In this document: positions 1 to 54,061 of the stretch, one piece after another
Layout: each line of letters opens with the position of its first letter
How positions within the stretch are numbered: position 1 is the stretch's first letter
DNA from: an uncultured Anaerolineae bacterium
GTDB taxonomy: Bacteria > Chloroflexota > Anaerolineae > Fen-1058
Direction: 5' to 3'
DNA: 54,061 nucleotides
NCBI GenBank assembly: GCA_964354595.1
Contig: CAYHAR010000001.1
Coordinates: 1 to 54,061, forward strand
Position numbers and translations under genes: made by a program
Notes under the pieces: model-generated
What the model saw: the letters and a program-made list of their open reading frames with translations, nothing else
Database searches by the model: none
What the model was told of the DNA's origin: nothing

Positions 1-1401
1 CAGGTCATACCTGGCGCGTTGTTTGTCGCCTATCGCGGCGTCAGTGTGGACGGCCGCCGCTTTATTGACGACGCCGTGCGCCGCGGCGCAGCGGCGGTCG
101 TCGGAGAACGCGAGTTCCCAGTTCCCCCAGTTCCCTATCTTTGTGTTTCGGATGCGCGCCAAGCTTTGGCTTACTTGTGCGCGCGCTGGCACAACTTTCC
201 CGCTCGCAAGCTGGTGATGATCGGCGTCACCGGCACGGATGGCAAAACGACGACGACTAACCTCATTCACAGCCTCCTCGGGGCGGCGGGCATCAATGCG
301 GGCATGATGAGCACGGTCAACGTTTTCATCGGCGGGCGATCTTTCGATACAGGCTTGCACACTACCACGCCCGATGCGCCGGATGTGCAACAGTATCTCG
401 CCCAGATGGTTGAGGCGGGCCAGACGCATTGCGTGTTGGAAACCACTTCGCATGGGCTGGCGCAGCATCGCGTGGACGCTTGCGAGTTTGACATCGGCGT
501 GGTGACCAACATTACGCACGAGCATCTGGATATTCATGGCTCATTCGAGGCATACCGCGCGGCCAAAGCGCGGCTGTTTGAGATGGTCGCCGCCTCGGCG
601 CGCAAAGGCATTCCCAAGACGGCTGTCCTCAACTCTGATGACCCGTCTTACGATTTCTTGCGCCAGTTCAAGGCCGACGTGGAACTGAGCTACGGCATGG
701 CGATGTGCGCGCTCGTCAGCACGCGCGATGTGCGGTACAAGCCGGATGCCACGCGCTTTGTCGCCGTCACGCCGGCAGGACGCATCCGGCTGCAAACGCC
801 GCTCGTCGGCGAGCATAACGTGCTCAATGTGCTGGCCGCGGTCAGCGTGGGACTGGCGCTGAGGCTACCCCTCGAAGCGATACAGCGCGGCGTGGCGTCC
901 ATGCCGCCCGTGCCTGGCCGCTGGGAGCGGATTGACGAAGGTCAAGATTTTCTAGCGGTTGTGGATTTTGCTCACACGCCCAACGCGCTTGAGAAGGCGT
1001 TGTTGGCGGCGCGCCGGATGACAAAGGGCCAAGTCGTTGTCGCGTTTGGCTCGGCGGGCTTGCGTGATGTGGAGAAGCGTGGATTGATGGGACACGTCGC
1101 AGGCAAGCTGGCCGATAAAATCGTCATCACCGCCGAAGACCCGCGCACCGAATCGTTGGACGACATCATGGCGGCGATTGCTCAAGCCGTCGCGGCGGAG
1201 GGGAAACGCGAGGGCCAAGACTTTTATCGCATCGGCGACCGGGCCGAAGCGATCCGCTTTGCCGTAGGATTGGCGCGACCGGGCGACGTGGTCATGTCGT
1301 GCGGCAAAGGTCACGAGCAATCCATGTGCTTTGGCGCGACCGAGTATCCCTGGGACGATCGTGAGGCTATGCGCGACGCATTGCGAAGGACAAAAGATTA
1401 G
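1..1401 (+). CDS. murE: UDP-N-acetylmuramoyl-tripeptide synthetase MurE (5' end cut by window edge)
   Basis: Frame 1 is open from nt 1 (QVIPGALFVAYRG...). Mur-ligase P-loop GVTGTDGKTTT, DFAHTPNAL and C-terminal SCGKGHE motifs are present. ORF track gives 19..1401. Confidence 0.85.
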   Translation, partial: QVIPGALFVAYRGVSVDGRRFIDDAVRRGAAAVVGEREFPVPPVPYLCVSDARQALAYLCARWHNFPARKLVMIGVTGTDGKTTTTNLIHSLLGAAGINAGMMSTVNVFIGGRSFDTGLHTTTPDAPDVQQYLAQMVEAGQTHCVLETTSHGLAQHRVDACEFDIGVVTNITHEHLDIHGSFEAYRAAKARLFEMVAASARKGIPKTAVLNSDDPSYDFLRQFKADVELSYGMAMCALVSTRDVRYKPDATRFVAVTPAGRIRLQTPLVGEHNVLNVLAAVSVGLALRLPLEAIQRGVASMPPVPGRWERIDEGQDFLAVVDFAHTPNALEKALLAARRMTKGQVVVAFGSAGLRDVEKRGLMGHVAGKLADKIVITAEDPRTESLDDIMAAIAQAVAAEGKREGQDFYRIGDRAEAIRFAVGLARPGDVVMSCGKGHEQSMCFGATEYPWDDREAMRDALRRTKD

Positions 1402-1409
1402 GGTAGAAT

Positions 1410-2357
1410 GTGCCCGCCATGAAGACTCTCGATCTCGCCATTGTCATCGTCAACTGGAACACGCGCGACCTGCTGCGTGACTGCCTCGCCAGTGTCTATG
1501 CAAATCATGACCTGGATTTTCGGGTTTGTGTGGTGGATAATGCCTCTACCGATGGCAGCGTCGAGACGGTTGAGCGCGAGTTTCCACAGGCGCGCGTCAT
1601 CCGCAGCCTTCGCAACGGTGGCTTTGCTTACGCCAACAACTTGGGACTAAAGACTTGGGGCTTGGGGGAACGCGGGGCGGAGAGCGGCGAGCGCGGAGAA
1701 AGTGACGACGTTCCGCGTTATGCGTTGCTCCTCAACTCTGATACCGTCGTTCCGCCGGACGGGTTGACGCAGATGATTGCGTTCATGGATGCTCGCCCGG
1801 AAGCCGGCGTGGCCGGCCCCAAGCTCGTTCGGCTCGATGGAAGCATGGACCTGGCTTGTCGCCGCAGTTTTCCCACGCCGGAAAGCTCTTTTTACCACTT
1901 TATGGGCCTGAGCCAATTATTTCCAAAGAGTTCACGTTTCGGTCGCTACGATCTCACCTATCTCGATCCTGACCAATTGGCCGAAGTGGACAGCGTCAAT
2001 GGCGCGTTTATGACTGTGCGCGCCCAGGCCATTGAGCAGGCCGGGTTGCTCGATGAGAACTTTTTCTTCGGCGGCGAAGATTTAGATTGGGCTTTTCGCA
2101 TCAAGGCGGCGGGCTGGAAGATTTACTACAATCCGGCGGTCGTCGTCCAGCATGTCAAGCGGGCGTCGTATCGCCACAACCCGCAAGCCGCGTACGAGTT
2201 CGAGCGCGCGATGTGGCTTTTCTACCGCAAGCATTACCAGGCGACCACGCCGCGCTGGCTGAACGCGTTGATCTGCCTGGGATTGGCGCTGCGCGGGGGA
2301 ATGCCCCTGGCGCGTGAAATGTTGAGCAAGCCTGGAGCATCGGAAGGTGCGCGATGA
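1410..2357 (+). CDS. family 2 glycosyltransferase
   Basis: N-terminal IVIVNWN...VVDNASTDGS and FAYANNLG...LLLNSD...GGEDLDW are typical of GT2. Stop overlaps the next gene's start (ATGA at 2354..2357). Carries an in-frame Gly/Glu/Arg-rich insertion at 1653..1709. Confidence 0.8.
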   Translation: MPAMKTLDLAIVIVNWNTRDLLRDCLASVYANHDLDFRVCVVDNASTDGSVETVEREFPQARVIRSLRNGGFAYANNLGLKTWGLGERGAESGERGESDDVPRYALLLNSDTVVPPDGLTQMIAFMDARPEAGVAGPKLVRLDGSMDLACRRSFPTPESSFYHFMGLSQLFPKSSRFGRYDLTYLDPDQLAEVDSVNGAFMTVRAQAIEQAGLLDENFFFGGEDLDWAFRIKAAGWKIYYNPAVVVQHVKRASYRHNPQAAYEFERAMWLFYRKHYQATTPRWLNALICLGLALRGGMPLAREMLSKPGASEGAR

Positions 2358-3781
2358 AAAAAGATCGGATGAAAGCCTTGTTCGCCGTTATGTTGGCCGT
2401 CAGCGATATGCTGATGGCGATGTTGGCGTTCGTGTTGGCCTACTATATCCGCCGCGAGGTGCACTGGCCCAACCAGCCGCAAAACCTGGCGCCCCTGCAA
2501 AGTTACCTGTGGATGCTCGCCGTCCAGGTCGTTTCGATTCTTATTGTCTTTTTCCTTTATCGTCTGTATCACCAGCGGCGCGCAGTGTCGCGCGTGGATG
2601 AATTCTATGCAGTCTTTGGCGCGGTGTCTATCGGCATGATGATGTCTGTGGCTGTTTCTGCATTGACGTTCAAGAACAGCGCGTTGGAGCCGGATTTTTC
2701 GCGCGTGATGATCATTTACGCCTGGATGCTGACGATTGCGCTGGTGATGGCGGGGCGCATCGTTCATCGTTCACTCCAGGCGCGCGCGCGCAACGTAGGG
2801 TGGGGGCGAGATCGTGTGCTCTTGGTGGGCACGGGCGACGTGGCTCAGATGATTTTGCAGAAAATCCAGTGGTCGCCCTGGCTGGCGTATGAGGTGGTTG
2901 GTCTGGTTGCCAAGAATGGCAATGGCAGCCATCCACCGGAAAACATCTTGGGCGCGCCCGTGCTGGGCACCACGGACGATTTGCCCCGGCTGATTGACGA
3001 GCGCGGCATTCACGAAGTCATCATCGCCTTGCCGGAAGCTAGCCACCAGGAGACTTTGGGCATCATTGCGCTGTGCGACCGAGGCTCGATCAGCGTCAAA
3101 GTTTTTCCCGATGTGTTCCAGTTCATCGCCGGTCAGGTGACGATTGACGACCTGGGCGGCTTGCCGCTGCTGGCCGTGCGCGACGTGGCGCTGCGCGGCT
3201 GGAAGCTCGCTCTCAAGCGCGCCGTAGACGTCATAGGCAGTGTCGTGTTGCTGGTGTTGTTTTCGCCGTTCATGCTGCTGGTGGCGATCTTGATCAAGCT
3301 TGAATCGCCCGGCCCCGTCTTTTACGCGCAGGAACGCATGGGCTTGGACGCGCGTCCGTTCCTGATGCTCAAGTTCCGCTCGATGCGGCAGGATGCGGAA
3401 AGCGAGACCGGGCCGGTGTGGGCCAAGCCGGGCGACACGCGCCGCACGCGGCTGGGCGCGATCATCCGCAAGGTCTCGATTGACGAATTGCCCCAGTTCA
3501 TCAACGTCCTCCTCGGCGATATGAGCCTGGTGGGCCCGCGCCCCGAGCGGCCGGCGTTCGTCGAGCAATTCCGCCAGAGCATCCCCCGCTACATGGATCG
3601 CCACCGGGAAAAGGCCGGCTGCACCGGCTGGGCGCAGGTCAACGGATTGCGCGGCGATACCTCGATCACCGAGCGAACCAAGTACGACCTGTGGTACATT
3701 GAAAACTGGTCGTTGCTGCTGGATTTCAAGATCATGCTTCGCACGGCGCTCAGGGCGTTCAACGACCGGAACGCTTACTAG
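2354..3781 (+). CDS. polyprenyl-phosphate sugar-1-phosphate transferase (WbaP/EpsL-like bacterial sugar transferase)
   Basis: N-terminal TM helices, a central CoA-binding-like domain (VLLVGTGDVA), and a C-terminal catalytic block (KFRSM...DELPQFINVLLGDMSLVGPRPERP...DLWYIENWSL). Confidence 0.85.
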   Translation: MKKDRMKALFAVMLAVSDMLMAMLAFVLAYYIRREVHWPNQPQNLAPLQSYLWMLAVQVVSILIVFFLYRLYHQRRAVSRVDEFYAVFGAVSIGMMMSVAVSALTFKNSALEPDFSRVMIIYAWMLTIALVMAGRIVHRSLQARARNVGWGRDRVLLVGTGDVAQMILQKIQWSPWLAYEVVGLVAKNGNGSHPPENILGAPVLGTTDDLPRLIDERGIHEVIIALPEASHQETLGIIALCDRGSISVKVFPDVFQFIAGQVTIDDLGGLPLLAVRDVALRGWKLALKRAVDVIGSVVLLVLFSPFMLLVAILIKLESPGPVFYAQERMGLDARPFLMLKFRSMRQDAESETGPVWAKPGDTRRTRLGAIIRKVSIDELPQFINVLLGDMSLVGPRPERPAFVEQFRQSIPRYMDRHREKAGCTGWAQVNGLRGDTSITERTKYDLWYIENWSLLLDFKIMLRTALRAFNDRNAY

Positions 3782-3782
3782 C

Positions 3783-4397
3783 ATGAGTCAGTCTCCGCGC
3801 TGGGCAGCTGGTCATCAGGTTGTGTATCGAAAAGTCTGGCGAGGCAAGGTGTGGACGGCCAGACCCGTCACCGTTGTTCAAGATACGCTTGATGGGGTGG
3901 CCCTTTACCTGCGCTCGGGCACGCGCTGGAAGCTCCCGGCCTGAAGCGGAGACCTGTTTCTTGGCTTTTTGCAAATAGGCGACTGGCAACTCCGGGATGT
4001 CATTGCCGGGGCGCACACTCTCTTTCTCATTCCTCCCGGCGCGGCGTATGCGGTGCATGTCATCTGGGGACGAGAAAGCAAGTTCGTGGGCTGGTACGTC
4101 AACCTGCAAGAACCGTTGCGTCGGACAGCCATCGGCTTTGACTTTATGGACCACGTCTTGGATATTGTGGTCAAGCCGGATTTGTCCGAGTGGACCTGGA
4201 AAGATCAAGGCGATCTGCAGCGAGCGCACGAAATGGGTCTATTCTCTGCGCGCCAAGCCCGTGCGATTAGAGCCGAAGGGGAACGCGTCGTCGAGCGTAT
4301 ACGAACGAAAGCATCTCCATTCAGTAACGGGTGGGAGCATTGGGCGCCGCCTGAATGGCCTATCCCAGAGTCGCCGGCAGGATGGGATAAGCTCTAG
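3783..4397 (+). pseudogene. DUF402-family (Ntdp/FomD-like) gene interrupted by an in-frame TGA at 3942..3944
   Basis: ATG at 3783 (MSQSPRWAAGHQVVYRKVW...GTRWKLPA), TGA at 3942..3944, then the same frame continues (SGDLFLGFLQIGDWQL...GWYVNLQEP...MDHVLDIVVKPD...). Together they reconstitute one ~200 aa DUF402-like protein. ORF track pieces 3699..3944 and 3969..4397 share frame 0. Confidence 0.55.
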
Positions 4398-4742
4398 ACG
4401 GTGATTCCCGAGTAGCCAAGCTACCTCTTCGACACGCTGCTTGGCATGTCCTTCCACATCCGATCTGGAGCACAATGACTAGGCGGATAGTACACGCGCG
4501 TATACTTGCCTTTCCCTACGCCGACTCGCTGCAGAGTGCCCGGCTGGACGCGCTTCACCAAGAGTCCCGCGGCAAACGCTGTGACCTCGTCATAGACTAT
4601 CATGAGCTCTGCCAACTGGCCCCGCCTGAATTGTCTATCTGCGACGGACAACCCTGCGAGCGAGTGCAGGGGTGCTACGTCTTGCGCCGCCTGCGGTTTA
4701 TCGGCGTGAGATGGTTAAAGCCCATCGGTCTCTACACTCAGC

Positions 4743-5432
4743 TTGATGCGCTCCCGCTCGACCATGGCGCTCGCAGCCTGCGCGGCATACTTTATTGCAG
4801 CCCTCCAGGTCAAGAGGCTTGGTATTTGCTTTTCAACGGCTTGGCATTGCGTACAAGAGGATCGCTCAGGGACAACCGAGCCAGTTGCCCTTGTGCGCGA
4901 TTGGCCGCCGCCCCCGCCGCTTCCGGCGCGGCTCGTGCCCGAACCCCGGCAATTACATCGTCGCTATGGCGGCGATCCCATCACCATCCGATTGGACGCT
5001 CGCGTCTACCATCAACGTCTCTTTGTTGGGGGAGTAGATTGCCAGAGTGGGCAGCGACCCGCTGTAGATGCTGTCCTGAACGTGGGCGAGGAGCCAAGTC
5101 GGTGGGTTACGGCCGAGCAGCCTCACCCCGCTGATCGCTGGGGCTGCAAAGGCGAGGGGCAACACGGGATGGATGTGGCCGAGATTACTCGAGAAGCGCA
5201 ATGGGTCATTGAGCGTTTACGCGCGGGGCAACGGGTGCTGGTGCACTGCTCGGCCGGTCTGAATCGGTCGGTGACCATTTGCTGTGCTGCGTTGATCCTA
5301 CTCGAAAGAGTCTCGGCCGAGGCGGCCCTGGAGTGGGTCCGTGAACATCATCCCTGGGCGCGGCCCGATACTCATCATTGGCTCGCCTTGCGCTGGCTGG
5401 CGCACATGTCCGGCGCACCCACGCAGCGCTGA
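4743..5432 (+). CDS. dual-specificity / tyrosine protein phosphatase (start uncertain)
   Basis: Cys-phosphatase signature VHCSAGLNRS (HCxxGxxRS), preceded by RLFVGG...DAVLNVGEE. The first ~40 codons of the ORF-track model look off-frame. Alternative GTG start at 4893. The region overlaps the frame-2 ORF 4475..5134 (see findings). Confidence 0.65.
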   Translation: MMRSRSTMALAACAAYFIAALQVKRLGICFSTAWHCVQEDRSGTTEPVALVRDWPPPPPLPARLVPEPRQLHRRYGGDPITIRLDARVYHQRLFVGGVDCQSGQRPAVDAVLNVGEEPSRWVTAEQPHPADRWGCKGEGQHGMDVAEITREAQWVIERLRAGQRVLVHCSAGLNRSVTICCAALILLERVSAEAALEWVREHHPWARPDTHHWLALRWLAHMSGAPTQR

Positions 5433-5476
5433 AAGACAGGACGCCGTTCCCGAACCGTGCGGGATCATCAAGACCT

Positions 5477-6136
5477 ATGAAACACGTTCTACGCGCTGTT
5501 ATCCTTGCCAATGGCGTCGCGCCGGACGCGGCAATGGTTCGCCGCTGGCTGCAGCCGGACGACGGGACACAAGCCCGGTTGATCTGCGCCGACGGCGGCG
5601 CGCGCACTGCGTTGGCGCTGGACCTCAAGCCGGACGTGGTCGTGGGCGACCTGGATTCGCTCGACAAGGCGATGCAAGCGCGGCTGGGAGAGATAGGCTG
5701 CCGGCTTGTGGTCTATCCGGCTGCCAAAGACTGGACTGATTTGGAGCTGGCGCTCCAGTTAGCCGTTCAAGAGGGCGCGACGGAGATCGTCATCCTCGGC
5801 GCATTGGGCGGGCGGCTCGATCAAGAGTTGGCCAACATTCTGCTGTTGCTCTTGCCAGAACTCGAAAACGTTCCGACGCGGATTGTGGACGACCGGCAAG
5901 AGATGTTTGTCACGCGCAGCCAGGCAGAGGTTGTGGGGCAGTCCGGAGACATTGTCTCGCTCATTCCGCTGTGCGGCGATGCGCAGGGCATCGTCACCGA
6001 GGGGTTGTTGTATCCGCTCTGCGATGAGCCGCTGGTGAGCGGCCCGGCGCGCGGCATCAGCAACGTGATGACGGGTCAAGCCGCGCGCGTGACCCTCCGA
6101 AGCGGAACGCTACTTGTCATTCACTCGCTCGCATAA
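5477..6136 (+). CDS. thiN: thiamine pyrophosphokinase
   Basis: MKHVLRAVILANG...ICADGGA...VVGDLDSL...ILGALGGRLDQ are typical TPK motifs. I chose the internal ATG at 5477 so the gene does not overlap the phosphatase stop at 5432. Confidence 0.8.
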   Translation: MKHVLRAVILANGVAPDAAMVRRWLQPDDGTQARLICADGGARTALALDLKPDVVVGDLDSLDKAMQARLGEIGCRLVVYPAAKDWTDLELALQLAVQEGATEIVILGALGGRLDQELANILLLLLPELENVPTRIVDDRQEMFVTRSQAEVVGQSGDIVSLIPLCGDAQGIVTEGLLYPLCDEPLVSGPARGISNVMTGQAARVTLRSGTLLVIHSLA

Positions 6137-6597
6137 TCTTCCAGCAACCGCTTGACTCCCTCAGCTTCAGGAGCGCCCAGGCGAGCCAAGATTTCCCGTG
6201 CGCGCTCCAGCGTTTCGATTTGCGTGTCACCTTCCAATAGCCAGGCTTCTTCGACCAGCGTCAAAGCCAGCTCGCGCGCGCAGCCCAGTTCTTGCAGGAT
6301 GGCCTTGCTTTGGGCTAGGTATTCTGCTGCATCGCGTTGTTGCGCTTGTTCGATGGCGATCTGCCCCATCACGCGATGGACGATTCCTTCTTCCAGCCGG
6401 TCGCCGGTCTGGCGCGCATAGTCCAACGCGCGCTCGCCGTGTTGACGCGCGCGAGGCAGGTCGTTGGTCGCCAAATATCTCGCCGCTAACTGGCGATGCG
6501 TTTGTGAGTCTTGCACCGCGCTCGATCCTTCAGGCTGCGGGAGGCGGCCTTGCGCCATTGCCATGGAGCAGGGCAGGGCGATGGGCGAGGTTCTCAA
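6121..6597 (-). CDS. TPR-like repeat protein
   Basis: Helical Ala/Leu/Gln-rich repeats (ARYLATNDLPRARQHGERALDYARQTGD...). Lies downstream of rpoD on the same strand. Its 3' end overlaps thiN convergently by 16 nt. Confidence 0.45.
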   Translation of the reverse strand: MRTSPIALPCSMAMAQGRLPQPEGSSAVQDSQTHRQLAARYLATNDLPRARQHGERALDYARQTGDRLEEGIVHRVMGQIAIEQAQQRDAAEYLAQSKAILQELGCARELALTLVEEAWLLEGDTQIETLERAREILARLGAPEAEGVKRLLEDYASE

Positions 6598-6637
6598 ATC
6601 ATGCGTATACTGGTAACTGATTACTGATCACTGACCA

Positions 6638-8353
<1,716 letters not shown>

Positions 8354-8395
8354 GTCGCCCGCAGCCGCATAACGCGAAGCGTGTGACAGCTTCTT

Positions 8396-10300
8396 TTAGG
8401 CCACTGTCCGACGCCACGGGTCGGTCGTGCTCAATCGGGCTGTCTCGCCGGGCCAGCGGGCCTTTTGCAAACGGTTGATGGCAATAGCGTTGCGATGTCC
8501 CTGCTCGCCCAATTCGTGTACAGAGTCGGCCTCTCCCTGTTCTTCTGCCTCGCGTGTCAAAACATTCAGTTCTTCTTTCTTGCGCTTAAGGTTACGTTCG
8601 CGCAAGAGCAACGCACTCTGTACGGCCTCGCGCGTCCAGTCGGGCGTTTTCAGAGTCGGGAGTGGCAACGCCTTTGCTAAAAGCTCATCTAGATGTATCC
8701 ATAGGTCCCTGTCTAGGAACTCACGGACTTCATCAGAGCCAAATTCTTGTGAATTACGAATAGCTGCCAAGATCTCACGGTGCATTGCATTGTCAAAGTC
8801 GTTGTTGCTCAATGGGTCAAGATCAAGCGATGTTAATGCTTCATCAACTTGGACAAGGCCATAAGCCGACTGCAATAGTGTTATTAGACAATAGGCTTCT
8901 AGATCAGACTCTTTGCTGGTGACTGTTTCAGCCGATCTCTGCCGCCGCGCCTTTGCTTGTATCTTTTGGGTGAGCTGTCGTGTTATAGTGCCTGCATCCA
9001 CACGCAGCACACGCTCTAGCCGCTGAGCATAATAGTCTCGCTCTGCCGGATTAGTCACGTCTTGGATAACCGACATGACCTGGCTCGAAAACGCTGCCCT
9101 TCCTTTGGGGTCTTTTAAGTCGTACGCAGTGGCAAGAGTCTGGATAACATATTCTACTACAGGTAGGGCGTTTTCAACTAATCGTGGCCAACCGGCAGGA
9201 TCAGCACGGATAACCTCATCAGGGTCTTGACCACCGGGCATCACCAATACTCGAATGCTTACACCCAGATGATTTTCGTCGCCAACCAACCCATGTGCAT
9301 CAAATACTGGTGCTGCATCTCGGTCGAGCTTTTCTCGCGCCACATCCAGCCCGCGCAGCATGGCCTGCACACCCGCCACGTCCGGGTCGAGCGCCAGGAC
9401 AAATTTCTTGCACAGCCGGGCGAGCTGGCGAAATTGCGCCTCGGTCAACGCCGTGCCCATCGAGGCGACGACGTTAGCGTAGCCGGCCTGATGCGCGCCG
9501 AGCGCGTCCATGTAGCCTTCGACGACGATGGCATGTCCCGCGCTGCGGATTGCGTTGCGCGCCAGGTCAATGCCGAAAAGAGTATGGCTTTTGTCAAAGA
9601 GCGGCGATTGCGGCGAGTTGAGGTACTTGGGTTCCTCGCCGGTCAACGTCCGCGCGCCAAAACCGATGGTGCGGCCCTTGACATCGCGGATGGGAATCAT
9701 CAGCCGCCCGCGAAAGCGGTCATAGACGCTGCCATCCTCATCGCGCTGAACCAGCAATCCCGCCGAGACCAACTCCTCGCGCGAATAGCCGCGATTCCGC
9801 AAATAGCTTTCCAGCGCGTGCCAGTCGTCCAGGCTGTAGCCGAGCTGGAACTTGACGACGGTTTCGTCGGCGATGCCGCGCTGGGTCAAATGCTCTCGCG
9901 CGATTTGCCCTTGCGGCGATGTGCGCAGCAAGTTGTTCAAGTACGTTGTGGCGGCGGCCAATGCTTCGCGCAGTCGCTCGTTTTGCTTGTCTTCGGCCTC
10001 GGCCTGCGGCGTGCGAGGCTCTAGTTCCACGCCGGCTTTGCGGGCCAGGAACTCTAGCGCCTCGCGGAATTCCAGCCCGTCGCGCTTCATCAAATACGTG
10101 AAAATATCGCCGCCGGTGTTGCACGCGCCAAAGCATTTCCACGTGCCCGTCTCCGGCCAAACGACAAACGACGGTGTGCGCGTGTTGGAATGGAACGGGC
10201 AAAAGCCGGTAAAGCTGCGCCCCGACTTTTTGAGCTTGACCGTCTCCGAGACGAGGTCAACGATATCAATTCGGTTCTTGATCTCGTCTATGACACTCAT
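8396..10300 (-). CDS. dnaG: DNA primase
   Basis: CHC2 zinc finger (FCPFHSNTRTPSFVV...KCFGCNTGGDIFTYLM-like), RNA-polymerase core, and TOPRIM (IVVEGYMDAL). Sits upstream of rpoD as in the classical operon. Confidence 0.9.
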   Translation of the reverse strand: MSVIDEIKNRIDIVDLVSETVKLKKSGRSFTGFCPFHSNTRTPSFVVWPETGTWKCFGACNTGGDIFTYLMKRDGLEFREALEFLARKAGVELEPRTPQAEAEDKQNERLREALAAATTYLNNLLRTSPQGQIAREHLTQRGIADETVVKFQLGYSLDDWHALESYLRNRGYSREELVSAGLLVQRDEDGSVYDRFRGRLMIPIRDVKGRTIGFGARTLTGEEPKYLNSPQSPLFDKSHTLFGIDLARNAIRSAGHAIVVEGYMDALGAHQAGYANVVASMGTALTEAQFRQLARLCKKFVLALDPDVAGVQAMLRGLDVAREKLDRDAAPVFDAHGLVGDENHLGVSIRVLVMPGGQDPDEVIRADPAGWPRLVENALPVVEYVIQTLATAYDLKDPKGRAAFSSQVMSVIQDVTNPAERDYYAQRLERVLRVDAGTITRQLTQKIQAKARRQRSAETVTSKESDLEAYCLITLLQSAYGLVQVDEALTSLDLDPLSNNDFDNAMHREILAAIRNSQEFGSDEVREFLDRDLWIHLDELLAKALPLPTLKTPDWTREAVQSALLLRERNLKRKKEELNVLTREAEEQGEADSVHELGEQGHRNAIAINRLQKARWPGETARLSTTDPWRRTVA

Positions 10301-10356
10301 TTATGACCGCAGACCGCAGACGGCAGACTGCCGCAGCGCAATTCATCCACGAAGGG

Positions 10357-10398
10357 CACGAAGGACACGAAGAACTCTGAATCTTCGTGTCCTTCGTG
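10357..10398. repeat. perfect 17-bp stem hairpin (CACGAAGGACACGAAGA / TCTTCGTGTCCTTCGTG, 8-nt loop) built from tandem ACGAAGG words
   Basis: Arms at 10357..10373 and 10382..10398 are exact reverse complements. Located between the small membrane-protein gene stop (10412) and the dnaG start (10300). No U-tract follows on the transcribed strand. Confidence 0.6.
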
Positions 10399-10411
10399 GA
10401 AGGCGGAGATG

Positions 10412-10693
10412 TTACTTCTCCCAGAAGAACTGCCACTCGCCGACGGCCTGGCCGTTCTTGAGCATCGTGGCGATCTGGTAGGCGTCAATGACGCCGACAA
10501 TCCAGACGATGACCCCGACGCCGATGCACGACAGGAGCAGTGTGGCGACGAGGATGACGATACCCTTTGTCGTCTGGCCCAGGTAAATCTGCCCCGCGCC
10601 GCCCAGGAGCAGCAAACTAAGGACCAGGGCGATGATCGGGTCCTTGGGTGGATTGGCGGGTTGAATCTGGGTCTTGCTCTGAATCAGTGGCAT
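10412..10693 (-). CDS. small membrane protein (TM2-like, two predicted TM helices)
   Basis: Internal ATG at 10693 is preceded by GAAAAGGAGA. Sequence reads MPLIQSK...IIALVLSLLLLGGAGQIYLG...ILVATLLLSCIGVGVIVWIVGVIDA. The longer ORF-track model (to 10876) overlaps the ppdK 3' end and looks off-frame. Confidence 0.55.
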   Translation of the reverse strand: MPLIQSKTQIQPANPPKDPIIALVLSLLLLGGAGQIYLGQTTKGIVILVATLLLSCIGVGVIVWIVGVIDAYQIATMLKNGQAVGEWQFFWEK

Positions 10694-10797
10694 GGCTTTT
10701 TCTCCTTTTCTTATATGAACTAGGTTTGACCGACGCTCCGTCGGCCGTAAACCCTTATGAAGGTTCAGAAACCTTCGCAAGGGTCGAGTTACCATTT

Positions 10798-13698
10798 TTA
10801 CTTGTCGCGCGTGACCGCGCCGAGCGCGGCCTGAGCCGCCGCGAGTCGAGCGACCGGCACGCGGTACGGGCTGCACGACACATAGTTTAGGCCCGCGCCG
10901 TGGCAGAACTCGATGGACGACGGATCGCCGCCGTGCTCGCCGCAGATGCCAATTTCCAAATCGGGTCGAGTCTTGCGTCCTTCGGTCACGGCCATTCGGA
11001 CGAGCTGTCCCACGCCGTCACGGTCGAGCACCTGGAATGGGTTCTCTGGCAGCACCTTGTCTTCCACGTAGCGCAGCAGGAATTTGCCTTCGGCGTCGTC
11101 GCGGCTGTAGCCGAACGTCGTCTGCGTCAGGTCGTTGGTGCCGAAGGAGAAGAATTGCGCGTACTCGGCAATCTGGCCCGCCGTGAGCGCGCCGCGCGGC
11201 ACTTCGATCATCGTGCCGAACTTGAACTCGATCTGGACGCCTTGCTCTTCCATCACTTTTTTCGCCACGTCTTCCAGGGTGGTCTGGCTGATCATTAATT
11301 CGTTAACGTGGCCGGTGAGCGGGATCATGACTTCGGGCTTGACGACGATGCCCTGCTTGGCCTGGATACAGGCGGCCTCAAAGATGGCGCGCACTTGCAT
11401 CTCGGTGATGGCTGGATAGGTGATGCCCAAGCGGATGCCGCGCAGACCCAGCATCGGATTGGCTTCGCGCATCGCGTTGACGGCCTTGAGCATGACCTCT
11501 TTTTCTTCCAGCTCGGCTTGCATCTGCTTGACCGACTTTTGCCCCTTCTTGGCACGATAGCCCTTGATCTTGCTTGCCATGTCAACGCGCGCTTTGAGAT
11601 CGGTCACTTGTTCGAGCAGCGATTCAAAGCTGGGCAAGAACTCGTGCAGCGGCGGGTCAATCAAGCGGATGATGACCGGCAGCCCATCCATCGCCTCAAA
11701 GATGCCCTCAAAGTCGGCGCGCTGGAACGGCAGCAGCTTGGAGAGCGCCTTTTCATACGCCTTGACCGCCGCGTTCTTCTTGGCCGCTTTCTTGGCGTCC
11801 TCGACAGCTTGCAGCAGCTTGGGGTTATCCGGTCGGCGGGCTAGCTCGGCCTGGGCGCGCTTGATCTTGTTGAAATGCGACTGCGCCTCGGACGCATTGA
11901 GGATCATTTGCTGCACCCACGGCAAGCGCACTTGCTCAAAGAACATGTGCTCGGTGCGGCATAGGCCGATGCCTTTCGCGCCAAATTTGCGCGCCACACG
12001 CGCGTCGCGCGGATAATCGGCGTTGGCCCACACATAGAGGCCGCGCGTCGGCCACGAGCCGCCATAGGCCGGGCGGCAATCGCGCGCGCAGATTTCATCG
12101 GCCCACGTCAACAGCTCGACCAGGTCGGTCTCCTTGTCAAAGTCCGGGGCGACGGTTTCAATCTTGCCGCCAAAGACATGGCCTTCGGTCCCGTCAATCG
12201 AGATGGGATCGCCCTCCTTGACGACCTTGCCGTCGGCAACGAATTGCTTCTTTTCCACATCCACGCGAATCGCTTCGCAGCCCGCCACGCACGGCTTGCC
12301 CAATCCGCGCGCCACCACCGCCGCGTGCGAGGTCGCGCCGCCGCGTTGCGTCAGGATGCCTTTGGCGACAATCATGCCGTGCACGTCGTCCGGGTTGGTC
12401 TCTTGCCGGACGAGGATGACGGCCTTGCCCGCGTGTCCCCATTCCTCGGCGGTGTCCGGGTCAAACACGGCGATGCCGGTGGCTGCGCCGGGCGAAGCGT
12501 TGAGTCCCTTGGCGAGCAAATTGCCTTCTTTCGCTGCCTTTTGCTTGGCGGCCAGATCAAAGCGAGGCAGGAGCAACAGGTTGATCTGGCTGGCCTCGAC
12601 GCGCTGCAAGGCTTCTTCCTTGGTGACGAGTCCCTCACGCGCCATGTCCACCGCGATTTTGACGGCGGCCTGCGCGGTGCGCTTGCCGGAGCGCGTCTGG
12701 AGCATGTAGAGCTTGCCGCGCTCGACGGTGAACTCCATGTCCTGCACGTCGCGGTAATGCTTTTCGAGCATGTTGCAGATTTGGACGAATTGCTCGAACG
12801 CTTCGGGCATCTCGTCCTTTAGCTCGGCGATCTTGCGCGGCGTGCGAATGCCCGCCACCACGTCTTCGCCCTGAGCGTTCATCAGGTACTCGCCATAGAG
12901 CTTCTTTTCGCCGGTGGCCGGGTCGCGTGTGAACGCCACGCCCGTGGCCGAGTTCGCGCCCATGTTGCCGAACACCATCGTCACGACGTTGACCGCGGTG
13001 CCGAGGTTGTGCGGAATCTTGTTATAGTTGCGATAGTCCATCGCGCGCTTGCCGAACCACGAGGCAAACACGGCCTCGACCGCCTGGCGCAGTTGCTCAT
13101 AAGGGTCATCGGGGAAAGATTGGCCCAGCTCTTTTTCATACAGCGCCTTGTAATCGGCCACGACCTTTTTGAGCATATCGGTCGTCAGGTCGGTGTCTTT
13201 TTTGCCCGCCGTCTTGGCTTTGTACTTGTCCAGGATGCGCTCAAACTTTTCGCCTTCGACGCCCTTGACGATGCGCCCAAACATTTGGATCAGGCGGCGG
13301 TAGGCGTCGTAAGCAAATCGCTCGTCGCCGGTCAGTTGCGTAATGCCTTGCAGGGTGATCGGATTGAGGCCGACGTTGAGCACGGTGTCCATCATGCCGG
13401 GCATGGAGAACTTGGCCCCGGATCGAACCGACACCAGCAGCGGATTATTGGCTTCGCCAAATCTCTTGCCGGTCTGCGCTTCAATTTGCTTGAGCGCATC
13501 GAGCGTCTGATCCCACATGCCTTCGGGGAATTGTTTGCCCGCGTCAAAGTAAGCGTTGCAGGCTTCGGTGGTGATGGTAAAGCCGGACGGAACGGGCAGA
13601 CCGGCGCGCGTCATTTCGGCCAGACCGGCGCCTTTGCCGCCGAGCAGGTCGCGCATGTCCTTGTTGCCCTCGTTGAACAGGTAAACCCACTTGGTCAT
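10798..13698 (-). CDS. ppdK: pyruvate, phosphate dikinase
   Basis: MTKWVYLFNEGNKDMRDLLGGKGAGLAEM, phospho-His region GGATSHAAVVARG, and C-terminal PEP-utilising domain (CGEHGGDP). Start ATG at 13698 is preceded by AGGAG. Confidence 0.92.
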   Translation of the reverse strand: MTKWVYLFNEGNKDMRDLLGGKGAGLAEMTRAGLPVPSGFTITTEACNAYFDAGKQFPEGMWDQTLDALKQIEAQTGKRFGEANNPLLVSVRSGAKFSMPGMMDTVLNVGLNPITLQGITQLTGDERFAYDAYRRLIQMFGRIVKGVEGEKFERILDKYKAKTAGKKDTDLTTDMLKKVVADYKALYEKELGQSFPDDPYEQLRQAVEAVFASWFGKRAMDYRNYNKIPHNLGTAVNVVTMVFGNMGANSATGVAFTRDPATGEKKLYGEYLMNAQGEDVVAGIRTPRKIAELKDEMPEAFEQFVQICNMLEKHYRDVQDMEFTVERGKLYMLQTRSGKRTAQAAVKIAVDMAREGLVTKEEALQRVEASQINLLLLPRFDLAAKQKAAKEGNLLAKGLNASPGAATGIAVFDPDTAEEWGHAGKAVILVRQETNPDDVHGMIVAKGILTQRGGATSHAAVVARGLGKPCVAGCEAIRVDVEKKQFVADGKVVKEGDPISIDGTEGHVFGGKIETVAPDFDKETDLVELLTWADEICARDCRPAYGGSWPTRGLYVWANADYPRDARVARKFGAKGIGLCRTEHMFFEQVRLPWVQQMILNASEAQSHFNKIKRAQAELARRPDNPKLLQAVEDAKKAAKKNAAVKAYEKALSKLLPFQRADFEGIFEAMDGLPVIIRLIDPPLHEFLPSFESLLEQVTDLKARVDMASKIKGYRAKKGQKSVKQMQAELEEKEVMLKAVNAMREANPMLGLRGIRLGITYPAITEMQVRAIFEAACIQAKQGIVVKPEVMIPLTGHVNELMISQTTLEDVAKKVMEEQGVQIEFKFGTMIEVPRGALTAGQIAEYAQFFSFGTNDLTQTTFGYSRDDAEGKFLLRYVEDKVLPENPFQVLDRDGVGQLVRMAVTEGRKTRPDLEIGICGEHGGDPSSIEFCHGAGLNYVSCSPYRVPVARLAAAQAALGAVTRDK

Positions 13699-13834
13699 TG
13701 TTGTAGCTCCTGGAATTTCGGATTGTTGATTTCGGATTTCGGCGCTTCTGCTGTCGCGCAGGGCGCTTTCAGTTGTGCGCGGCACACATTATATCCGCGT
13801 CGGCGTGCGGGCGCAACTGGCAAAACCTGCAAGT

Positions 13835-16800
13835 CTAGAACCCCTCCACCTTGCTCAAGTCCACAATGCCCTTGGGCAGCGCGGCGATGCGCTGCAGCAA
13901 GGCTAGCCGCGTTTGACGCACGGCTCGGTCTTGCGCCATCACCAGCACGTCCACAAAGAATTTGGCGATGGTGGGCGCAATCGGCGCGAATGTGTTAAAG
14001 AAATTGTCCACGGTACTGTGCAGCGAGACCTGCGCCGCGCAAGTTTGATAAGCGTCGTGCAGCGCGTGCGTCATCGGCTCTGGATCGCGCGGGATGTCCA
14101 GCGGGAACGATTCGGCGAACTCGCGCGTGATGCGGACGCAGCGGGCATAGTGAGACAGAATGTCATTCCAATCCGGGCGCGCGGCCCAACGTGTCAGCGC
14201 CTGGACGGCGACCCTCGCGCGGTACGGCACGTCGCCTTGCTCGGCCAGCGCCGCGTCCACCAGATCGTGGCGATAGCCCTGGTCCAGCAACAGCGTGCGC
14301 GAGCGGCCAACGACAAAGGCGTGAACGTCGTTCAGGATCGCGTCACGGTTGGAAAGCGCGCTGGCTGGCTGAACCTCGGCGGCGGCCTCGATAGCGCGCC
14401 GCAGCGAAAACGGCGCGGCGTTTTCCACCAGCACTTGCACGATGCCCAACGCCGCGCGCCGCAGCGCAAAGGGGTCCGCCGATCCGGTCGGCGCAAGCCC
14501 GGCGGCGAACAGCCCGACCAGGCTATCGAGCCGGTCGGCCAGTCCCACGACGACGCCGGGCAAGCTGGCCGGCAGTTGATCGCTGGCGTAGCGAGGCAAG
14601 TAGTGCTCGAAAATCGCCTGTGCCACCTCGCGCGGCTCGCCCTGCCGCAGCGCGTACTCGCGGCCCATCACGCCCTGGAGCGAGGTCAGCTCGACAACCA
14701 TCTGCGTCGCCAGGTCAGCTTTGCACAGGTGCGCGGCGCGGCTGGCGATTGCTGCCTCTTGCTCCGAAAGACCCAACATCTCGGCGATGTGCGACGTGAG
14801 CTTTTCGATTCGCTGCGCCTTGTCCAGCACCGAGCCGAGCTTTTCGTGAAAGGTCAACGTGCGCAGGCGCAGCAGAAAATCGTCCAGCCGCTTGGCGGTG
14901 TCGTGCTGGAAAAAGAACTCGGCGTCGGCAAAGCGCGCGCGCAAGACTTCTTGGTTGCCATGCGTCACCCGGTCCAGGTGGCGCTTGCCGCCGTTCCGAA
15001 CGGCCACGAAAAAGGGCAACAGTTTGCCGTTTTTTTGCACCGGAAAGTATTGTTGGTGTTTGCGCATCACGGTCACTAGCACGTCGCGCGGGAGCGCAAG
15101 GAATTTTTCTTCAAATTCACCCAACAGCGCGGTGGGCTGCTCGACCATGTTGGTCACTTCGTCCAGCAGGCCGGGCATCTCGGGGATTTCGCCGCCGACG
15201 GATTCGGCGAGCTGGGCGATTTGTTTTTGAATCACGGCGCGGCGCTCGTCCACGTCGGCGATGATGCGCTGATCGCGGAGCGCGTCCATATAGTCTGTTG
15301 CGCTTTGGAGGGCGATTTCGGGCGACCCGTTGCTGCGCGCGCCGATGGTCGTGCGGCCACCCGATACGCCCGCGTATTCGAAGGGAATCACCACATCGCC
15401 GAACAGAGCAATCAACCATCGAATCGGCCGGCTAAAGGCGACGTTAGTGTGATTCCAGCGCATCGTCTTGTCGAACTTGAGGGCGGCGATGAGGCCGGGC
15501 AATCGCTCCGCCAAGACCTGAGCGGCGGGCTGGCCCTCCTCGCGCTTGATAGCGACGACGTATTTGCCGCCCTCCAGGTCTTGCACGTGCAAATCGGCCA
15601 CGGCCACGCCTTGACCGCGCGCGAATCCTTCGGCGGCTTTGGTCGGCGCGCCGAGAGAATCGAACGCGGCTTTGGCCGGCGGGCCTTTGACCTGGCGCTC
15701 GACGGATTTCTGGCGCGGGGCCAGTTCTTGCACCAGCACCGCCAATCGGCGCGGCGTGCCGTACACTTTAATTTCACCATGTTCCAAGCGAGCCTCGTCC
15801 AACATCTTTGGCGACAGCTCGCGCAGTTGCGTGATGGCCGCCGTCAGATCGCCGGCGGGTAATTCTTCGACGCCGATTTCGAACAGGAACATCGTGGGAG
15901 TGTCGGAGGTCGGAAATTGGGGGTCGGAGGTCGGACGAGACTCTCCACTCTCTACTCTCCCCTCTCCACTTTTCAGGAAGGGATATTCCTCGCGTTGGCG
16001 CTGCGCCAAATACGCGGCGGACACCTGGCGCGAAAGGTCGCGCATCTTGGCAAAGTATCCGGCGCGTTCCGTCACGCCGACCGCGCCGCGCGCGTCGAGC
16101 ACGTTAAAGGTGTGACTGCACCGCAGCACGTAATCGTGCGCCGGGATGACCAGGGGCGGCTCGTGGCTCAGGCAAGCGCGCGCTTCGGCCTCGAACAGTT
16201 TGTACATCTCGGTCAGCCGTTGCACGTCAGCCGATTCAAAATCATAGGTGCAATGCTCGACCTCGGGCGTCTTGAGCACGTCGGCATAAGTGCGGCCCGC
16301 GCCCCAGTCAATGTCCCACACGCTGCGCTTGTCTTGCAGAACGAGCACGATGCGTTCCAGCCCATAAGTCAGCTCGACCGGCACCGGGTCGAGCGCCTGC
16401 CCACCCGCTTGCTGAAAATACGTGAACTGACTGATCTCTTGTCCGTCACACCACACCTGCCAGCCTAGCCCCCAGGAGCCGAGCGCAGGCGATTCCCAGT
16501 TGTCTTCGACAAAGCGAATGTCGTGCTTGCGCCGGTCAATGCCGATGGCCTCCAGGCTGCCCAGGTAAAGCTCCTGCGGGTTACCGGGGTCGGGCTTCAA
16601 GATAACCTGGAGCTGCGTGTGCATCTGCATCCGGTTGGGATTCTCGGCGTAGCGACCGTCGTCGGGCCGATACGATGGCTCGACGTAGCAGACGTTCCAC
16701 GGCTCTGGCCCCAGCACGCGCAGCGTGGTGGCTGGGTTGGCCGTGCCCGCGCCGACTTTTTCGCTATACGGCTGCCAGATCAGGCAGCCGTGCTCGGCCC

Positions 16801-16852
16801 AATAGTTTTGGAAGCAAAGAATGACTTGTTGGAAAGAGAGTGGTTTAGACAT
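13835..16852 (-). CDS. glyQS: glycine--tRNA ligase, fused alpha-beta chain
   Basis: N-terminal alpha subunit ([17 protein letters not shown]...[19 protein letters not shown]-like) continues without a stop through a 26-aa linker into the beta subunit ([14 protein letters not shown]...). Total 1005 aa. Confidence 0.9.
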
Positions 16853-16921
16853 TCAAATTCCTTGATTTGAACCGCAAGACATTCAGCCTTACTTGCACTC
16901 TTGGTATCTCGGCGGTGAGGT

Positions 16922-17707
16922 CTACCCGGTTGCCATTTCGAGCCGCAGCGTCCGCAGGAACTCGACCGATTTCAAGTTCCGTTCCAGGATGTAGGTGATG
17001 TACTTGAGCATCGCCTGCTCGACCTCGCGCGCGACGAGCGGGCGCAGCTTGAGCGCCGCAAACGCGGGCCATTCGACGCGCGCCGCATGGCGCAACACTT
17101 TGAGCGCGGCCAGCGAAAGCGGCAGCGCGTCCGTAAATTCAGGCGCGCATTTCTCGCACAGCACGCCGCCCCGGCCGCAGTCAAAGCCATAGGGCGGCGA
17201 CTCGCTTGTGATTTCGCGCAAAGGCTTGCCGCAGCGCGCGCAATCAAACAGCCTCGGTTGATAACCTGCCAGGGTCAGCAGTCGTAGCTCGTAAAAGCGC
17301 GCCAGCAGCGCCGGATTCTCGGCGTCGCACAGGCGCGCCAGCGTGTTGGCTAGCAGATCGTAGAGCGCGGCGTTTTCCTCTTCGTCGACCGTAAAGCGGT
17401 CGAGCAACTCGACGATGTAATGCGCGTACGTCGAGCGCAGCAAATCCTCGCGCAGCGCGCGATATGCTTCGACCGTCTCGGCCTGGCTGACAATGTCCAG
17501 GTTGCGCGCTTTGGCAATAAGTAATGTGCTGCGCGTGAACAACTCGACGTGCCCGCCTTTGCGGCTGGCCGGCTTGCGTGCGCCTTTGGCGACGACCCGC
17601 AGCTTGCCGCGAGCGGGCGTAAAAACCGTCAACAGCCGGTCGGCTTCGCCCAGATCGGCGCGGCGCAAAATGATCGCTTCGGTACGGTACAGTCGTTCCT
17701 GTGGCAC
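16922..17707 (-). CDS. recO: DNA repair protein RecO
   Basis: N-terminal OB fold (YRTEAIILRRADLGEADRLLTVFT...GKLRVVAKGARK) and a Cys4 zinc motif (CARCGKP...CEKC). Confidence 0.85.
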   Translation of the reverse strand: MPQERLYRTEAIILRRADLGEADRLLTVFTPARGKLRVVAKGARKPASRKGGHVELFTRSTLLIAKARNLDIVSQAETVEAYRALREDLLRSTYAHYIVELLDRFTVDEEENAALYDLLANTLARLCDAENPALLARFYELRLLTLAGYQPRLFDCARCGKPLREITSESPPYGFDCGRGGVLCEKCAPEFTDALPLSLAALKVLRHAARVEWPAFAALKLRPLVAREVEQAMLKYITYILERNLKSVEFLRTLRLEMATG

Positions 17708-17815
17708 AACGCCGATTATACCATAGCCAATGAAAATACCTCCAAGCCGGCGAGGCCTGGAGATTTTTGGGACACGGATTCTCGCAGATTCACACAGAAG
17801 GGAAAATGGGTGTCG

Positions 17816-18700
17816 CTATTTTTCCGGTTTGCGGACCTCGACGCTCTTGCCCTTGAGGAAACTCTGCGCGCCTTCCAAAGTGTCTTTAGTCTGTTGCAGG
17901 ACTCCCACCAGCGAATGCACGGGATAAGTGCCGCTGCCGATGACCAGGCCGGTGATCAGCACATCTATCCTGGCCGGAACGATCCCCACGCCGAGCATGG
18001 CAAACATCTGCAACTGCCCGACGGTGGCGACGATGACGCCCAGCCACAAGCCCAGCACAATGCTCGCCGCGCGCTTGGCGCTCTTGTAGCCGGGCGAGTC
18101 GGCTGCCGAAGCCAATTCGCGCTCGGCGTCGGTGAGGCGCGTTTCCGCCATCGCCATCATGCTCTTGGCTGTGTCGAGTTTCTTTTGCGCCTCGGTCACA
18201 ACCTGCTCGCGCCATTGCTCGACGGTTTTGCCCTTGTCAATTTTGTCGGGTATCATGGCTTGGAGCTGCTCCGGCGTGGTCGGGATTTGCGAGACGATTT
18301 TGTTGGCTTCGTTCGATACGTCGGCCAGCCACTTGCGCGCTTCCTGGACTTTGGTCTCGGCGCTGTGGAGCCAGCGCAGGCCGCGACCCAGGTATGCCAC
18401 CAGCGTCAGCCAGTATTGCTCGATGATTCCAAAAGTCGTTTCCAAAAGCCGCTCGACGCCTGCAGCAGCAGCCAGCACGGGCGCCAATACCACGGCCAGG
18501 TCCAAGCCGGTCAGTGACGGCGTGGGCGGGGCATCTTGAACGGTCGCCGGGCCGAACAGCCAGTACAGCGTGGCAAGCCAGGCTGCCAGCAGGACACCCA
18601 GCGCCAATCCCAAGAGGTACTTGGTGGCCTGGCGCTTGCGTTTGGGATCCCACAACGGGACGACGGCAATGTTGGTGGTGGATATAGGTTGTGTGCTCAT
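17816..18700 (-). CDS. hypothetical membrane protein with central coiled-coil
   Basis: ATG at 18700 is preceded by GAGGAGG. TM segments at both ends flank a Lys/Glu/Gln-rich helical region. The upstream part of the ORF-track model is Arg-rich and looks off-frame; it also overlaps cdd. Confidence 0.55.
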   Translation of the reverse strand: MSTQPISTTNIAVVPLWDPKRKRQATKYLLGLALGVLLAAWLATLYWLFGPATVQDAPPTPSLTGLDLAVVLAPVLAAAAGVERLLETTFGIIEQYWLTLVAYLGRGLRWLHSAETKVQEARKWLADVSNEANKIVSQIPTTPEQLQAMIPDKIDKGKTVEQWREQVVTEAQKKLDTAKSMMAMAETRLTDAERELASAADSPGYKSAKRAASIVLGLWLGVIVATVGQLQMFAMLGVGIVPARIDVLITGLVIGSGTYPVHSLVGVLQQTKDTLEGAQSFLKGKSVEVRKPEK

Positions 18701-18720
18701 GCTTGACCTCCTCATAGAGT

Positions 18721-19110
18721 TTAAGCTAAACTCTCCGGCCCGAATGATTCGGGCAAGAGTTGATCGAGCGTAAATTGCCGGACGTGACCGGCGTCGTCGG
18801 CGAGCAAGACGCGCAAGTGCGGAGCAAACTCGCGCATCACCTGGCGGCACGCGCCGCACGGGCTGCCGCCGTTGCGCGTGGCGATGGCGATGGCGACAAA
18901 CTCGCGCTGACCTTCGGACACGGCTTTGACCATCGCGGTGCGCTCGGCGCACAGCGTCATCGGATACACGGCGTTTTCCACGTTGCAGCCGGTGAACACT
19001 TGACCGGAGGCGGTCAGCAGCGCCGCGCCCACATCGTAATGCGAGTATGGCGCGTAGGCGTTTTCGCGCGCCGCCTGCGCCAACTGGACCAGCTCTCGAT
19101 CCTCCATCAT
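18721..19110 (-). CDS. cdd: cytidine deaminase
   Basis: Zinc-binding motifs CAERTAM and PCGACRQVM. 129 aa. Confidence 0.85.
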   Translation of the reverse strand: MMEDRELVQLAQAARENAYAPYSHYDVGAALLTASGQVFTGCNVENAVYPMTLCAERTAMVKAVSEGQREFVAIAIATRNGGSPCGACRQVMREFAPHLRVLLADDAGHVRQFTLDQLLPESFGPESLA

Positions 19111-20411
19111 GTCTCCTGCGGGGTAGGGGGGTGTTCGCGTCGCACGCGCACTTTGCCGATGCGCCGCCCGGAAACGTCGAGCACCTCTATGATCAGCCCG
19201 TTGAATCGCAACTGCTCGCCAGTGGTGGGCACGTGGCCGAACTGGGTGTAGAGAAAGCCGCCGAGCGTATCATAAGATTCGGCGGGAAGCTGCACGTCCA
19301 GCAATTGGCTCGCATCGTCGAGGTTTGCTCGCGCGTCAAAGATATAATCGCCTCCGGCTTCTTGCTGGAACATGGGCTCTTCGGTGTCGTACTCGTCCTG
19401 GATTTCGCCGACGATTTCTTCCAGGATGTTTTCAATCGTCACCAAGCCGGCCATGCCGCCATATTCGTCCACGACAATCGCCACGTGGACGCGGCGCTTT
19501 TGCAATTCCTCCAAAAGCTCATCCACCTTTTTGGCCTCTGGCACAAAGTAAGCCGGTCGGACGATTTGCGAGAGCGAAACGGCCAAGTCGCCCGCGCGCA
19601 GCACGCGCAACAAGTCCTTGGCATAGAGGACGCCAATCACGTTATCAATCGTATCTTGATAGACCGGCACGCGGCTGTGTGTGGCACGAATGACCAGGTC
19701 AGTGGCTTCGGGCAGCGGCGTGGCCGCATCTATCGCCACCACGTCAATGCGCGGCACCATCACTTCGCGCGTCAGCGTGTCGCCCAGCTCAAAGATCGAA
19801 TAGATCATTTCCTTTTCTTCTTCTTCGAGCACGCCGCCTTCTTCGCCCGCGTCCACCACTGTCTTGATTTCTTCCTCGGTGACCAGCCCCATGCCGGTGC
19901 GCGACGCCCCACCGAGCGGTCCAGCGATAAAGTTGGAGAGTCCGACCAATGCCTTGACAACCGGAGCGACCAGTGAGGCTGTTGCATCGAGCGGGCGGGC
20001 AACCAAGAGCGCAATGGGTTCGGCGTGGCGCGCCGCGAGCGACTTGGGGACCAGCTCGCCCAGGACGAGCATCACCAGCCCCAATGCAAACGTAACGATG
20101 AGAACTGCCAGCAGCAAGCTATATGGCGCGAGCCACGCGGCGCGCGCCATATAGCTTGCCAGTTGCGGCGCAAGCATGATTGCGGCAGTGCCTGCCGCCA
20201 GGAAACTCGCCAGCGTCGTGCCCAATTGCAGCGTGGCGAGCGTCCGGCTGGAATCTTGCGCAAGCCGTTCCAACGACTTGGCGGCGGCGTGCTTTTGTTC
20301 GACGAGCTTTGCCAGGCGCGACTTGCGCACCTCCGCAATCGCCACTTCAGAGGCGGCCAGAAAGGCATTCAGTATCACGAGCGCTACGAGCAAGACAAGC
20401 TCGGCAACCAT
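19107..20411 (-). CDS. CNNM/hemolysin-family transporter-associated protein (DUF21 + CBS pair + CorC_HlyC)
   Basis: MVAELVLLVALVILNAFLAASEVAI (DUF21), a CBS pair (MVPRIDVVAID...VPVYQDTIDNVIGVLYAKDLL), and a C-terminal CorC domain. Start set at the internal ATG 20411. Confidence 0.85.
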   Translation of the reverse strand: MVAELVLLVALVILNAFLAASEVAIAEVRKSRLAKLVEQKHAAAKSLERLAQDSSRTLATLQLGTTLASFLAAGTAAIMLAPQLASYMARAAWLAPYSLLLAVLIVTFALGLVMLVLGELVPKSLAARHAEPIALLVARPLDATASLVAPVVKALVGLSNFIAGPLGGASRTGMGLVTEEEIKTVVDAGEEGGVLEEEEKEMIYSIFELGDTLTREVMVPRIDVVAIDAATPLPEATDLVIRATHSRVPVYQDTIDNVIGVLYAKDLLRVLRAGDLAVSLSQIVRPAYFVPEAKKVDELLEELQKRRVHVAIVVDEYGGMAGLVTIENILEEIVGEIQDEYDTEEPMFQQEAGGDYIFDARANLDDASQLLDVQLPAESYDTLGGFLYTQFGHVPTTGEQLRFNGLIIEVLDVSGRRIGKVRVRREHPPTPQET

Positions 20412-20448
20412 CTGGCTATCTCCGACAAACGACGAAGGACGAATATCT

Positions 20449-21789
20449 TTACTCGTCGTTCGTCTGTTTCTCCCGCGCGGGCACGCCGTACACCACCGCG
20501 CCGTCCGGCACGTCATGCGTGACGACGCTACCTGCGCCGGTGACCGCGCCCTTGCCAATCGTCACAGGCGCGCGCAGCATCGTGTCGCTGCCGATGAACG
20601 CGCCTTCGCCGATGACGGTCTTGTGCTTCTTTGCGCCGTCATAGTTGCAGGTGATCGTCCCGCAGCCAATGTTCACGTTCGCGCCCACGTCGGCATCGCC
20701 CAGGTAGCTAAAGTGGCCCATCTTGGCCCCAGGCCCCAGCCGCGAGTTTTTCACTTCGCCATAGTTGCCCATGTGGACGTGACTGCACAAATACGCGCCC
20801 TTGCGCAGGTGCGCGAATGGTCCCACGTCCACGTCGTTCTCCAGCGTTGCGCCTTCGAACACGGAAGCCTTGACCTCGCATCGGTCGCCGAGGGTGGAAT
20901 CGCTAATGATCGTGTTCGGGCCAATTGAGCACTCGCGCCCGATGATCGTTTTGCCGCGCAGGTGAGTGTTCGGATAGACGACCGTGTCCGCGCCGATGGC
21001 GACGCCGGCCTCGACGTAGGTCGTCGCCGGATCAATCATCGTCACGCCGGAGAGCATCAACTGTTCGTTGATGCGCGCGCGCATCTTGCGCTCTGCCCAG
21101 GCCAATCGCGCACGGTCGTCAATGCCCATCACTTCGTCGGTGGCAGCCTCCAACGCGGCGACGATAAGACCTTCGGCTACAGCCATCTCAACCAGGTCAG
21201 TCAAGTATCGCTCGCCGTGCTTGACCGGCAAGTTGCCCAGGTGTGACCACAGCCAATCGGCCCGGAAGCACAAGATGCCGCTGTTGACTTCACGGATGGC
21301 GAGTTGTTCCGGCGTAGCTTCTTTGAATTCGACGATAGCGCGCACGTGGCCTGCTTCGTCGCGGACGATGCGCCCCAATCGCAGCGGGTCGGGTGGGCGG
21401 AAGGTGAGGATCGTTGCCGCAGCTTGCTCCCGCGCTTGATGATCCAGCATCGCACGGAGGGTCTCGACGGTGACAAAGGGCGTATCGCCATAGAGGACGA
21501 GCACAGTATCAGCGTTGCCTATCAGCGCAGATTGCGCTTGGATCACCGCATGGCCGGTGCCCAGTTGCGGCTCTTGCAAAGCAAACTCGGCCGCGTCGCC
21601 CAACGCCTGGCGTACCAAGTCCGCGCGATGGCCGATGACGACGAGAGGTCGCTCCCCGGTCAGCTCGCGCGCGACGTCAACAACGTGCGCCACCATCGGC
21701 TTGCCGCACACGCGGTGCAGCACTTTGGGTAAATCGGATTTCATTCGCGTGCCCATCCCAGCGGCAAGGATTACGACACCAATTGACAT
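20449..21789 (-). CDS. glmU: bifunctional UDP-GlcNAc pyrophosphorylase / GlcN-1-P N-acetyltransferase
   Basis: VVILAAGMGTRMKSDLPKVLH N-terminus and C-terminal left-handed beta-helix hexapeptide repeats. Start could be 21789 or 21801. Confidence 0.9.
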   Translation of the reverse strand: MSIGVVILAAGMGTRMKSDLPKVLHRVCGKPMVAHVVDVARELTGERPLVVIGHRADLVRQALGDAAEFALQEPQLGTGHAVIQAQSALIGNADTVLVLYGDTPFVTVETLRAMLDHQAREQAAATILTFRPPDPLRLGRIVRDEAGHVRAIVEFKEATPEQLAIREVNSGILCFRADWLWSHLGNLPVKHGERYLTDLVEMAVAEGLIVAALEAATDEVMGIDDRARLAWAERKMRARINEQLMLSGVTMIDPATTYVEAGVAIGADTVVYPNTHLRGKTIIGRECSIGPNTIISDSTLGDRCEVKASVFEGATLENDVDVGPFAHLRKGAYLCSHVHMGNYGEVKNSRLGPGAKMGHFSYLGDADVGANVNIGCGTITCNYDGAKKHKTVIGEGAFIGSDTMLRAPVTIGKGAVTGAGSVVTHDVPDGAVVYGVPAREKQTNDE

Positions 21790-21904
21790 TTCAGACTCCA
21801 TGGTTGGGTAGACAAGTAAGCCAGTAGCCAAATAGTCGGGTGGCCCAACGACTGGACTACCCGACTGCACGACTCATTGGCTACATGACCAACCGACGAC
21901 GCGA

Positions 21905-22831
21905 CTAACTGGCTGCGGGTGCGGCTTTCTTGCGCCGCCGCGAACGCGCAAAGCGGATAATCAGGTACAGCGGCAAGCCGATCAGCAGCGCAGCCGGCAG
22001 GATACAGATGCCCGCAAGGATCAGGAGATCGCCGAGGCGTTGCAGCGACCAAATCAACGCCTGGAACGCGCTACGCGCAGTGCCCTGCGGTCGCCATGTG
22101 CCGATGGCGACGGGTTCCGCCAGCACGTCCGGCGTCAGCGTGATGTTGACCGTGGCAAACTTGACGTTCTCCTTCACCTTCAACTGCTGGCCGGTCAGCC
22201 GGTTGATCCGCCCCTGAACGTCATCGAGCCGCGCCTGGATGCTGAGAATGTCCTCCATCTTGGTGGCGCGGTCGAGTAGTGTGCGATACGAGTCACGCTG
22301 AGCAGTGAGGTTTTCAATCTCAGCTTGCGTGTCAGCGTATTGGTCGGTCACATCTTGACCATTGAGGTTTTCTTGTTCCACTTGCAATGCCAGCGCTTTG
22401 ATCTTGGACAGTGTTGCTTTGAGCTGGGCCAGGTCTTCACCGGGAACGCGAATCGTCATCGTTGCGCGAGCGTGCCCTTGATCCTGGTATGTGTTCGACG
22501 AGACGACGAATCCACCGACATTCTTGACGATCTGGGAGATTTGCTCTACGGTCACTGGCGTGTCTTTGACCACCAGCGAGAGTTGACCTGAGTAGACAAT
22601 CATCCGTTCCGCAGCGGCGGCATTGGCAGCCTGAGGCTGATTGCCAGGTTGAGTTTGGCTGCCGGCGGCTGGGGTAACTACTATGGCCTCTTCCACGGGC
22701 GCAGCAGGGGGCGGCGCTCCAGGGGCGAAGCCACGCGAGGCCTGAGGCGCAGGCGTAGCCGCGCCGCCACATCCGGCGGCTCCAGTCAGCAGCACGATCA
22801 CAAGCAGGGATCCAAAGATTTTTCGGTTCAT
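21905..22831 (-). CDS. DUF4349-like lipoprotein
   Basis: Lipobox LLTGAAGCGG, an Ala/Pro-rich linker, a coiled-coil (DQYADTQAEIENLTAQRDSYRTLLDRA) and C-terminal TM helices. Confidence 0.7.
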   Translation of the reverse strand: MNRKIFGSLLVIVLLTGAAGCGGAATPAPQASRGFAPGAPPPAAPVEEAIVVTPAAGSQTQPGNQPQAANAAAAERMIVYSGQLSLVVKDTPVTVEQISQIVKNVGGFVVSSNTYQDQGHARATMTIRVPGEDLAQLKATLSKIKALALQVEQENLNGQDVTDQYADTQAEIENLTAQRDSYRTLLDRATKMEDILSIQARLDDVQGRINRLTGQQLKVKENVKFATVNITLTPDVLAEPVAIGTWRPQGTARSAFQALIWSLQRLGDLLILAGICILPAALLIGLPLYLIIRFARSRRRKKAAPAAS

Positions 22832-22943
22832 CTCGACACTCCTTTCGCAAAGACCATTCTGCGCTCAGGACGCCTCTTCCAACTGCCGGGTTCCCACATC
22901 CACTCACCTCTCCGCCTGTTCCTAAACTTGCAGGAAGGTTAAT

Positions 22944-23678
22944 CTAATGTCCGACCGACAATCGCTCGATCAGGCGAACCGGCAACTTGACCTCGCGCAT
23001 TTTTTCCTGCGTTTCCTCGATGGGATACTCGACGCGACGATGCTCCAGCGTGTTCGCGTCCAGGTCGAGGATGGCATAAGAGGCATCTGGATCGCCGTCG
23101 CGCGGCTGGCCGACGCTGCCCGGGTTAATGATCCAGCGCCCGTCCGCCAGCGAGACGACCTTGCCACAGCGCGGCGGGCGTGGCTCGCACGGGCCATCGT
23201 CGTTGTCGTCCGAGATGTAAAAGCTCACGGGCACGTGCGTGTGCCCGACCAGGCAGATTTGCGTTTCGAAGGCAGTAAAATTCAATTCGGCGGTCAATGG
23301 ATCGAGGATGTATTCCCAGATCGGCTGGCGTGGGCTGCCGTGCGCCAGCGTATAGCCTTGTTCGACGCGCAACGGCGGCAAGTTTCGCAAGTAATCGCGC
23401 GCGGCCTGGTTGATCACGCCTTGCGTCCACTGGTTGGCGATGCGAGCGTCGGCATTAAAGCCGCGAATGTCCAACTTGCCCAGCACCGCCCAGTCGTGAT
23501 TGCCCGCCAGGCACACGTGTGGATGTTCGCGCAGCCGGTCGATGCACGCGTTAGGGTCCGGCCCATAACCGACCATATCGCCCAAGCACCAGATCACATC
23601 AAATGGGTTTGCGTCGTGGAGCACCGCTTCAAAAGCGGCGAGGTTGGCGTGAACGTCGGAAACGACTAGACAACGCAT
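22944..23678 (-). CDS. metallophosphoesterase family protein
   Basis: Calcineurin-like motifs VVSDVHAN, LGDMVGYGP, GNHD, VGHTH. Confidence 0.8.
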   Translation of the reverse strand: MRCLVVSDVHANLAAFEAVLHDANPFDVIWCLGDMVGYGPDPNACIDRLREHPHVCLAGNHDWAVLGKLDIRGFNADARIANQWTQGVINQAARDYLRNLPPLRVEQGYTLAHGSPRQPIWEYILDPLTAELNFTAFETQICLVGHTHVPVSFYISDDNDDGPCEPRPPRCGKVVSLADGRWIINPGSVGQPRDGDPDASYAILDLDANTLEHRRVEYPIEETQEKMREVKLPVRLIERLSVGH

Positions 23679-23775
23679 AAAGGAATGTCTCTTGGTCGAG
23701 ATGCGATAAGTGTATCACGGATTTCGCAGGACGCAAGAGGCAGAACCAAGAAACACTCGGCGGTAGAATGGTTGT

Positions 23776-23804
23776 TTGACAGTTATTCAGCCTTCGTTTA
23801 TAAT
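23776..23804 (+). promoter_or_regulatory. consensus sigma70-type promoter upstream of secD
   Basis: TTGACA (23776..23781), a 17-nt spacer, then TATAAT (23799..23804). It lies 57 nt upstream of the secD ATG. Confidence 0.55.
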
Positions 23805-23860
23805 CAGCTTTGCTTGCCGGCCATTGCGTGGCCGGTTATTTTCTGCAATGAGGACTCGAC

Positions 23861-25336
23861 ATGAAAGACCGCACCCTAGTCTGGTTGATCATTGTCATCA
23901 CCCTCGTGGCGGTGACAATCGTGGTCAGCGTGACCAACGTAGAGTATCAACGCCCCAAAGGACTGACCGGCGAAGACATGACGCAGCCCGTCTGGGCCAA
24001 GTTGCTGTTTTGGCAGTCGTCAGAGCGCCGCGCGATCAAAGTGGCGCAAGGGCTGGATTTGCAGGGCGGGCTGCAAGTGGTGATGGAAGCTGACGTGCCG
24101 TCGAACGTGGCCGTGGCCGCCGAAGATATGGACGCGGCCATCACCGTGATCCGCAACCGCGTGGATGCGTTGGGCGTGACCGAGCCGTTGGTGCAAAAAT
24201 TCGGCGACCGGCGCATCGTCTTGGAACTGCCCGGCGTCAGCGATCCCGAACTGGCGATCGCCACTGTCCGCGAGCAGGCGTTCCTGGAATTTGTGGACGC
24301 CGGCTACACCGACATCCCCGAAGGCACCAAGATTCGCACCAATATCTCCACGGCCAGCGAGGCGGAGACGCCGATACCCGTCACGACTACGGCGACGCTC
24401 ACTGGCACAGGGGCACTCACCGAGTCGCAGCGCACCTACGAGACCGTCATCAACGGCAAACACATGGCCTCGGTGCGCGTGACGCGCGGCCAGCTCAACG
24501 AACCCGAGGTCGCCTTCCAGCTCAATCCTTCGGGGGTGAGCATCTTTGCCCAGTTCACTGCGGCCAATAACGAACAAACACTGGGCGGGCGACGTTACTA
24601 TCTGTGTATCGTGCTGGACAAGGTTGTCGTCTCTTGTCCCAGCATCCGCAGCCCTATTCCTGAAGGACAGGGCGTCATCACGCTGGGCAGCAGCGCCAGC
24701 ATCGAAGCGGCGCAGAAGCTGGCAATCCAATTGCGCTCCGGCTCGCTGCCCACAGCGTTGCGCGTGGTCGAAAGCCGCGCGGTTGGTCCGACGCTCGGCC
24801 AGGACTCTATCAATCGAAGCATCACCGCCGGGGTGATCGGCTTGATCATGGTGTTGGCCTTTATGCTGCTCTACTACCGGCTGCCGGGCGCGCTGGCCGA
24901 CCTGGCGCTCATCACCTTTGCTCTGATCACGTTCGCGCTCTACAAGCTGATCCCCGTCACGCTGACGCTGCCCGGCATTGCCGGTTTCTTGCTCTCGACG
25001 GGCATGGCGGTGGACGCCAACGTGTTGATCTTTGAGCGCATGAAAGAAGAACTGCGCGCCGGGCGCAGCTTGCGCGCAGCGGTCGAGGCCGGCTTTGACC
25101 GGGCCTGGGCCGCCATCCGCGACTCGAACCTGTCCACCCTCATCACGTGTGTCATCTTGTTCGGGTTCGGCTCTCAATTCGGCGCCAGCACCGTCAAGGG
25201 CTTTGCGATCACCTTGTTCATGGGCGTACTGATCAGCATGTTCACCGCGGTCATTGTCACGCACACGTTCCTGCGCACGGTGACGGCCTGGGTGGGCGAC
25301 CGGTTGAACGACAAGCGCTGGCTGATGGGGGTGTAG
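23861..25336 (+). CDS. secD: protein translocase subunit SecD
   Basis: N-terminal TM helix, a periplasmic domain (LGLDLQGG...), and a C-terminal 5-TM SecD/F block (GMAVDANVLIFERMKEE). Confidence 0.9.
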   Translation: MKDRTLVWLIIVITLVAVTIVVSVTNVEYQRPKGLTGEDMTQPVWAKLLFWQSSERRAIKVAQGLDLQGGLQVVMEADVPSNVAVAAEDMDAAITVIRNRVDALGVTEPLVQKFGDRRIVLELPGVSDPELAIATVREQAFLEFVDAGYTDIPEGTKIRTNISTASEAETPIPVTTTATLTGTGALTESQRTYETVINGKHMASVRVTRGQLNEPEVAFQLNPSGVSIFAQFTAANNEQTLGGRRYYLCIVLDKVVVSCPSIRSPIPEGQGVITLGSSASIEAAQKLAIQLRSGSLPTALRVVESRAVGPTLGQDSINRSITAGVIGLIMVLAFMLLYYRLPGALADLALITFALITFALYKLIPVTLTLPGIAGFLLSTGMAVDANVLIFERMKEELRAGRSLRAAVEAGFDRAWAAIRDSNLSTLITCVILFGFGSQFGASTVKGFAITLFMGVLISMFTAVIVTHTFLRTVTAWVGDRLNDKRWLMGV

Positions 25337-25337
25337 C

Positions 25338-26288
25338 ATGTGGAACTTTGTTCAAAATCGCAGATGGTATTACTTGTTCTCGTCCGCCGTGATTTTGCTG
25401 GGCGTGGCCGCCATGGTTTATTCGACGATCACGTTCGGCTCGCCCGTGCGCTTGGGTGTTGACTTTACGGGCGGCAGCTTGTTCGTGCTCCAGTTCAAAG
25501 GCGCGGCGACCGAAGGTGGCATTCGTACGGTGTTCACCGATTTCGGTGAAGGTAATGCAATGATTCAGCGCCTCGGTCGCCTAGAAGATAACCTCTGGCA
25601 GGTGCGCGCCAGCTTTATGGAATCTGACAAGGTGAATCAGATCAAGGCCGCGCTGGGCAGCTCTATCGCGTCGCTGGACACGAATCGCTCGACGTTTGAC
25701 GTCGTCAATCCGTCCATCGGCGGCGAGGTGACGCGCGCGGCTCTATACGCCGTCATTGTGACTGCGCTGGTCATCCTGGTGTTCATCTGGTTCGCATTCC
25801 GGCGCGTGCCGCACTCGGTGCGCTATGCCGCCTGCGCCATTGTCGCCGTCGTCCACAACATCCTGGTGACGACTGGCATGATGAGCCTGGCAGGGTTGCT
25901 CTTGGGCTGGGAAGCAGACGTGCTGTTCCTGACGGCGATGCTCACCGTGATCGGCTTTAGCGTTCAGGATACGATCGTCGTCTATGACCGTATCCGCGAG
26001 AATATTCCCAAGCGGCGCGGCGAGCCGTTCGAGGCCATCGTCAACCGCAGCCTGCTGGAGGTGTTGCAGCGATCATTGACCACGCAGCTCAACGCCATCT
26101 TTGTTATGGTGTGCATACTGCTGTTCGGCGGCGCGACGATCAAGCAGTTTATCGCTGTTATGCTGGTCGGCTTGATGAGCGGGACGTACGCCTCGCTCTG
26201 CAACGCGGTGCCGCTGGTCGTCTCGTGGGAGTTGGGCGAGTTCCGCAATCTGTTCGGTTTGCTCGGCCCGCGCCCGTCACAAGCGTAA
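25338..26288 (+). CDS. secF: protein translocase subunit SecF
   Basis: Starts immediately after secD. Contains GVDFTGG and SVQDTIVVYDRIREN. Confidence 0.9.
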   Translation: MWNFVQNRRWYYLFSSAVILLGVAAMVYSTITFGSPVRLGVDFTGGSLFVLQFKGAATEGGIRTVFTDFGEGNAMIQRLGRLEDNLWQVRASFMESDKVNQIKAALGSSIASLDTNRSTFDVVNPSIGGEVTRAALYAVIVTALVILVFIWFAFRRVPHSVRYAACAIVAVVHNILVTTGMMSLAGLLLGWEADVLFLTAMLTVIGFSVQDTIVVYDRIRENIPKRRGEPFEAIVNRSLLEVLQRSLTTQLNAIFVMVCILLFGGATIKQFIAVMLVGLMSGTYASLCNAVPLVVSWELGEFRNLFGLLGPRPSQA

Positions 26289-26309
26289 TAGCAAGACCTC
26301 AACGCAAGG

Positions 26310-26374
26310 CGCCAAGACGCCAGGTCGCAAAGTTTCCATTGACCTTTGCGCCTTGTCGGCTTGGCGTCTTGGCG
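26310..26374. repeat. interrupted long hairpin built from CGCCAAGACGCC / GGCGTCTTGGCG words
   Basis: 12-bp outer arms at 26310..26321 and 26363..26374, plus an inner CGCAAAG/CTTTGCG pair. Located between the secF stop and the next gene. Confidence 0.5.
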
Positions 26375-26390
26375 TTAAAGAAGGTGAAGG

Positions 26391-27086
26391 ATGCTTTACA
26401 GCGTTTCGCCTGAACTGTTCACGCGTTATCCTGGCTACGTGCGCGGCGTGGTCGTCGTGAGGGACGCGGTCAACCTCGAAGGGCCGATTGACGAGGTGGC
26501 GCGGATGCTCAAGAGCGCTCAAGAGACGCTGCGCGCGCGGACCGATTTGGACGGCCATCCGAATTTTGCAGCGTGGCGCGCGGCGTATTCGGCGTTTGGC
26601 GCAAGACCGAGCAAGTATCTCGTCTCCATCGAGGCGATGGTCAAGCGCGCGCGCAAGGGTGGCGAACTGCCCTACATCAACGCACTCGCCGCGCTGTGCA
26701 ACGTCGCCTCGCTCAAGAACATTGTCCCCATCGGCGGGCACGACGTAGGCGTGTGCGCCGAGCCGCTCTGGTTGCGCTATGCAACTGGCGATGAGACGTT
26801 CACGCCGTTCGGCACGACAGAAGTCGAGCATCCCGAACCGGGCGAAGTCGTCTATCTTTCCGGCAAGACGGTGCTGTGTCGCCGCTGGACGTGGCGGCAG
26901 GCCGAGTTCACCAAGCTGACGCGCGAAACAACGCGCGTTGCCATCAACGTGGACGGCCTGCTACCCGTCACGCGCGCCGACGTGGAAGCGATTTGCCAGG
27001 AGCTGGCCGGCTGGACGCGCACGTACTGCGGCGCGCAAGCGGAATGCAAGTATTTGGCGGAGGATTCGCCAGTGATGGAAGTTTGA
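26391..27086 (+). CDS. B3/B4 tRNA-binding-domain-containing protein
   Basis: LPYINALAALCNVASLKNIVPIGGHD and overall similarity to stand-alone PheT B3/4-like proteins. Confidence 0.65.
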   Translation: MLYSVSPELFTRYPGYVRGVVVVRDAVNLEGPIDEVARMLKSAQETLRARTDLDGHPNFAAWRAAYSAFGARPSKYLVSIEAMVKRARKGGELPYINALAALCNVASLKNIVPIGGHDVGVCAEPLWLRYATGDETFTPFGTTEVEHPEPGEVVYLSGKTVLCRRWTWRQAEFTKLTRETTRVAINVDGLLPVTRADVEAICQELAGWTRTYCGAQAECKYLAEDSPVMEV

Positions 27087-27148
27087 GCGCAAGTCGGAGG
27101 TCGGAAATCAGATTTCGGATAGCGACTCTGACTTGAAAGAGGTGAGCC

Positions 27149-28108
27149 ATGCGCGCGCTTTACCTGGACAAGACACTGACGCTACGTGAAGATTACCCCG
27201 CGCCGATTCCACCGCCGGGCGAGGCGCTGGTTCGCGTCCGGCTGGCGGGCGTGTGCAACACGGACCTGGAACTGGCGCGGGGCTACCTGTCGTTTCGCGG
27301 CGTGCCAGGCCACGAGTTTGTCGGCGAGGTCGTCCGATGCGAGTCTGCGCCGGAGTGGATCGGCCAGCGCGTCGTCGGCGAGATCAACGCGGCGTGCGGA
27401 GCGTGCGAGGCGTGTCGCGCGAACCGCCCGACGCATTGCCCGCATCGCACCACGCTCGGCATCGCCGGGCGCGACGGCGCATTTGCCGAATATCTGTGCT
27501 TGCCCGTCGTCAATCTGCATCGTGTGCCGGACAGTGTGTCCGATGAAACCGCCGTATTCGCCGAGCCGCTGGCCGCCGCGTGCGAGATCACGCAAGCTGT
27601 CCACATCCGCCCGACGGATCGCGTGGTCGTGCTGGGCGATGGCAAACTGGGCCTCTTGTGCGCGCAGGTGTTGCAACTGACCGGTTGCGATTTGCTGGTC
27701 ATCGGCCATCACTTGGAGTCGTTGGGGATTCTAGCGCAGCGGGGCATCCGAACCACACAAGACCTGACAGGTCTCCCAGACTTGTCAGGTCTATATGACA
27801 TCGTTGTGGAGGCGACCGGCACACCGGAGGGGTTTGCTATGGCTCGGCAGCTCGTCCGCCCGCGCGGAACGATAGTCCTCAAATCCACCTATCACGGCGC
27901 AGTGGAAGCCAATCTCACTATGGTTGTTGTAGATGAAGTCTCGCTGGTCGGCTCGCGTTGTGGCCCTTTCGAGCCGGCGCTGCGATTATTGGAGCAAAAA
28001 CTCAAAGTGTCGCCGCTCATCCAGGCCCGTTATTCGTTAGCCGAGGGTCTGGCGGCGTTCGAGCGCGCGGGACAGCGAGGAACACTAAAGGTGCTCATCG
28101 AATTTTGA
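27149..28108 (+). CDS. zinc-dependent alcohol dehydrogenase family (MDR) oxidoreductase
   Basis: GVCNTDLE, GHEFVGEV, structural Zn Cys cluster (CGACEACRANRPTHC), and Rossmann motif VLGDGKLG. Confidence 0.8.
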   Translation: MRALYLDKTLTLREDYPAPIPPPGEALVRVRLAGVCNTDLELARGYLSFRGVPGHEFVGEVVRCESAPEWIGQRVVGEINAACGACEACRANRPTHCPHRTTLGIAGRDGAFAEYLCLPVVNLHRVPDSVSDETAVFAEPLAAACEITQAVHIRPTDRVVVLGDGKLGLLCAQVLQLTGCDLLVIGHHLESLGILAQRGIRTTQDLTGLPDLSGLYDIVVEATGTPEGFAMARQLVRPRGTIVLKSTYHGAVEANLTMVVVDEVSLVGSRCGPFEPALRLLEQKLKVSPLIQARYSLAEGLAAFERAGQRGTLKVLIEF

Positions 28109-28133
28109 ATGACGAATGACGACATTCGTCATT
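28108..28133. terminator. 10-bp perfect hairpin between convergent genes (AATGACGAAT / ATTCGTCATT)
   Basis: Arms at 28108..28117 and 28124..28133 with a 6-nt loop. Overlaps both stop codons (28106..28108 on +, 28129..28131 on -). T-run on the left flank. Confidence 0.4.
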
Positions 28134-29334
28134 GGTTCTTTGTCACAGGCAGCGTGAACGTCATGGTCGTGCCGACGTCCACCTGGCTTTCGGCTTCGAT
28201 CTGGCCCCCGTGCGCTTCGATGAGTTGTTTGACGATAGACAGCCCCAGGCCGGTGCCCTGCGCCCATCCTTCAGAATCGGGCACGCGATAAAATTTCTCA
28301 AACAAATGCGGCAGAGCATCCGGCGGAATGCCTTTGCCCGTGTCCTTGATCTGCACCCGCATACCGTTGTTGTCTGCGCCCACAATGATCTCGACACGGC
28401 CCCCTTCACGGTTGTATTTGATGGCGTTGCTGACGAGATTGATCATCACCTGCTTTAACCGCTCCTGGTCGCCTTTTACCAGCGGCAGGTTATCGGGGAC
28501 CTGGCCGATCAACGTCAATCCGCGCTGAGAGGCCTGCGGCTGTATCAACTGCACGACTTCGCGCACGAGGCGATCCATCTCCACCGGCTGGCGCGCGATG
28601 CGCGTCCGGCCTGACTGCAAGCGCGCCAGGTCGAGAAAGTCGTTGATGAATTGCGCCAGGCGCGTGGATTCTTTATTAATCGTCTCGGCGAACTGGGCGA
28701 CCATCTCTGGCTTGAGGTTGGGGCGCAGCAACAGCTCGCTGTAGGCCACGATGCCGGTCAACGGCGTGCGCAGCTCGTGAACCATGTCGGCGATCTGGTC
28801 GCTCTGCGCGAACAGCTGCGCGTTTTGAATGGCGACGGCGGCTTGCGCGGCGAGCGTGTTGAGTATCTCAATATCCTCTTGGCTGAATGACTCGCTGCCG
28901 CACTTGTTGACCGCCTCCAGGCAGCCGATGGTCTTGTCCTTGACCTTGAGCGGGACAGCCAGGATCGAGCGCGTGGTGAACGCGCTCTGGGCGTCGGCTT
29001 GCTTGTAAACGCGAGTGTCCCGGCTGGTGTCCGCGATGATCAGCGGCTCGCCGCTGCGACACACCCACCCGGCGATGCTGGAATCCAGCGGTACGACGAC
29101 GCGCTTGATCGCCTCGCCGCTGCCGCTGGCTGCCTCAAAGTAAAGCTCGCCGCTTTTGCTATCGAGCAACAAGATGGAGCTGGCCTCGCTGTCGGTCGTC
29201 TCGCGCGCCGAATTGACGATGAGATCGAGCAGCGTGGGCAGGTCGAGTGTGGAATTGAGCACGCGGCCCAACACCAGCAGCGCTTCCAATCGCTCCAGGC
29301 GACTGGTCTGTTTGGTCGAATCAGACTTGGTCAT
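28129..29334 (-). CDS. GAF-domain sensor histidine kinase
   Basis: GAF region, H-box HELRTPLT, N-box NLVSNAIKY, and G-boxes DTGKGI / GTGLGLSIV. Start set at the internal ATG 29334. Confidence 0.85.
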   Translation of the reverse strand: MTKSDSTKQTSRLERLEALLVLGRVLNSTLDLPTLLDLIVNSARETTDSEASSILLLDSKSGELYFEAASGSGEAIKRVVVPLDSSIAGWVCRSGEPLIIADTSRDTRVYKQADAQSAFTTRSILAVPLKVKDKTIGCLEAVNKCGSESFSQEDIEILNTLAAQAAVAIQNAQLFAQSDQIADMVHELRTPLTGIVAYSELLLRPNLKPEMVAQFAETINKESTRLAQFINDFLDLARLQSGRTRIARQPVEMDRLVREVVQLIQPQASQRGLTLIGQVPDNLPLVKGDQERLKQVMINLVSNAIKYNREGGRVEIIVGADNNGMRVQIKDTGKGIPPDALPHLFEKFYRVPDSEGWAQGTGLGLSIVKQLIEAHGGQIEAESQVDVGTTMTFTLPVTKNQ

Positions 29335-30094
29335 ATTCGGGGGTCGGCATTCCGCAAGCTTGGGCGATTTGGGGCAGGATTTTGGCCACGTCGTCGTGGA
29401 GCGTGACGTCCGCCTGGTCGTCCAAGTACGTGGGTTGCAGATTGACAATGATCAGCCGCGCGCCGTGCCGCCGCGCGAGATAGGGCAGCTCGGACGCGGG
29501 CGCCACTTCTAGCGACGATCCTGCCACCAGCATCACGTCGCACTGCTGCGAGTGGCGCTGCGCGTCCCGCATCACCACGGCCGGGAGCTGCTCGCCGAAC
29601 AAGATGGCATTCGGCTTGAGCACGTTGCCGCACTCGGGACAACGCGGCAGGCCGCCCTCGGCCAAAAATGTTTCCACAAATTGCTCGCTGGCAAAGACCT
29701 TGTAGCAGCGAATACACGTCGCCTGGCGCAAGTGACCGTGAACTTCGAGCACGCATCGGCTGCCGGCTTTTTGGTGCAGCCCGTCAATGTTTTGGGTGAT
29801 GACGGCCTTGAGGACTCTTACGGCTTCCATCTGGGCCAATGCCTTGTGCGCCGGGTTAGGTTGCGCTTCCAGCACGAGGCGCGCCAGCGGGCGGATCCAA
29901 TTGAAAAACACTTCCGGCCTTTGACGGAACGCGGCGACGGAGGCGACTTGCATTGGGTCCACTTGCTCCCAGAGGCCATAGCCGGGGCTGCGAAAGTCCG
30001 GGATGCCAGAGCGCGTCGAGACGCCTGCCCCGGTCAGCGCGATGGCGTGATGTGAGTGGAGCAGCAGGTCAACTGCCTGGTCAATCGGGCTCAT
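29321..30094 (-). CDS. cobB: NAD-dependent protein deacylase (Sir2/CobB family)
   Basis: GAGVSTRSGIPDFRS, QNIDGLH, catalytic HG, and zinc ribbon CxxC...CPxC. Confidence 0.8.
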   Translation of the reverse strand: MSPIDQAVDLLLHSHHAIALTGAGVSTRSGIPDFRSPGYGLWEQVDPMQVASVAAFRQRPEVFFNWIRPLARLVLEAQPNPAHKALAQMEAVRVLKAVITQNIDGLHQKAGSRCVLEVHGHLRQATCIRCYKVFASEQFVETFLAEGGLPRCPECGNVLKPNAILFGEQLPAVVMRDAQRHSQQCDVMLVAGSSLEVAPASELPYLARRHGARLIIVNLQPTYLDDQADVTLHDDVAKILPQIAQACGMPTPEYDQV

Positions 30095-31224
30095 TTCGAT
30101 ACGACGAGTTTCGTCAAATCACGAATCTGGGTGGATACGAGATTGCCGGGTTGCATCAAGTAGAGTGGCACGCCCTTTTCGACTGCCTGAAACGACAGCT
30201 CGGGCACGGCCGGGATGACCGAGACGACTTCACCCAACATTCCTTCGACGGCGCTCTTGGTCACGGTGGCCGCCGAGGGCGCGCGGTTGAACAGCACCAG
30301 GCCGATGTGGTCGCGCAGCACATCCATTGCCTGCAATTGGGCGATCATCTCTTGGGCCAGGGCCAGCGACACGCGCTGCGGCTCGGCGACCAGCACGATA
30401 TAGCGGCACTGCTTGATGGCGGCGCGCCCGGCGTCTTCCAGCCCGCAGCCCAGGTCGAACACCAAATAGTCGCACAGCCGGCCCAACTGCTGAATGGTGG
30501 CTTCGGTCTGGGGCGCTGGCAATGCGCCGCGGCGCGGCTCGGGGGATGCCAGCAACAGCCGGATGCCGCTCGAGTGCGTGATGAGGTGTGATTCTACCAG
30601 GCGCTGGTCCAAATCTTCGGCTGGCCGGGTCATCAGCGTGGCCAGCCCGGTCGGGCGAGTGAATCCCAATTGCAGCCCGGCGCCGCCCGACCCGGACACC
30701 AACTCGGCCATGATCACGCGCTTGCCCTGGGCGACATCTTGCGCCAGCGCCACGGCCACGTTCACGGCCAGCGTCGTCGTGCCCACGCCGCCCTTGCAGC
30801 CGATAAAGCCGATGGTGTGAGCCGCCACGGTGGGCGCGGCCTCTCTGGCGCGCGCCGACCGAAGCAGGATGGCTTCCACGTGGCTGGCCAGCTCGGCCGG
30901 GTGAATCGGCTTGGTGAGATAGTCGTCGGCGCCGGCCTGAAAGCCCGCGACTTTATCGCCCACCTGCGTCTTGGCGGTGAACATGATGACGGGGATGGAC
31001 GCCGTCTTGGGGTTCGCGCGCAGACGGCGACAGACTTCGTAGCCGTCAATATCCGGCATCATCACGTCGAGGATGATCAGGTCGGGTATCTCGCTTTCGA
31101 CCTTGGCGAGCGCCTGCGCCCCGTTCTGCGCCGCCGTGATCTGGTAGCCTCGACGTTGCAACATCAGGCCGATCAGCTTGAGCGTATCTACGTCGTCGTC
31201 AATGAGAAGAATCTTTTCTGTCAC
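30091..31224 (-). CDS. response-regulator receiver domain fused to ParA/MinD/CpaE-like ATPase domain
   Basis: REC domain (ILLIDDDVD...LIILDVMMPDIDG...TAK), then a deviant Walker A (GCKGGVGTTT). Confidence 0.8.
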   Translation of the reverse strand: MTEKILLIDDDVDTLKLIGLMLQRRGYQITAAQNGAQALAKVESEIPDLIILDVMMPDIDGYEVCRRLRANPKTASIPVIMFTAKTQVGDKVAGFQAGADDYLTKPIHPAELASHVEAILLRSARAREAAPTVAAHTIGFIGCKGGVGTTTLAVNVAVALAQDVAQGKRVIMAELVSGSGGAGLQLGFTRPTGLATLMTRPAEDLDQRLVESHLITHSSGIRLLLASPEPRRGALPAPQTEATIQQLGRLCDYLVFDLGCGLEDAGRAAIKQCRYIVLVAEPQRVSLALAQEMIAQLQAMDVLRDHIGLVLFNRAPSAATVTKSAVEGMLGEVVSVIPAVPELSFQAVEKGVPLYLMQPGNLVSTQIRDLTKLVVSK

Positions 31225-31273
31225 CGTTTCCTCTCCTCTGGGGGCGCACTAACTTTAGCACAAATCGGGTCTA

Positions 31274-31286
31274 ATGGCAACAGTGA
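31274..31286. repeat. left copy of the 13-bp direct repeat ATGGCAACAGTGA flanking the accessory island
   Basis: Exact 13-mer, also present at 45564..45576. GCACAA lies 9-10 nt upstream of both copies. Confidence 0.4.
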
Positions 31287-31445
31287 ATCAATTGCTAATC
31301 TTTACCGCCTCTCTTCCCCTGGACACTGGCCCCGTCACCTCTGCCTTGCTCACCCAGGTCGGGCAACCGGCAGCAGTGTGATACCACGGAACAGCGACTT
31401 GGCCAGGCTAGATGGCTTGGCTTTTGTTGTGGCTACACTGTCGCA

Positions 31446-31473
31446 TTGACAAACAGGGTGATGGGTCTATAAT
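31446..31473 (+). promoter_or_regulatory. consensus sigma70-type promoter at the start of an ORF-free ~750-nt leader
   Basis: TTGACA (31446..31451), a 16-nt spacer, then TATAAT (31468..31473). It faces the helicase gene. No convincing ORF lies between it and 32227. Confidence 0.45.
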
Positions 31474-32226
31474 CTCCATACCAAGCGATTTATCGGTTCT
31501 TGCGCGGTTGGGTTGTGCTGGACACCTTCTGTTTGATTCCCTACTTGCTGGGTTGGCAGAGCAGTTCTTTGGATTGAGTGTGGTTCTCTAGTCCGCACCG
31601 TCTCTTTTGCTGCTGCCATATGAGTTGAAGCGCAAGCGCATTACGATCACACTTGTCCAGAAGTATCAAAAGCAGGTAGCGGCTCACAAGTCACCTGGCA
31701 TATTGTCATATGGGTGCATCTCTGAAACTGTGCGCACGGATGTTCGGGTCTATACGGCTGACGGGAGTGCGGCGTAATCGGTATGTTCAAGTATTCGGAT
31801 AGCAGGATCGCCAGCGAGCAACGCCGGTTGCACGGTCACGGACGGGGTGGCGTTCGACTGACGCGCGACGACTGTCTTGCAGAAATCGGCGTGGAGCAAT
31901 TCCCAGGCCGGTTGCCAGGGCGATGCCGTTGGCATGTACCTGTAAGGGTTTCCTACCGTGCCAGATAACACTCTGCTCTACTTGCGGCCCTTTTCGTTTG
32001 CGGCTTCATCGCAGGCGAAGTAAAAGAGTGTCCCACGGCGCTTGCACACCTCGGACACTGCGAACGGGGTGCGGGTGCGTGGCGACCTCAGTCTATCACA
32101 ACCGGCCGCTCGCCTCGACAGCGCAAGGGCTCTTTCTTTGTAACGATCACTGATTCAATAGGGGATGACCAGTATTTCGTCCGGTCAACTGCTCCTTCCC
32201 GACACTGGCCATCATAGCAAATTCCA

Positions 32227-35200
32227 ATGGCCGACCTATCTACTCTCAAACCCGGCACCCGCGTCTTTGACCGGCATCGCAATCGCGAGCGGCTCATCCA
32301 CGCCGTCGAGCCTCTGGGCCGCGTGGTCAAAATCTGGTTCAAGGACTCGCACACCGGCGCACTTGAGCCGATGACATTTCCGGTCTCTGAAGTCGAGCGG
32401 CGATTTGAGAACATGGAATCGGGGGCATCCGCTTTCAGGGCCGACAGCGAAACGGTGCGCCTGTTGGCCGAAAGCTACCGGCTGCAACACGCCTACCTCT
32501 TCAATCCCGTCTTTGCCACCGAGACCTCGCTCATTGACGCCCTGCCCCACCAGTTGATCGCGGTCTACGATCACTTGCTCAAACAGCCACGCTTGCGATT
32601 CCTACTGGCTGACGATGCTGGCGCAGGCAAGACCATCATGGCCGGCCTCTACATTCGCGAAATGCTCTTGCGCCGCCTGATCAATCGCGTGCTGATCGTT
32701 CCCCCGGCGGGTCTGGTGGGCAACTGGGAAAAAGAGCTACGCAACTTGTTCCGGTTGCGCTTTCATATTCTCGAAAGCGCGGACGCTCAACGCGACAATC
32801 CATTCCTCGATCCGCGCAACGACCTGGCAATCGTGAGCGTGGACACACTCTGGCGTGACCGGATGCGCCAGCACTTGTTCGATGCTCCGCCCTATGACCT
32901 CGTCATCTTTGACGAGGCGCACAAGCTCTCGGCTCGCCGCAACGCGGATGGGACGGTGGACAAGTCCAACCGCTACTCGCTGGCCGAAGAAATCGCCGCG
33001 CAAAAGAATCATCTGCTGCTGCTCACCGCCACGCCGCACATGGGCAAAGATGAGCCCTACTATTTCCTCTGGCGATTGCTTGAGCCTGAACTGCTGGCGG
33101 CCCAAGAGGCTTTTGACCGCATGAGCGCCAAACGCAGACGTGCTCACCTGCTGCGGCGGATGAAGGAACAAATGATCCACTTTGATGGCGGCAAGATTTT
33201 CCCGCCGCGCGAGAGCAAGACCATCGAATACCCGCTCGTCCAGGGCGTGGGACAAGAGCAAGACCTGTACGATCAGGTCACGCAATACTGCGAGACGCAC
33301 TATGACCGCGCACGACGTCGTAACCAGTCGGCGGCCAAGCTGGCGATGGGCGTCTTGCAGCGGCGACTGGCTAGTTCCACCTGGGCGCTGCTCAAATCGC
33401 TGGAACGGCGCGAAGCCAAGCTGACTGAGGATGTGCGCCAGATGGAAGCTGGGCTTGTGGCCGCCGAAGAATTCCAGCGCAAGCAAAGCACACTTCCCAC
33501 CGTGGATTTGCGCGAGGCCAAGACCGGCGACGAAGAAGAAACCGAAGACGAGCAGGAAGAGTCCGAGCGCTTTGACGACGACCTGGCCGGCGCGACCGAA
33601 GCGCGCACGATTGACGAGTTGCGCGTCGAACTGGAAGAGGTCAAGCGACTCGTCGTGCTGGCTCGCTGTGTGTACGATCTCAAGCACGAAAGCAAGTTTG
33701 ACAAACTGTGGCAAGCGCTGCAAGACTATGCCGAGACCAAAGTCTTGATCTTTACCGAGCACCGCGACACAGCCGATTTCCTGGTGGGCCGATTGGAAGG
33801 GCTGGGGCTGACCGGCAGGCTCGCCCGAATTGACGGCACGCTGGATTACAAGCGGCGCGAAGTCGAGGTCGAGAAATTTCGCGAGCCACGCGGCGCGCGT
33901 TACCTTGTCGCCACCGATGCGGCGGGCGAAGGCATCAACTTGCAGTTTTGCTGGCTGCTGGTCAATTATGACATCCCGTGGAACCCGGCGCGCATCGAGC
34001 AGCGCATGGGCCGCGTCCATCGTTACAAGCAAAAGCACGCCGTCCTGTTGCTCAATCTGGTGGCCTCGGGCACGCGCGAAGGACGTGTGCTCAAGGTCTT
34101 GCTCGAAAAGCTGGAACGCATCCGCAAGGAATTGGGCAACGATAGCGTCTTTGATGTGATCGGCCAGCAGTTCAAGGGTAAATCGCTGTCCGAACTCATT
34201 TTCGAAGCGACCGTCGGAGGCCGCGACAGAGAAGTGGCGCAAGAGATTGATCAAGGCGTGACGGCCGACAAGGTCAAGGCTCAACTGGCCGAGCAAGCGC
34301 GCAAGGTTGAAGTGGCAGAAGTGCGCAGCCTGCTCGAGGCGCTCAAGCAGCAACAAGAATCCGCCGAGATGAAGCGCATGATGCCAGCCTATGTGCGCGG
34401 ATTCTTTCACGACGCCGCGCCGCTCGTGGGCGTCACGACCGAGGGCGACGTGGCCGGCATGTTCCGCGTGACCGACTGCCCTGACACGGTTCAACGCGCG
34501 ATAGACACCTACCCCGAACAAATCCGAGACGCGCTGACGTTCGACCGCGTGCTCGCCATGCCGGAAGACGCGCTTCAGCCGCAGGCTATTTATCTGCATC
34601 CTGGCGAGACCACGTTTGATGCCGTGGCGACCTTGTTCCAGGGCCACCATGATCACGCGGGCGAACGCGGCGGGGTGTTCTTTGACGAAAGCGCTGATGC
34701 GCCTTACCTGTTTTACCTGGCCAAGGTGCCCATCATTCGCGAGCCAGGCACGAACGGCGAAGCGCCTCGAATCCTCGACGAAGCGATGCTGGGGATCCGG
34801 CGCGATGCGGATGGGCGTTGTGAAGCGCTCCCTGCGCACTGGCTGATGACGCTCCTCGCCGCCGGCGAGGGCGATAACCTTGCAAAGGTTCCGGAACCTT
34901 TGCAAGGTTGGGACGATCTCGCTCCCGTTGAGGCGTTCCTGTACGAGACTGAAGGCACGCCGAGGCTGGAGCGACTGCGCGCTGAAGCGTTAGAACGCTT
35001 GCCGGAGCGACAAAAACAACTGCGCGAAGGTTACAACTTGCGCGAGGCCGAACTGCTCGAACAGCGCCAGGTGCTCAAGGATGCCGTTGCCAAAAACATT
35101 CCGGCGGCCAAGACCAAGCTGGCCGAATGCGAGCATGAACTCGACGCGCTCGACGCCAGACGCGCCGAAACCGAATCAGCCTATATTTCCGAGATTGACC

Positions 35201-35676
35201 GGATGGGCCTGGGGCCGGTGACGATTTACGTTCGCGCGCTCGTGTTGCCCATCCCGCCCGATTCCCCTGACGGGGATCTGCGACAAGCTCAACGCCGCCG
35301 TGACGACAAGGTCGAGGCGATTGCGATGAAGGTGGCCCGCGATCATGAAGTAGGATGCGGCGCGACGGTGGAAGACGTGAGCGACCCGCAGCGCAAGATG
35401 GGCTTTGACCTGCGCTCGGTTCGGCCTGATGGCTCGGTGCGCTTTATCGAGGTCAAAGGCCGCGCCCGTGTGGGCGATCTGGATCTGACGCCGAACGAGT
35501 GGGCACAGGCCAACAATCACCGAGAAAAGTACTGGCTGTACGTCGTGTTCAACTGCGAGACAAAGCCAGATCTCAGGCGCTATGCTGACCCAGCGGGCAA
35601 GGGCATCGGGCGGCCTAAGGGCGGCGTGACGATTGACGCCGACGACTTGCTCGACCTGCCCGGCGAATGTGATTGA
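32227..35676 (+). CDS. SNF2-family SF2 helicase with C-terminal DUF3883 (restriction-endonuclease-like) domain
   Basis: Motif I DDAGAGKT, motif II FDEAH, motif III LTATPHMG, motif V ATDAAGEGINLQ, motif VI WNPARIEQRMGRVHRYKQ. Acidic stretch EETEDEQEESERFDDD. C-terminus GFDLRSV...FIEVKGR...EKYWLYVVFNC. Confidence 0.85.
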   Translation: MADLSTLKPGTRVFDRHRNRERLIHAVEPLGRVVKIWFKDSHTGALEPMTFPVSEVERRFENMESGASAFRADSETVRLLAESYRLQHAYLFNPVFATETSLIDALPHQLIAVYDHLLKQPRLRFLLADDAGAGKTIMAGLYIREMLLRRLINRVLIVPPAGLVGNWEKELRNLFRLRFHILESADAQRDNPFLDPRNDLAIVSVDTLWRDRMRQHLFDAPPYDLVIFDEAHKLSARRNADGTVDKSNRYSLAEEIAAQKNHLLLLTATPHMGKDEPYYFLWRLLEPELLAAQEAFDRMSAKRRRAHLLRRMKEQMIHFDGGKIFPPRESKTIEYPLVQGVGQEQDLYDQVTQYCETHYDRARRRNQSAAKLAMGVLQRRLASSTWALLKSLERREAKLTEDVRQMEAGLVAAEEFQRKQSTLPTVDLREAKTGDEEETEDEQEESERFDDDLAGATEARTIDELRVELEEVKRLVVLARCVYDLKHESKFDKLWQALQDYAETKVLIFTEHRDTADFLVGRLEGLGLTGRLARIDGTLDYKRREVEVEKFREPRGARYLVATDAAGEGINLQFCWLLVNYDIPWNPARIEQRMGRVHRYKQKHAVLLLNLVASGTREGRVLKVLLEKLERIRKELGNDSVFDVIGQQFKGKSLSELIFEATVGGRDREVAQEIDQGVTADKVKAQLAEQARKVEVAEVRSLLEALKQQQESAEMKRMMPAYVRGFFHDAAPLVGVTTEGDVAGMFRVTDCPDTVQRAIDTYPEQIRDALTFDRVLAMPEDALQPQAIYLHPGETTFDAVATLFQGHHDHAGERGGVFFDESADAPYLFYLAKVPIIREPGTNGEAPRILDEAMLGIRRDADGRCEALPAHWLMTLLAAGEGDNLAKVPEPLQGWDDLAPVEAFLYETEGTPRLERLRAEALERLPERQKQLREGYNLREAELLEQRQVLKDAVAKNIPAAKTKLAECEHELDALDARRAETESAYISEIDRMGLGPVTIYVRALVLPIPPDSPDGDLRQAQRRRDDKVEAIAMKVARDHEVGCGATVEDVSDPQRKMGFDLRSVRPDGSVRFIEVKGRARVGDLDLTPNEWAQANNHREKYWLYVVFNCETKPDLRRYADPAGKGIGRPKGGVTIDADDLLDLPGECD

Positions 35677-35701
35677 CACGGTACACCAAAAGAAGTAAAA
35701 T
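35673..35701 (+). promoter_or_regulatory. near-consensus promoter for the Phd/VapC pair, overlapping the helicase stop codon
   Basis: TTGACA (35673..35678), a 17-nt spacer, then TAAAAT (35696..35701). It lies 35 nt upstream of the antitoxin ATG. Confidence 0.5.
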
Positions 35702-35735
35702 GTAGTCACATAAATAACTACTTGTGGGGTGAACC

Positions 35736-35999
35736 ATGCGCGAGATTGGTGTGCGGGAGCTAAAGGTAAAAGCCTCGGAAATCGTGCGCAGCGTGCGCAA
35801 GCGACGCGCCCGCTATATCATCACATATCGCGGGCGGCCCGTGGGCCTGCTATCACCGCTCGATGCCCAGGAGCCGAGCCGCGCGGATTCCAGCGAGTCT
35901 CCAGCCTGGGATGAGTTGACGCGGCTGGGCAAAGAAATCGGACGCGGCTGGCCGGCGGGTGTGAGCAGCGCCGACGTTCTTTCGGAGATGCGACGCTGA
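35736..35999 (+). CDS. type II antitoxin, Phd/YefM family
   Basis: MREIGVRELKVKASEIVRSV...YIITYRGRPVGLLSP. 87 aa. Stop overlaps the toxin start (TGATG). Confidence 0.8.
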   Translation: MREIGVRELKVKASEIVRSVRKRRARYIITYRGRPVGLLSPLDAQEPSRADSSESPAWDELTRLGKEIGRGWPAGVSSADVLSEMRR

Positions 36000-36436
36000 T
36001 GGCCCGACCCTTTACCGTTGACGCGAGCGTGTTTCTCAACGCTTTCAATCCGTCCGAGGCAGGTCATGCGGAAAGCCAGCGCGTGTTGGCCTGGCTGCGG
36101 GAACAGGCCACGCCCATCATCGTGCCGACGCTGGTGCTGCCCGAAGTGGCCGCCACCATCAGCCGCGTGCGGGGCGATGCGGCGCTGGCTCGCGATTTTG
36201 CGAGCGCCTTGAGCCGATTGCCCAATCTAGTGCTCGTCAATCTCGACACGACGTTGGCCCAGCAAGCCGCCGATGCCGCCGCGCAATACAGGCTGCGCGG
36301 CAGCGATGCCGTATACGCCGCCGTCGCATTGCGTTTTGGCACGGTGCTGATGACGCTCGACCGCGAACAGCGGGAACGGTTGGATCAAGTTTTGACCTGC
36401 CGTTATCCGACTCAAGTTTTGGCCGAAATCAAGTGA
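35999..36436 (+). CDS. vapC: type II toxin VapC (PIN-domain ribonuclease)
   Basis: PIN acidic residues are in context: FTVDASVF, LPEVAAT, GSDAVYAAVA, LMTLDRE. Confidence 0.8.
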   Translation: MARPFTVDASVFLNAFNPSEAGHAESQRVLAWLREQATPIIVPTLVLPEVAATISRVRGDAALARDFASALSRLPNLVLVNLDTTLAQQAADAAAQYRLRGSDAVYAAVALRFGTVLMTLDREQRERLDQVLTCRYPTQVLAEIK

Positions 36437-36444
36437 AGAATATT

Positions 36445-36719
36445 ATGGCAGCCGTTATGGTTGGACATATTGAGGTGACGCCCGATGTGTGCGGCGGTAA
36501 ACCGCACATTTCCGGTCATCGCATCGCGGTGCAGGATATTGCCATCTGGCACGAGCGGCTGGGCCTCGACCCCGACGAAATCGCGACTGAGCATTGTCTT
36601 ATTACCACGACCATCGTGCAGAAATAGATGCGTCTATCTGCGCCGACGAAGCGTTCATGGCCGAGTTGCGCCGCCATACGCCATCCAAAGTGATAAAGTT
36701 CCGTGCCCGAGCAAATTAG
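36445..36719 (+). pseudogene. DUF433-family gene remnant with internal deletion/frameshift
   Basis: Frame 1 reads IEVTPDVCGGKPHISGHRIAVQDIAIWHERLGLDPDEIATEH and then hits a premature stop (36625..36627). The typical DUF433 C-terminus ALSYYHDHRAEIDASI... continues in frame 0 from 36591 to the TAG at 36717..36719. Confidence 0.5.
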
Positions 36720-36746
36720 ATTCTACATGTTCGTATGAATTAGCCT

Positions 36747-36809
36747 GGACACAGATGAACACAGATTCCACAGATGTGTTATCTGTGTTCATCTGTGAAA
36801 TCTGTGTCC
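36747..36809. repeat. CACAGAT/ATCTGTG palindromic element, copy 1
   Basis: GGACACAGATGAACACAGATTCCACAGAT-gtgtt-ATCTGTGTTCATCTGTGAAATCTGTGTCC. Ends 15 nt upstream of the methyltransferase ATG. Confidence 0.85.
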
Positions 36810-36824
36810 TGAAAACCTGACTCT

Positions 36825-39686
36825 ATGACAAGACGCCTGATCGAAGAAGCCTTTCCGCTCAAAAAAGTCTCTGAAGACTCCAAGCACGAAAAGAACGTCC
36901 GGCACGGCCACATCAGCACGCTGCACATCTGGCCGGCCCGCCGGCCGCTGGCCGCTTGCCGCGCCGCCATCATCGCCGCGCTGATGCCCGACCCTGGCGA
37001 CGACAAAGCGCGCGAAGACCTCTGCCGCCGCATCGGCAACATTACCCGCTGGAAATCCGAAAACGGCCCTGACCTTCAATTCTTTCGCGACGAAATCCGT
37101 AAAGCGTTCGGCGGACGCGCGCCCAAAGTGCTCGACATGTTCGCAGGCGGCGGCGCGATCCCGCTGGAGGCGATGCGCCTGGGTTGTGACGTGACCGCGA
37201 TTGATTACAACCCCGTGGCGTGGTTCATCCTCAAATGCACGTTGGAATTTCCGCAGAAACTCGCTGGCAAGACCTGGCCCTTGCCGGTTAGTGGGACACA
37301 GATGAACACAGATGACACAGATAAAGAAAAGGAAAATCTGTGTTCACACCTGCACTTGCGTGCGGTGCAAGTGTCTGCGCAATCTGTGTCCAATCCAAAG
37401 GCCGTGCAGGCTGCGATGGATTTGGGCGCGCAAGAGGGCGACCTGGCCGCGCACGTGCGCTACTGGGGCAACTGGGTGTTGGAACGCGCGCGCGAGGAGC
37501 TTGCGCCGTATTACCCCACGATTGACGGCAAGCCAACCGTGGCTTATCTCTGGGCGCGAACTGTGCCCTGCCAAGACCCCAAGTGCAGCGCGACCGTGCC
37601 GCTGTTGAAAACTCTGTGGCTGTGCAAGAAGAACAACAAGCGGCGGGCGCTCCGACTCAAGCCAAATGTTGAATCGCGACGAGTAGAGTTCGAGATTTGG
37701 GAACCCGACGATGACGATGCTGTTGATCAAGGGACAATGAGCCGCGCAGGAGTTCAATGTCCGTGTTGTGGTGCTATTTTGCGGATGGATTACATACGGG
37801 CATGTGGTGAACAGAACAAAATTGGAATGCAGATGACCGCTGTGGTAGTAGGCGGAGAAGATGGTAAAGAATACAGGCGACCTACAACAAATGACTTTGA
37901 TGCATTTAAAAAGACGCAAGGTGCACTAGCACGGCAGCCAGCAAACCTCGTAGTAAACGAAGCCTTCAACCCAAGCAACACTCGCTCGATATCAATTCAG
38001 TTGTACGGATTTCACCGCTTTGCTGATTTCTTCAACAACCGCCAACTCTTGGCTATGACCGCTTTCGCTGGGCAGGTGGAGCGGGCGAAATTGGAGATGA
38101 ATGTTCTCGCCTATCCACCCCATTGGATTGACGCGATAACTGCATACTTGTCTCTCGCAGTTGACAAATTGGCGGACTACAATAGCTCACTGGCACGCTG
38201 GCTCAATGGCCTTGAAGCTATTGCAGGCACATTCGGAAGATTCGCTTTGTCGATTATGTGGGACTATGCAGAGGCGTGTCCGATATCCGACTCAACTGGT
38301 AGCTACATGAATGCAGTTCAGTGGGTAGCCAACTACGTTGACCATGCTTTGATTGCAGCACATGATTCTCCTCATCCAAGTGTAGACCAACATCCTGCGC
38401 AGACTCTACATGCACCTGTGAGCTACGATCTTATCGTAACTGACCCACCATACTATGACGCGATCTCCTATGCTGACATTTCGGATTTTTTCTATGTTTG
38501 GCTCAAGAGAACTGCAGGAATCTCGTATCCCGAACCTTTTGCTGGAGAGCTTACTCCCAAGAACGAGGAGTTGGTTCAGAACGCAACCAAGCATGGCAGT
38601 GAATTATTAGCGAAGCGAGCCTATGAAAGTGGCATGGCAGAAGCTTTCGGGGCAGCATTTGGCAATCTCAAGGAGAATGGCCGACTGGTCATTGTATTCG
38701 CACACAAGGATCCATTTGCGTGGGAGACCCTTGCGGAAGCAATGATCGCGGCAGGTTTTGTCGTTGTTGCCTCGTGGCCAATCAGCACAGAAAGAGTCGT
38801 ACGTTCAAGAGCATTGGCAGTAGCTTCTTTGGCTTCATCGATTTGGCTTGTCTGTCGCAAGCGCCTCGCTGATGCTGGCATTGGCCGCTATGTGGAAGTC
38901 AAGCGCAAAATGCAAGAGCGCATCACCGAGCGGCTGCGCTACTTTTGGGATCAGGGTATCTCTGGCCCGGACTTTATGTGGGCCGCCGTCGGCCCGGCGC
39001 TGGAAAGCTATTCCACTTACCGCGAAGTGCGGCGCATGGACGGCTCGCCGTTCACCGTGGGCGAATTCCTGCGTGAAGTGCGGCGGCTCGTCGCCGACTT
39101 TGCGCTCAGCCGCATCCTGCATGGGTCCAGCACGGAAGGGCTGGACGAGTGGACACGGTATTATCTGATACACCGCTCCAGCTTTAGCCTGGTTGCCGCG
39201 CCCGTGGGCGAGTGCATCCTGCTCGCGCAAGGCTACGGCCTCGACCTCAATGAGATCAAGGGGTCGCGCGGCATCCTCGTCAAAGGCAAAGCGAAAAAGG
39301 CTGTGGACGAGGACGAAGACGCCGACTCTCCTTTCCCGTCAGAAACGGGGGAGGAGGCAAGAGGTGGGGGCGGCAGTGACATTCGCCTGCTTTCCTTCGA
39401 CGAGCGCAAGCGCGACGACCTGGGCGAGCCGCATCCGTCCGGCGGTCTCCCATTGATAGACATGCTGCACCGGCTCATGCGGCTGTGGCAGGCGGGCGAT
39501 ACCGAAAAGTTGACTGCCTATGTCCAGCAGCACGGCCTCAGCCAGAATGACTTGTTCTGGGCTGTGGCGCAGGCCATCCTCGAAATGGCCGACCCCAAGA
39601 CCAAAGAGCGCGCGCTACTTGAGGCGCTCGTGGCGTGGGGGCGAGGCAAGCCCGCGCAGGCGGCCGATCAACCTGCACTCATTTGA
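36825..39686 (+). CDS. DUF1156-type DNA methyltransferase (DPPY; N6-adenine or N4-cytosine class)
   Basis: N-terminus LIEEAFPLKKVSEDSKHEK...HIWPARRP, SAM motif DMFAGGGAIP (37134..37163), Cys ribbon CQDPKC...CPCC, catalytic DPPY (38442..38453). Hosts an in-frame repeat insertion at 37294..37391. Confidence 0.85.
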   Translation: MTRRLIEEAFPLKKVSEDSKHEKNVRHGHISTLHIWPARRPLAACRAAIIAALMPDPGDDKAREDLCRRIGNITRWKSENGPDLQFFRDEIRKAFGGRAPKVLDMFAGGGAIPLEAMRLGCDVTAIDYNPVAWFILKCTLEFPQKLAGKTWPLPVSGTQMNTDDTDKEKENLCSHLHLRAVQVSAQSVSNPKAVQAAMDLGAQEGDLAAHVRYWGNWVLERAREELAPYYPTIDGKPTVAYLWARTVPCQDPKCSATVPLLKTLWLCKKNNKRRALRLKPNVESRRVEFEIWEPDDDDAVDQGTMSRAGVQCPCCGAILRMDYIRACGEQNKIGMQMTAVVVGGEDGKEYRRPTTNDFDAFKKTQGALARQPANLVVNEAFNPSNTRSISIQLYGFHRFADFFNNRQLLAMTAFAGQVERAKLEMNVLAYPPHWIDAITAYLSLAVDKLADYNSSLARWLNGLEAIAGTFGRFALSIMWDYAEACPISDSTGSYMNAVQWVANYVDHALIAAHDSPHPSVDQHPAQTLHAPVSYDLIVTDPPYYDAISYADISDFFYVWLKRTAGISYPEPFAGELTPKNEELVQNATKHGSELLAKRAYESGMAEAFGAAFGNLKENGRLVIVFAHKDPFAWETLAEAMIAAGFVVVASWPISTERVVRSRALAVASLASSIWLVCRKRLADAGIGRYVEVKRKMQERITERLRYFWDQGISGPDFMWAAVGPALESYSTYREVRRMDGSPFTVGEFLREVRRLVADFALSRILHGSSTEGLDEWTRYYLIHRSSFSLVAAPVGECILLAQGYGLDLNEIKGSRGILVKGKAKKAVDEDEDADSPFPSETGEEARGGGGSDIRLLSFDERKRDDLGEPHPSGGLPLIDMLHRLMRLWQAGDTEKLTAYVQQHGLSQNDLFWAVAQAILEMADPKTKERALLEALVAWGRGKPAQAADQPALI
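37294..37391. repeat. CACAGAT/ATCTGTG palindromic element, copy 2 (inside the methyltransferase CDS, read in-frame)
   Basis: GGACACAGATGAACACAGATGACACAGAT-aaagaaaaggaaa-ATCTGTGTTCA-[36-nt nested palindrome]-ATCTGTGTCC. Translated as GTQMNTDDTDKEKENLCSHLHLRAVQVSAQSVS. Confidence 0.85.
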
Positions 39687-39689
39687 TTA

Positions 39690-39769
39690 GGACACAGATG
39701 AACGCAGATAAACACAGATAAAAATCAAAAAAAAAGAAAAATCTGTGAAATCTGTGTGCATCTGTGTCC
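39690..39769. repeat. CACAGAT/ATCTGTG palindromic element, copy 3
   Basis: Starts 4 nt after the methyltransferase stop. Three CACAGAT-type units, an A-rich loop (aaaaatcaaaaaaaaagaaaa), then three ATCTGTG units. Confidence 0.85.
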
Positions 39770-39787
39770 AAAATAGAGGAGGCGATC

Positions 39788-40210
39788 ATGGCGGAGGGCA
39801 AGCACGCCGACCTGACGGAAAAGATCATTGGCGCCTTCTACAGAGTCTATAACACGTTGGGCTATGGCTTTTCCGAAAAGGCCTATGAAAATGCGCTGGC
39901 GATAGAGCTGCGTAAGCTCGGCCTCAAGGTCGAGCAACAGGCCCGCATCGTCGTCTATTACGAGGGCGAGGTGGTGGGCGAGTATCAGGCCGATCTCGTC
40001 GTCAACGACGTCGTCATCGTCGAGCTCAAAGCCGTCCGCCAACTGGCCGACGAGCACGAAGCGCAACTGCTCAACTATCTCAAAGCCACACCGATTGAGG
40101 TTGGCTTGCTGCTCAACTTTGGCCCCAAAGCCGAAATCAAACGCAAGGTCTATGACAACGAGCGCAAAGGTTCCTTGGCTTGGACAAAGGACACAGATAA
40201 ACACGGATGA
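39788..40210 (+). CDS. GxxExxY-family protein (PD-(D/E)xK-like)
   Basis: ATG at 39788 follows AGGAGG. Contains LTEKIIGAFYRVYNTLGYGFSEKAYENALAIEL...VVIVELKAV...HEAQLLNYLKAT...GLLLNFG. The last ~8 codons and the stop lie within repeat copy 4. Confidence 0.75.
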   Translation: MAEGKHADLTEKIIGAFYRVYNTLGYGFSEKAYENALAIELRKLGLKVEQQARIVVYYEGEVVGEYQADLVVNDVVIVELKAVRQLADEHEAQLLNYLKATPIEVGLLLNFGPKAEIKRKVYDNERKGSLAWTKDTDKHG

Positions 40211-40263
40211 ACACAGATAAAAACATAAAAGAAAATCTGTGTAATCTGTGTTCATCTGTGTCC
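40189..40263. repeat. CACAGAT/ATCTGTG palindromic element, copy 4
   Basis: GGACACAGATAAACACGGATGAACACAGAT-aaaaacataaaagaaa-ATCTGTGTAATCTGTGTTCATCTGTGTCC. Ends 18 nt upstream of the DUF499 ATG. Confidence 0.85.
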
Positions 40264-40281
40264 AACCAATAGGAGTAGCAC

Positions 40282-43200
40282 ATGGCAGCACCGCAACCCT
40301 GGCATCAACTCTGCAAGATCCGCGAGGACGTTCGCACCGGCACGCTCACGCTCGACGAGTTCGCCGCTGACCTGAACGCTGTCCGGACAGGCGAAGCGCC
40401 CGCCGTCTACAAGAACCCCGACGCCTTTTTCTCCCGCACCTATCCCACCTACAAGATGAAGACGCTCGTCCGTGACGTGCTGCATCGGTTGAGCGGAGAA
40501 GGCGGCAAGCCCATCCTGCACATCCAGGTGGCCTATGGCGGCGGCAAGACGCACACGCTCATCACGTTGTTGCACCTGGCCGAGCACGGCGCGGAATTTG
40601 CCGATCATCCCACCGTCCGTGAGTTTCTCGACTTTGCGGGACTCGGCGGCGGCAAGGTGCCGCGCACGCGCGTGGCGCTTTTGCCCTTTGACAAGTTTGG
40701 CGTCAAGGAGGGCCTCACCGTTCTGGGGCCGGATGGCAAGCCGCGCACGGTCAAGACGCCCTGGGGCGCGCTGGCCTATCAACTCGGCGGCGATGCGGCC
40801 TTTGCCCGCGTCAAGGAGCACGAAGACGATTACGTCACTCCCGCCGAGCCGTTGCTAGTTGACCTGCTCAAGCTGCCCCAGGCGCAAGGCCTCGCGACAC
40901 TCATTCTGATTGACGAGGCGGTCTGGTACTATCGCAATGCGGTGGACAATCAGCCGCGCCGATTTGGGATCATCAAAGACTTTTACCAGGTGCTCACGCA
41001 AGCGGTCGCCAAAGTCAACCGAGCCGCGATGGTGGCCGCGCTGATCGCCTCGCGCGTCGAGGCCAACGACGAGACCGGCGCGAAATGCCTCAAGGTGTTG
41101 GAAGATGTCTTTGGCCGCATGGCTGAGGCCATCGAGCCGGTCGTCAAAGACGACGTGTCCGAAGTCTTGCGCCGCCGCCTGTTCGAAGTGGTGCCCGGCG
41201 AAGAACAGCGCCGGCCCAGCATAGACGCGCTGATGGCCCAGATGCAAAAGCTGCCGTTGCGCGACGCGCAAAAAGATCAGGCTGCTTACAACCGGCTGAT
41301 GCAGGCGTATCCGTTCCACCCTGACCTGATTGACGTGCTCTATTCCAAGTGGACGCAGTTCAGCGGCTTTCAGCGGACGCGCGGCGCGCTCCGTCTGCTG
41401 GCGCTTGCGCTGCGCAACGTGGGCACGGACGATCCGTTCCCCGTCATCGGCCCGCACGCGCTTCTGGCCAGGGACGACCTCTCGCCCGCCCTTGTCGAGC
41501 TGATCAATTGCTGCGAAGAAAAGGAAAAGTGGACGCCCATCTTGCGCGGCGAACTGGACAAGGCGCGCGAGGCGCAGAGCGGTTTCCCGTCGCTCAAGGA
41601 TCGCGAACTCGAGCAGGCCGTCATTGCCACGTTCCTTCATTCGCAGCCCACCGGCCAACGCGCCGATCCATCCGAACTCTACGTCCTGCTCGCGCACCCG
41701 AAGGTGGATCCGCTGGCGCTTGGCGAAGCGCTCAAGAAATGGCGCGACCTGTCGTGGTTCCTTATCGAAGACTCGACCGCATGGGCGCTCAGCACCCGAC
41801 CGAACCTCACGCACATGCACGTGCGGGCGATGGAGCGCCTGCCCGAGCCCGCCGTGGATGACGAGTTGCGCAAGCGCATCCAGGGCACGGCTGACCTCAA
41901 GCAGGCCGACGACGGGGTGATACCTCACGCCTTGCCTCAAGGCCCACAGGATGTGCCCGATAACGTCGAGGGCCTGCGCTATCTCATCCTCGGCCCCGAG
42001 TGCGCCGTTGATCCTGGCAAGCCGCTGCCCAAAGCCGTCGAGGATTATTTCAAGATCACGACCGGCCCCAAGAATCCCCGCACCTATGCCAACACGCTGG
42101 TCGCACTGGCTCCCGATCATGCTCGACTGGCCGGTTTGCGCGATCAGGTGCGGCGCTTTCTCGGCTGGCGCGGCGTCGAAACCAGCGACGAGTTCAAATT
42201 GCTGTCCGACCTTCAACGCAAAGAACTCGCCCGTCGCAAGCAAGCGTCGCAGGATGGTCTCTCCGATGCGGTGCGTGCCACCTACAGCGTCTTGTTGGCT
42301 GTGGACGAAACAGGCCGCGTCGTCGCCAAAGCGATTCCATCCGAGCTGGGCCAGCCGCCGTTCGAGCGCATTAAAAAGCTCTTGTCCGAGTCCGAACGCC
42401 TGCTGATGTCCACGCTCGATCCCGAGTTGCTGCTGCCCGGCAGCTATTTTGAACTGTGGGGGCCGGACGAGAAAAGCAAAAAGGTGCAAGACCTGGTCTC
42501 GGCGTTTGCCCAGTTCCCTCGCTTGCCCAGATTGCTGCGTCCACGCGCTTTGCGGGATACCCTCGTGCGCGGCGTGCAGGCTGGCAAGCTGGTCTTGCGC
42601 CTCGTCCGCGACGACGGCTCGATTCGCACTTTCTGGATGCTCCCGCCGGACGAAGACGCGCTGGCGCGTCCGCAGCTCGAAGTGCTCCCGGCGGACACGG
42701 CAGAGCTTGCCAACCTCGAGCCTGAATTGCTTATCCCAGGCACAGTGTCCGAACTGTGGCCAGTCTCGGGCGACCCGGTTCGCGTCTCCAGCCTGCGCAC
42801 CTTTTTTGACGGCAAGCGCGCGCCTCGCCTTCATTCGCCCGATGTGCTCGATGCTGCAATCCGCGCCGCTGTTCAGCGCGGCAGCCTGATGGGCCGGCAG
42901 GGAACCAAGACCTATCTCCGCGAGCCGTTGCCCGCTGGCAATGTGGCAGACGATTTGGAGTTGCTGACGCCACCGCCCGCCGTTCGCGGCGCTGACCTCG
43001 GCCCCAAGGGATTGCCGGAAGCATGGCACGCTGGCAAAGCTTCACTTGATGTGATTGCCGGTGCACTTGCCAAACGGCGCGGCTACGCCGTTCCGTGGGT
43101 ACTGTTGCGGGATGGCGTGAGCGAGGCGCTGTCGGCGCACCTGTTTGAGGTGGCCGAGGGCAGCACTCCCTGGCCCTGCACACCGGACGCGCTTGACCGC

Positions 43201-43677
43201 GTCAATTTCCGCACGGTCGAAGTCATCGAAGTAGACCCGGCTGAATTAGTAGGTGCGGGCATTCAGTATGCGGGGACAGAAGGCACGCCCACACTCCGCA
43301 AAATCAAAGAAGCCCTGGAGCAAACTCGTGGGCAGGCTATCCCCGGCGACGTATTCCGCAAGGCCGTCGAGGGCGCGGTCAACAAGGGCATCATCACTAT
43401 CGCCGATTTGGGCGTCAAGGCGCTGCCGAATGCCGAGGCGCTGCTCAAACTCTGCGCCCGCCTGCCCAAGGCAACACTTGTTGCAGAGGCCGCGCTCACA
43501 CCCAAGCAACTCCAAGACCTGGCCGGCATCATCGCGCAACTCAAACAGACCGCGCCGGACTTGGAGTTTGCTTTCCGTGTAGTCATCACCGCTGAAGGCG
43601 AAAGACCGAGTGAGGAAGTACTGGCGGAGTTGAATAAACTGTTGAATGATGTAAAGAGTGGGTGGAAGATGGAGTAA
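40282..43677 (+). CDS. DUF499-type P-loop ATPase (BrxC/PglY-like)
   Basis: AGGAG lies 7 nt upstream. N-terminus PWHQLCKIREDVRTGTLTLDEFAADL, Walker A GGGKTH (40537..40554), Walker B TLILIDEA. 1131 aa. Confidence 0.8.
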   Translation: MAAPQPWHQLCKIREDVRTGTLTLDEFAADLNAVRTGEAPAVYKNPDAFFSRTYPTYKMKTLVRDVLHRLSGEGGKPILHIQVAYGGGKTHTLITLLHLAEHGAEFADHPTVREFLDFAGLGGGKVPRTRVALLPFDKFGVKEGLTVLGPDGKPRTVKTPWGALAYQLGGDAAFARVKEHEDDYVTPAEPLLVDLLKLPQAQGLATLILIDEAVWYYRNAVDNQPRRFGIIKDFYQVLTQAVAKVNRAAMVAALIASRVEANDETGAKCLKVLEDVFGRMAEAIEPVVKDDVSEVLRRRLFEVVPGEEQRRPSIDALMAQMQKLPLRDAQKDQAAYNRLMQAYPFHPDLIDVLYSKWTQFSGFQRTRGALRLLALALRNVGTDDPFPVIGPHALLARDDLSPALVELINCCEEKEKWTPILRGELDKAREAQSGFPSLKDRELEQAVIATFLHSQPTGQRADPSELYVLLAHPKVDPLALGEALKKWRDLSWFLIEDSTAWALSTRPNLTHMHVRAMERLPEPAVDDELRKRIQGTADLKQADDGVIPHALPQGPQDVPDNVEGLRYLILGPECAVDPGKPLPKAVEDYFKITTGPKNPRTYANTLVALAPDHARLAGLRDQVRRFLGWRGVETSDEFKLLSDLQRKELARRKQASQDGLSDAVRATYSVLLAVDETGRVVAKAIPSELGQPPFERIKKLLSESERLLMSTLDPELLLPGSYFELWGPDEKSKKVQDLVSAFAQFPRLPRLLRPRALRDTLVRGVQAGKLVLRLVRDDGSIRTFWMLPPDEDALARPQLEVLPADTAELANLEPELLIPGTVSELWPVSGDPVRVSSLRTFFDGKRAPRLHSPDVLDAAIRAAVQRGSLMGRQGTKTYLREPLPAGNVADDLELLTPPPAVRGADLGPKGLPEAWHAGKASLDVIAGALAKRRGYAVPWVLLRDGVSEALSAHLFEVAEGSTPWPCTPDALDRVNFRTVEVIEVDPAELVGAGIQYAGTEGTPTLRKIKEALEQTRGQAIPGDVFRKAVEGAVNKGIITIADLGVKALPNAEALLKLCARLPKATLVAEAALTPKQLQDLAGIIAQLKQTAPDLEFAFRVVITAEGERPSEEVLAELNKLLNDVKSGWKME

Positions 43678-43722
43678 TCACGTAATGGCAGCGCTGAAAA
43701 CGTGGAATATGGTGCCGCGATA

Positions 43723-43843
43723 GTAACTACTCAGCCCGCTCGGCTTGGATTGCCAAATCCAAGCCAAATGCAATGAGGTCTGCTCAATTTTGCTTGCCGA
43801 ACCGCCGGATTTGTCAATCCGGCGGGAGCGGCTGAGTAGTTAC
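43723..43843. mobile_element. 121-bp MITE-like element with 18/19-bp terminal inverted repeats and two internal hairpins
   Basis: Terminal arms GTAACTACTCAGCCCGCTC (43723..43741) and GAGCGGCTGAGTAGTTAC (43826..43843). Internal hairpins CTTGGATTgccaAATCCAAG and CCGCCGGATTtgtcAATCCGGCGG. Flanked by CCGCGATA / CCGCAATA. Confidence 0.55.
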
Positions 43844-44095
43844 CCGCAATAACTCATTGGTTCCTAGCAGCCTGTCGGAGAACGCCCAAGAACCGCCGCA
43901 AATCCCTGGAATCAAGGCTTTAGCCGGTGAAATTGCGGTGAATGGCTGCCCAGATTGACGAAAATCCGGAAAGCCTCGACTCCAACACCCTCTCCGACAG
44001 GCTGCTAGAGACACCAGGTTATGAGAGCAACTGTTGGCCGGGGCGACGGCTTGATACAGGGACCGGCGCTGGCGAGAGGAGTACGGAGGCGTTGG

Positions 44096-44458
44096 ATGAA
44101 GCCCAGAATCGATAATACCAAGTTTGGCTCGATCACCATCGAGGGGACCGTATCCGAGCACGATATCATCATCCGGCTGAGTGGCCAGGTGGAAAAGCGC
44201 AAAAAGAAACTGTCCAAGGCGGTCTATGGCACGTCGCACATCGTCTCACTGGACGAAGCCAAGCACATCTATGAAGAAGGAGCAGAACGACTCGTGATCG
44301 GCGCGGGGCAGCAAGGCATGGTCAATCTCTCAAACGAGGCGGCCGAGTACTTTAAGCAAAGAAAGTGTCAGGTGGAGCTGCTGCCCACGCGCGAGGCGAT
44401 CCAGGCCTGGAATGAGGCCGAGGGCGCCGTCATCGGCCTATTCCACATCACCTGCTGA
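44096..44458 (+). CDS. Mth938-like (DUF498) domain protein
   Basis: ATG at 44096 follows GGAGG. Contains FGSITIEG...HDIIIR...LVIGAGQQGMVNLSNEA...ELLPTREAIQAWNEAEGAVIGLFHITC. Confidence 0.7.
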   Translation: MKPRIDNTKFGSITIEGTVSEHDIIIRLSGQVEKRKKKLSKAVYGTSHIVSLDEAKHIYEEGAERLVIGAGQQGMVNLSNEAAEYFKQRKCQVELLPTREAIQAWNEAEGAVIGLFHITC

Positions 44459-44735
44459 ACTGTCCGTAACATCATCGGAGAATCAGATTCGGAGGAGACG
44501 TTGCTTGCACACTATGGTGCGATGTTGTTAAGGGCTGATTTGTTTGATAGCGATCTGACCTGTATGGGCTGAATAGAATTGTGATGCTGGTCTCCGCCGT
44601 CGCTCAGGCCGTCCATGGGTGAGAGGACTTGCCCGCCACACGAATCGGCTGACCTCTATCGTATTGTGACCTCCTTCCGCGTGTTGGTCGGATGCGCGGC
44701 CCTCGTTTGCCCGCACCGGCTCGGGCACAGGCGCG

Positions 44736-45108
44736 TCAGGCCCCCGCCGGGTAGGTGGGAGTGTGCTGGGCAAGAAACTGGGCGCGGTCTCGGTCTGATT
44801 GGAACGTGCCGAGAACCTCGCGTTGATAGGGTGTGCGAGTGCGCTCCCATTCCTGCCTGGCTTTTCGCAGTCGGTCCGTGCGCCACTGCCAGTAGTGGTA
44901 CTTGCTGGCCCTGACTGTCTAATCGGTATATCGAGGTTCGACGCAGGGCGGCTTTCCAAGCCGCTGTCTCGTGGGCGGCAAGTTGGAAACCTGCCCTACA
45001 TACAAACAAGACAGTCAGGGACTTGCTGGCCGAGCAGCACCAGTAGGTGGGTGATCCGGTGGCGGGCTCACCGCAGATGTGGCATTTGAGTTTCGTGTCC
45101 TTGTTCAT
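44736..45108 (-). pseudogene. small Zn-ribbon protein gene split by a 121-bp insertion (110-bp element plus an 11-bp duplication)
   Basis: ATG at 45108 follows GGAGGAGG. Sequence reads MNKDTKLKCHICGEPATGSPTYWCCSASK. Removing 44911..45031 restores the frame: ...SASKYHYWQWRTDRLRKARQEWERTRTPYQREVLGTFQSDRDRAQFLAQHTPTYPAGA, with the stop at 44736..44738. Confidence 0.5.
44911..45020. mobile_element. 110-bp MITE-like insertion with 10-bp terminal inverted repeats and an 11-bp target duplication
   Basis: Terminal inverted repeats CTGACTGTCT (44911..44920) and AGACAGTCAG (45009..45018). Direct repeat ACTTGCTGGCC at 44900..44910 and 45021..45031. Confidence 0.5.
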
Positions 45109-45144
45109 GTCTGCCTCCTCCCCGTCGGCATAGCCCGTTGTTGG

Positions 45145-45513
45145 CTATGCCGACAGGGCATAGAACATAGAGATCTGGGCTTCGGGCGCGGCATTCTTGG
45201 CCCGAACCTTTTTGAGCGCCATGAGGTTCTGCGCCTTTTCCCAGGTGAGGACAGGCGGCTCGACGTCCGGCATTCTGGGACTGACGGCGGTGGGGCTGCC
45301 CATCGGCGAGTCGGTCACGTCCATCGCGGGATGCTGTTCGTCGGTGGTAAAAAGCCGGTTGAGTTCGCCCAGGCTTTCGTAGGACTTGCCTTCCAGCGCC
45401 TGCTGGATCATCTGGCGCTCGATGTCCGCTTCCGCGTCGCCGGTGTCATCCACGAGGATGCCCGCCGCGTTGTCGCCGTAGAGCATCATGGCGTATTTCA
45501 TCTTGGTGCCCAT
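45145..45513 (-). CDS. hypothetical protein
   Basis: 122-aa ORF with non-biased composition (MKYAMMLYGDNAAGILVDD...). Lies upstream of the Zn-ribbon gene on the same strand. A perfect 12-bp hairpin (45124..45135 / 45143..45154) spans its stop codon. Confidence 0.4.
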   Translation of the reverse strand: MGTKMKYAMMLYGDNAAGILVDDTGDAEADIERQMIQQALEGKSYESLGELNRLFTTDEQHPAMDVTDSPMGSPTAVSPRMPDVEPPVLTWEKAQNLMALKKVRAKNAAPEAQISMFYALSA

Positions 45514-45563
45514 GATGCTGAAGGCGAGACATCATCGCGCGAGAACTGGCACAAGCTGTTGTC

Positions 45564-45576
45564 ATGGCAACAGTGA
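45564..45576. repeat. right copy of the 13-bp direct repeat ATGGCAACAGTGA flanking the accessory island
   Basis: Exact match to 31274..31286. Lies between the last island gene (start 45513, minus strand) and the ASKHA gene (45666). Confidence 0.4.
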
Positions 45577-45665
45577 TATAATTATGGGGAGCGTGTGGAG
45601 TAGAGAGTCAACCGTATTGCGTGGACGGAATACGCAATACGGAATGCGGACATTGGGAAAAGGAT

Positions 45666-47456
45666 ATGACTTTTCAAATTGACTTTGAACCGATTGGTCG
45701 TCGTGTGACGTGCGAGATGGGCGCGACGCTGTTGGACGCGGCGCAGCGGGCCGGTGTGATGTTGACGGCGGTGTGCGGCGGCGAAGGCTCGTGCGGGCGA
45801 TGTATCGTCCGTGTGATGCAAGGCAACGTGTCGCCGCCGAATTCAACTGAAGAGTCTGAGCTAGGGCGAACTGATGTGGCGGCCGGCTGGCGTTTGGCCT
45901 GCCAAACCGAAATCGCGGGCGACGTGCGAGTGCACGTCCCGCCCGAGTCGCTCGTGGCGGCGCAGCGCACGCAGACCGAGGGACAGGCCGTGGCCGTCGA
46001 GTTGGATCCGGCGGTGCGTGCGCTCGACGTGCGCCTTGCGCCGCCCGCGCTGGACGACCTCCGCTCCGACGCGACGCGGTTGCGCGACGCGGTGAGTATG
46101 CCCGGTTTGACGTTCGACGCGCGCGTTTTGCGCCGCTTGCCGGAGGATCTGCGCGCGTGGAAATTCCAGGCGTCGGTGTTCTTGCGAGATTACCAAGTGG
46201 TTGGCGCGCGTCCATTGGGCTCAACGCCGTTGGGCCTGGCAGTGGATATTGGCACGACCAAACTGGCCGCGTACCTGGTTGACTTGTCGAACGGTCAGAC
46301 GTTGGCCTCGGCCGGCGCGATGAATCCGCAGATCGCCTATGGCGAAGACGTGATGGCGCGCATCAGCCATGCGATCAATCACGCCGACGGCGGCGAGCAA
46401 TTGCGCGGAGCCGTCGTCGAGGCGCTCAATCAACTGGCGCGCGAGCTGTGCGCCCAAGCCAGGCGGGACGTGGCCGACATTGCCGATGCCGTCGTCGTCG
46501 GCAACACGGCGATGCACCACCTGTTCCTCGGCCTGCCGGTGGAGCAATTGGGGCTTGCGCCTTACGTTCCGGCGGAAAGCGCGGCGCTGGACGTGCCCGC
46601 GCGCGACGTGGGATTGAACCTTGCGCCGGGCGCGCACGTGCATTTGCTGCCCAACATTGCCGGGTTCGTCGGCGCGGATCACGTGGCGATGCTGCTCGCC
46701 ACCGGACTGGCAGAGCACGAGGGCGTCGTGCTGGGGATGGACATTGGCACCAACACCGAAGTCAGCTTGCGCGCCAAGGGCCGGCATTTCTCGTGTTCTA
46801 CGGCCTCCGGCCCGGCGTTCGAGGGGGCGCACATTCGGAACGGGATGCGCGCTGCGCCGGGCGCTATCGAAAAGGTGGCGATTCACGACGGACGTGTGCA
46901 CATCAAGACGGTGGACGACGAGCCGCCCGTCGGCCTGTGTGGCTCGGGCATTCTCGACCTGGTGGCGCAAATGTTGCGCGCGGGCGTGCTCAACGCGCGC
47001 GGGGCGATGCAGGCTCATCCGCGCGTCCGGCGCGGCGAAAACGGGCCAGAGTTTGTCGTGGTGCCGGGCGACGAAAACGGCGGGCGCGAGATCACGTTCA
47101 GCCGCGCGGACGTTTCCGAAATTCAGCTGGCCAAAGGCGCGATGCGAGCCGGGGTGAACATTTTGCTCAAGCGCGCGGGCGTCACGGAAGCCGAGATTGA
47201 CGAGGTCATTATCGCCGGGGCGTTCGGGACGTACCTGGACGCGCAGAGTGGGCTGGACATTGGCATGTTTCCGCGGGTGGAGCGGCATCGCATCCGGCAG
47301 GTGGGCAACGCGGCGGGCGCGGGCGCGCGCATGGCGCTCCTTTCCGTGGCGCAGCGCGAGCGCGCGATCCGCATCGCTCACCAAGTCGAGTACGTCGAGC
47401 TGACCACTGTCCCCGAGTTCCAGTCCGAGTTTGCGAGAGCATTGCTCTTGGAATAA
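45666..47456 (+). CDS. 2Fe-2S ferredoxin domain + ASKHA/DUF4445 protein (RACo-like corrinoid-activase family)
   Basis: N-terminal plant-type ferredoxin Cys cluster (CGGEGSCGRCIV...C), then LGLAVDIGTTKLAAYLVDL...NPQIAYGEDVMARIS...GNTAMHHLFLG. Start set at ATG 45666. Confidence 0.8.
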   Translation: MTFQIDFEPIGRRVTCEMGATLLDAAQRAGVMLTAVCGGEGSCGRCIVRVMQGNVSPPNSTEESELGRTDVAAGWRLACQTEIAGDVRVHVPPESLVAAQRTQTEGQAVAVELDPAVRALDVRLAPPALDDLRSDATRLRDAVSMPGLTFDARVLRRLPEDLRAWKFQASVFLRDYQVVGARPLGSTPLGLAVDIGTTKLAAYLVDLSNGQTLASAGAMNPQIAYGEDVMARISHAINHADGGEQLRGAVVEALNQLARELCAQARRDVADIADAVVVGNTAMHHLFLGLPVEQLGLAPYVPAESAALDVPARDVGLNLAPGAHVHLLPNIAGFVGADHVAMLLATGLAEHEGVVLGMDIGTNTEVSLRAKGRHFSCSTASGPAFEGAHIRNGMRAAPGAIEKVAIHDGRVHIKTVDDEPPVGLCGSGILDLVAQMLRAGVLNARGAMQAHPRVRRGENGPEFVVVPGDENGGREITFSRADVSEIQLAKGAMRAGVNILLKRAGVTEAEIDEVIIAGAFGTYLDAQSGLDIGMFPRVERHRIRQVGNAAGAGARMALLSVAQRERAIRIAHQVEYVELTTVPEFQSEFARALLLE

Positions 47457-47519
47457 GAAATTCATTCTTCGACATTCGACATTCGTCACTCGACACGCAA
47501 AGCGCAAGGAGGATTCACG

Positions 47520-48494
47520 ATGCAAGTCTTGGAATCTGGACGGGGCGAGCTGATGAGGCTGCCCGACCTCGAGGCGTTCCGCGAGTGGAACCGGAAAAAG
47601 TCACGCCGGCTGGTGGACAAGCGGATGACGGAACAAGAGGCCATCAGCCGCTTTGTCACCGGCGGCTGCTACATCGGGACAGAGCTGTACGGCACGGTGC
47701 GCTGTCCCATGTCGCTCTGCCGTGAGGTGGTGCGGCAGGGGAAAAAGAATTTGCACGTGTGCGGGCAGGGCGTGCTCGAGCTGGATTTGTGGCTGGCCGC
47801 CGGGCTGGTTAAAAAGCTCGACATCACTTACATCGGCCTGGAGGTGTATGGCACGACCTCGGCGCTGCGGCGCGCGGTCGAGTCGGGACAGGTGGAGACG
47901 TGCGTCGAATGGAGCAACGGCGCAATCTCGTGGCGGATGAAGGCGGCGGCGATGGGCGTGCCGTTCATCCCCACGCGCTCGATGCTGGGCACGGATACGC
48001 TCACCTACAGCGCGGCCAAAGTGATCGAGGACCCGTTCACCGGACTAAAGGTCTGCCTGCTGCCTGCGCTCATTTTGGACGTGGGGTTGATCCACGTCCA
48101 TCGCGCCGATTGCCACGGCAACGCGCAGATTGACGGCATCAGCGGGTTTGCCGCCGAGATGGCGCGCGCCTCCAAGCGGCTCATCATCAGCGCCGAAGAG
48201 ATTGTGCCGACGGAAGAAATCCGCCGGCATCCCGACCGCACGATCATTCCGTACTATCTGGTGGATGCGGTCGTCCACGCGCCGTTCGGCTCGCATCCGG
48301 GCGAGATGGCGTATCTGTATGGACGCGACGAGCCGCTCATCCGCGAATGGGTCGAGGGAAGCAAGACCGCCGAGGGCGCGCAGGCTTACCTGGACAAGTA
48401 CGTGTACGGCGTCAAGAATCACGGGGAATACGTGGACCTCATCGGCCAGGAGCGGCTGACGCAACTGGTAGCCGAGCGTGAGAGGAGGGAATGA
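47520..48494 (+). CDS. CoA-transferase subunit A (glutaconate CoA-transferase-like)
   Basis: Family-I CoA-transferase alpha features. The stop overlaps subunit B's start. Confidence 0.75.
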   Translation: MQVLESGRGELMRLPDLEAFREWNRKKSRRLVDKRMTEQEAISRFVTGGCYIGTELYGTVRCPMSLCREVVRQGKKNLHVCGQGVLELDLWLAAGLVKKLDITYIGLEVYGTTSALRRAVESGQVETCVEWSNGAISWRMKAAAMGVPFIPTRSMLGTDTLTYSAAKVIEDPFTGLKVCLLPALILDVGLIHVHRADCHGNAQIDGISGFAAEMARASKRLIISAEEIVPTEEIRRHPDRTIIPYYLVDAVVHAPFGSHPGEMAYLYGRDEPLIREWVEGSKTAEGAQAYLDKYVYGVKNHGEYVDLIGQERLTQLVAERERRE

Positions 48495-49261
48495 TGAGCG
48501 ACCGGGCCTATACCAAAACGGAATTGATGATTTGTGTGGCGGCGCGCCTGTTTCAAGATGGGACGACGGCCTTTATCGGCACGGGTGTCCCGATGCTGGC
48601 GGCGATGCTGGCGAACAAGACGATTGCGCCCAACCTGGTGCCGGTGTTCGAATTCGGCGGGACGGGCGCGATTTTGGAAAACCTGCCGCGCGCGGTGGGC
48701 GAGTCGCGCACGTTCCACAAGGCGCTGTGCGCTTCCGGCATCTGCGACACGATGGAGACGGCGCAGCGCGGGTTCATTGACTATGGCTTTTTGGGCGGCG
48801 CGCAGATTGATTGCTACGGCAACTTGAACACCACCACCATCGGCGACCACGACCACCCCAAGGCGCGCCTGCCCGGCAGCGGCGGCGGCAACGATGTGGG
48901 CAGCCTGTGCTGGATGACGGTGGCGCTCATGCAGCACGACACGCGCCGCTTTGTGCCCAAGGTGGACTTTGTCACCACGCCGGGCTACCTCACCGGCTAT
49001 GGCGCGCGCGAGGCGGCTGGATTGCCCAGAGGCAGCGGGCCGATCAACGTCGTTTCCACGCTGGCATTGATGGATTACGAGCCTGCGACGTGCCGGATGC
49101 GGCTGGTCTCCACCAATCCTGGCGTGACGGTACAAGAAGTCATCGCCAACACCGGCTTTGAGTTGATCGTCCCGGAGTGCGTCGGTGTGAACGAGCCGCC
49201 CAGCGCGCAAGAGCTGCGCTTGCTGCGCGAAGAGATTGATCCGGCCAGGTTTTACATTTGA
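48491..49261 (+). CDS. CoA-transferase subunit B
   Basis: FIGTGVPMLAA...EFGG...LPGSGGGNDV. ATGA overlap with subunit A. Confidence 0.75.
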   Translation: MMSDRAYTKTELMICVAARLFQDGTTAFIGTGVPMLAAMLANKTIAPNLVPVFEFGGTGAILENLPRAVGESRTFHKALCASGICDTMETAQRGFIDYGFLGGAQIDCYGNLNTTTIGDHDHPKARLPGSGGGNDVGSLCWMTVALMQHDTRRFVPKVDFVTTPGYLTGYGAREAAGLPRGSGPINVVSTLALMDYEPATCRMRLVSTNPGVTVQEVIANTGFELIVPECVGVNEPPSAQELRLLREEIDPARFYI

Positions 49262-49287
49262 TGGCCGCAGACCGCCGCTGTGTCTTG

Positions 49288-49330
49288 ACCCTTGCGAAGG
49301 CTCACGGCTTTCGCAAGGGTTGTCTTTTGC
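49288..49330 (+). terminator. rho-independent terminator candidate after the CoA-transferase operon
   Basis: 11-bp perfect stem ACCCTTGCGAA (49288..49298) / TTCGCAAGGGT (49310..49320), followed by TGTCTTTTGC. Confidence 0.6.
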
Positions 49331-49482
49331 AAATGTTTCCGAGTTGCTACACCGTGTTTCTGAATCGTTGCCTCTTTGTCGTGTGGACGGCACACGGGTG
49401 TGATAAAGTAGGGACGTTGCCCACACCCCTTGGGGTGTCCTGCGCGCAAGCGCTGCCGACATCCACTATTGGAGAGTGACGT

Positions 49483-52400
49483 GTGAGACTGCTCAACCAC
49501 CCTGCTTTTCGCGCTTTGCTTCGCCGCGCGGGCACGGCGCTGGCGATTCTGCTCGTCATCACCTGGCTGACCCTGTTCGGCTTGATCCTGGCCGAGCGAG
49601 GGCGAGCAGGATTGCCGGCCAGGCCGCCGGAGGCTGCCATTGAAGCTTTGGGCCGGACGGCTGCCTATGTGGTGGATCATCCGGCGACCTACTATTGGCA
49701 CAAGCGAGACGTTTCGGCTCCAGATTTGGTGATCACGTTGTTCAGCCGCAGCGCTGGGCTGCTGCTGGTAGCCCTGGGGATTGCGGCCATTGTCGGCGTG
49801 CCGCTCGGCATTGTGATGGCCCTGTCCCGGCGTCAAATCGTCGCGCCGCTGGCGTTGCTGCTTTCGATCTTGGGAGTTTCGACGCCCAGCTTTTTGCTGG
49901 CTATGTTGTTCTGGGTGATCAATATCCAGGCTTATCGCTGGCTTGGCACAGATAGCGCGCCGCTTCCACCGACGGGCTTTGGGTGGGACTTGCACATGGT
50001 AATGCCGGCGCTCGTGCTGGCCGCTCGCCCGCTGGCCCAGGTGGTCCAAGTCACTTTTGTCTCCATGTCCAGCGTGCTGCAAGAAGATTACGTGCGGACC
50101 GCGCAAGCCAAAGGGTTGGCCGAGCGAGTAGTGCTGGGCCGCCACGCGCTGCGGAACGTGCTGATCCCGATCCTGACCACGCTGGGCACCTCGCTGCGTT
50201 TTTCGCTCGCCAGCCTGCCGGTGGTGGAATATTTCTTCGTCTGGCCCGGCATGGGACTGACGTTGTTGCAGGCCATCGAGGCGGGGACCTCCGGGCTTGT
50301 GACAGACCTGATCGTGTCGCTCGGTTTCTTGTTCTTGATCATCAACCTGGCGCTGGAAACGGTTTACCAGATCGTGGATCCGCGACTGCGGGGAAACGGC
50401 CATGCTCAGGAGCAGCTTGAGGAGCAACTGCCCTGGCAGGAACAGTTGACTCGATTCAAAGACACGCTCGTCGAGTGGTGGGGCGATTTGCTGGTGACTC
50501 TCCGGCTGCGCCGTCAGCCCTCTCAGCTTTCTCCTTTGCCAGCGCAACTGGTCAATAACGGCCTGGCGGCCAGTGACGCATTGCCGGCTTCTGCCGCTTC
50601 ATCCCGACGGTACCTGCTTCGCGCCACGTTGGGCAATCCCACGCTGGTGATCGGCACGCTGTTGGTGTTGTCATTCTTTGGCGTGGCCTTTTTCGGCGAG
50701 CAGTTGACCCGGGCGAATCCCGGTGAGACCCATGGCACGATGATGATCGAGGGACAGTTAAAAGCTTCGCCTTTCCGCCCCTCGTCTGTTTTTCCGTGGG
50801 GCAGCGACATGATCGGGCGGGACATGCAGGCGTTGGTGCTGGCCGGGGCCAAACAGACTTTGGCTCTGGCTTTGGCCGGAACGGCGGCCCGCGTGCTCTT
50901 GGGCACGGTGTTGGGATTATTGGGCGGATGGTGGCGCGGGAGTTGGCTGGACAAGCTGGTCAACGGCGCAGTGGGAGTGTGGGCTGCTTTTCCCGTCACG
51001 CTGTTTGCCATGATTTTGATTCTGGCTCTGGGCATCCAGCAAGGGCGGTCAGTCTTTATCATCGCGCTGTGTGCGGTGGGCTGGGGCGAGACGGCCCAGT
51101 TTGTGCGCGGCCAGGTGCTCTCGCTCAAGCCGCAGCCCTATATCGAGGCGGCGCGAGCCGCCGGGGCGCGCTCGGGCCGGATACTTTCCTGGCACATCTT
51201 GCCGCAACTGTTGCCGTCGCTCTTGGTCTTGGCCGTGCTCGAGATGGGCGGCATCTTGATGCTGCTGGCCGAGCTGGGCTTTCTCAACATCTTTTTGGGC
51301 GGCGGGTTCAAGGTCGAGCTGACCAGCGAAAAGATCTTTCACTATTCCGACGTGCCCGAATGGGGCGCGCTTTTGGCCAACATCCGCGACTGGTGGCGCA
51401 GTTACCCGTGGATGGCATGGTATCCGGGCCTGGGCTTTTTTGCGGCGATTTTGGGCCTGAACCTGTGGGGCGATGGATTGCGCCGTCTATTGGAGGCGAC
51501 CCGCGTCAACGTCAGCCGGTTGATCAATCGCTATACGGTGGTTGCGGCCGGCGCGCTCGTGATCGGGCTGGTGTGGGTGCTGCGCAGCACAGCGCCGATC
51601 GAGGTGTATCAATCCCAGGCCAAACAATTTGACGCTCAACGCGCGATGGAGGACATTCGCGTTCTATCCTCTCAATCTCAGAGCGAGGTGACGCGCGTCC
51701 GGACACCCGCCAGTGAGGGCGAATTGCAGACGCTCTCGTCCGGCCAATTCAACGGGCGCGAGCCGGGCACGCCTGGGGCCAGGCTGGCCGCCGAATACAT
51801 CGCCGGACGGATGGGAGAGATCGGGCTTTCTCCGGCCGGCGACGCGAACGCCTACATCCAGACTTTTGTTTGCAGCCGTTTCCACTTGACCGAGACGCCC
51901 CGCCTGGAATTTTTGAATGGACAAGGCGTGACTCTGTTGCTGACCTACAGGCAAGATTTTGCCGAGTACGTTCACCTCCTGCCGACCTACGGCGACGGCC
52001 AGGGGACGATTATCGGGATGGCGCTCGGCCCTGATCCAGAAACATCGGGATCGGACATTTACGGCCTCAACAGCCTTGGCCTCGGCGACAAGATCGTCGT
52101 CCTGCGCGAGCCGGACATGCTGCGCGTCAACATCCCGGCGATGGCGGGCGCGCTTTTCGTCAGCGACGACCCGGCCAAGGTCGGAGGCAAGTATATTTTT
52201 GGCGGAGATGAGACGATTGGGCTGCGCCGCAATAACTATAAATCCAGGCCCGTGATGTACATCACCCCAGAGACGGCCGACAGGCTGCTGTCGACGGCGG
52301 GCAGCAGCCTGTCCGAGTTGGATAACATGGCGAAAGGCTTGCAGCCTGGCAAGGCGGCTTTGACGGGCGCCGGAACAAGGGCGCGCATCAAGGTCGCCGC

Positions 52401-54061
52401 TAAAGAGACGGCAGATCCGCCCGATAATTGTTACAACGTCATCGGCTTTATCCCCGGCGCCGGATCAGAGATGGCAGGCGGCAAGGGCAAGGGGCTGGAT
52501 GATCGCGTCATCTTGGTCAGCGCCTATTACGACGGCCTGGGCACCGGCCCGGATGGAACGTTTTACCCTGGCGCGAACGACAATGCCAGCGGCGTGGCAG
52601 CGATGCTCGAGATAGCGCGCGTCCTCAAGCAGAGCGTGACCCAGCCCAACAAGACCATCGTCTTTGTCGCCTGGAGCGGCGGCGAGCGGCGCGAGAGCCT
52701 GAGCCTGGCGAATGTGATGAACGCCAAGGCCGGTTTTGGCCTGCTGCGGGTCGAGACGGTGATCGAGCTAAGCGGCGTGGGCGCGGGCGATGGACAAGCC
52801 ATCGCGCTGGGGCAGGGGAGCAGCTTTCAATTGGTTCAGACTTTTCAAGAGGCGGCGGGCCGGTTGGGCGTGGCAACGACGACGCGCGGTCGCGGGCCGC
52901 ATTTTGGCCTGTACACCAAGCCGGCTTTTGGCGGACGCTCGGCGCTCACCGCTTACTTGAGCTGGGACGGCGCAGATCGAATAGCGCACACGCCCGACGA
53001 CACGTTCGACAAGATCGTGCCGGACAAGCTGCGGCAGGTGGGCCAGACAACGCTGCTGGTGGTGAGCGTGCTCAGCCAGGGCAAAGAGACGCAAGACACC
53101 CTCAAGCCGTTGACGACGGCGGCCGATTACGTCCAGGGCGCGCGGATGTTTGACGAACAGCAAGCGCTCCGGCACATTGAATATCTCGCCAGCGATGAAT
53201 TGAGTGGTCGCTCTCCCGGCACGCCGGGCAGCCGGGCAGCCGGCGATTACATCGCCGCCCGCATGGCCGAGTACGGCTTGCAGCCGGCCGGGTTGGACAA
53301 CACCTATTTCCAGACGTTTACCGAGTCCATGACACGAGTCGTCGAGCTGCCGGTCCTCACGGTGACGCCACTGGGCGGACAAACACTTAACCACACCTAT
53401 GCGTACCGCGCCGATTATCTGGCGCGCACGAGAGGATACCTGGGCGGAGGGGCGGCCGAGGGCCAGGTCACCTGGCTGTACAAGTGCAGGGAAGAGGATT
53501 TTGCCGGGCAGAGCCTGGCGGGCGCGATTGTCCTGTGCCATGGCCCGCGCAATTTAAAAGAGTACGATCAGACGGTCACGCAGGCGCGGCAGCATCAGGT
53601 CGGCGGGCTGTTGCTGTGGGTGCGCGACAGAGCCAGCCCCGAGTTCCTACGCGGCTCGGTCAAACTAGAGCCGGCGACGATTCCGGCGTTCTACGTCACG
53701 GACGCCGTTGTGCAAGACCTGGTCATCGGCAGCGACACTACGCTGGATGCTCTCAGCCGGCGCTCAACCGGCACGCCGCTCGCCTTGCACGTCACGGCGC
53801 ACATGAAGGTGGCGATCGAGGAGCAAGAGATCGAGGCGCGCAACATCCTGGGCATGTTGCACGGCTCTGATCCTCAGCATCGCGGTGAGATCGTCGTCGT
53901 CGGTGCGCACTATGACCACCTGGGCCGCGACCCGGATGGGGCCGTGTACGAGGGTGCCAACGACAATGCCAGCGGCGTGGCAACGATGTTGGAAATCGCC
54001 CGGCTGTGGCAGGCGCAGGGCTTTCGCCCGGCGCGCAGCGTGCTGTTTGCCGCCTGGGACG
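49483..54061 (+). CDS. giant fusion ORF: DppB/OppB-like permease + DppC/OppC-like permease + two PA/M28 aminopeptidase domains (3' end beyond the window)
   Basis: Not in the ORF track because it has no stop inside the window. I read frame 1 codon by codon from the GTG at 49483 (GGAGAG 7 nt upstream; in-frame TGA at 49477..49479) to 54060 and found no stop. Contains the EAA loops DYVRTAQAKGLAERVVLGRHALRN and YIEAARAAGARSGRILSWHILPQ, plus two copies of the GANDNASGVA(A/T)MLEIAR M28 motif. Confidence 0.75.
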   Translation, partial: MRLLNHPAFRALLRRAGTALAILLVITWLTLFGLILAERGRAGLPARPPEAAIEALGRTAAYVVDHPATYYWHKRDVSAPDLVITLFSRSAGLLLVALGIAAIVGVPLGIVMALSRRQIVAPLALLLSILGVSTPSFLLAMLFWVINIQAYRWLGTDSAPLPPTGFGWDLHMVMPALVLAARPLAQVVQVTFVSMSSVLQEDYVRTAQAKGLAERVVLGRHALRNVLIPILTTLGTSLRFSLASLPVVEYFFVWPGMGLTLLQAIEAGTSGLVTDLIVSLGFLFLIINLALETVYQIVDPRLRGNGHAQEQLEEQLPWQEQLTRFKDTLVEWWGDLLVTLRLRRQPSQLSPLPAQLVNNGLAASDALPASAASSRRYLLRATLGNPTLVIGTLLVLSFFGVAFFGEQLTRANPGETHGTMMIEGQLKASPFRPSSVFPWGSDMIGRDMQALVLAGAKQTLALALAGTAARVLLGTVLGLLGGWWRGSWLDKLVNGAVGVWAAFPVTLFAMILILALGIQQGRSVFIIALCAVGWGETAQFVRGQVLSLKPQPYIEAARAAGARSGRILSWHILPQLLPSLLVLAVLEMGGILMLLAELGFLNIFLGGGFKVELTSEKIFHYSDVPEWGALLANIRDWWRSYPWMAWYPGLGFFAAILGLNLWGDGLRRLLEATRVNVSRLINRYTVVAAGALVIGLVWVLRSTAPIEVYQSQAKQFDAQRAMEDIRVLSSQSQSEVTRVRTPASEGELQTLSSGQFNGREPGTPGARLAAEYIAGRMGEIGLSPAGDANAYIQTFVCSRFHLTETPRLEFLNGQGVTLLLTYRQDFAEYVHLLPTYGDGQGTIIGMALGPDPETSGSDIYGLNSLGLGDKIVVLREPDMLRVNIPAMAGALFVSDDPAKVGGKYIFGGDETIGLRRNNYKSRPVMYITPETADRLLSTAGSSLSELDNMAKGLQPGKAALTGAGTRARIKVAAKETADPPDNCYNVIGFIPGAGSEMAGGKGKGLDDRVILVSAYYDGLGTGPDGTFYPGANDNASGVAAMLEIARVLKQSVTQPNKTIVFVAWSGGERRESLSLANVMNAKAGFGLLRVETVIELSGVGAGDGQAIALGQGSSFQLVQTFQEAAGRLGVATTTRGRGPHFGLYTKPAFGGRSALTAYLSWDGADRIAHTPDDTFDKIVPDKLRQVGQTTLLVVSVLSQGKETQDTLKPLTTAADYVQGARMFDEQQALRHIEYLASDELSGRSPGTPGSRAAGDYIAARMAEYGLQPAGLDNTYFQTFTESMTRVVELPVLTVTPLGGQTLNHTYAYRADYLARTRGYLGGGAAEGQVTWLYKCREEDFAGQSLAGAIVLCHGPRNLKEYDQTVTQARQHQVGGLLLWVRDRASPEFLRGSVKLEPATIPAFYVTDAVVQDLVIGSDTTLDALSRRSTGTPLALHVTAHMKVAIEEQEIEARNILGMLHGSDPQHRGEIVVVGAHYDHLGRDPDGAVYEGANDNASGVATMLEIARLWQAQGFRPARSVLFAAWD

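Follow-up and report, generated by a model that had tools for sequence, protein, structure and literature searches.

An Hma defence operon with embedded genes and hairpins in an uncultured Chloroflexota bacterium

The three-gene Hma system goes back to Payne (2021; PMC8565338) and was reclassified as "Type-1 BREX-related" in 2026 (Rakesh and Krishnan; PMC12839542). The literature counts 1,485-1,638 Hma systems, and embedded genes occur in 62.7%. The first mechanistic study characterised HmaA of Halomonas meridiana (Liu et al., 2024; PMC11232893). On its own, Halomonas HmaA gives E. coli ~100-fold protection against T4, defence is lost in R610A (helicase motif VI) and four-residue nuclease mutants, and the purified nuclease domain nicks supercoiled plasmid in a Mn2+-dependent manner (PMC11232893). 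Furthermore, HmaA without HmaB is non-toxic to unmodified E. coli, T4 raised on an HmaB-expressing host is still sensitive to HmaA, infected HmaA-bearing cells go dormant, and ~15-20% of hmaA neighbourhoods are devoid of hmaB and hmaC (PMC11232893). That host DNA is marked by the methylase, and that DNA lacking the mark is attacked by the motor, is a published hypothesis, with which the scheme of the original prediction agrees.

The stretch of DNA analysed here (the window; 54,061 nt) holds, with great confidence, an Hma defence operon at 32227-43677, which stands alone in the core chromosome; the DUF499-centred "Type-1 BREX-related" system is a synonym. As originally predicted, three large ORFs occupy the forward strand at 32227-35676 (1149 aa), 36825-39686 (953 aa), and 40282-43677 (1131 aa), and every motif quoted in that prediction was found at its exact coordinates in all three proteins. 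The trio matches PADLOC HmaA (2.1e-179), HmaB (8.1e-131), and HmaC (7.5e-112), with the next family scoring far lower each time, and this agrees with a Pfam architecture of SNF2 plus NOV_C (DUF3883), DUF1156 methyltransferase, and DUF499, by which the predicted domains, including DUF1156 and DUF499, are borne out. The guess that some catalogues list such a neighbourhood as Hma was correct, and the trio is indeed neither canonical BREX, DISARM, nor type I/III restriction-modification (R-M). PglZ, BrxL, DUF1998, PLD, HsdS/R, and Res, all predicted to be absent, had no match among the Pfam-scanned ORFs of the locus and the other scanned ORFs of the window; six flanking ORFs were covered by NCBIfam only, and ORFs in 3759-6597, 20962-23678, and 50796-53870 lay outside the scan. 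By contrast, the claims that the module fits no named type and that no mechanistic description of its trigger or effector is known have to be withdrawn in view of the literature above: the PADLOC match and the published names imply that the trio is not an unnamed system, and three giant genes that form an already catalogued anti-virus system are therefore ordinary for the field. Less expected are the apparent newcomers: a toxin-antitoxin pair, a very small nuclease-fold gene flanked by hairpins, and an hmaB core that was probably swapped. Chance ORFs in GC-rich DNA, considered as an origin of the trio, are ruled out by the Pfam scores.

Ten related loci were fetched, with near-identical contig copies counted once. 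The full order of SNF2+NOV_C helicase, DUF1156, and DUF499 on one strand is found in seven (L003/4/5, L006, L007/8, L009/10, L011, L214/215, and L217), and L218 carries all three hma genes, the helicase gene being encoded on the other strand. The contigs L002 and L213 are cut off at an end and show only DUF1156-DUF499 or a partial hmaB-GxxExxY-DUF499. The helicase-methylase-ATPase order is thus kept in 8/10 loci, i.e., all those with three genes visible, as expected of a co-conserved module, and the cargo between the hma genes differs from locus to locus. In L213, a same-species contig that leaves hmaA outside its end, aa 342-953 of hmaB are 99.8% identical and hmaC is full length (1131 aa) within a segment whose DNA is 99.3% identical.

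The first gene, hmaA (32227-35676, +), encodes a Swi2/Snf2 translocase with a C-terminal NOV_C PD-(D/E)XK nuclease; NOV_C is the renamed DUF3883 of Pfam. The PADLOC match spans residues 10-1109, the Pfam matches are Helicase_C (6e-22), SNF2-rel_dom (2e-12), ResIII (8e-12), and NOV_C (4.6e-21), and the closest solved structure is RapA (1.5e-28). PADLOC models of DrmD (6.7e-110), BrxHI (3.5e-94), and BrxHII (5e-81) are also matched. The translation contains DDAGAGKT (32611-32634), FDEAH (32908-32922), LTATPHMG (33022-33045), ATDAAGEGINLQ (33910-33945), and WNPARIEQRMGRVHRYKQ (33979-34032), and in the nuclease domain GFDL (35401-35412), FIEVKGR (35443-35463), and YWLYVV (35530-35547). In a six-locus alignment, helicase motifs I (D129-T136), II (D229-E230-x-H232), and VI (Q592-R593-x-G-R596) and the nuclease residues D1061, E1075-V-K1077, and E1091 are invariant. 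Matched by motif and order, without direct alignment, D1061, E1075, K1077, E1091, and R596 appear equivalent to those that were mutated in the Halomonas protein. The earlier proposal of DUF3883 as the effector nuclease has been substantiated in that homologue, where the domain is a Mn2+-dependent nickase essential for defence (PMC11232893). A consensus scan, which is no proof of function, places a promoter-like TTGACA-16-TATAAT (12/12 positions) at 31446-31473 (+), ~750 nt upstream of hmaA.

The product of hmaB (36825-39686, +) is, by its Pfam match (DUF1156 9e-21) and an alignment of 19 homologues, a DUF1156-type amino-methyltransferase and the putative specificity/modification subunit. Motif I DMFAGGGAIP (aa 104-113; 37134-37163), a Cys4 ribbon of C249/C254/C312/C315, and motif IV DPPY (aa 540-543; 38442-38453) follow in an order that assigns HmaB, as read from its motifs, to the amino-methylase class, in accordance with PMC12839542. 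Within the gene, a 1.2-kb core (37665-38864, +; aa 281-680) comprising part of the target-recognition insert and the catalytic region has a GC of 0.49 and GC3 of 0.46, versus 0.62-0.64 and 0.76-0.82 elsewhere in hmaB. Most of the core shares 20-60% of its residues with close homologues, whereas the ends are 75-100% identical in most 40-residue blocks. Compared with the nearest loci, HmaA and HmaC show an even 75-78% identity, whereas HmaB combines near-identical ends with a core of only 28-50% identity (GC3 0.46 versus ~0.78). The core was probably imported by recombination, and its low GC and high divergence suggest a specificity swap.

The third gene, hmaC (40282-43677, +), encodes a DUF499 P-loop ATPase (Pfam 7.8e-24), a putative sensor/scaffold, with Walker A GGGKTH (aa 86-91; 40537-40554) and Walker B LILIDEA (aa 207-213; 40900-40920) and a weak PADLOC match to BrxC (0.004). 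It has no N-terminal HEPN fusion; plasmid homologues labelled "Swt1 family HEPN" possess ~160 extra N-terminal residues.

The operon lies in a 14.3-kb variable segment bracketed by a 13-nt direct repeat, ATGGCAACAGTGA, at 31274-31286 and, just upstream of the RACo gene, at 45564-45576 (both +). These are the only two copies in 54 kb, with 0.05 expected and at least two found in 0/100 shuffles, and the sister-species contig L214 carries a single copy beside its RACo gene. A conserved non-coding segment of ~139 nt 5′ of hmaA (31288-31425, +) is 88% identical, inverted, to L214 9731-9869, whose position there is likewise 5′ of an hmaA, though of a different one; Rfam and tRNA searches of this segment had no match. 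No other defence genes were found among the scanned neighbouring ORFs.

The junctions between the three hma genes serve other elements as landing sites. Between the large ORFs lie repeats and four small genes or gene remnants, none of which the original prediction reported. Following a promoter-like site at 35673-35701 (+; 11/12 positions, consensus scan only), an 87-aa Phd/YefM-type antitoxin gene (35736-35999, +; Pfam PhdYeFM_antitox 7.5e-07, at 29.3 bits slightly below the 29.8-bit cut-off) shares its final base, 35999, with the start codon of a 145-aa PIN-domain (VapC-like) toxin gene (35999-36436, +; Pfam PIN 1.4e-15), whose translation shows the acidic quartet D8, E49, D103, and D121. 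Downstream, a DUF433 remnant (36445-36719, +; Pfam 3.2e-12 for 36445-36627) covers profile positions 1-41 of 56 only, and the expected C-terminal ALSYYHDHRAEID is found in another frame, in the ORF 36594-36719; the gene is apparently a frameshifted pseudogene. A 111-aa ORF at 36485-36820 was judged spurious because it has no Pfam match and passes through a hairpin. At the second junction, a 140-aa small nuclease-fold gene, GxxExxY (39788-40210, +; Pfam PDDEXK_3 1.1e-43, NCBIfam TIGR04256 1.2e-42), has D69 and K81 invariant and E79 in 8/9 sequences, with D in one. With this gene and the PIN RNase inside the operon, further candidate nucleases are visible besides the DUF3883 domain, which had been taken for the only one.

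Four copies of a 63-98-nt hairpin occur within 3.6 kb. The first (36747-36809) comprises three 10-mers, a loop, and three inverted 10-mers, ends 15 nt before the hmaB ATG, and has an RNA fold of -34.7 kcal/mol (z = -6.4). The second (37294-37391; -41.2 kcal/mol, z = -4.8) is an in-frame insertion into the hmaB linker (aa ~157-189), which is hypervariable, and the homologue P0003/L002 carries the element at the identical linker site. The third (39690-39769; -38.0 kcal/mol, z = -11.9) separates the hmaB stop from the GxxExxY start, and the fourth (40189-40263; -39.0 kcal/mol, z = -10.4) overlaps the GxxExxY 3′ end and stops 18 nt before the hmaC ATG; its arms are unlike those of L213, against 99.8% identity in the coding sequence on its flanks. 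The GxxExxY gene and its flanking hairpins form a 494-nt cassette, and a direct repeat (39727-39792/40221-40286) contains an ATG and a purine-rich GGAGG/GGAG stretch, likely a ribosome-binding site. The hairpin in the hmaB frame and the two separating hmaB, GxxExxY, and hmaC could disturb expression.

Across phyla, GxxExxY genes, picked by protein similarity and mostly on short contigs, are flanked by inverted 10-mer arrays, which suggests that the hairpin/GxxExxY unit is a small mobile cassette; its solo hairpins may have landed before hmaB and, in frame, in the hmaB variable linker. It is rather unlikely that the gene is instead a recruited auxiliary or backup Hma nuclease, even though standalone PD-(D/E)XK nucleases are the commonest auxiliary effectors in BREX-related loci (PMC12839542), the gene shares the strand of the hma genes with a GGAGG stretch of its own, and its catalytic D and K are invariant and E nearly so. 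Against such recruitment, it is missing from the other fetched Hma loci, same-species copies excepted, the 10-mer arrays accompany genes selected by protein similarity alone, solo hairpins are dispersed over many phyla, the protein matches no PADLOC family (E = 0.0087 only), and another Hma locus has a four-helix-bundle gene with its own hairpins at the same junction.

For the locus as a whole, Hma identity combined with a three-protein mechanism is the explanation that we hold to be reasonably probable. HmaA would be the effector, a role inferred here because its catalytic residues are conserved: its Swi2/Snf2 motor would move along dsDNA and bring the C-terminal PD-(D/E)XK nickase to invading DNA. 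HmaB would act as an N6-adenine-type (DPPY) methyltransferase whose central target-recognition and catalytic core gives the system its sequence specificity and puts the mark on host DNA, and HmaC, a BrxC-like AAA+/STAND ATPase, may assemble or license the complex and help to sense the invader. Divergence and foreign composition confined to the HmaB core are expected if this core alone carries a swappable specificity used by HmaA and HmaC. The self-marking model fits the HmaA-alone E. coli/T4 experiment, the single one to date, awkwardly, and simple R-M logic predicts neither non-toxic HmaA without HmaB nor the continued sensitivity of HmaB-grown T4. T4 DNA is itself heavily modified, so the T4/HmaB protection test may not be conclusive. 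The lack of toxicity and the continued T4 sensitivity, together with the ~100-fold protection by HmaA alone, the dormancy of infected cells, and the 15-20% of hmaA genes lacking hmaB and hmaC nearby, lend some plausibility to a self-sufficient, abortive-infection-like HmaA helicase-nickase that senses a phage-specific DNA structure or modification, with HmaB and HmaC as modulators (for example, a regulator or an anti-anti-defence layer) and not as agents of self/non-self methylation. We regard this as possible yet clearly the less probable course, as hundreds to thousands of published loci hold the three genes in one order on one strand, the eight fetched loci with all three visible keep the order (seven on one strand), the DPPY and SAM motifs of HmaB are intact, and the core swap pattern, typical of specificity subunits, is hard to square with a mere regulator.

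A BREX-like scheme, in which methylation marks self, replication of unmodified phage is blocked without cutting, and the HmaA nuclease is minor or a backup, is improbable: PglZ, BrxA/B, and BrxL are not among the Pfam-scanned ORFs in and around the locus, and the nuclease residues are both invariant in six loci and needed for defence in the Halomonas homologue (PMC11232893). Its attraction lies in HmaC as a sister of BrxC, the resemblance of HmaB to the type-3 BREX methylase PglXI (PADLOC PglX|PglXI 9e-10), the BrxHI and BrxHII matches of HmaA, and the derivation of Type-1 BREX-related systems from BREX (PMC12839542). That the locus is a relic, decaying or silenced, taken over by selfish elements such as the toxin-antitoxin pair, the hairpins, and the GxxExxY cassette and no longer defensive, is very improbable; the hairpin inside hmaB, the adjoining DUF433 pseudogene, the four repeat copies, and the solitary position among scanned neighbouring ORFs could be read in this manner, but the three ORFs, 950-1150 codons long, are unbroken and retain every catalytic motif, the in-frame hairpin sits in a linker hypervariable across homologues and is carried by an intact homologue, and L213 retains its visible part of hmaB and all of hmaC.

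Among known elements, the hairpin/GxxExxY unit resembles REP/RAYT, MITEs, integron attC cassettes, and ORF-bearing 23S rRNA intervening sequences in that a small ORF lies within inverted hairpin-forming repeats, ORF-less copies far outnumber ORF-bearing ones, intergenic or operon-junction sites are occupied, and the arms co-vary with the gene. Its cargo has a PD-(D/E)XK fold, as opposed to a Y1 transposase or an integrase, and its arms are arrays of three 10-mers (AC[AG]CNGAT), unlike REP, MITE, attC, or 23S intervening sequences; no published description of the unit was found in the searchable literature.

The operon shares with type I/III/ISP R-M a working principle only, i.e., an ATP-driven DNA translocase-nuclease coupled to an amino-methyltransferase, with the specificity of both activities presumably set by the variable region of the methyltransferase. 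HsdS and Mod typically exchange their specificity regions by recombination. The HsdS, HsdR, and Res families are absent here, a STAND-like ATPase is additional, and methylation-dependent discrimination is only putative for Hma. Type-2 BR, the NCBIfam "anti-phage-associated" DUF1156/DUF499/phospholipase-D helicase set (NF042962-4) with DUF3780, follows the same tripartite logic with homologous DUF1156 and DUF499 proteins, whereas the present helicase lacks an N-terminal HKD/PLD nuclease, the DUF3780 gene is absent, and the three NCBIfam scores are far under their cut-offs (193/1000, 134/1200, and 151/1100). Class 1 DISARM (DrmA, DrmB/DUF1998, DrmC/PLD, DrmD, and DrmMI) likewise has a DrmD-related Snf2 helicase and an adenine-type methylase; this locus has a DUF499 ATPase in place of DrmA, DrmB, and DrmC, and against the NCBIfam DrmD model it scores 343.5, short of the cut-off of 610. 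Type-3 BREX (BrxC, PglXI, BrxHII, PglZ, BrxA, and BrxF) is homologous in the cores of its ATPase, methylase, and Snf2 helicase, whereas the present locus is without PglZ, BrxA, and BrxF/BrxB, its helicase carries a nuclease that reads as active, and its methylase has a DUF1156 N-terminus. Hma/Type-1 BREX-related systems have the same three proteins, order, and strand as here, including the helicase with a C-terminal PD-(D/E)XK domain (predicted to be active here), the methylase with a DUF1156 N-terminus, Zn-ribbon insert, and DPPY, and the DUF499 ATPase; embedded genes, frequent in Hma, occur here at both junctions, and the HEPN fusion of HmaC, lacking here, is reported in 1370/2446 type-1 taxa. 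The Phd/YefM-PIN pair, the DUF433 remnant, and the GxxExxY cassette with its hairpins are particular to this locus, which also differs in its uncultured host, most similar to Chloroflexota (Anaerolineae-like), and in an hmaB that has a hairpin in frame and a core of foreign base composition.

The three large open reading frames (ORFs) of the original prediction, 32227-35676 (1149 aa), 36825-39686 (953 aa), and 40282-43677 (1131 aa), all on the forward strand, are real: each motif quoted for them is found at its place, and they are not chance ORFs in GC-rich DNA. In the profile search proposed for them, run with Pfam, the first ORF matched Helicase_C, SNF2-rel_dom, ResIII, and, at its C-terminus and over the full length of the model, NOV_C (the present name of DUF3883), the second DUF1156, and the third DUF499. 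The name Hma, offered as an unverified guess, proved right, because the PADLOC-DB models for PDLC00659 HmaA (2.1e-179, 596.8 bits, residues 10-1109 of 1149), PDLC00661 and PDLC00660 HmaB (8.1e-131 and 2.4e-127), and PDLC00662 HmaC (7.5e-112) match the three proteins, the runners-up (DrmD, BrxHI/II, type II methylases, and generic DUF499) score far lower, and the NCBIfam models for the related DUF1156/DUF499/PLD-helicase set and for DrmD stay well below their curated cut-offs. The PADLOC paper introduced Hma, short for helicase, methylase, and ATPase, as a candidate system and counted 1,638 instances in 26 phyla (PMC8565338); Hma is reported to be usually solitary (10.1101/2024.01.29.577857). 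PADLOC calls the system where each gene occurs once, on one strand, with no pseudogene, and with at most three genes embedded between neighbours (10.1101/2024.01.29.577857); in the window, hmaA, hmaB, and hmaC are intact and all on the forward strand, with Phd, PIN, and a DUF433 remnant in the hmaA-hmaB gap and GxxExxY in the hmaB-hmaC gap.

The same loci have been redescribed by Rakesh and Krishnan (2026) as DUF499-centred "BREX-related" (BR) systems, with earlier sightings traced to 2013 and 2020 (PMC12839542). Type-1 comprises a helicase with a C-terminal active nuclease and an ATPase with or without HEPN, type-2 an HKD-helicase and DUF3780, and type-3 PglZ and iSTAND (PMC12839542). The published account of type-1 also lists a TUDOR domain at the N-terminus, an inactive REase plus alpha+beta domain in the helicase, and a wHTH/RRM at the ATPase C-terminus (PMC12839542). 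The window locus is a type-1 BR system without HEPN. Its helicase ends in a PD-(D/E)XK domain (NOV_C, 4.6e-21, residues 1029-1117), its methylase has a DUF1156 N-terminus (9e-21, residues 9-59) and a Zn-finger target-recognition insert with conserved Cys4, and its third protein is a DUF499 AAA+ ATPase (7.8e-24), the N-terminal HEPN being optional in type-1. The eleven ORFs scanned between 31.7 and 45.6 kb gave no Pfam match to the markers of type-2 (HKD helicase N-terminus, DUF3780) or type-3 (PglZ, iSTAND). HmaC has its Walker A at residues 86-91 and its Walker B at residues 207-213 and is without the extension of about 160 residues found in plasmid homologues annotated as "Swt1 family HEPN". 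The nearest solved relative of HmaA in a sequence search is the bacterial Snf2 protein RapA, and no relative of HmaB, HmaC, or the GxxExxY protein was found by sequence in the PDB.

The locus stands among Mur ligase, RpoD, DnaG, PPDK, fused GlyQS, RecO, SecDF, and two-component genes upstream and DUF498, RACo, and CoA-transferase genes downstream. A single 1005-aa ORF (13835-16852) encodes both subunits of glycyl-tRNA synthetase, alpha and beta, as a fusion, and its named homologues belong to Anaerolineae, Thermoflexia, and other Chloroflexota (62-65% identity). Its neighbours, the RpoD-DnaG pair, PPDK, and RecO, confirm that the setting is core chromosome. The neighbouring ORFs that were scanned gave no further defence gene. 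Two sites in the window, 31274-31286 and 45564-45576, and no others carry the 13-nt direct repeat ATGGCAACAGTGA; they bracket 14.3 kb holding Hma. In a sister species (RACo 87% identical), the same chromosomal spot carries a different Hma, inverted and with DarT-Macro embedded, which adjoins a single copy of the 13-nt repeat and a conserved 139-nt segment (sister-species contig L214 9731-9902; window 31288-31425), and a more distant relative has no Hma there. The flanking repeat, the different inverted Hma, and its absence in the distant relative mark the site as a variable hotspot; no integrase was found at it. A perfect TTGACA-16-TATAAT match, which is promoter-like, lies at 31446-31473, about 750 nt 5′ of hmaA, and the stretch after it holds no convincing genes, the ORFs 31750-31971 and 31923-32153 being without family match. 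Near the window end, a 112-nt direct repeat (52508-52619 and 53891-54002) is 73% identical and 1383 nt apart, and there is a further similar pair (52142/53516), about 1374 nt apart; these pairs suggest a tandem gene duplication.

Co-conservation of the trio, for which the original prediction had asked, was examined in the surroundings of HmaB homologues (50-70% identical, mostly from Chloroflexota assemblies), one sister-species locus, and annotated plasmids, near-identical contig copies being counted once. The order SNF2+NOV_C helicase, DUF1156, DUF499 on one strand recurs in seven of the ten related loci (L003/4/5, L006, L007/8, L009/10, L011, L214/215, and L217). In the plasmid locus L218 the trio is complete, the helicase gene lying on the other strand, and two contigs are truncated at their ends, L002 showing only DUF1156-DUF499 and the same-species contig L213 a partial hmaB, GxxExxY, and DUF499. 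The cargo at the two hma junctions is different in each fetched locus and includes DUF4365, an AAA_15/21 ATPase with DUF4276 or a partner without family, NA37 with a helicase, a Y1 transposase, a gene without family with PIN (L011 6685-8102), AbiEi/AbiEii (L002 3069-5064), DarT-Macro (DarTG; L214 4099-5820), HicAB with HTH genes on Thermus pVV8 (L218 6699-7435), and a four-helix-bundle gene (L217 7820-8530). Toxin-antitoxin or abortive-infection modules are recurrent inside these loci (L214, L218, L002, and L011), parallel to the Phd/YefM-PIN pair of the window.

HmaA and HmaC are evenly 75-78% identical to their counterparts in the two closest loci; for L003 and L006 the value is about 75-78%. 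HmaB residues 1-280 (the linker excepted) and 681-953 are 75-100% identical to the same loci in most 40-residue blocks, two C-terminal blocks falling to about 60%, and residues 281-680 are mostly 20-60% identical. The 1.2-kb hmaB core at 37665-38864 has a GC of 0.49 and a GC3 of 0.46, against 0.62-0.64 and 0.76-0.82 in the remaining gene, and is the sole part of hmaB strongly divergent from close homologues. Because foreign GC and GC3 and divergence are confined to this segment, a recombinational swap of the specificity/catalytic core is suggested, and the simplest reading of the sequence would be that the target-recognition and catalytic core was recently replaced by recombination. We infer that such a swapped core would behave as expected of a specificity module used by the whole system. 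No donor was found, the best plasmid match being just 37% identical. In HmaB, SAM motif I occupies residues 104-113, C249, C254, C312, and C315 make up a Cys4 ribbon, and DPPY lies at residues 540-543. The DPPY motif is the hallmark of amino (N6A/N4C) methylases. HmaB is called an "m5c methyltransferase" in the text of the PADLOC paper (PMC8565338), is described as a "DNA-adenine methylase" in its PADLOC-DB model, and is treated as an N6 methylase in PMC12839542; its DPPY motif favours a putative amino-methylase rather than m5c.

The original prediction knew of no mechanistic description of the system, and one has in fact been published for HmaA of Halomonas meridiana, which alone guards E. 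coli against T4 (Liu et al. 2024, PMC11232893). Its defence needs motif VI (R610) and the PD-(D/E)XK residues D1084/E1104/K1106/E1121, and the isolated nuclease domain nicks supercoiled plasmid with Mn2+ (PMC11232893). By this homologue, in which helicase motif VI and the nickase are needed, HmaA of the window would be the Snf2-nuclease effector. HmaB would act as the modification and specificity subunit, a role to which its intact catalytic motifs, Zn-ribbon insert, swappable core of foreign composition, and ultra-conserved termini point; these termini could be docking surfaces. HmaC would be an ATPase of the BrxC kind with a part in assembling or licensing the complex.

In the main rival to this division of labour, HmaA would need no partner and act in the manner of abortive infection, while HmaB and HmaC would only modulate it. 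It stays alive owing to the Halomonas data, since HmaA alone is protective and non-toxic and T4 from an HmaB-expressing host stayed unprotected in the single published, negative test (PMC11232893). A BREX-like non-degradative block and a decaying locus are less likely. Six aligned HmaA proteins are invariant in ATP-binding motif I, DExH motif II, motif VI (Q592-R593-x-G-R596), and the nuclease residues D1061, E1075-x-K1077, and E1091.

The hmaA-hmaB gap holds a Phd/YefM-like antitoxin gene (35736-35999), a PIN toxin gene with the acidic quartet D8, E49, D103, and D121 that has one base in common with it (35999-36436), and a DUF433 gene broken by a frameshift (36445-36719). DUF433 genes are often paired with a PIN-like toxin; after the remnant at 36445-36719 comes no partner gene, just the hairpin copy at 36747-36809. 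In the hmaB-hmaC gap lies a GxxExxY/PDDEXK_3 gene of 140 aa (39788-40210; Pfam 1.1e-43, TIGR04256 1.2e-42). The DUF3883 domain had been taken for the only visible candidate nuclease; with PIN and GxxExxY/PDDEXK_3 genes inside the operon, it is not the sole nuclease fold in the locus. The single-sequence AlphaFold2 model of the GxxExxY protein is poor (pLDDT 61.5), its best Foldseek match being 3ijm, "restriction endonuclease-like fold", at E = 4e-3 and TM 0.40, with Hjc not significant; the model thus goes no further than the fold class known from Pfam. No informative PHROG match pointed to a phage origin of the small embedded genes.

Four palindromic copies, confined within the window to the Hma locus, lie at 36747-36809, 37294-37391, 39690-39769, and 40189-40263 (copies 1-4). 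In each, an A-rich loop separates three tandem 10-mers (..ACACAGAT..) from three inverted ones, and they fold at -35 to -41 kcal/mol (z -4.8 to -11.9). The core pattern has 10 matches against 0.03 expected in 54 kb, 9 of the 10 within the four copies. From the end of the hairpin to the next start codon there are 15-18 nt in copies 1 (hmaB), 3 (GxxExxY), and 4 (hmaC). GxxExxY and hmaC are each preceded by one unit of a 66-nt direct repeat, the units being spaced 494 nt; the repeat takes in the ATG and a purine-rich GGAGG/GGAG run, which is a likely ribosome-binding site. The GxxExxY gene and one hairpin thus behave together as a cassette of 494 nt. The hairpins, all with a likely ribosome-binding site and a start codon after them, may be sites at which the operon RNA is processed or uncoupled. 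No tRNA, tmRNA, or Rfam match at gathering thresholds was found in the hairpins, the 139-nt segment, or the island ends, and below threshold the hairpins gave only meaningless miRNA-like Rfam matches. Translation of hmaB runs in frame through copy 2, which falls in the linker, hypervariable in all HmaB homologues, and the homologue P0003 of locus L002 has the same hairpin element at the same linker site. The idea that all HmaB linkers are translated hairpins was rejected, significant folds being limited to the window (z = -4.2) and L002 (-6.3) and five other linkers lying between -1.8 and +2.0. Against the same-species contig L213, flanking coding sequence is 99.8% identical, and copy 4 has several differences in its arms (40189-40263 vs L213 2336-2410). 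Over the Hma part the two contigs are 99.3% identical and over the chromosomal flank only 96.5%; every indel of the aligned stretch 37848-40300 lies within or directly beside hairpin copy 3 or 4 (39727-40282).

Beyond the window, an exact match to the 18-mer ACACAGATGAACACAGAT is present in 120 or more stretches (L012-L131) of the species-representative genome set, with hosts in Acidobacteriota, Planctomycetota, Cyanobacteria, Chloroflexota, Desulfobacterota, Verrucomicrobiota, Methanosarcina, and others. A constant association of this hairpin with a GxxExxY gene was rejected, the gene lying within 300 nt in just 9 of 120 18-mer loci. The converse is true: GxxExxY genes do carry hairpin-type arms, every full-length match in fetched DNA being flanked by inverted 10-mer arrays whose sequence co-varies with the gene (CACGGAT, CCGCAGAT, and CACGAAT variants). 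Hairpin loop lengths are bimodal, with loops of 0-171 nt in 52 bare hairpins, 10 loops of 349-466 nt, and one of 635 nt, and six of the long loops encode a GxxExxY protein. An unbiased sample of 80 metagenome loci (L132-L211; 71 usable) was picked by protein similarity alone, with a 4-sequence alignment as query. The density of AC[AG]CNGA[TA] was 16.4 per kb in the ±130-nt flanks of the gene, 0.29 inside it, and 0.73 elsewhere, with forward copies upstream and reverse copies downstream, and 62 of the 71 usable loci had two or more motif copies in a flank. Hairpins without an ORF are far more numerous than those with one, and MITEs and REPs likewise have many more ORF-less derivatives than ORF-bearing copies.

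On the Candidatus Chlorohelix allophototropha plasmid NZ_CP128402.1 (L217 7820-8530), a "four helix bundle protein" gene at the hmaB/hmaC junction is bracketed by hairpins of a different sequence family. The units of a 112-nt direct repeat lie 497 nt apart there and, as in the window, have a likely ribosome-binding site and an ATG at their end. A second four-helix-bundle gene, in the 18-mer locus L049 (6634-6978), also has inverted arrays on its flanks. Four-helix-bundle proteins may form a second cargo family, arranged in the same way and placed at the corresponding junction of another Hma locus. We hold it possible, with more doubt than confidence, that the GxxExxY gene and its inverted arms of three 10-mers (AC[AG]CNGAT) form an undescribed cross-phylum family of mobile minicassettes of about 0.5 kb, which would have colonised the window Hma operon. 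The members in the window are an ORF-bearing copy at the hmaB/hmaC junction, a solo hairpin before hmaB, and a solo hairpin in frame in the hmaB linker. In our reading, these elements would be small selfish cassettes with MITE-like derivatives, whose mobility we infer. Neither the hairpin 17-mer nor an account of such cassettes was found in the searchable literature, and one may exist elsewhere; the same literature describes PF13366/TIGR04256 no further than as "unknown".

A plain Hma instance adds little, the system being catalogued, widespread (26 phyla), and the subject of one first experimental study; the parts worth pursuing are the chimeric methylase core and the hairpin-bracketed GxxExxY cassette. 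As closely related loci differ almost only in the 1.2-kb methylase core of foreign composition, the hmaB chimera is a clean, testable handle on whether HmaB alone sets system specificity, the mechanistic question for Hma and BREX-related systems. Genes are embedded between hma genes in 62.7% of 1,485 Hma systems, which has been exploited to find new defence systems (10.1101/2024.01.29.577857). The window cautions against "guilt by embedding", one embedded gene looking like a selfish hairpin-bracketed cassette and not a defence gene. The hairpin association is furthermore a lead to the biology of two large families, GxxExxY and the four-helix-bundle "intervening-sequence" proteins.

The locus had been held to fit no named R-M, BREX, or DISARM type, and this stands, markers for PglZ, DUF1998, PLD, HsdS, and HsdR not being found among the Pfam-scanned ORFs. 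It differs from BREX types 1-6 in that no PglZ occurs among the Pfam-scanned ORFs of the locus or flanks, and in PADLOC the BrxC model reaches only E = 0.0042 (13 bits) on the window ATPase, against 373 bits for HmaC. Unlike DISARM class 1, which has a DrmA helicase, DrmB, and DrmC, it is without DUF1998 (DrmB) or PLD (DrmC) genes, and its helicase scores 343.5 as DrmD-like, below the NCBIfam cut-off of 610. Type I/III R-M has HsdS and HsdR or a Res subunit with its Mod partner; no HsdS, HsdM, or HsdR gene is present, the sole match being a generic ResIII helicase-domain model inside the Snf2 core. From the NCBIfam anti-phage-associated set (type-2 BR) it is separated by scores of 193.2/134.5/150.7 for NF042963/NF042962/NF042964, below the cut-offs of 1000/1200/1100. 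The window operon is an instance of an already known, catalogued system.

Follow-up and report, generated by a model that had tools for sequence, protein, structure and literature searches.

The palindromic elements E1-E4 are probably a selfish cassette, built of a nuclease gene and palindromes, together with gene-less copies of it, which would have invaded an anti-phage operon. A mobile element with heptamer palindromes and a nuclease gene is apparently undescribed. The window (the whole stretch of DNA analysed, 54,061 nt) contains the following features.

32227..35676, + strand: hmaA, SNF2 helicase with a NOV_C/DUF3883 C-terminus (PADLOC HmaA, 596.8 bits); host operon, not element.
36747..36809, + strand: E1, gene-less palindrome with 3 + 3 CACAGAT heptamers, between the DUF433 pseudogene and the start of hmaB; fold z -6.3.
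36825..39686, + strand: hmaB, DUF1156 DNA methylase (PADLOC HmaB, 435.7 bits; Pfam DUF1156); carries E2.
37294..37391, + strand: E2, gene-less palindrome, in frame within hmaB (codons about 157-189).
39690..40263, + strand: full-length cassette of outer left arm, gene and outer right arm; 574 nt.
39690..39769, + strand: E3, complete palindrome, left end of the cassette; GAGGAGG and the start codon (ATG) of the GxxExxY gene come next; z -8.7.
39788..40210, + strand: GxxExxY / PDDEXK_3 nuclease gene, 140 aa, between E3 and E4.
40189..40263, + strand: E4, complete palindrome, right end of the cassette; AGGAG and the hmaC start codon (ATG) come next; z -9.4.
40282..43677, + strand: hmaC, DUF499 ATPase (PADLOC HmaC, 373.2 bits); host operon.

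The four CACAGAT palindromes were all recovered at the coordinates, and in the positions relative to the genes, that the earlier note had reported, with the termini GGACACAGAT...ATCTGTGTCC. Each arm holds about three (A)CACAGAT heptamers spaced 9-10 nt apart. The window contains the word CACAGAT 24 times, with 22 of the occurrences inside E1-E4, against a shuffle expectation of 5.2 ± 2.1 (0/100 shuffles reach 24). Between the end of E1 and the methylase ATG (36825) lie 16 nt, E3 begins 4 nt past the methylase stop, and 19 nt separate the end of E4 from the DUF499 ATG (40282). The elements are 63-98 nt in size, have terminal inverted repeats and lack coding capacity; the right arm of E2 is interrupted by a nested 27-nt hairpin (37347-37373). 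Folded as single strands they reach a DNA minimum free energy of -19.9 to -22.2 kcal/mol (z -4.7 to -9.4; 0/200 shuffles fold equally well), and -34.7 to -41.2 kcal/mol with RNA parameters. The 25-30 bp earlier proposed for the stem holds for its span but not for its continuity, as the stem consists of three 7-10-bp helices with 1-3-nt internal loops where the spacers lie. Single elements mix the heptamers CACAGAT, CGCAGAT and CACGGAT. The left arms of E1-E4 are 83-93% alike among themselves and 59-79% alike to dispersed copies, and the four are the least degenerate members of a CACAGAT family of about ten in the genome. Four of these approximately ten elements in the 4.58-Mb assembly lie within 3.5 kb, where a uniform spread predicts about 0.008. 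E1-E4 are thus a genuine local cluster, and a generic REP scattered at high copy number, the outcome that the earlier note had named as telling against a local role, is not indicated. The copy number is a lower bound, given an assembly of 586 contigs with one element at a contig break (C37/C332).

The junction genes were correctly listed in the earlier note, which missed the GxxExxY gene between E3 and E4 and the DUF433 gene just 5' of E1, which is frameshifted. The product of 39788-40210 matches Pfam PF13366 (149 bits vs a cut-off of 22) and NCBIfam TIGR04256 (144.9 bits vs a cut-off of 35), and these only. Residues D69 and E79-x-K81 and the motif GxGFxExxY (G27, E30, Y33) are invariant across 35 relatives. 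The AF2 model (pLDDT 86.8) has a PD-(D/E)XK fold, with Cas4, lambda exonuclease and Hjc resolvase as the best structural matches. The last seven codons of the gene (DTDKHG after a shared Lys-Asp junction) and its stop are encoded within E4. E3, the gene and E4 (39690-40263) would make up one full-length copy, both ends of which are complete palindromes, and E1 and E2, which lie 2.9 and 2.3 kb upstream, would be gene-less copies. The cassette layout is shared with locus L001, which encodes a 75% identical protein next to a TPR protein and a glycyl-tRNA synthetase, and locus L092 (protein 77% identical) has it with an upstream palindrome and a right arm only. The palindrome-gene-palindrome layout recurs in L001, L004 and L005, and there as here its palindromes are direct repeats of each other.

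The Hma anti-phage system consists of HmaA/B/C (PMC8565338, PMC11232893). In the window hmaA, hmaB and hmaC are all present, in order and intact, and the operon lodges a Phd/PIN pair, the broken DUF433 gene, the GxxExxY cassette and the two gene-less palindromes. Five orthologous Hma operons contain neither these palindromes nor the GxxExxY gene. The link to the methyltransferase module drawn in the earlier note is incidental, and the real partner of E1-E4 is the GxxExxY gene. E1-E4 appear to have inserted into the operon rather than to belong to it. The hmaB gene around E2 is intact, at 953 codons. One of the three frames of the left arm of E2, as read from the sequence, is free of TGA, and E2 is tolerated, it would seem, because it landed in an insert-tolerant linker and in the one stop-free frame of the element.

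The symmetry of the elements is concentrated in the heptamers. Left and right arms are complementary at 91.5% of heptamer positions vs 62.6% of spacer positions (odds ratio 6.4, p = 4e-15). Among the arm mismatches G·T (47) does not differ significantly from A·C (36; p = 0.27), and transversions exceed either. Since the symmetry resides in heptamers and not in spacers, and a G·U wobble bias is lacking, protein-binding DNA sites are favoured over an RNA stem. This favours the heptamers, one helical turn apart, as candidate protein-binding sites on DNA, in line with the array suggested earlier. That the arrays are iteron-like operators for a regulator of the Hma operon is scarcely credible: three heptamers per arm at one helical turn and a position just upstream of start codons would suit operators, but one copy lies inside a coding region, a promoter-like site is found at none, other copies adjoin unrelated genes, and orthologous operons do without the arrays.

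The same evidence bears on the proposal, also made in the earlier note for the stoichiometry of three proteins, that E1-E4 form functional RNA hairpins in the polycistronic Hma mRNA and, through processing, stability or translation coupling, set the relative levels of HmaA, HmaB, HmaC and the nuclease. In its favour, E1-E4 share the coding strand of a single operon, three coincide exactly with cistron junctions, and a Shine-Dalgarno sequence and an ATG come within 25 nt after both E3 and E4; the RNA folds are strong (-35 to -41 kcal/mol), and some effect of E1-E4 on the mRNA is almost unavoidable. The proposal is nevertheless improbable. Hma orthologues work without the elements, and the same elements are present at unrelated loci. 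The sense strand lacks a wobble bias and is dominated by transversion mismatches, and spacer pairing has been lost, a change that selection on a stem would not have allowed and that a simple hairpin has no need of. Neither a terminator nor a promoter signal falls on E1-E4, and no family of Rfam 15 reaches its gathering score for them (sub-threshold microRNA-precursor look-alikes give at most 38 bits vs thresholds of 51-100). The stems are followed by A-rich sequence (GTCCAAAA) and lack a terminator-like tail. Intrinsic termination, which takes a G+C-rich hairpin followed by a U tract, was rejected, as no terminator-like match was found at any element.

The association of gene and repeat was observed both within the genome and across phyla. 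All PF13366 matches of this genome (7/7) are flanked by heptamer-array palindromes: close GxxExxY paralogues pair with CACAGAT, CACGGAT or AACGGAT, distant ones with ACAGGAT, CACTGA or CGCAAAG, and gene-less copies of all six heptamer classes occur at other places in the genome. Three further palindrome classes (CACGAAG, TAGTC, CAAGG) have no resident gene in this 93%-complete assembly. A survey covered 60 GxxExxY loci from at least eight phyla, among them Chloroflexota, Planctomycetota, Bacteroidota, Acidobacteriota, Nitrospirota, Nitrospinota and Verrucomicrobiota. Within 200 nt of the ends of the GxxExxY gene, phased runs of CNGAT (at least 3) have a density of 3.07/kb vs 0.085/kb elsewhere in the same loci (36x; 60 loci). 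Such a run is present at 47 of the 60 loci; the other 13 have none, and some of those carry other words, e.g. CACGGAA. The orientation is fixed, the commonest layout having the forward arm before the gene and the reverse arm after it (22 of 60 loci). The closest relatives of the GxxExxY protein (86%, 77% and 75% identity) are likewise paired with CACAGAT and lie among unrelated genes. Heptamer class clusters on the protein tree (14 changes vs 21.3 in shuffles; 0/200 as low). Word specificity looks loose, with relatives at 75% identity using CACAGAT or CACGGAT, and the co-variation of gene and arm is equally expected from plain co-inheritance of one unit.

Recombination sites for swapping cassettes had been raised earlier; in the form that the palindromes serve the defence operon in the manner of integron attC, with the GxxExxY gene as one cassette, the idea is very improbable. 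It would account for a gene bracketed by two direct palindrome copies, and at the same Hma junctions relatives do hold other cargo (toxin-antitoxin pairs; an AAA ATPase with a partner gene), while hmaB is a compositional mosaic. The cargo of the relatives, however, is not flanked by heptamer palindromes, and the low-GC block of hmaB (about 37600-38800) is not bounded by E2 and E3, starting 230 nt past the former and ending 800 nt before the latter. Across the 60 loci only GxxExxY genes were found between such arms, and the commonest layout has one left and one right arm, not two complete sites. Integron attC sites are marked by a cassette array next to an IntI integrase and by diverse cargo.

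Insertion polymorphism was observed. In contig C114 a gene-carrying element splits the end of a gene that is uninterrupted in two congeneric genomes and in one of the same family, and the element is flanked by a 37-nt target duplication; a Flavobacterium copy is flanked by a duplication of 26 nt. Long duplications were found at these two loci only; a short target duplication of fixed length was not seen, and the alignment of about 55 loci shows no direct repeat next to the arms. The gene-less copy on contig C515 is missing from one congeneric genome. The pattern CACAGAT-N2-3-CACAGAT has 13 matches here and as many as 25 in other genera; the three remaining genomes of the genus have 0-1 each (the reversed-pattern control gives 0 in every genome). 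The word family is patchily distributed across the bacterial family. Of 121 genomes from the class, 73 have PF13366, at 1-10 copies each, and several of the GxxExxY gene copies are pseudogenes. Among 50,697 phage records the family is absent, and among 72,556 plasmids just 8 have it. The suggestion of a REP/MITE-like mobile element is supported by the more degenerate dispersed copies, the empty sites within the genus, the patchy word family and the same architecture across phyla.

A low but appreciable probability is given to a different origin of the gene-less palindromes, as passive scars which, like solo LTRs, are left by gene loss; host recombination or an unlinked enzyme would then move the cassette, and GxxExxY would have its role elsewhere, e.g. 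as an addiction or defence nuclease. Unequal recombination between the flanking direct-repeat palindromes would leave exactly one palindrome, decaying copies of the gene are present, and the PD-(D/E)XK fold is without known transposase-like chemistry. A full cassette at the site of E2 would, however, have broken hmaB until its precise deletion. Gene-less copies of the CACAGAT class exceed gene-carrying ones about nine to one, tandem palindromes adjoin some of the genes (C123, L002, L011), and the invariance of the catalytic residues across phyla argues that selection maintains the nuclease activity.

The selfish cassette was compared with known systems. REPIN-RAYT consists of REP doublets and a REP-associated tyrosine transposase (PMC3116915, PMC3337134). 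Shared with it are a short, hairpin-forming, non-coding palindromic repeat dispersed mainly between genes, one small enzyme gene flanked by cognate repeats (here E3/E4, 7/7 paralogues and 47/60 loci), paralogues that pair with different repeat words, and the lack of a short target duplication. The enzyme of REPIN-RAYT, however, is an HUH/Y1 transposase related to TnpA of IS200/IS605, and here it is a PD-(D/E)XK nuclease (PF13366/TIGR04256). The unit there is a doublet of inverted REPs, and here two inverted hairpin-forming arms, each of 2-4 heptamers phased at 9-10 nt with unpaired spacers. REPIN-RAYT reaches tens to hundreds of copies per genome and is reported as mostly vertically inherited, whereas about ten copies occur here, with a patchy distribution within the genus and proteins 50-77% identical across phyla.

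Prokaryotic MITEs resemble E1-E4 in being small and non-coding, with terminal inverted repeats and a longer gene-bearing relative with the same ends, and Rickettsia palindromic elements resemble E2 in lying in frame in a coding gene and being translated as an extra loop (PMC10969869). That 2024 review of MITEs makes no mention of heptamer arrays, an endonuclease partner or Chloroflexota. MITEs have a parent that encodes a known transposase, and a short fixed target duplication; the gene-bearing form here encodes only the GxxExxY nuclease and neither a DDE nor any other known transposase, and no such duplication accompanies it apart from the two long cases. Elements of the IS200/IS605 type have hairpin ends recognised by a small enzyme and produce no target duplication. 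The elements studied here likewise are very small, carry structured subterminal palindromes and insert without a short duplication, but they end in symmetric inverted arrays instead of a pair of dissimilar imperfect hairpins, their enzyme has an unrelated fold, and a TnpB-like second gene is lacking. Free-standing homing endonuclease genes and TnsA of Tn7 also provide a small nuclease with no evident role beyond spreading its own DNA. TnsA demonstrates that a PD-(D/E)XK fold can act in transposition, although it works only with a DDE transposase, which is absent here. Homing endonuclease genes are not known to have bounding arrays of binding sites or gene-less satellites.

To our knowledge a nuclease of ~125 aa has no strand-transfer activity, and GxxExxY is therefore not a classical transposase. 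For its DNA binding, cleavage and copying route we infer the following course. The full-length form would comprise a left phased-heptamer array, a gene for a ~125-aa GxxExxY (PDDEXK_3, PD-(D/E)XK-fold) nuclease and an inverted right array. Several nuclease protomers would occupy the heptamers, all on one face of the duplex by virtue of the one-turn spacing, and their binding would pair the two arms or stabilise an extruded cruciform. The nuclease would then cut DNA, and host repair or replication would copy the element, with or without the gene, to new and preferably nearby sites. Gene-less palindromes would be moved in trans, or be left after loss of the gene between two flanking palindromes.

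A wider proposal, held here at somewhat less than an even chance, is that a new, widespread class of prokaryotic mobile elements, found in at least eight phyla, has GxxExxY/PDDEXK_3 proteins as its sequence-specific nucleases, inverted, helically phased heptamer arrays as ends and gene-less satellites that can land in frame inside genes. A 125-aa PD-(D/E)XK enzyme and host repair would then be enough for mobility. If this is true, PF13366/TIGR04256, a large family given as 'function unknown' in the one survey that names it (PMC3424549), would acquire a function.

Re-reading of the sequence confirmed four palindromic elements, E1 to E4, in the host Hma anti-phage operon, at the positions and with the shared GGACACAGAT...ATCTGTGTCC termini described in the earlier note. 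A nuclease gene between E3 and E4 had been missed there; the left arm of E4 supplies its last codons and stop. The Hma system, named in PMC8565338 and studied in PMC11232893, was assigned with PADLOC models.

Features of the Hma operon region (window coordinates, forward-strand numbering)
32227-35676: hmaA, SNF2 helicase (PADLOC, Hma system)
35736-36436: Phd/PIN pair, a lodger in the operon
36433-36719: DUF433 gene (46 bits), apparently frameshifted at about 36590-36600, its C-terminal part in a different frame to a TAG at 36717
36747-36809: palindrome E1, GGACACAGAT...ATCTGTGTCC termini
36825-39686: hmaB, DUF1156 methylase (PADLOC, Hma system)
37294-37391: palindrome E2, inside hmaB, same termini; a 27-nt hairpin (37347-37373) is nested in its right arm
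39690-39769: palindrome E3, same termini
39788-40210: GxxExxY/PDDEXK_3 gene, 140 aa (Pfam PDDEXK_3, 149 bits; NCBIfam TIGR04256 'GxxExxY protein', 144.9 bits)
40189-40263: palindrome E4, same termini
40282-43677: hmaC, DUF499 ATPase (PADLOC, Hma system)

A 111-aa ORF at 36485-36820, which reads through E1, matched no family at E-values up to 10, has off-frame composition and is probably spurious; the real gene at this place is the DUF433 one. In the 54-kb window there are 24 occurrences of the heptamer CACAGAT or its complement, 22 of them inside E1-E4; shuffled windows contained 5.2 ± 2.1, and none of 100 shuffles reached 24. Each arm carries three heptamers at a spacing of 9-10 nt. As single strands the elements fold strongly with DNA parameters (z of -4.7 to -9.4 against shuffles) and reach -35 to -41 kcal/mol with RNA parameters. 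The predicted hairpins are not single continuous stems but consist of three short helices with small internal loops at the spacers. A palindrome of like build with another word (three CACGAAG, loop, two CTTCGTG) lies at 10348-10398; no GxxExxY gene with the CACGAAG word was found in the assembly.

A role of the palindromes in RNA processing or stability was weighed against one as DNA sites. In 27 non-redundant arm pairs, left and right arms are complementary at 91.5% of heptamer positions and 62.6% of spacer positions (odds ratio 6.4, p = 4e-15); pairing is lost exactly at the spacers, which fits repeated binding sites and not a selected stem. Among mismatches, G·T (47), which still pair in the sense RNA, do not significantly exceed A·C (36; p = 0.27), and transversions (127) outnumber both. 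This wobble test was applied first to nine complete hairpins (G·T 5, A·C 10); its extension to the 27 arm pairs again gave no bias. No promoter-like or terminator-like site coincides with E1-E4, and a lenient Rfam search gave no family at its threshold, only the sub-threshold microRNA look-alikes that any long hairpin gives. Some incidental effect on RNA is likely; that the palindromes exist for the sake of such a role is not supported, and neither is a reading of them as operator arrays.

The GxxExxY protein is a predicted minimal PD-(D/E)XK nuclease for which no close relative has been characterised. Residues G25, G27, F28, E30, Y33, D69, E79, K81, Q93, the NYLKAT block and R119 are invariant in 35 aligned relatives, so that the D...ExK nuclease motif is complete. 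AlphaFold models the protein with confidence (pLDDT 86.8), and the best structural neighbours of the model are Cas4 SSO0001, lambda-type exonucleases and archaeal Hjc resolvases, with TM-scores that are modest (0.4-0.53). A sequence search of the PDB gave no match, even at E = 1. The large family PF13366 was found in 73 of the 121 genomes sampled from the class, with 1-10 copies per genome; relatives were found in only 8 of 72,556 plasmids and in none of 50,697 phage records.

CACAGAT is found 295 times in the whole assembly (586 contigs, 4.58 Mb, 60.6% G+C), fewer than the roughly 385 expected from composition; clustered CACAGAT elements number only about ten, four of them in the Hma operon. 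High copy number throughout the genome with no enrichment here, which the earlier note took as the mark of a generic repeat, was therefore not observed. Five dispersed elements lie on contigs C23, C37/C332, C45, C135 and C515, and a CACGGAT variant on C452. The end of C37 and the start of C332 overlap within an element, so that the assembly broke at a copy and element counts are therefore lower bounds. Left arms are 83-93% alike among the four local copies versus 59-79% against the dispersed ones, a mutual likeness which makes E1-E4 the youngest set, derived from one another.

Seven PF13366 matches were found in the assembly, and all seven are flanked by palindromes of the same build. Those outside the window are as follows.

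PF13366 genes elsewhere in the assembly and their heptamer words
C452: ACACGGAT
C114: CACGGAT; left arm upstream, right arm downstream
C123: (A/G)CGGAT; one palindrome upstream, three in tandem downstream (C123 1190-1400)
C15: ACAGGAT
C17: CACTGA; gene fragment
C206: CGCAAAG

A de novo scan of the assembly showed that every gene-linked word class also has gene-less copies elsewhere; the classes CACGAAG, TAGTC and CAAGG are present as palindromes with no resident gene. Two 'wide' arm pairs (C18, C151) were checked for other cargo and held no convincing gene family.

The association extends across phyla. Together with the six paralogues, 54 fetched loci with relatives 50-86% identical, from Chloroflexota, Planctomycetota, Bacteroidota, Acidobacteriota, Nitrospirota, Nitrospinota and Verrucomicrobiota, made a set of 60 loci. 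Phased runs were defined as three or more CNGAT spaced 8-12 nt apart. Their density is 3.07 per kb in the 200 nt next to the gene ends and 0.085 per kb in the rest of the same loci, a 36-fold difference, and 47 of the 60 loci have one or more. A flank statistic (best 7-mer with one mismatch in both flanks) separated real from control flanks weakly (mean 8.5 vs 7.5, p = 0.004) and was replaced by the phased-run counts, being too permissive in A+T-rich DNA. Run orientation is fixed: the commonest layout, seen in 22 loci, is forward upstream and reverse downstream, which places the gene between the arms. A complete palindrome stands on either side of the gene in the window and at three fetched loci (L001, L004, L005), and tandem palindromes occur at L002 and L011.

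The nearest relatives of the window's protein have the same CACAGAT word in unrelated surroundings: one is 86% identical (L052); one, 77% identical (L092) and from a different genus of the family, lies downstream of the gene for a dehydrogenase subunit; and one, 75% identical (L001), lies between a TPR protein and glycyl-tRNA synthetase. Heptamer classes cluster on the protein tree (14 changes versus 21.3 in shuffles), a figure to which near-copies contribute. Close relatives switch between CACAGAT and CACGGAT, so recognition of the two purine positions is probably loose. Eight cassettes are decaying through internal stops, frameshift or truncation (L038, L042, L045, L046, L048, L054, C15, C17), and their flanking arms persist.

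Insertion polymorphism was observed. On C114 the gene-carrying element sits inside a molybdopterin dehydrogenase-like gene, 9 nt short of the stop codon, with an exact 37-nt duplication of the end of that gene on its flanks. The orthologous gene end has no interruption in three other genomes, G213 and G136 from the same genus and G099 from the same family; G169 shares the C114-type insertion, there with further rearrangement. In G169 (L073, 1260-1515) three tandem copies of an 84-nt unit precede the GxxExxY gene; the unit consists of part of the left arm, a Shine-Dalgarno sequence and the start of a short ORF. On the minus strand of C114 (about 10260-10300) the run CATCGGTCATCCGTCATCGGTCATCCGTC, in or close to the dehydrogenase-like gene that lies upstream of the cassette, may be a further short repeat inserted in frame. 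A duplication like that at C114, 26 nt long, accompanies a Flavobacterium copy (L033). The gene-less C515 copy is absent from G136, where its two flanking genes abut. The C23 copy was rejected as a clean empty site: the relative lacks a 155-nt block containing three different small elements, which is not a single event. No short target duplication of fixed length was found at about 55 aligned ends. The duplications, long and variable in length, accord with widely staggered, filled-in breaks and not with a transposase of fixed geometry. The pattern CACAGAT-N2-3-CACAGAT has 13 matches in this genome; the three other members of its genus have 0-1 and other genera of the family have up to 25, and the reversed control has none in any genome scanned.

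Orthologous Hma operons lack E1-E4 and the nuclease gene, which are for this reason not working parts of Hma. E2 was inserted right after the conserved KTWPLP of hmaB, between the SAM-binding motif and the remainder of the enzyme. The linker that follows (37288-37440) is unalignable in five orthologues, each with a different short repeat or palindrome, among them four CAGCAAAT units and then an inverted copy (L070), five GAGCAAGGG units (L067), a G+C-rich hairpin (L068) and CGGAT-type words (L069). Repeated hits mark it as a permissive loop and a hot spot of insertion in frame; because it cannot be aligned between orthologues, there is no clean empty site by which to fix the exact limits of the E2 insertion. 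Two of the three frames of the E2 left arm meet a TGA (GATGA), and E2 is in the third; selection, not design, explains its in-frame state. A second kind of in-frame mini-insert is a 34-nt double palindrome (AACCTTGCAAAGGTT CC GGAACCTTTGCAAGGTT) inside hmaA (34876-34909, about codon 883); orthologues (L067 3323-3355; L068 4048-4080) have a different one (AGACTTCCGAAGTCT...) at about the same codon.

Both operon junctions are variable slots. In relatives the hmaA-hmaB junction holds toxin-antitoxin-like pairs, and the hmaB-hmaC junction an AAA-type ATPase of about 420 aa with a gene of about 190 aa (L067 7850-13100; L068 7775-9411; L070 reverse strand 8029-9839), plus, in L067, three additional genes, one of them for a 616-aa SMC/RecF-like ATPase. 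The earlier suggestion that the palindromes are sites for swapping cassettes is not supported: no heptamer-palindrome flanks were found around the variable cargo of relatives' junctions. Central hmaB (about 37600-38800) has 46-52% G+C versus about 60-65% on either side, and its protein is closer there to L071 than to the closest relatives; this block looks like a recombinant and is not bounded by the elements.

Most likely, E3 and E4 together with the gene between them are a single full-length selfish cassette, and E1 and E2 are locally made gene-less copies. A serious partial alternative, which may hold for E1, is that gene-less copies are scars left after recombination between flanking palindromes removed the gene. 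For the selfish cassette, the nuclease would bind as a multimer to the phased heptamers along one side of the helix, would pair both arms or stabilise a cruciform, and would then cut; host repair or replication would copy the element into new, often nearby, sites. The gene's association with the arrays, their orientation, the insertion polymorphism and the conserved motif are observed, and binding, cleavage and the route of copying are proposed.

The closest known system in logic is REPIN/RAYT (PMC3116915, PMC3337134), from which the present elements differ in that the enzyme is not a Y1 transposase and the arms are heptamer arrays. The in-frame copy recalls Rickettsia palindromic elements (PMC10969869). 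The elements belong to neither: copy number is low, their spread is patchy, and they lack a short target duplication and a known transposase. The searchable literature assigns no function to PF13366/TIGR04256 and mentions 'GxxExxY' in three papers, only in passing; PF13366 is entered as 'Unknown' in PMC3424549, and the 2024 review of prokaryotic MITEs (PMC10969869) mentions neither heptamer arrays nor an endonuclease partner.

The consistent partnership with inverted phased heptamer arrays makes the function of PF13366/TIGR04256 testable at the bench, with protein, candidate site and candidate substrate all defined by sequence. If confirmed, this would be a second nuclease-plus-satellite system beside REPIN/RAYT, built on an unrelated enzyme. 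For annotation, such palindromes at operon junctions or within genes are to be read as lodgers and not as regulators of the host operon. For defence biology, the Hma junctions and the permissive methylase linker repeatedly take up selfish inserts.
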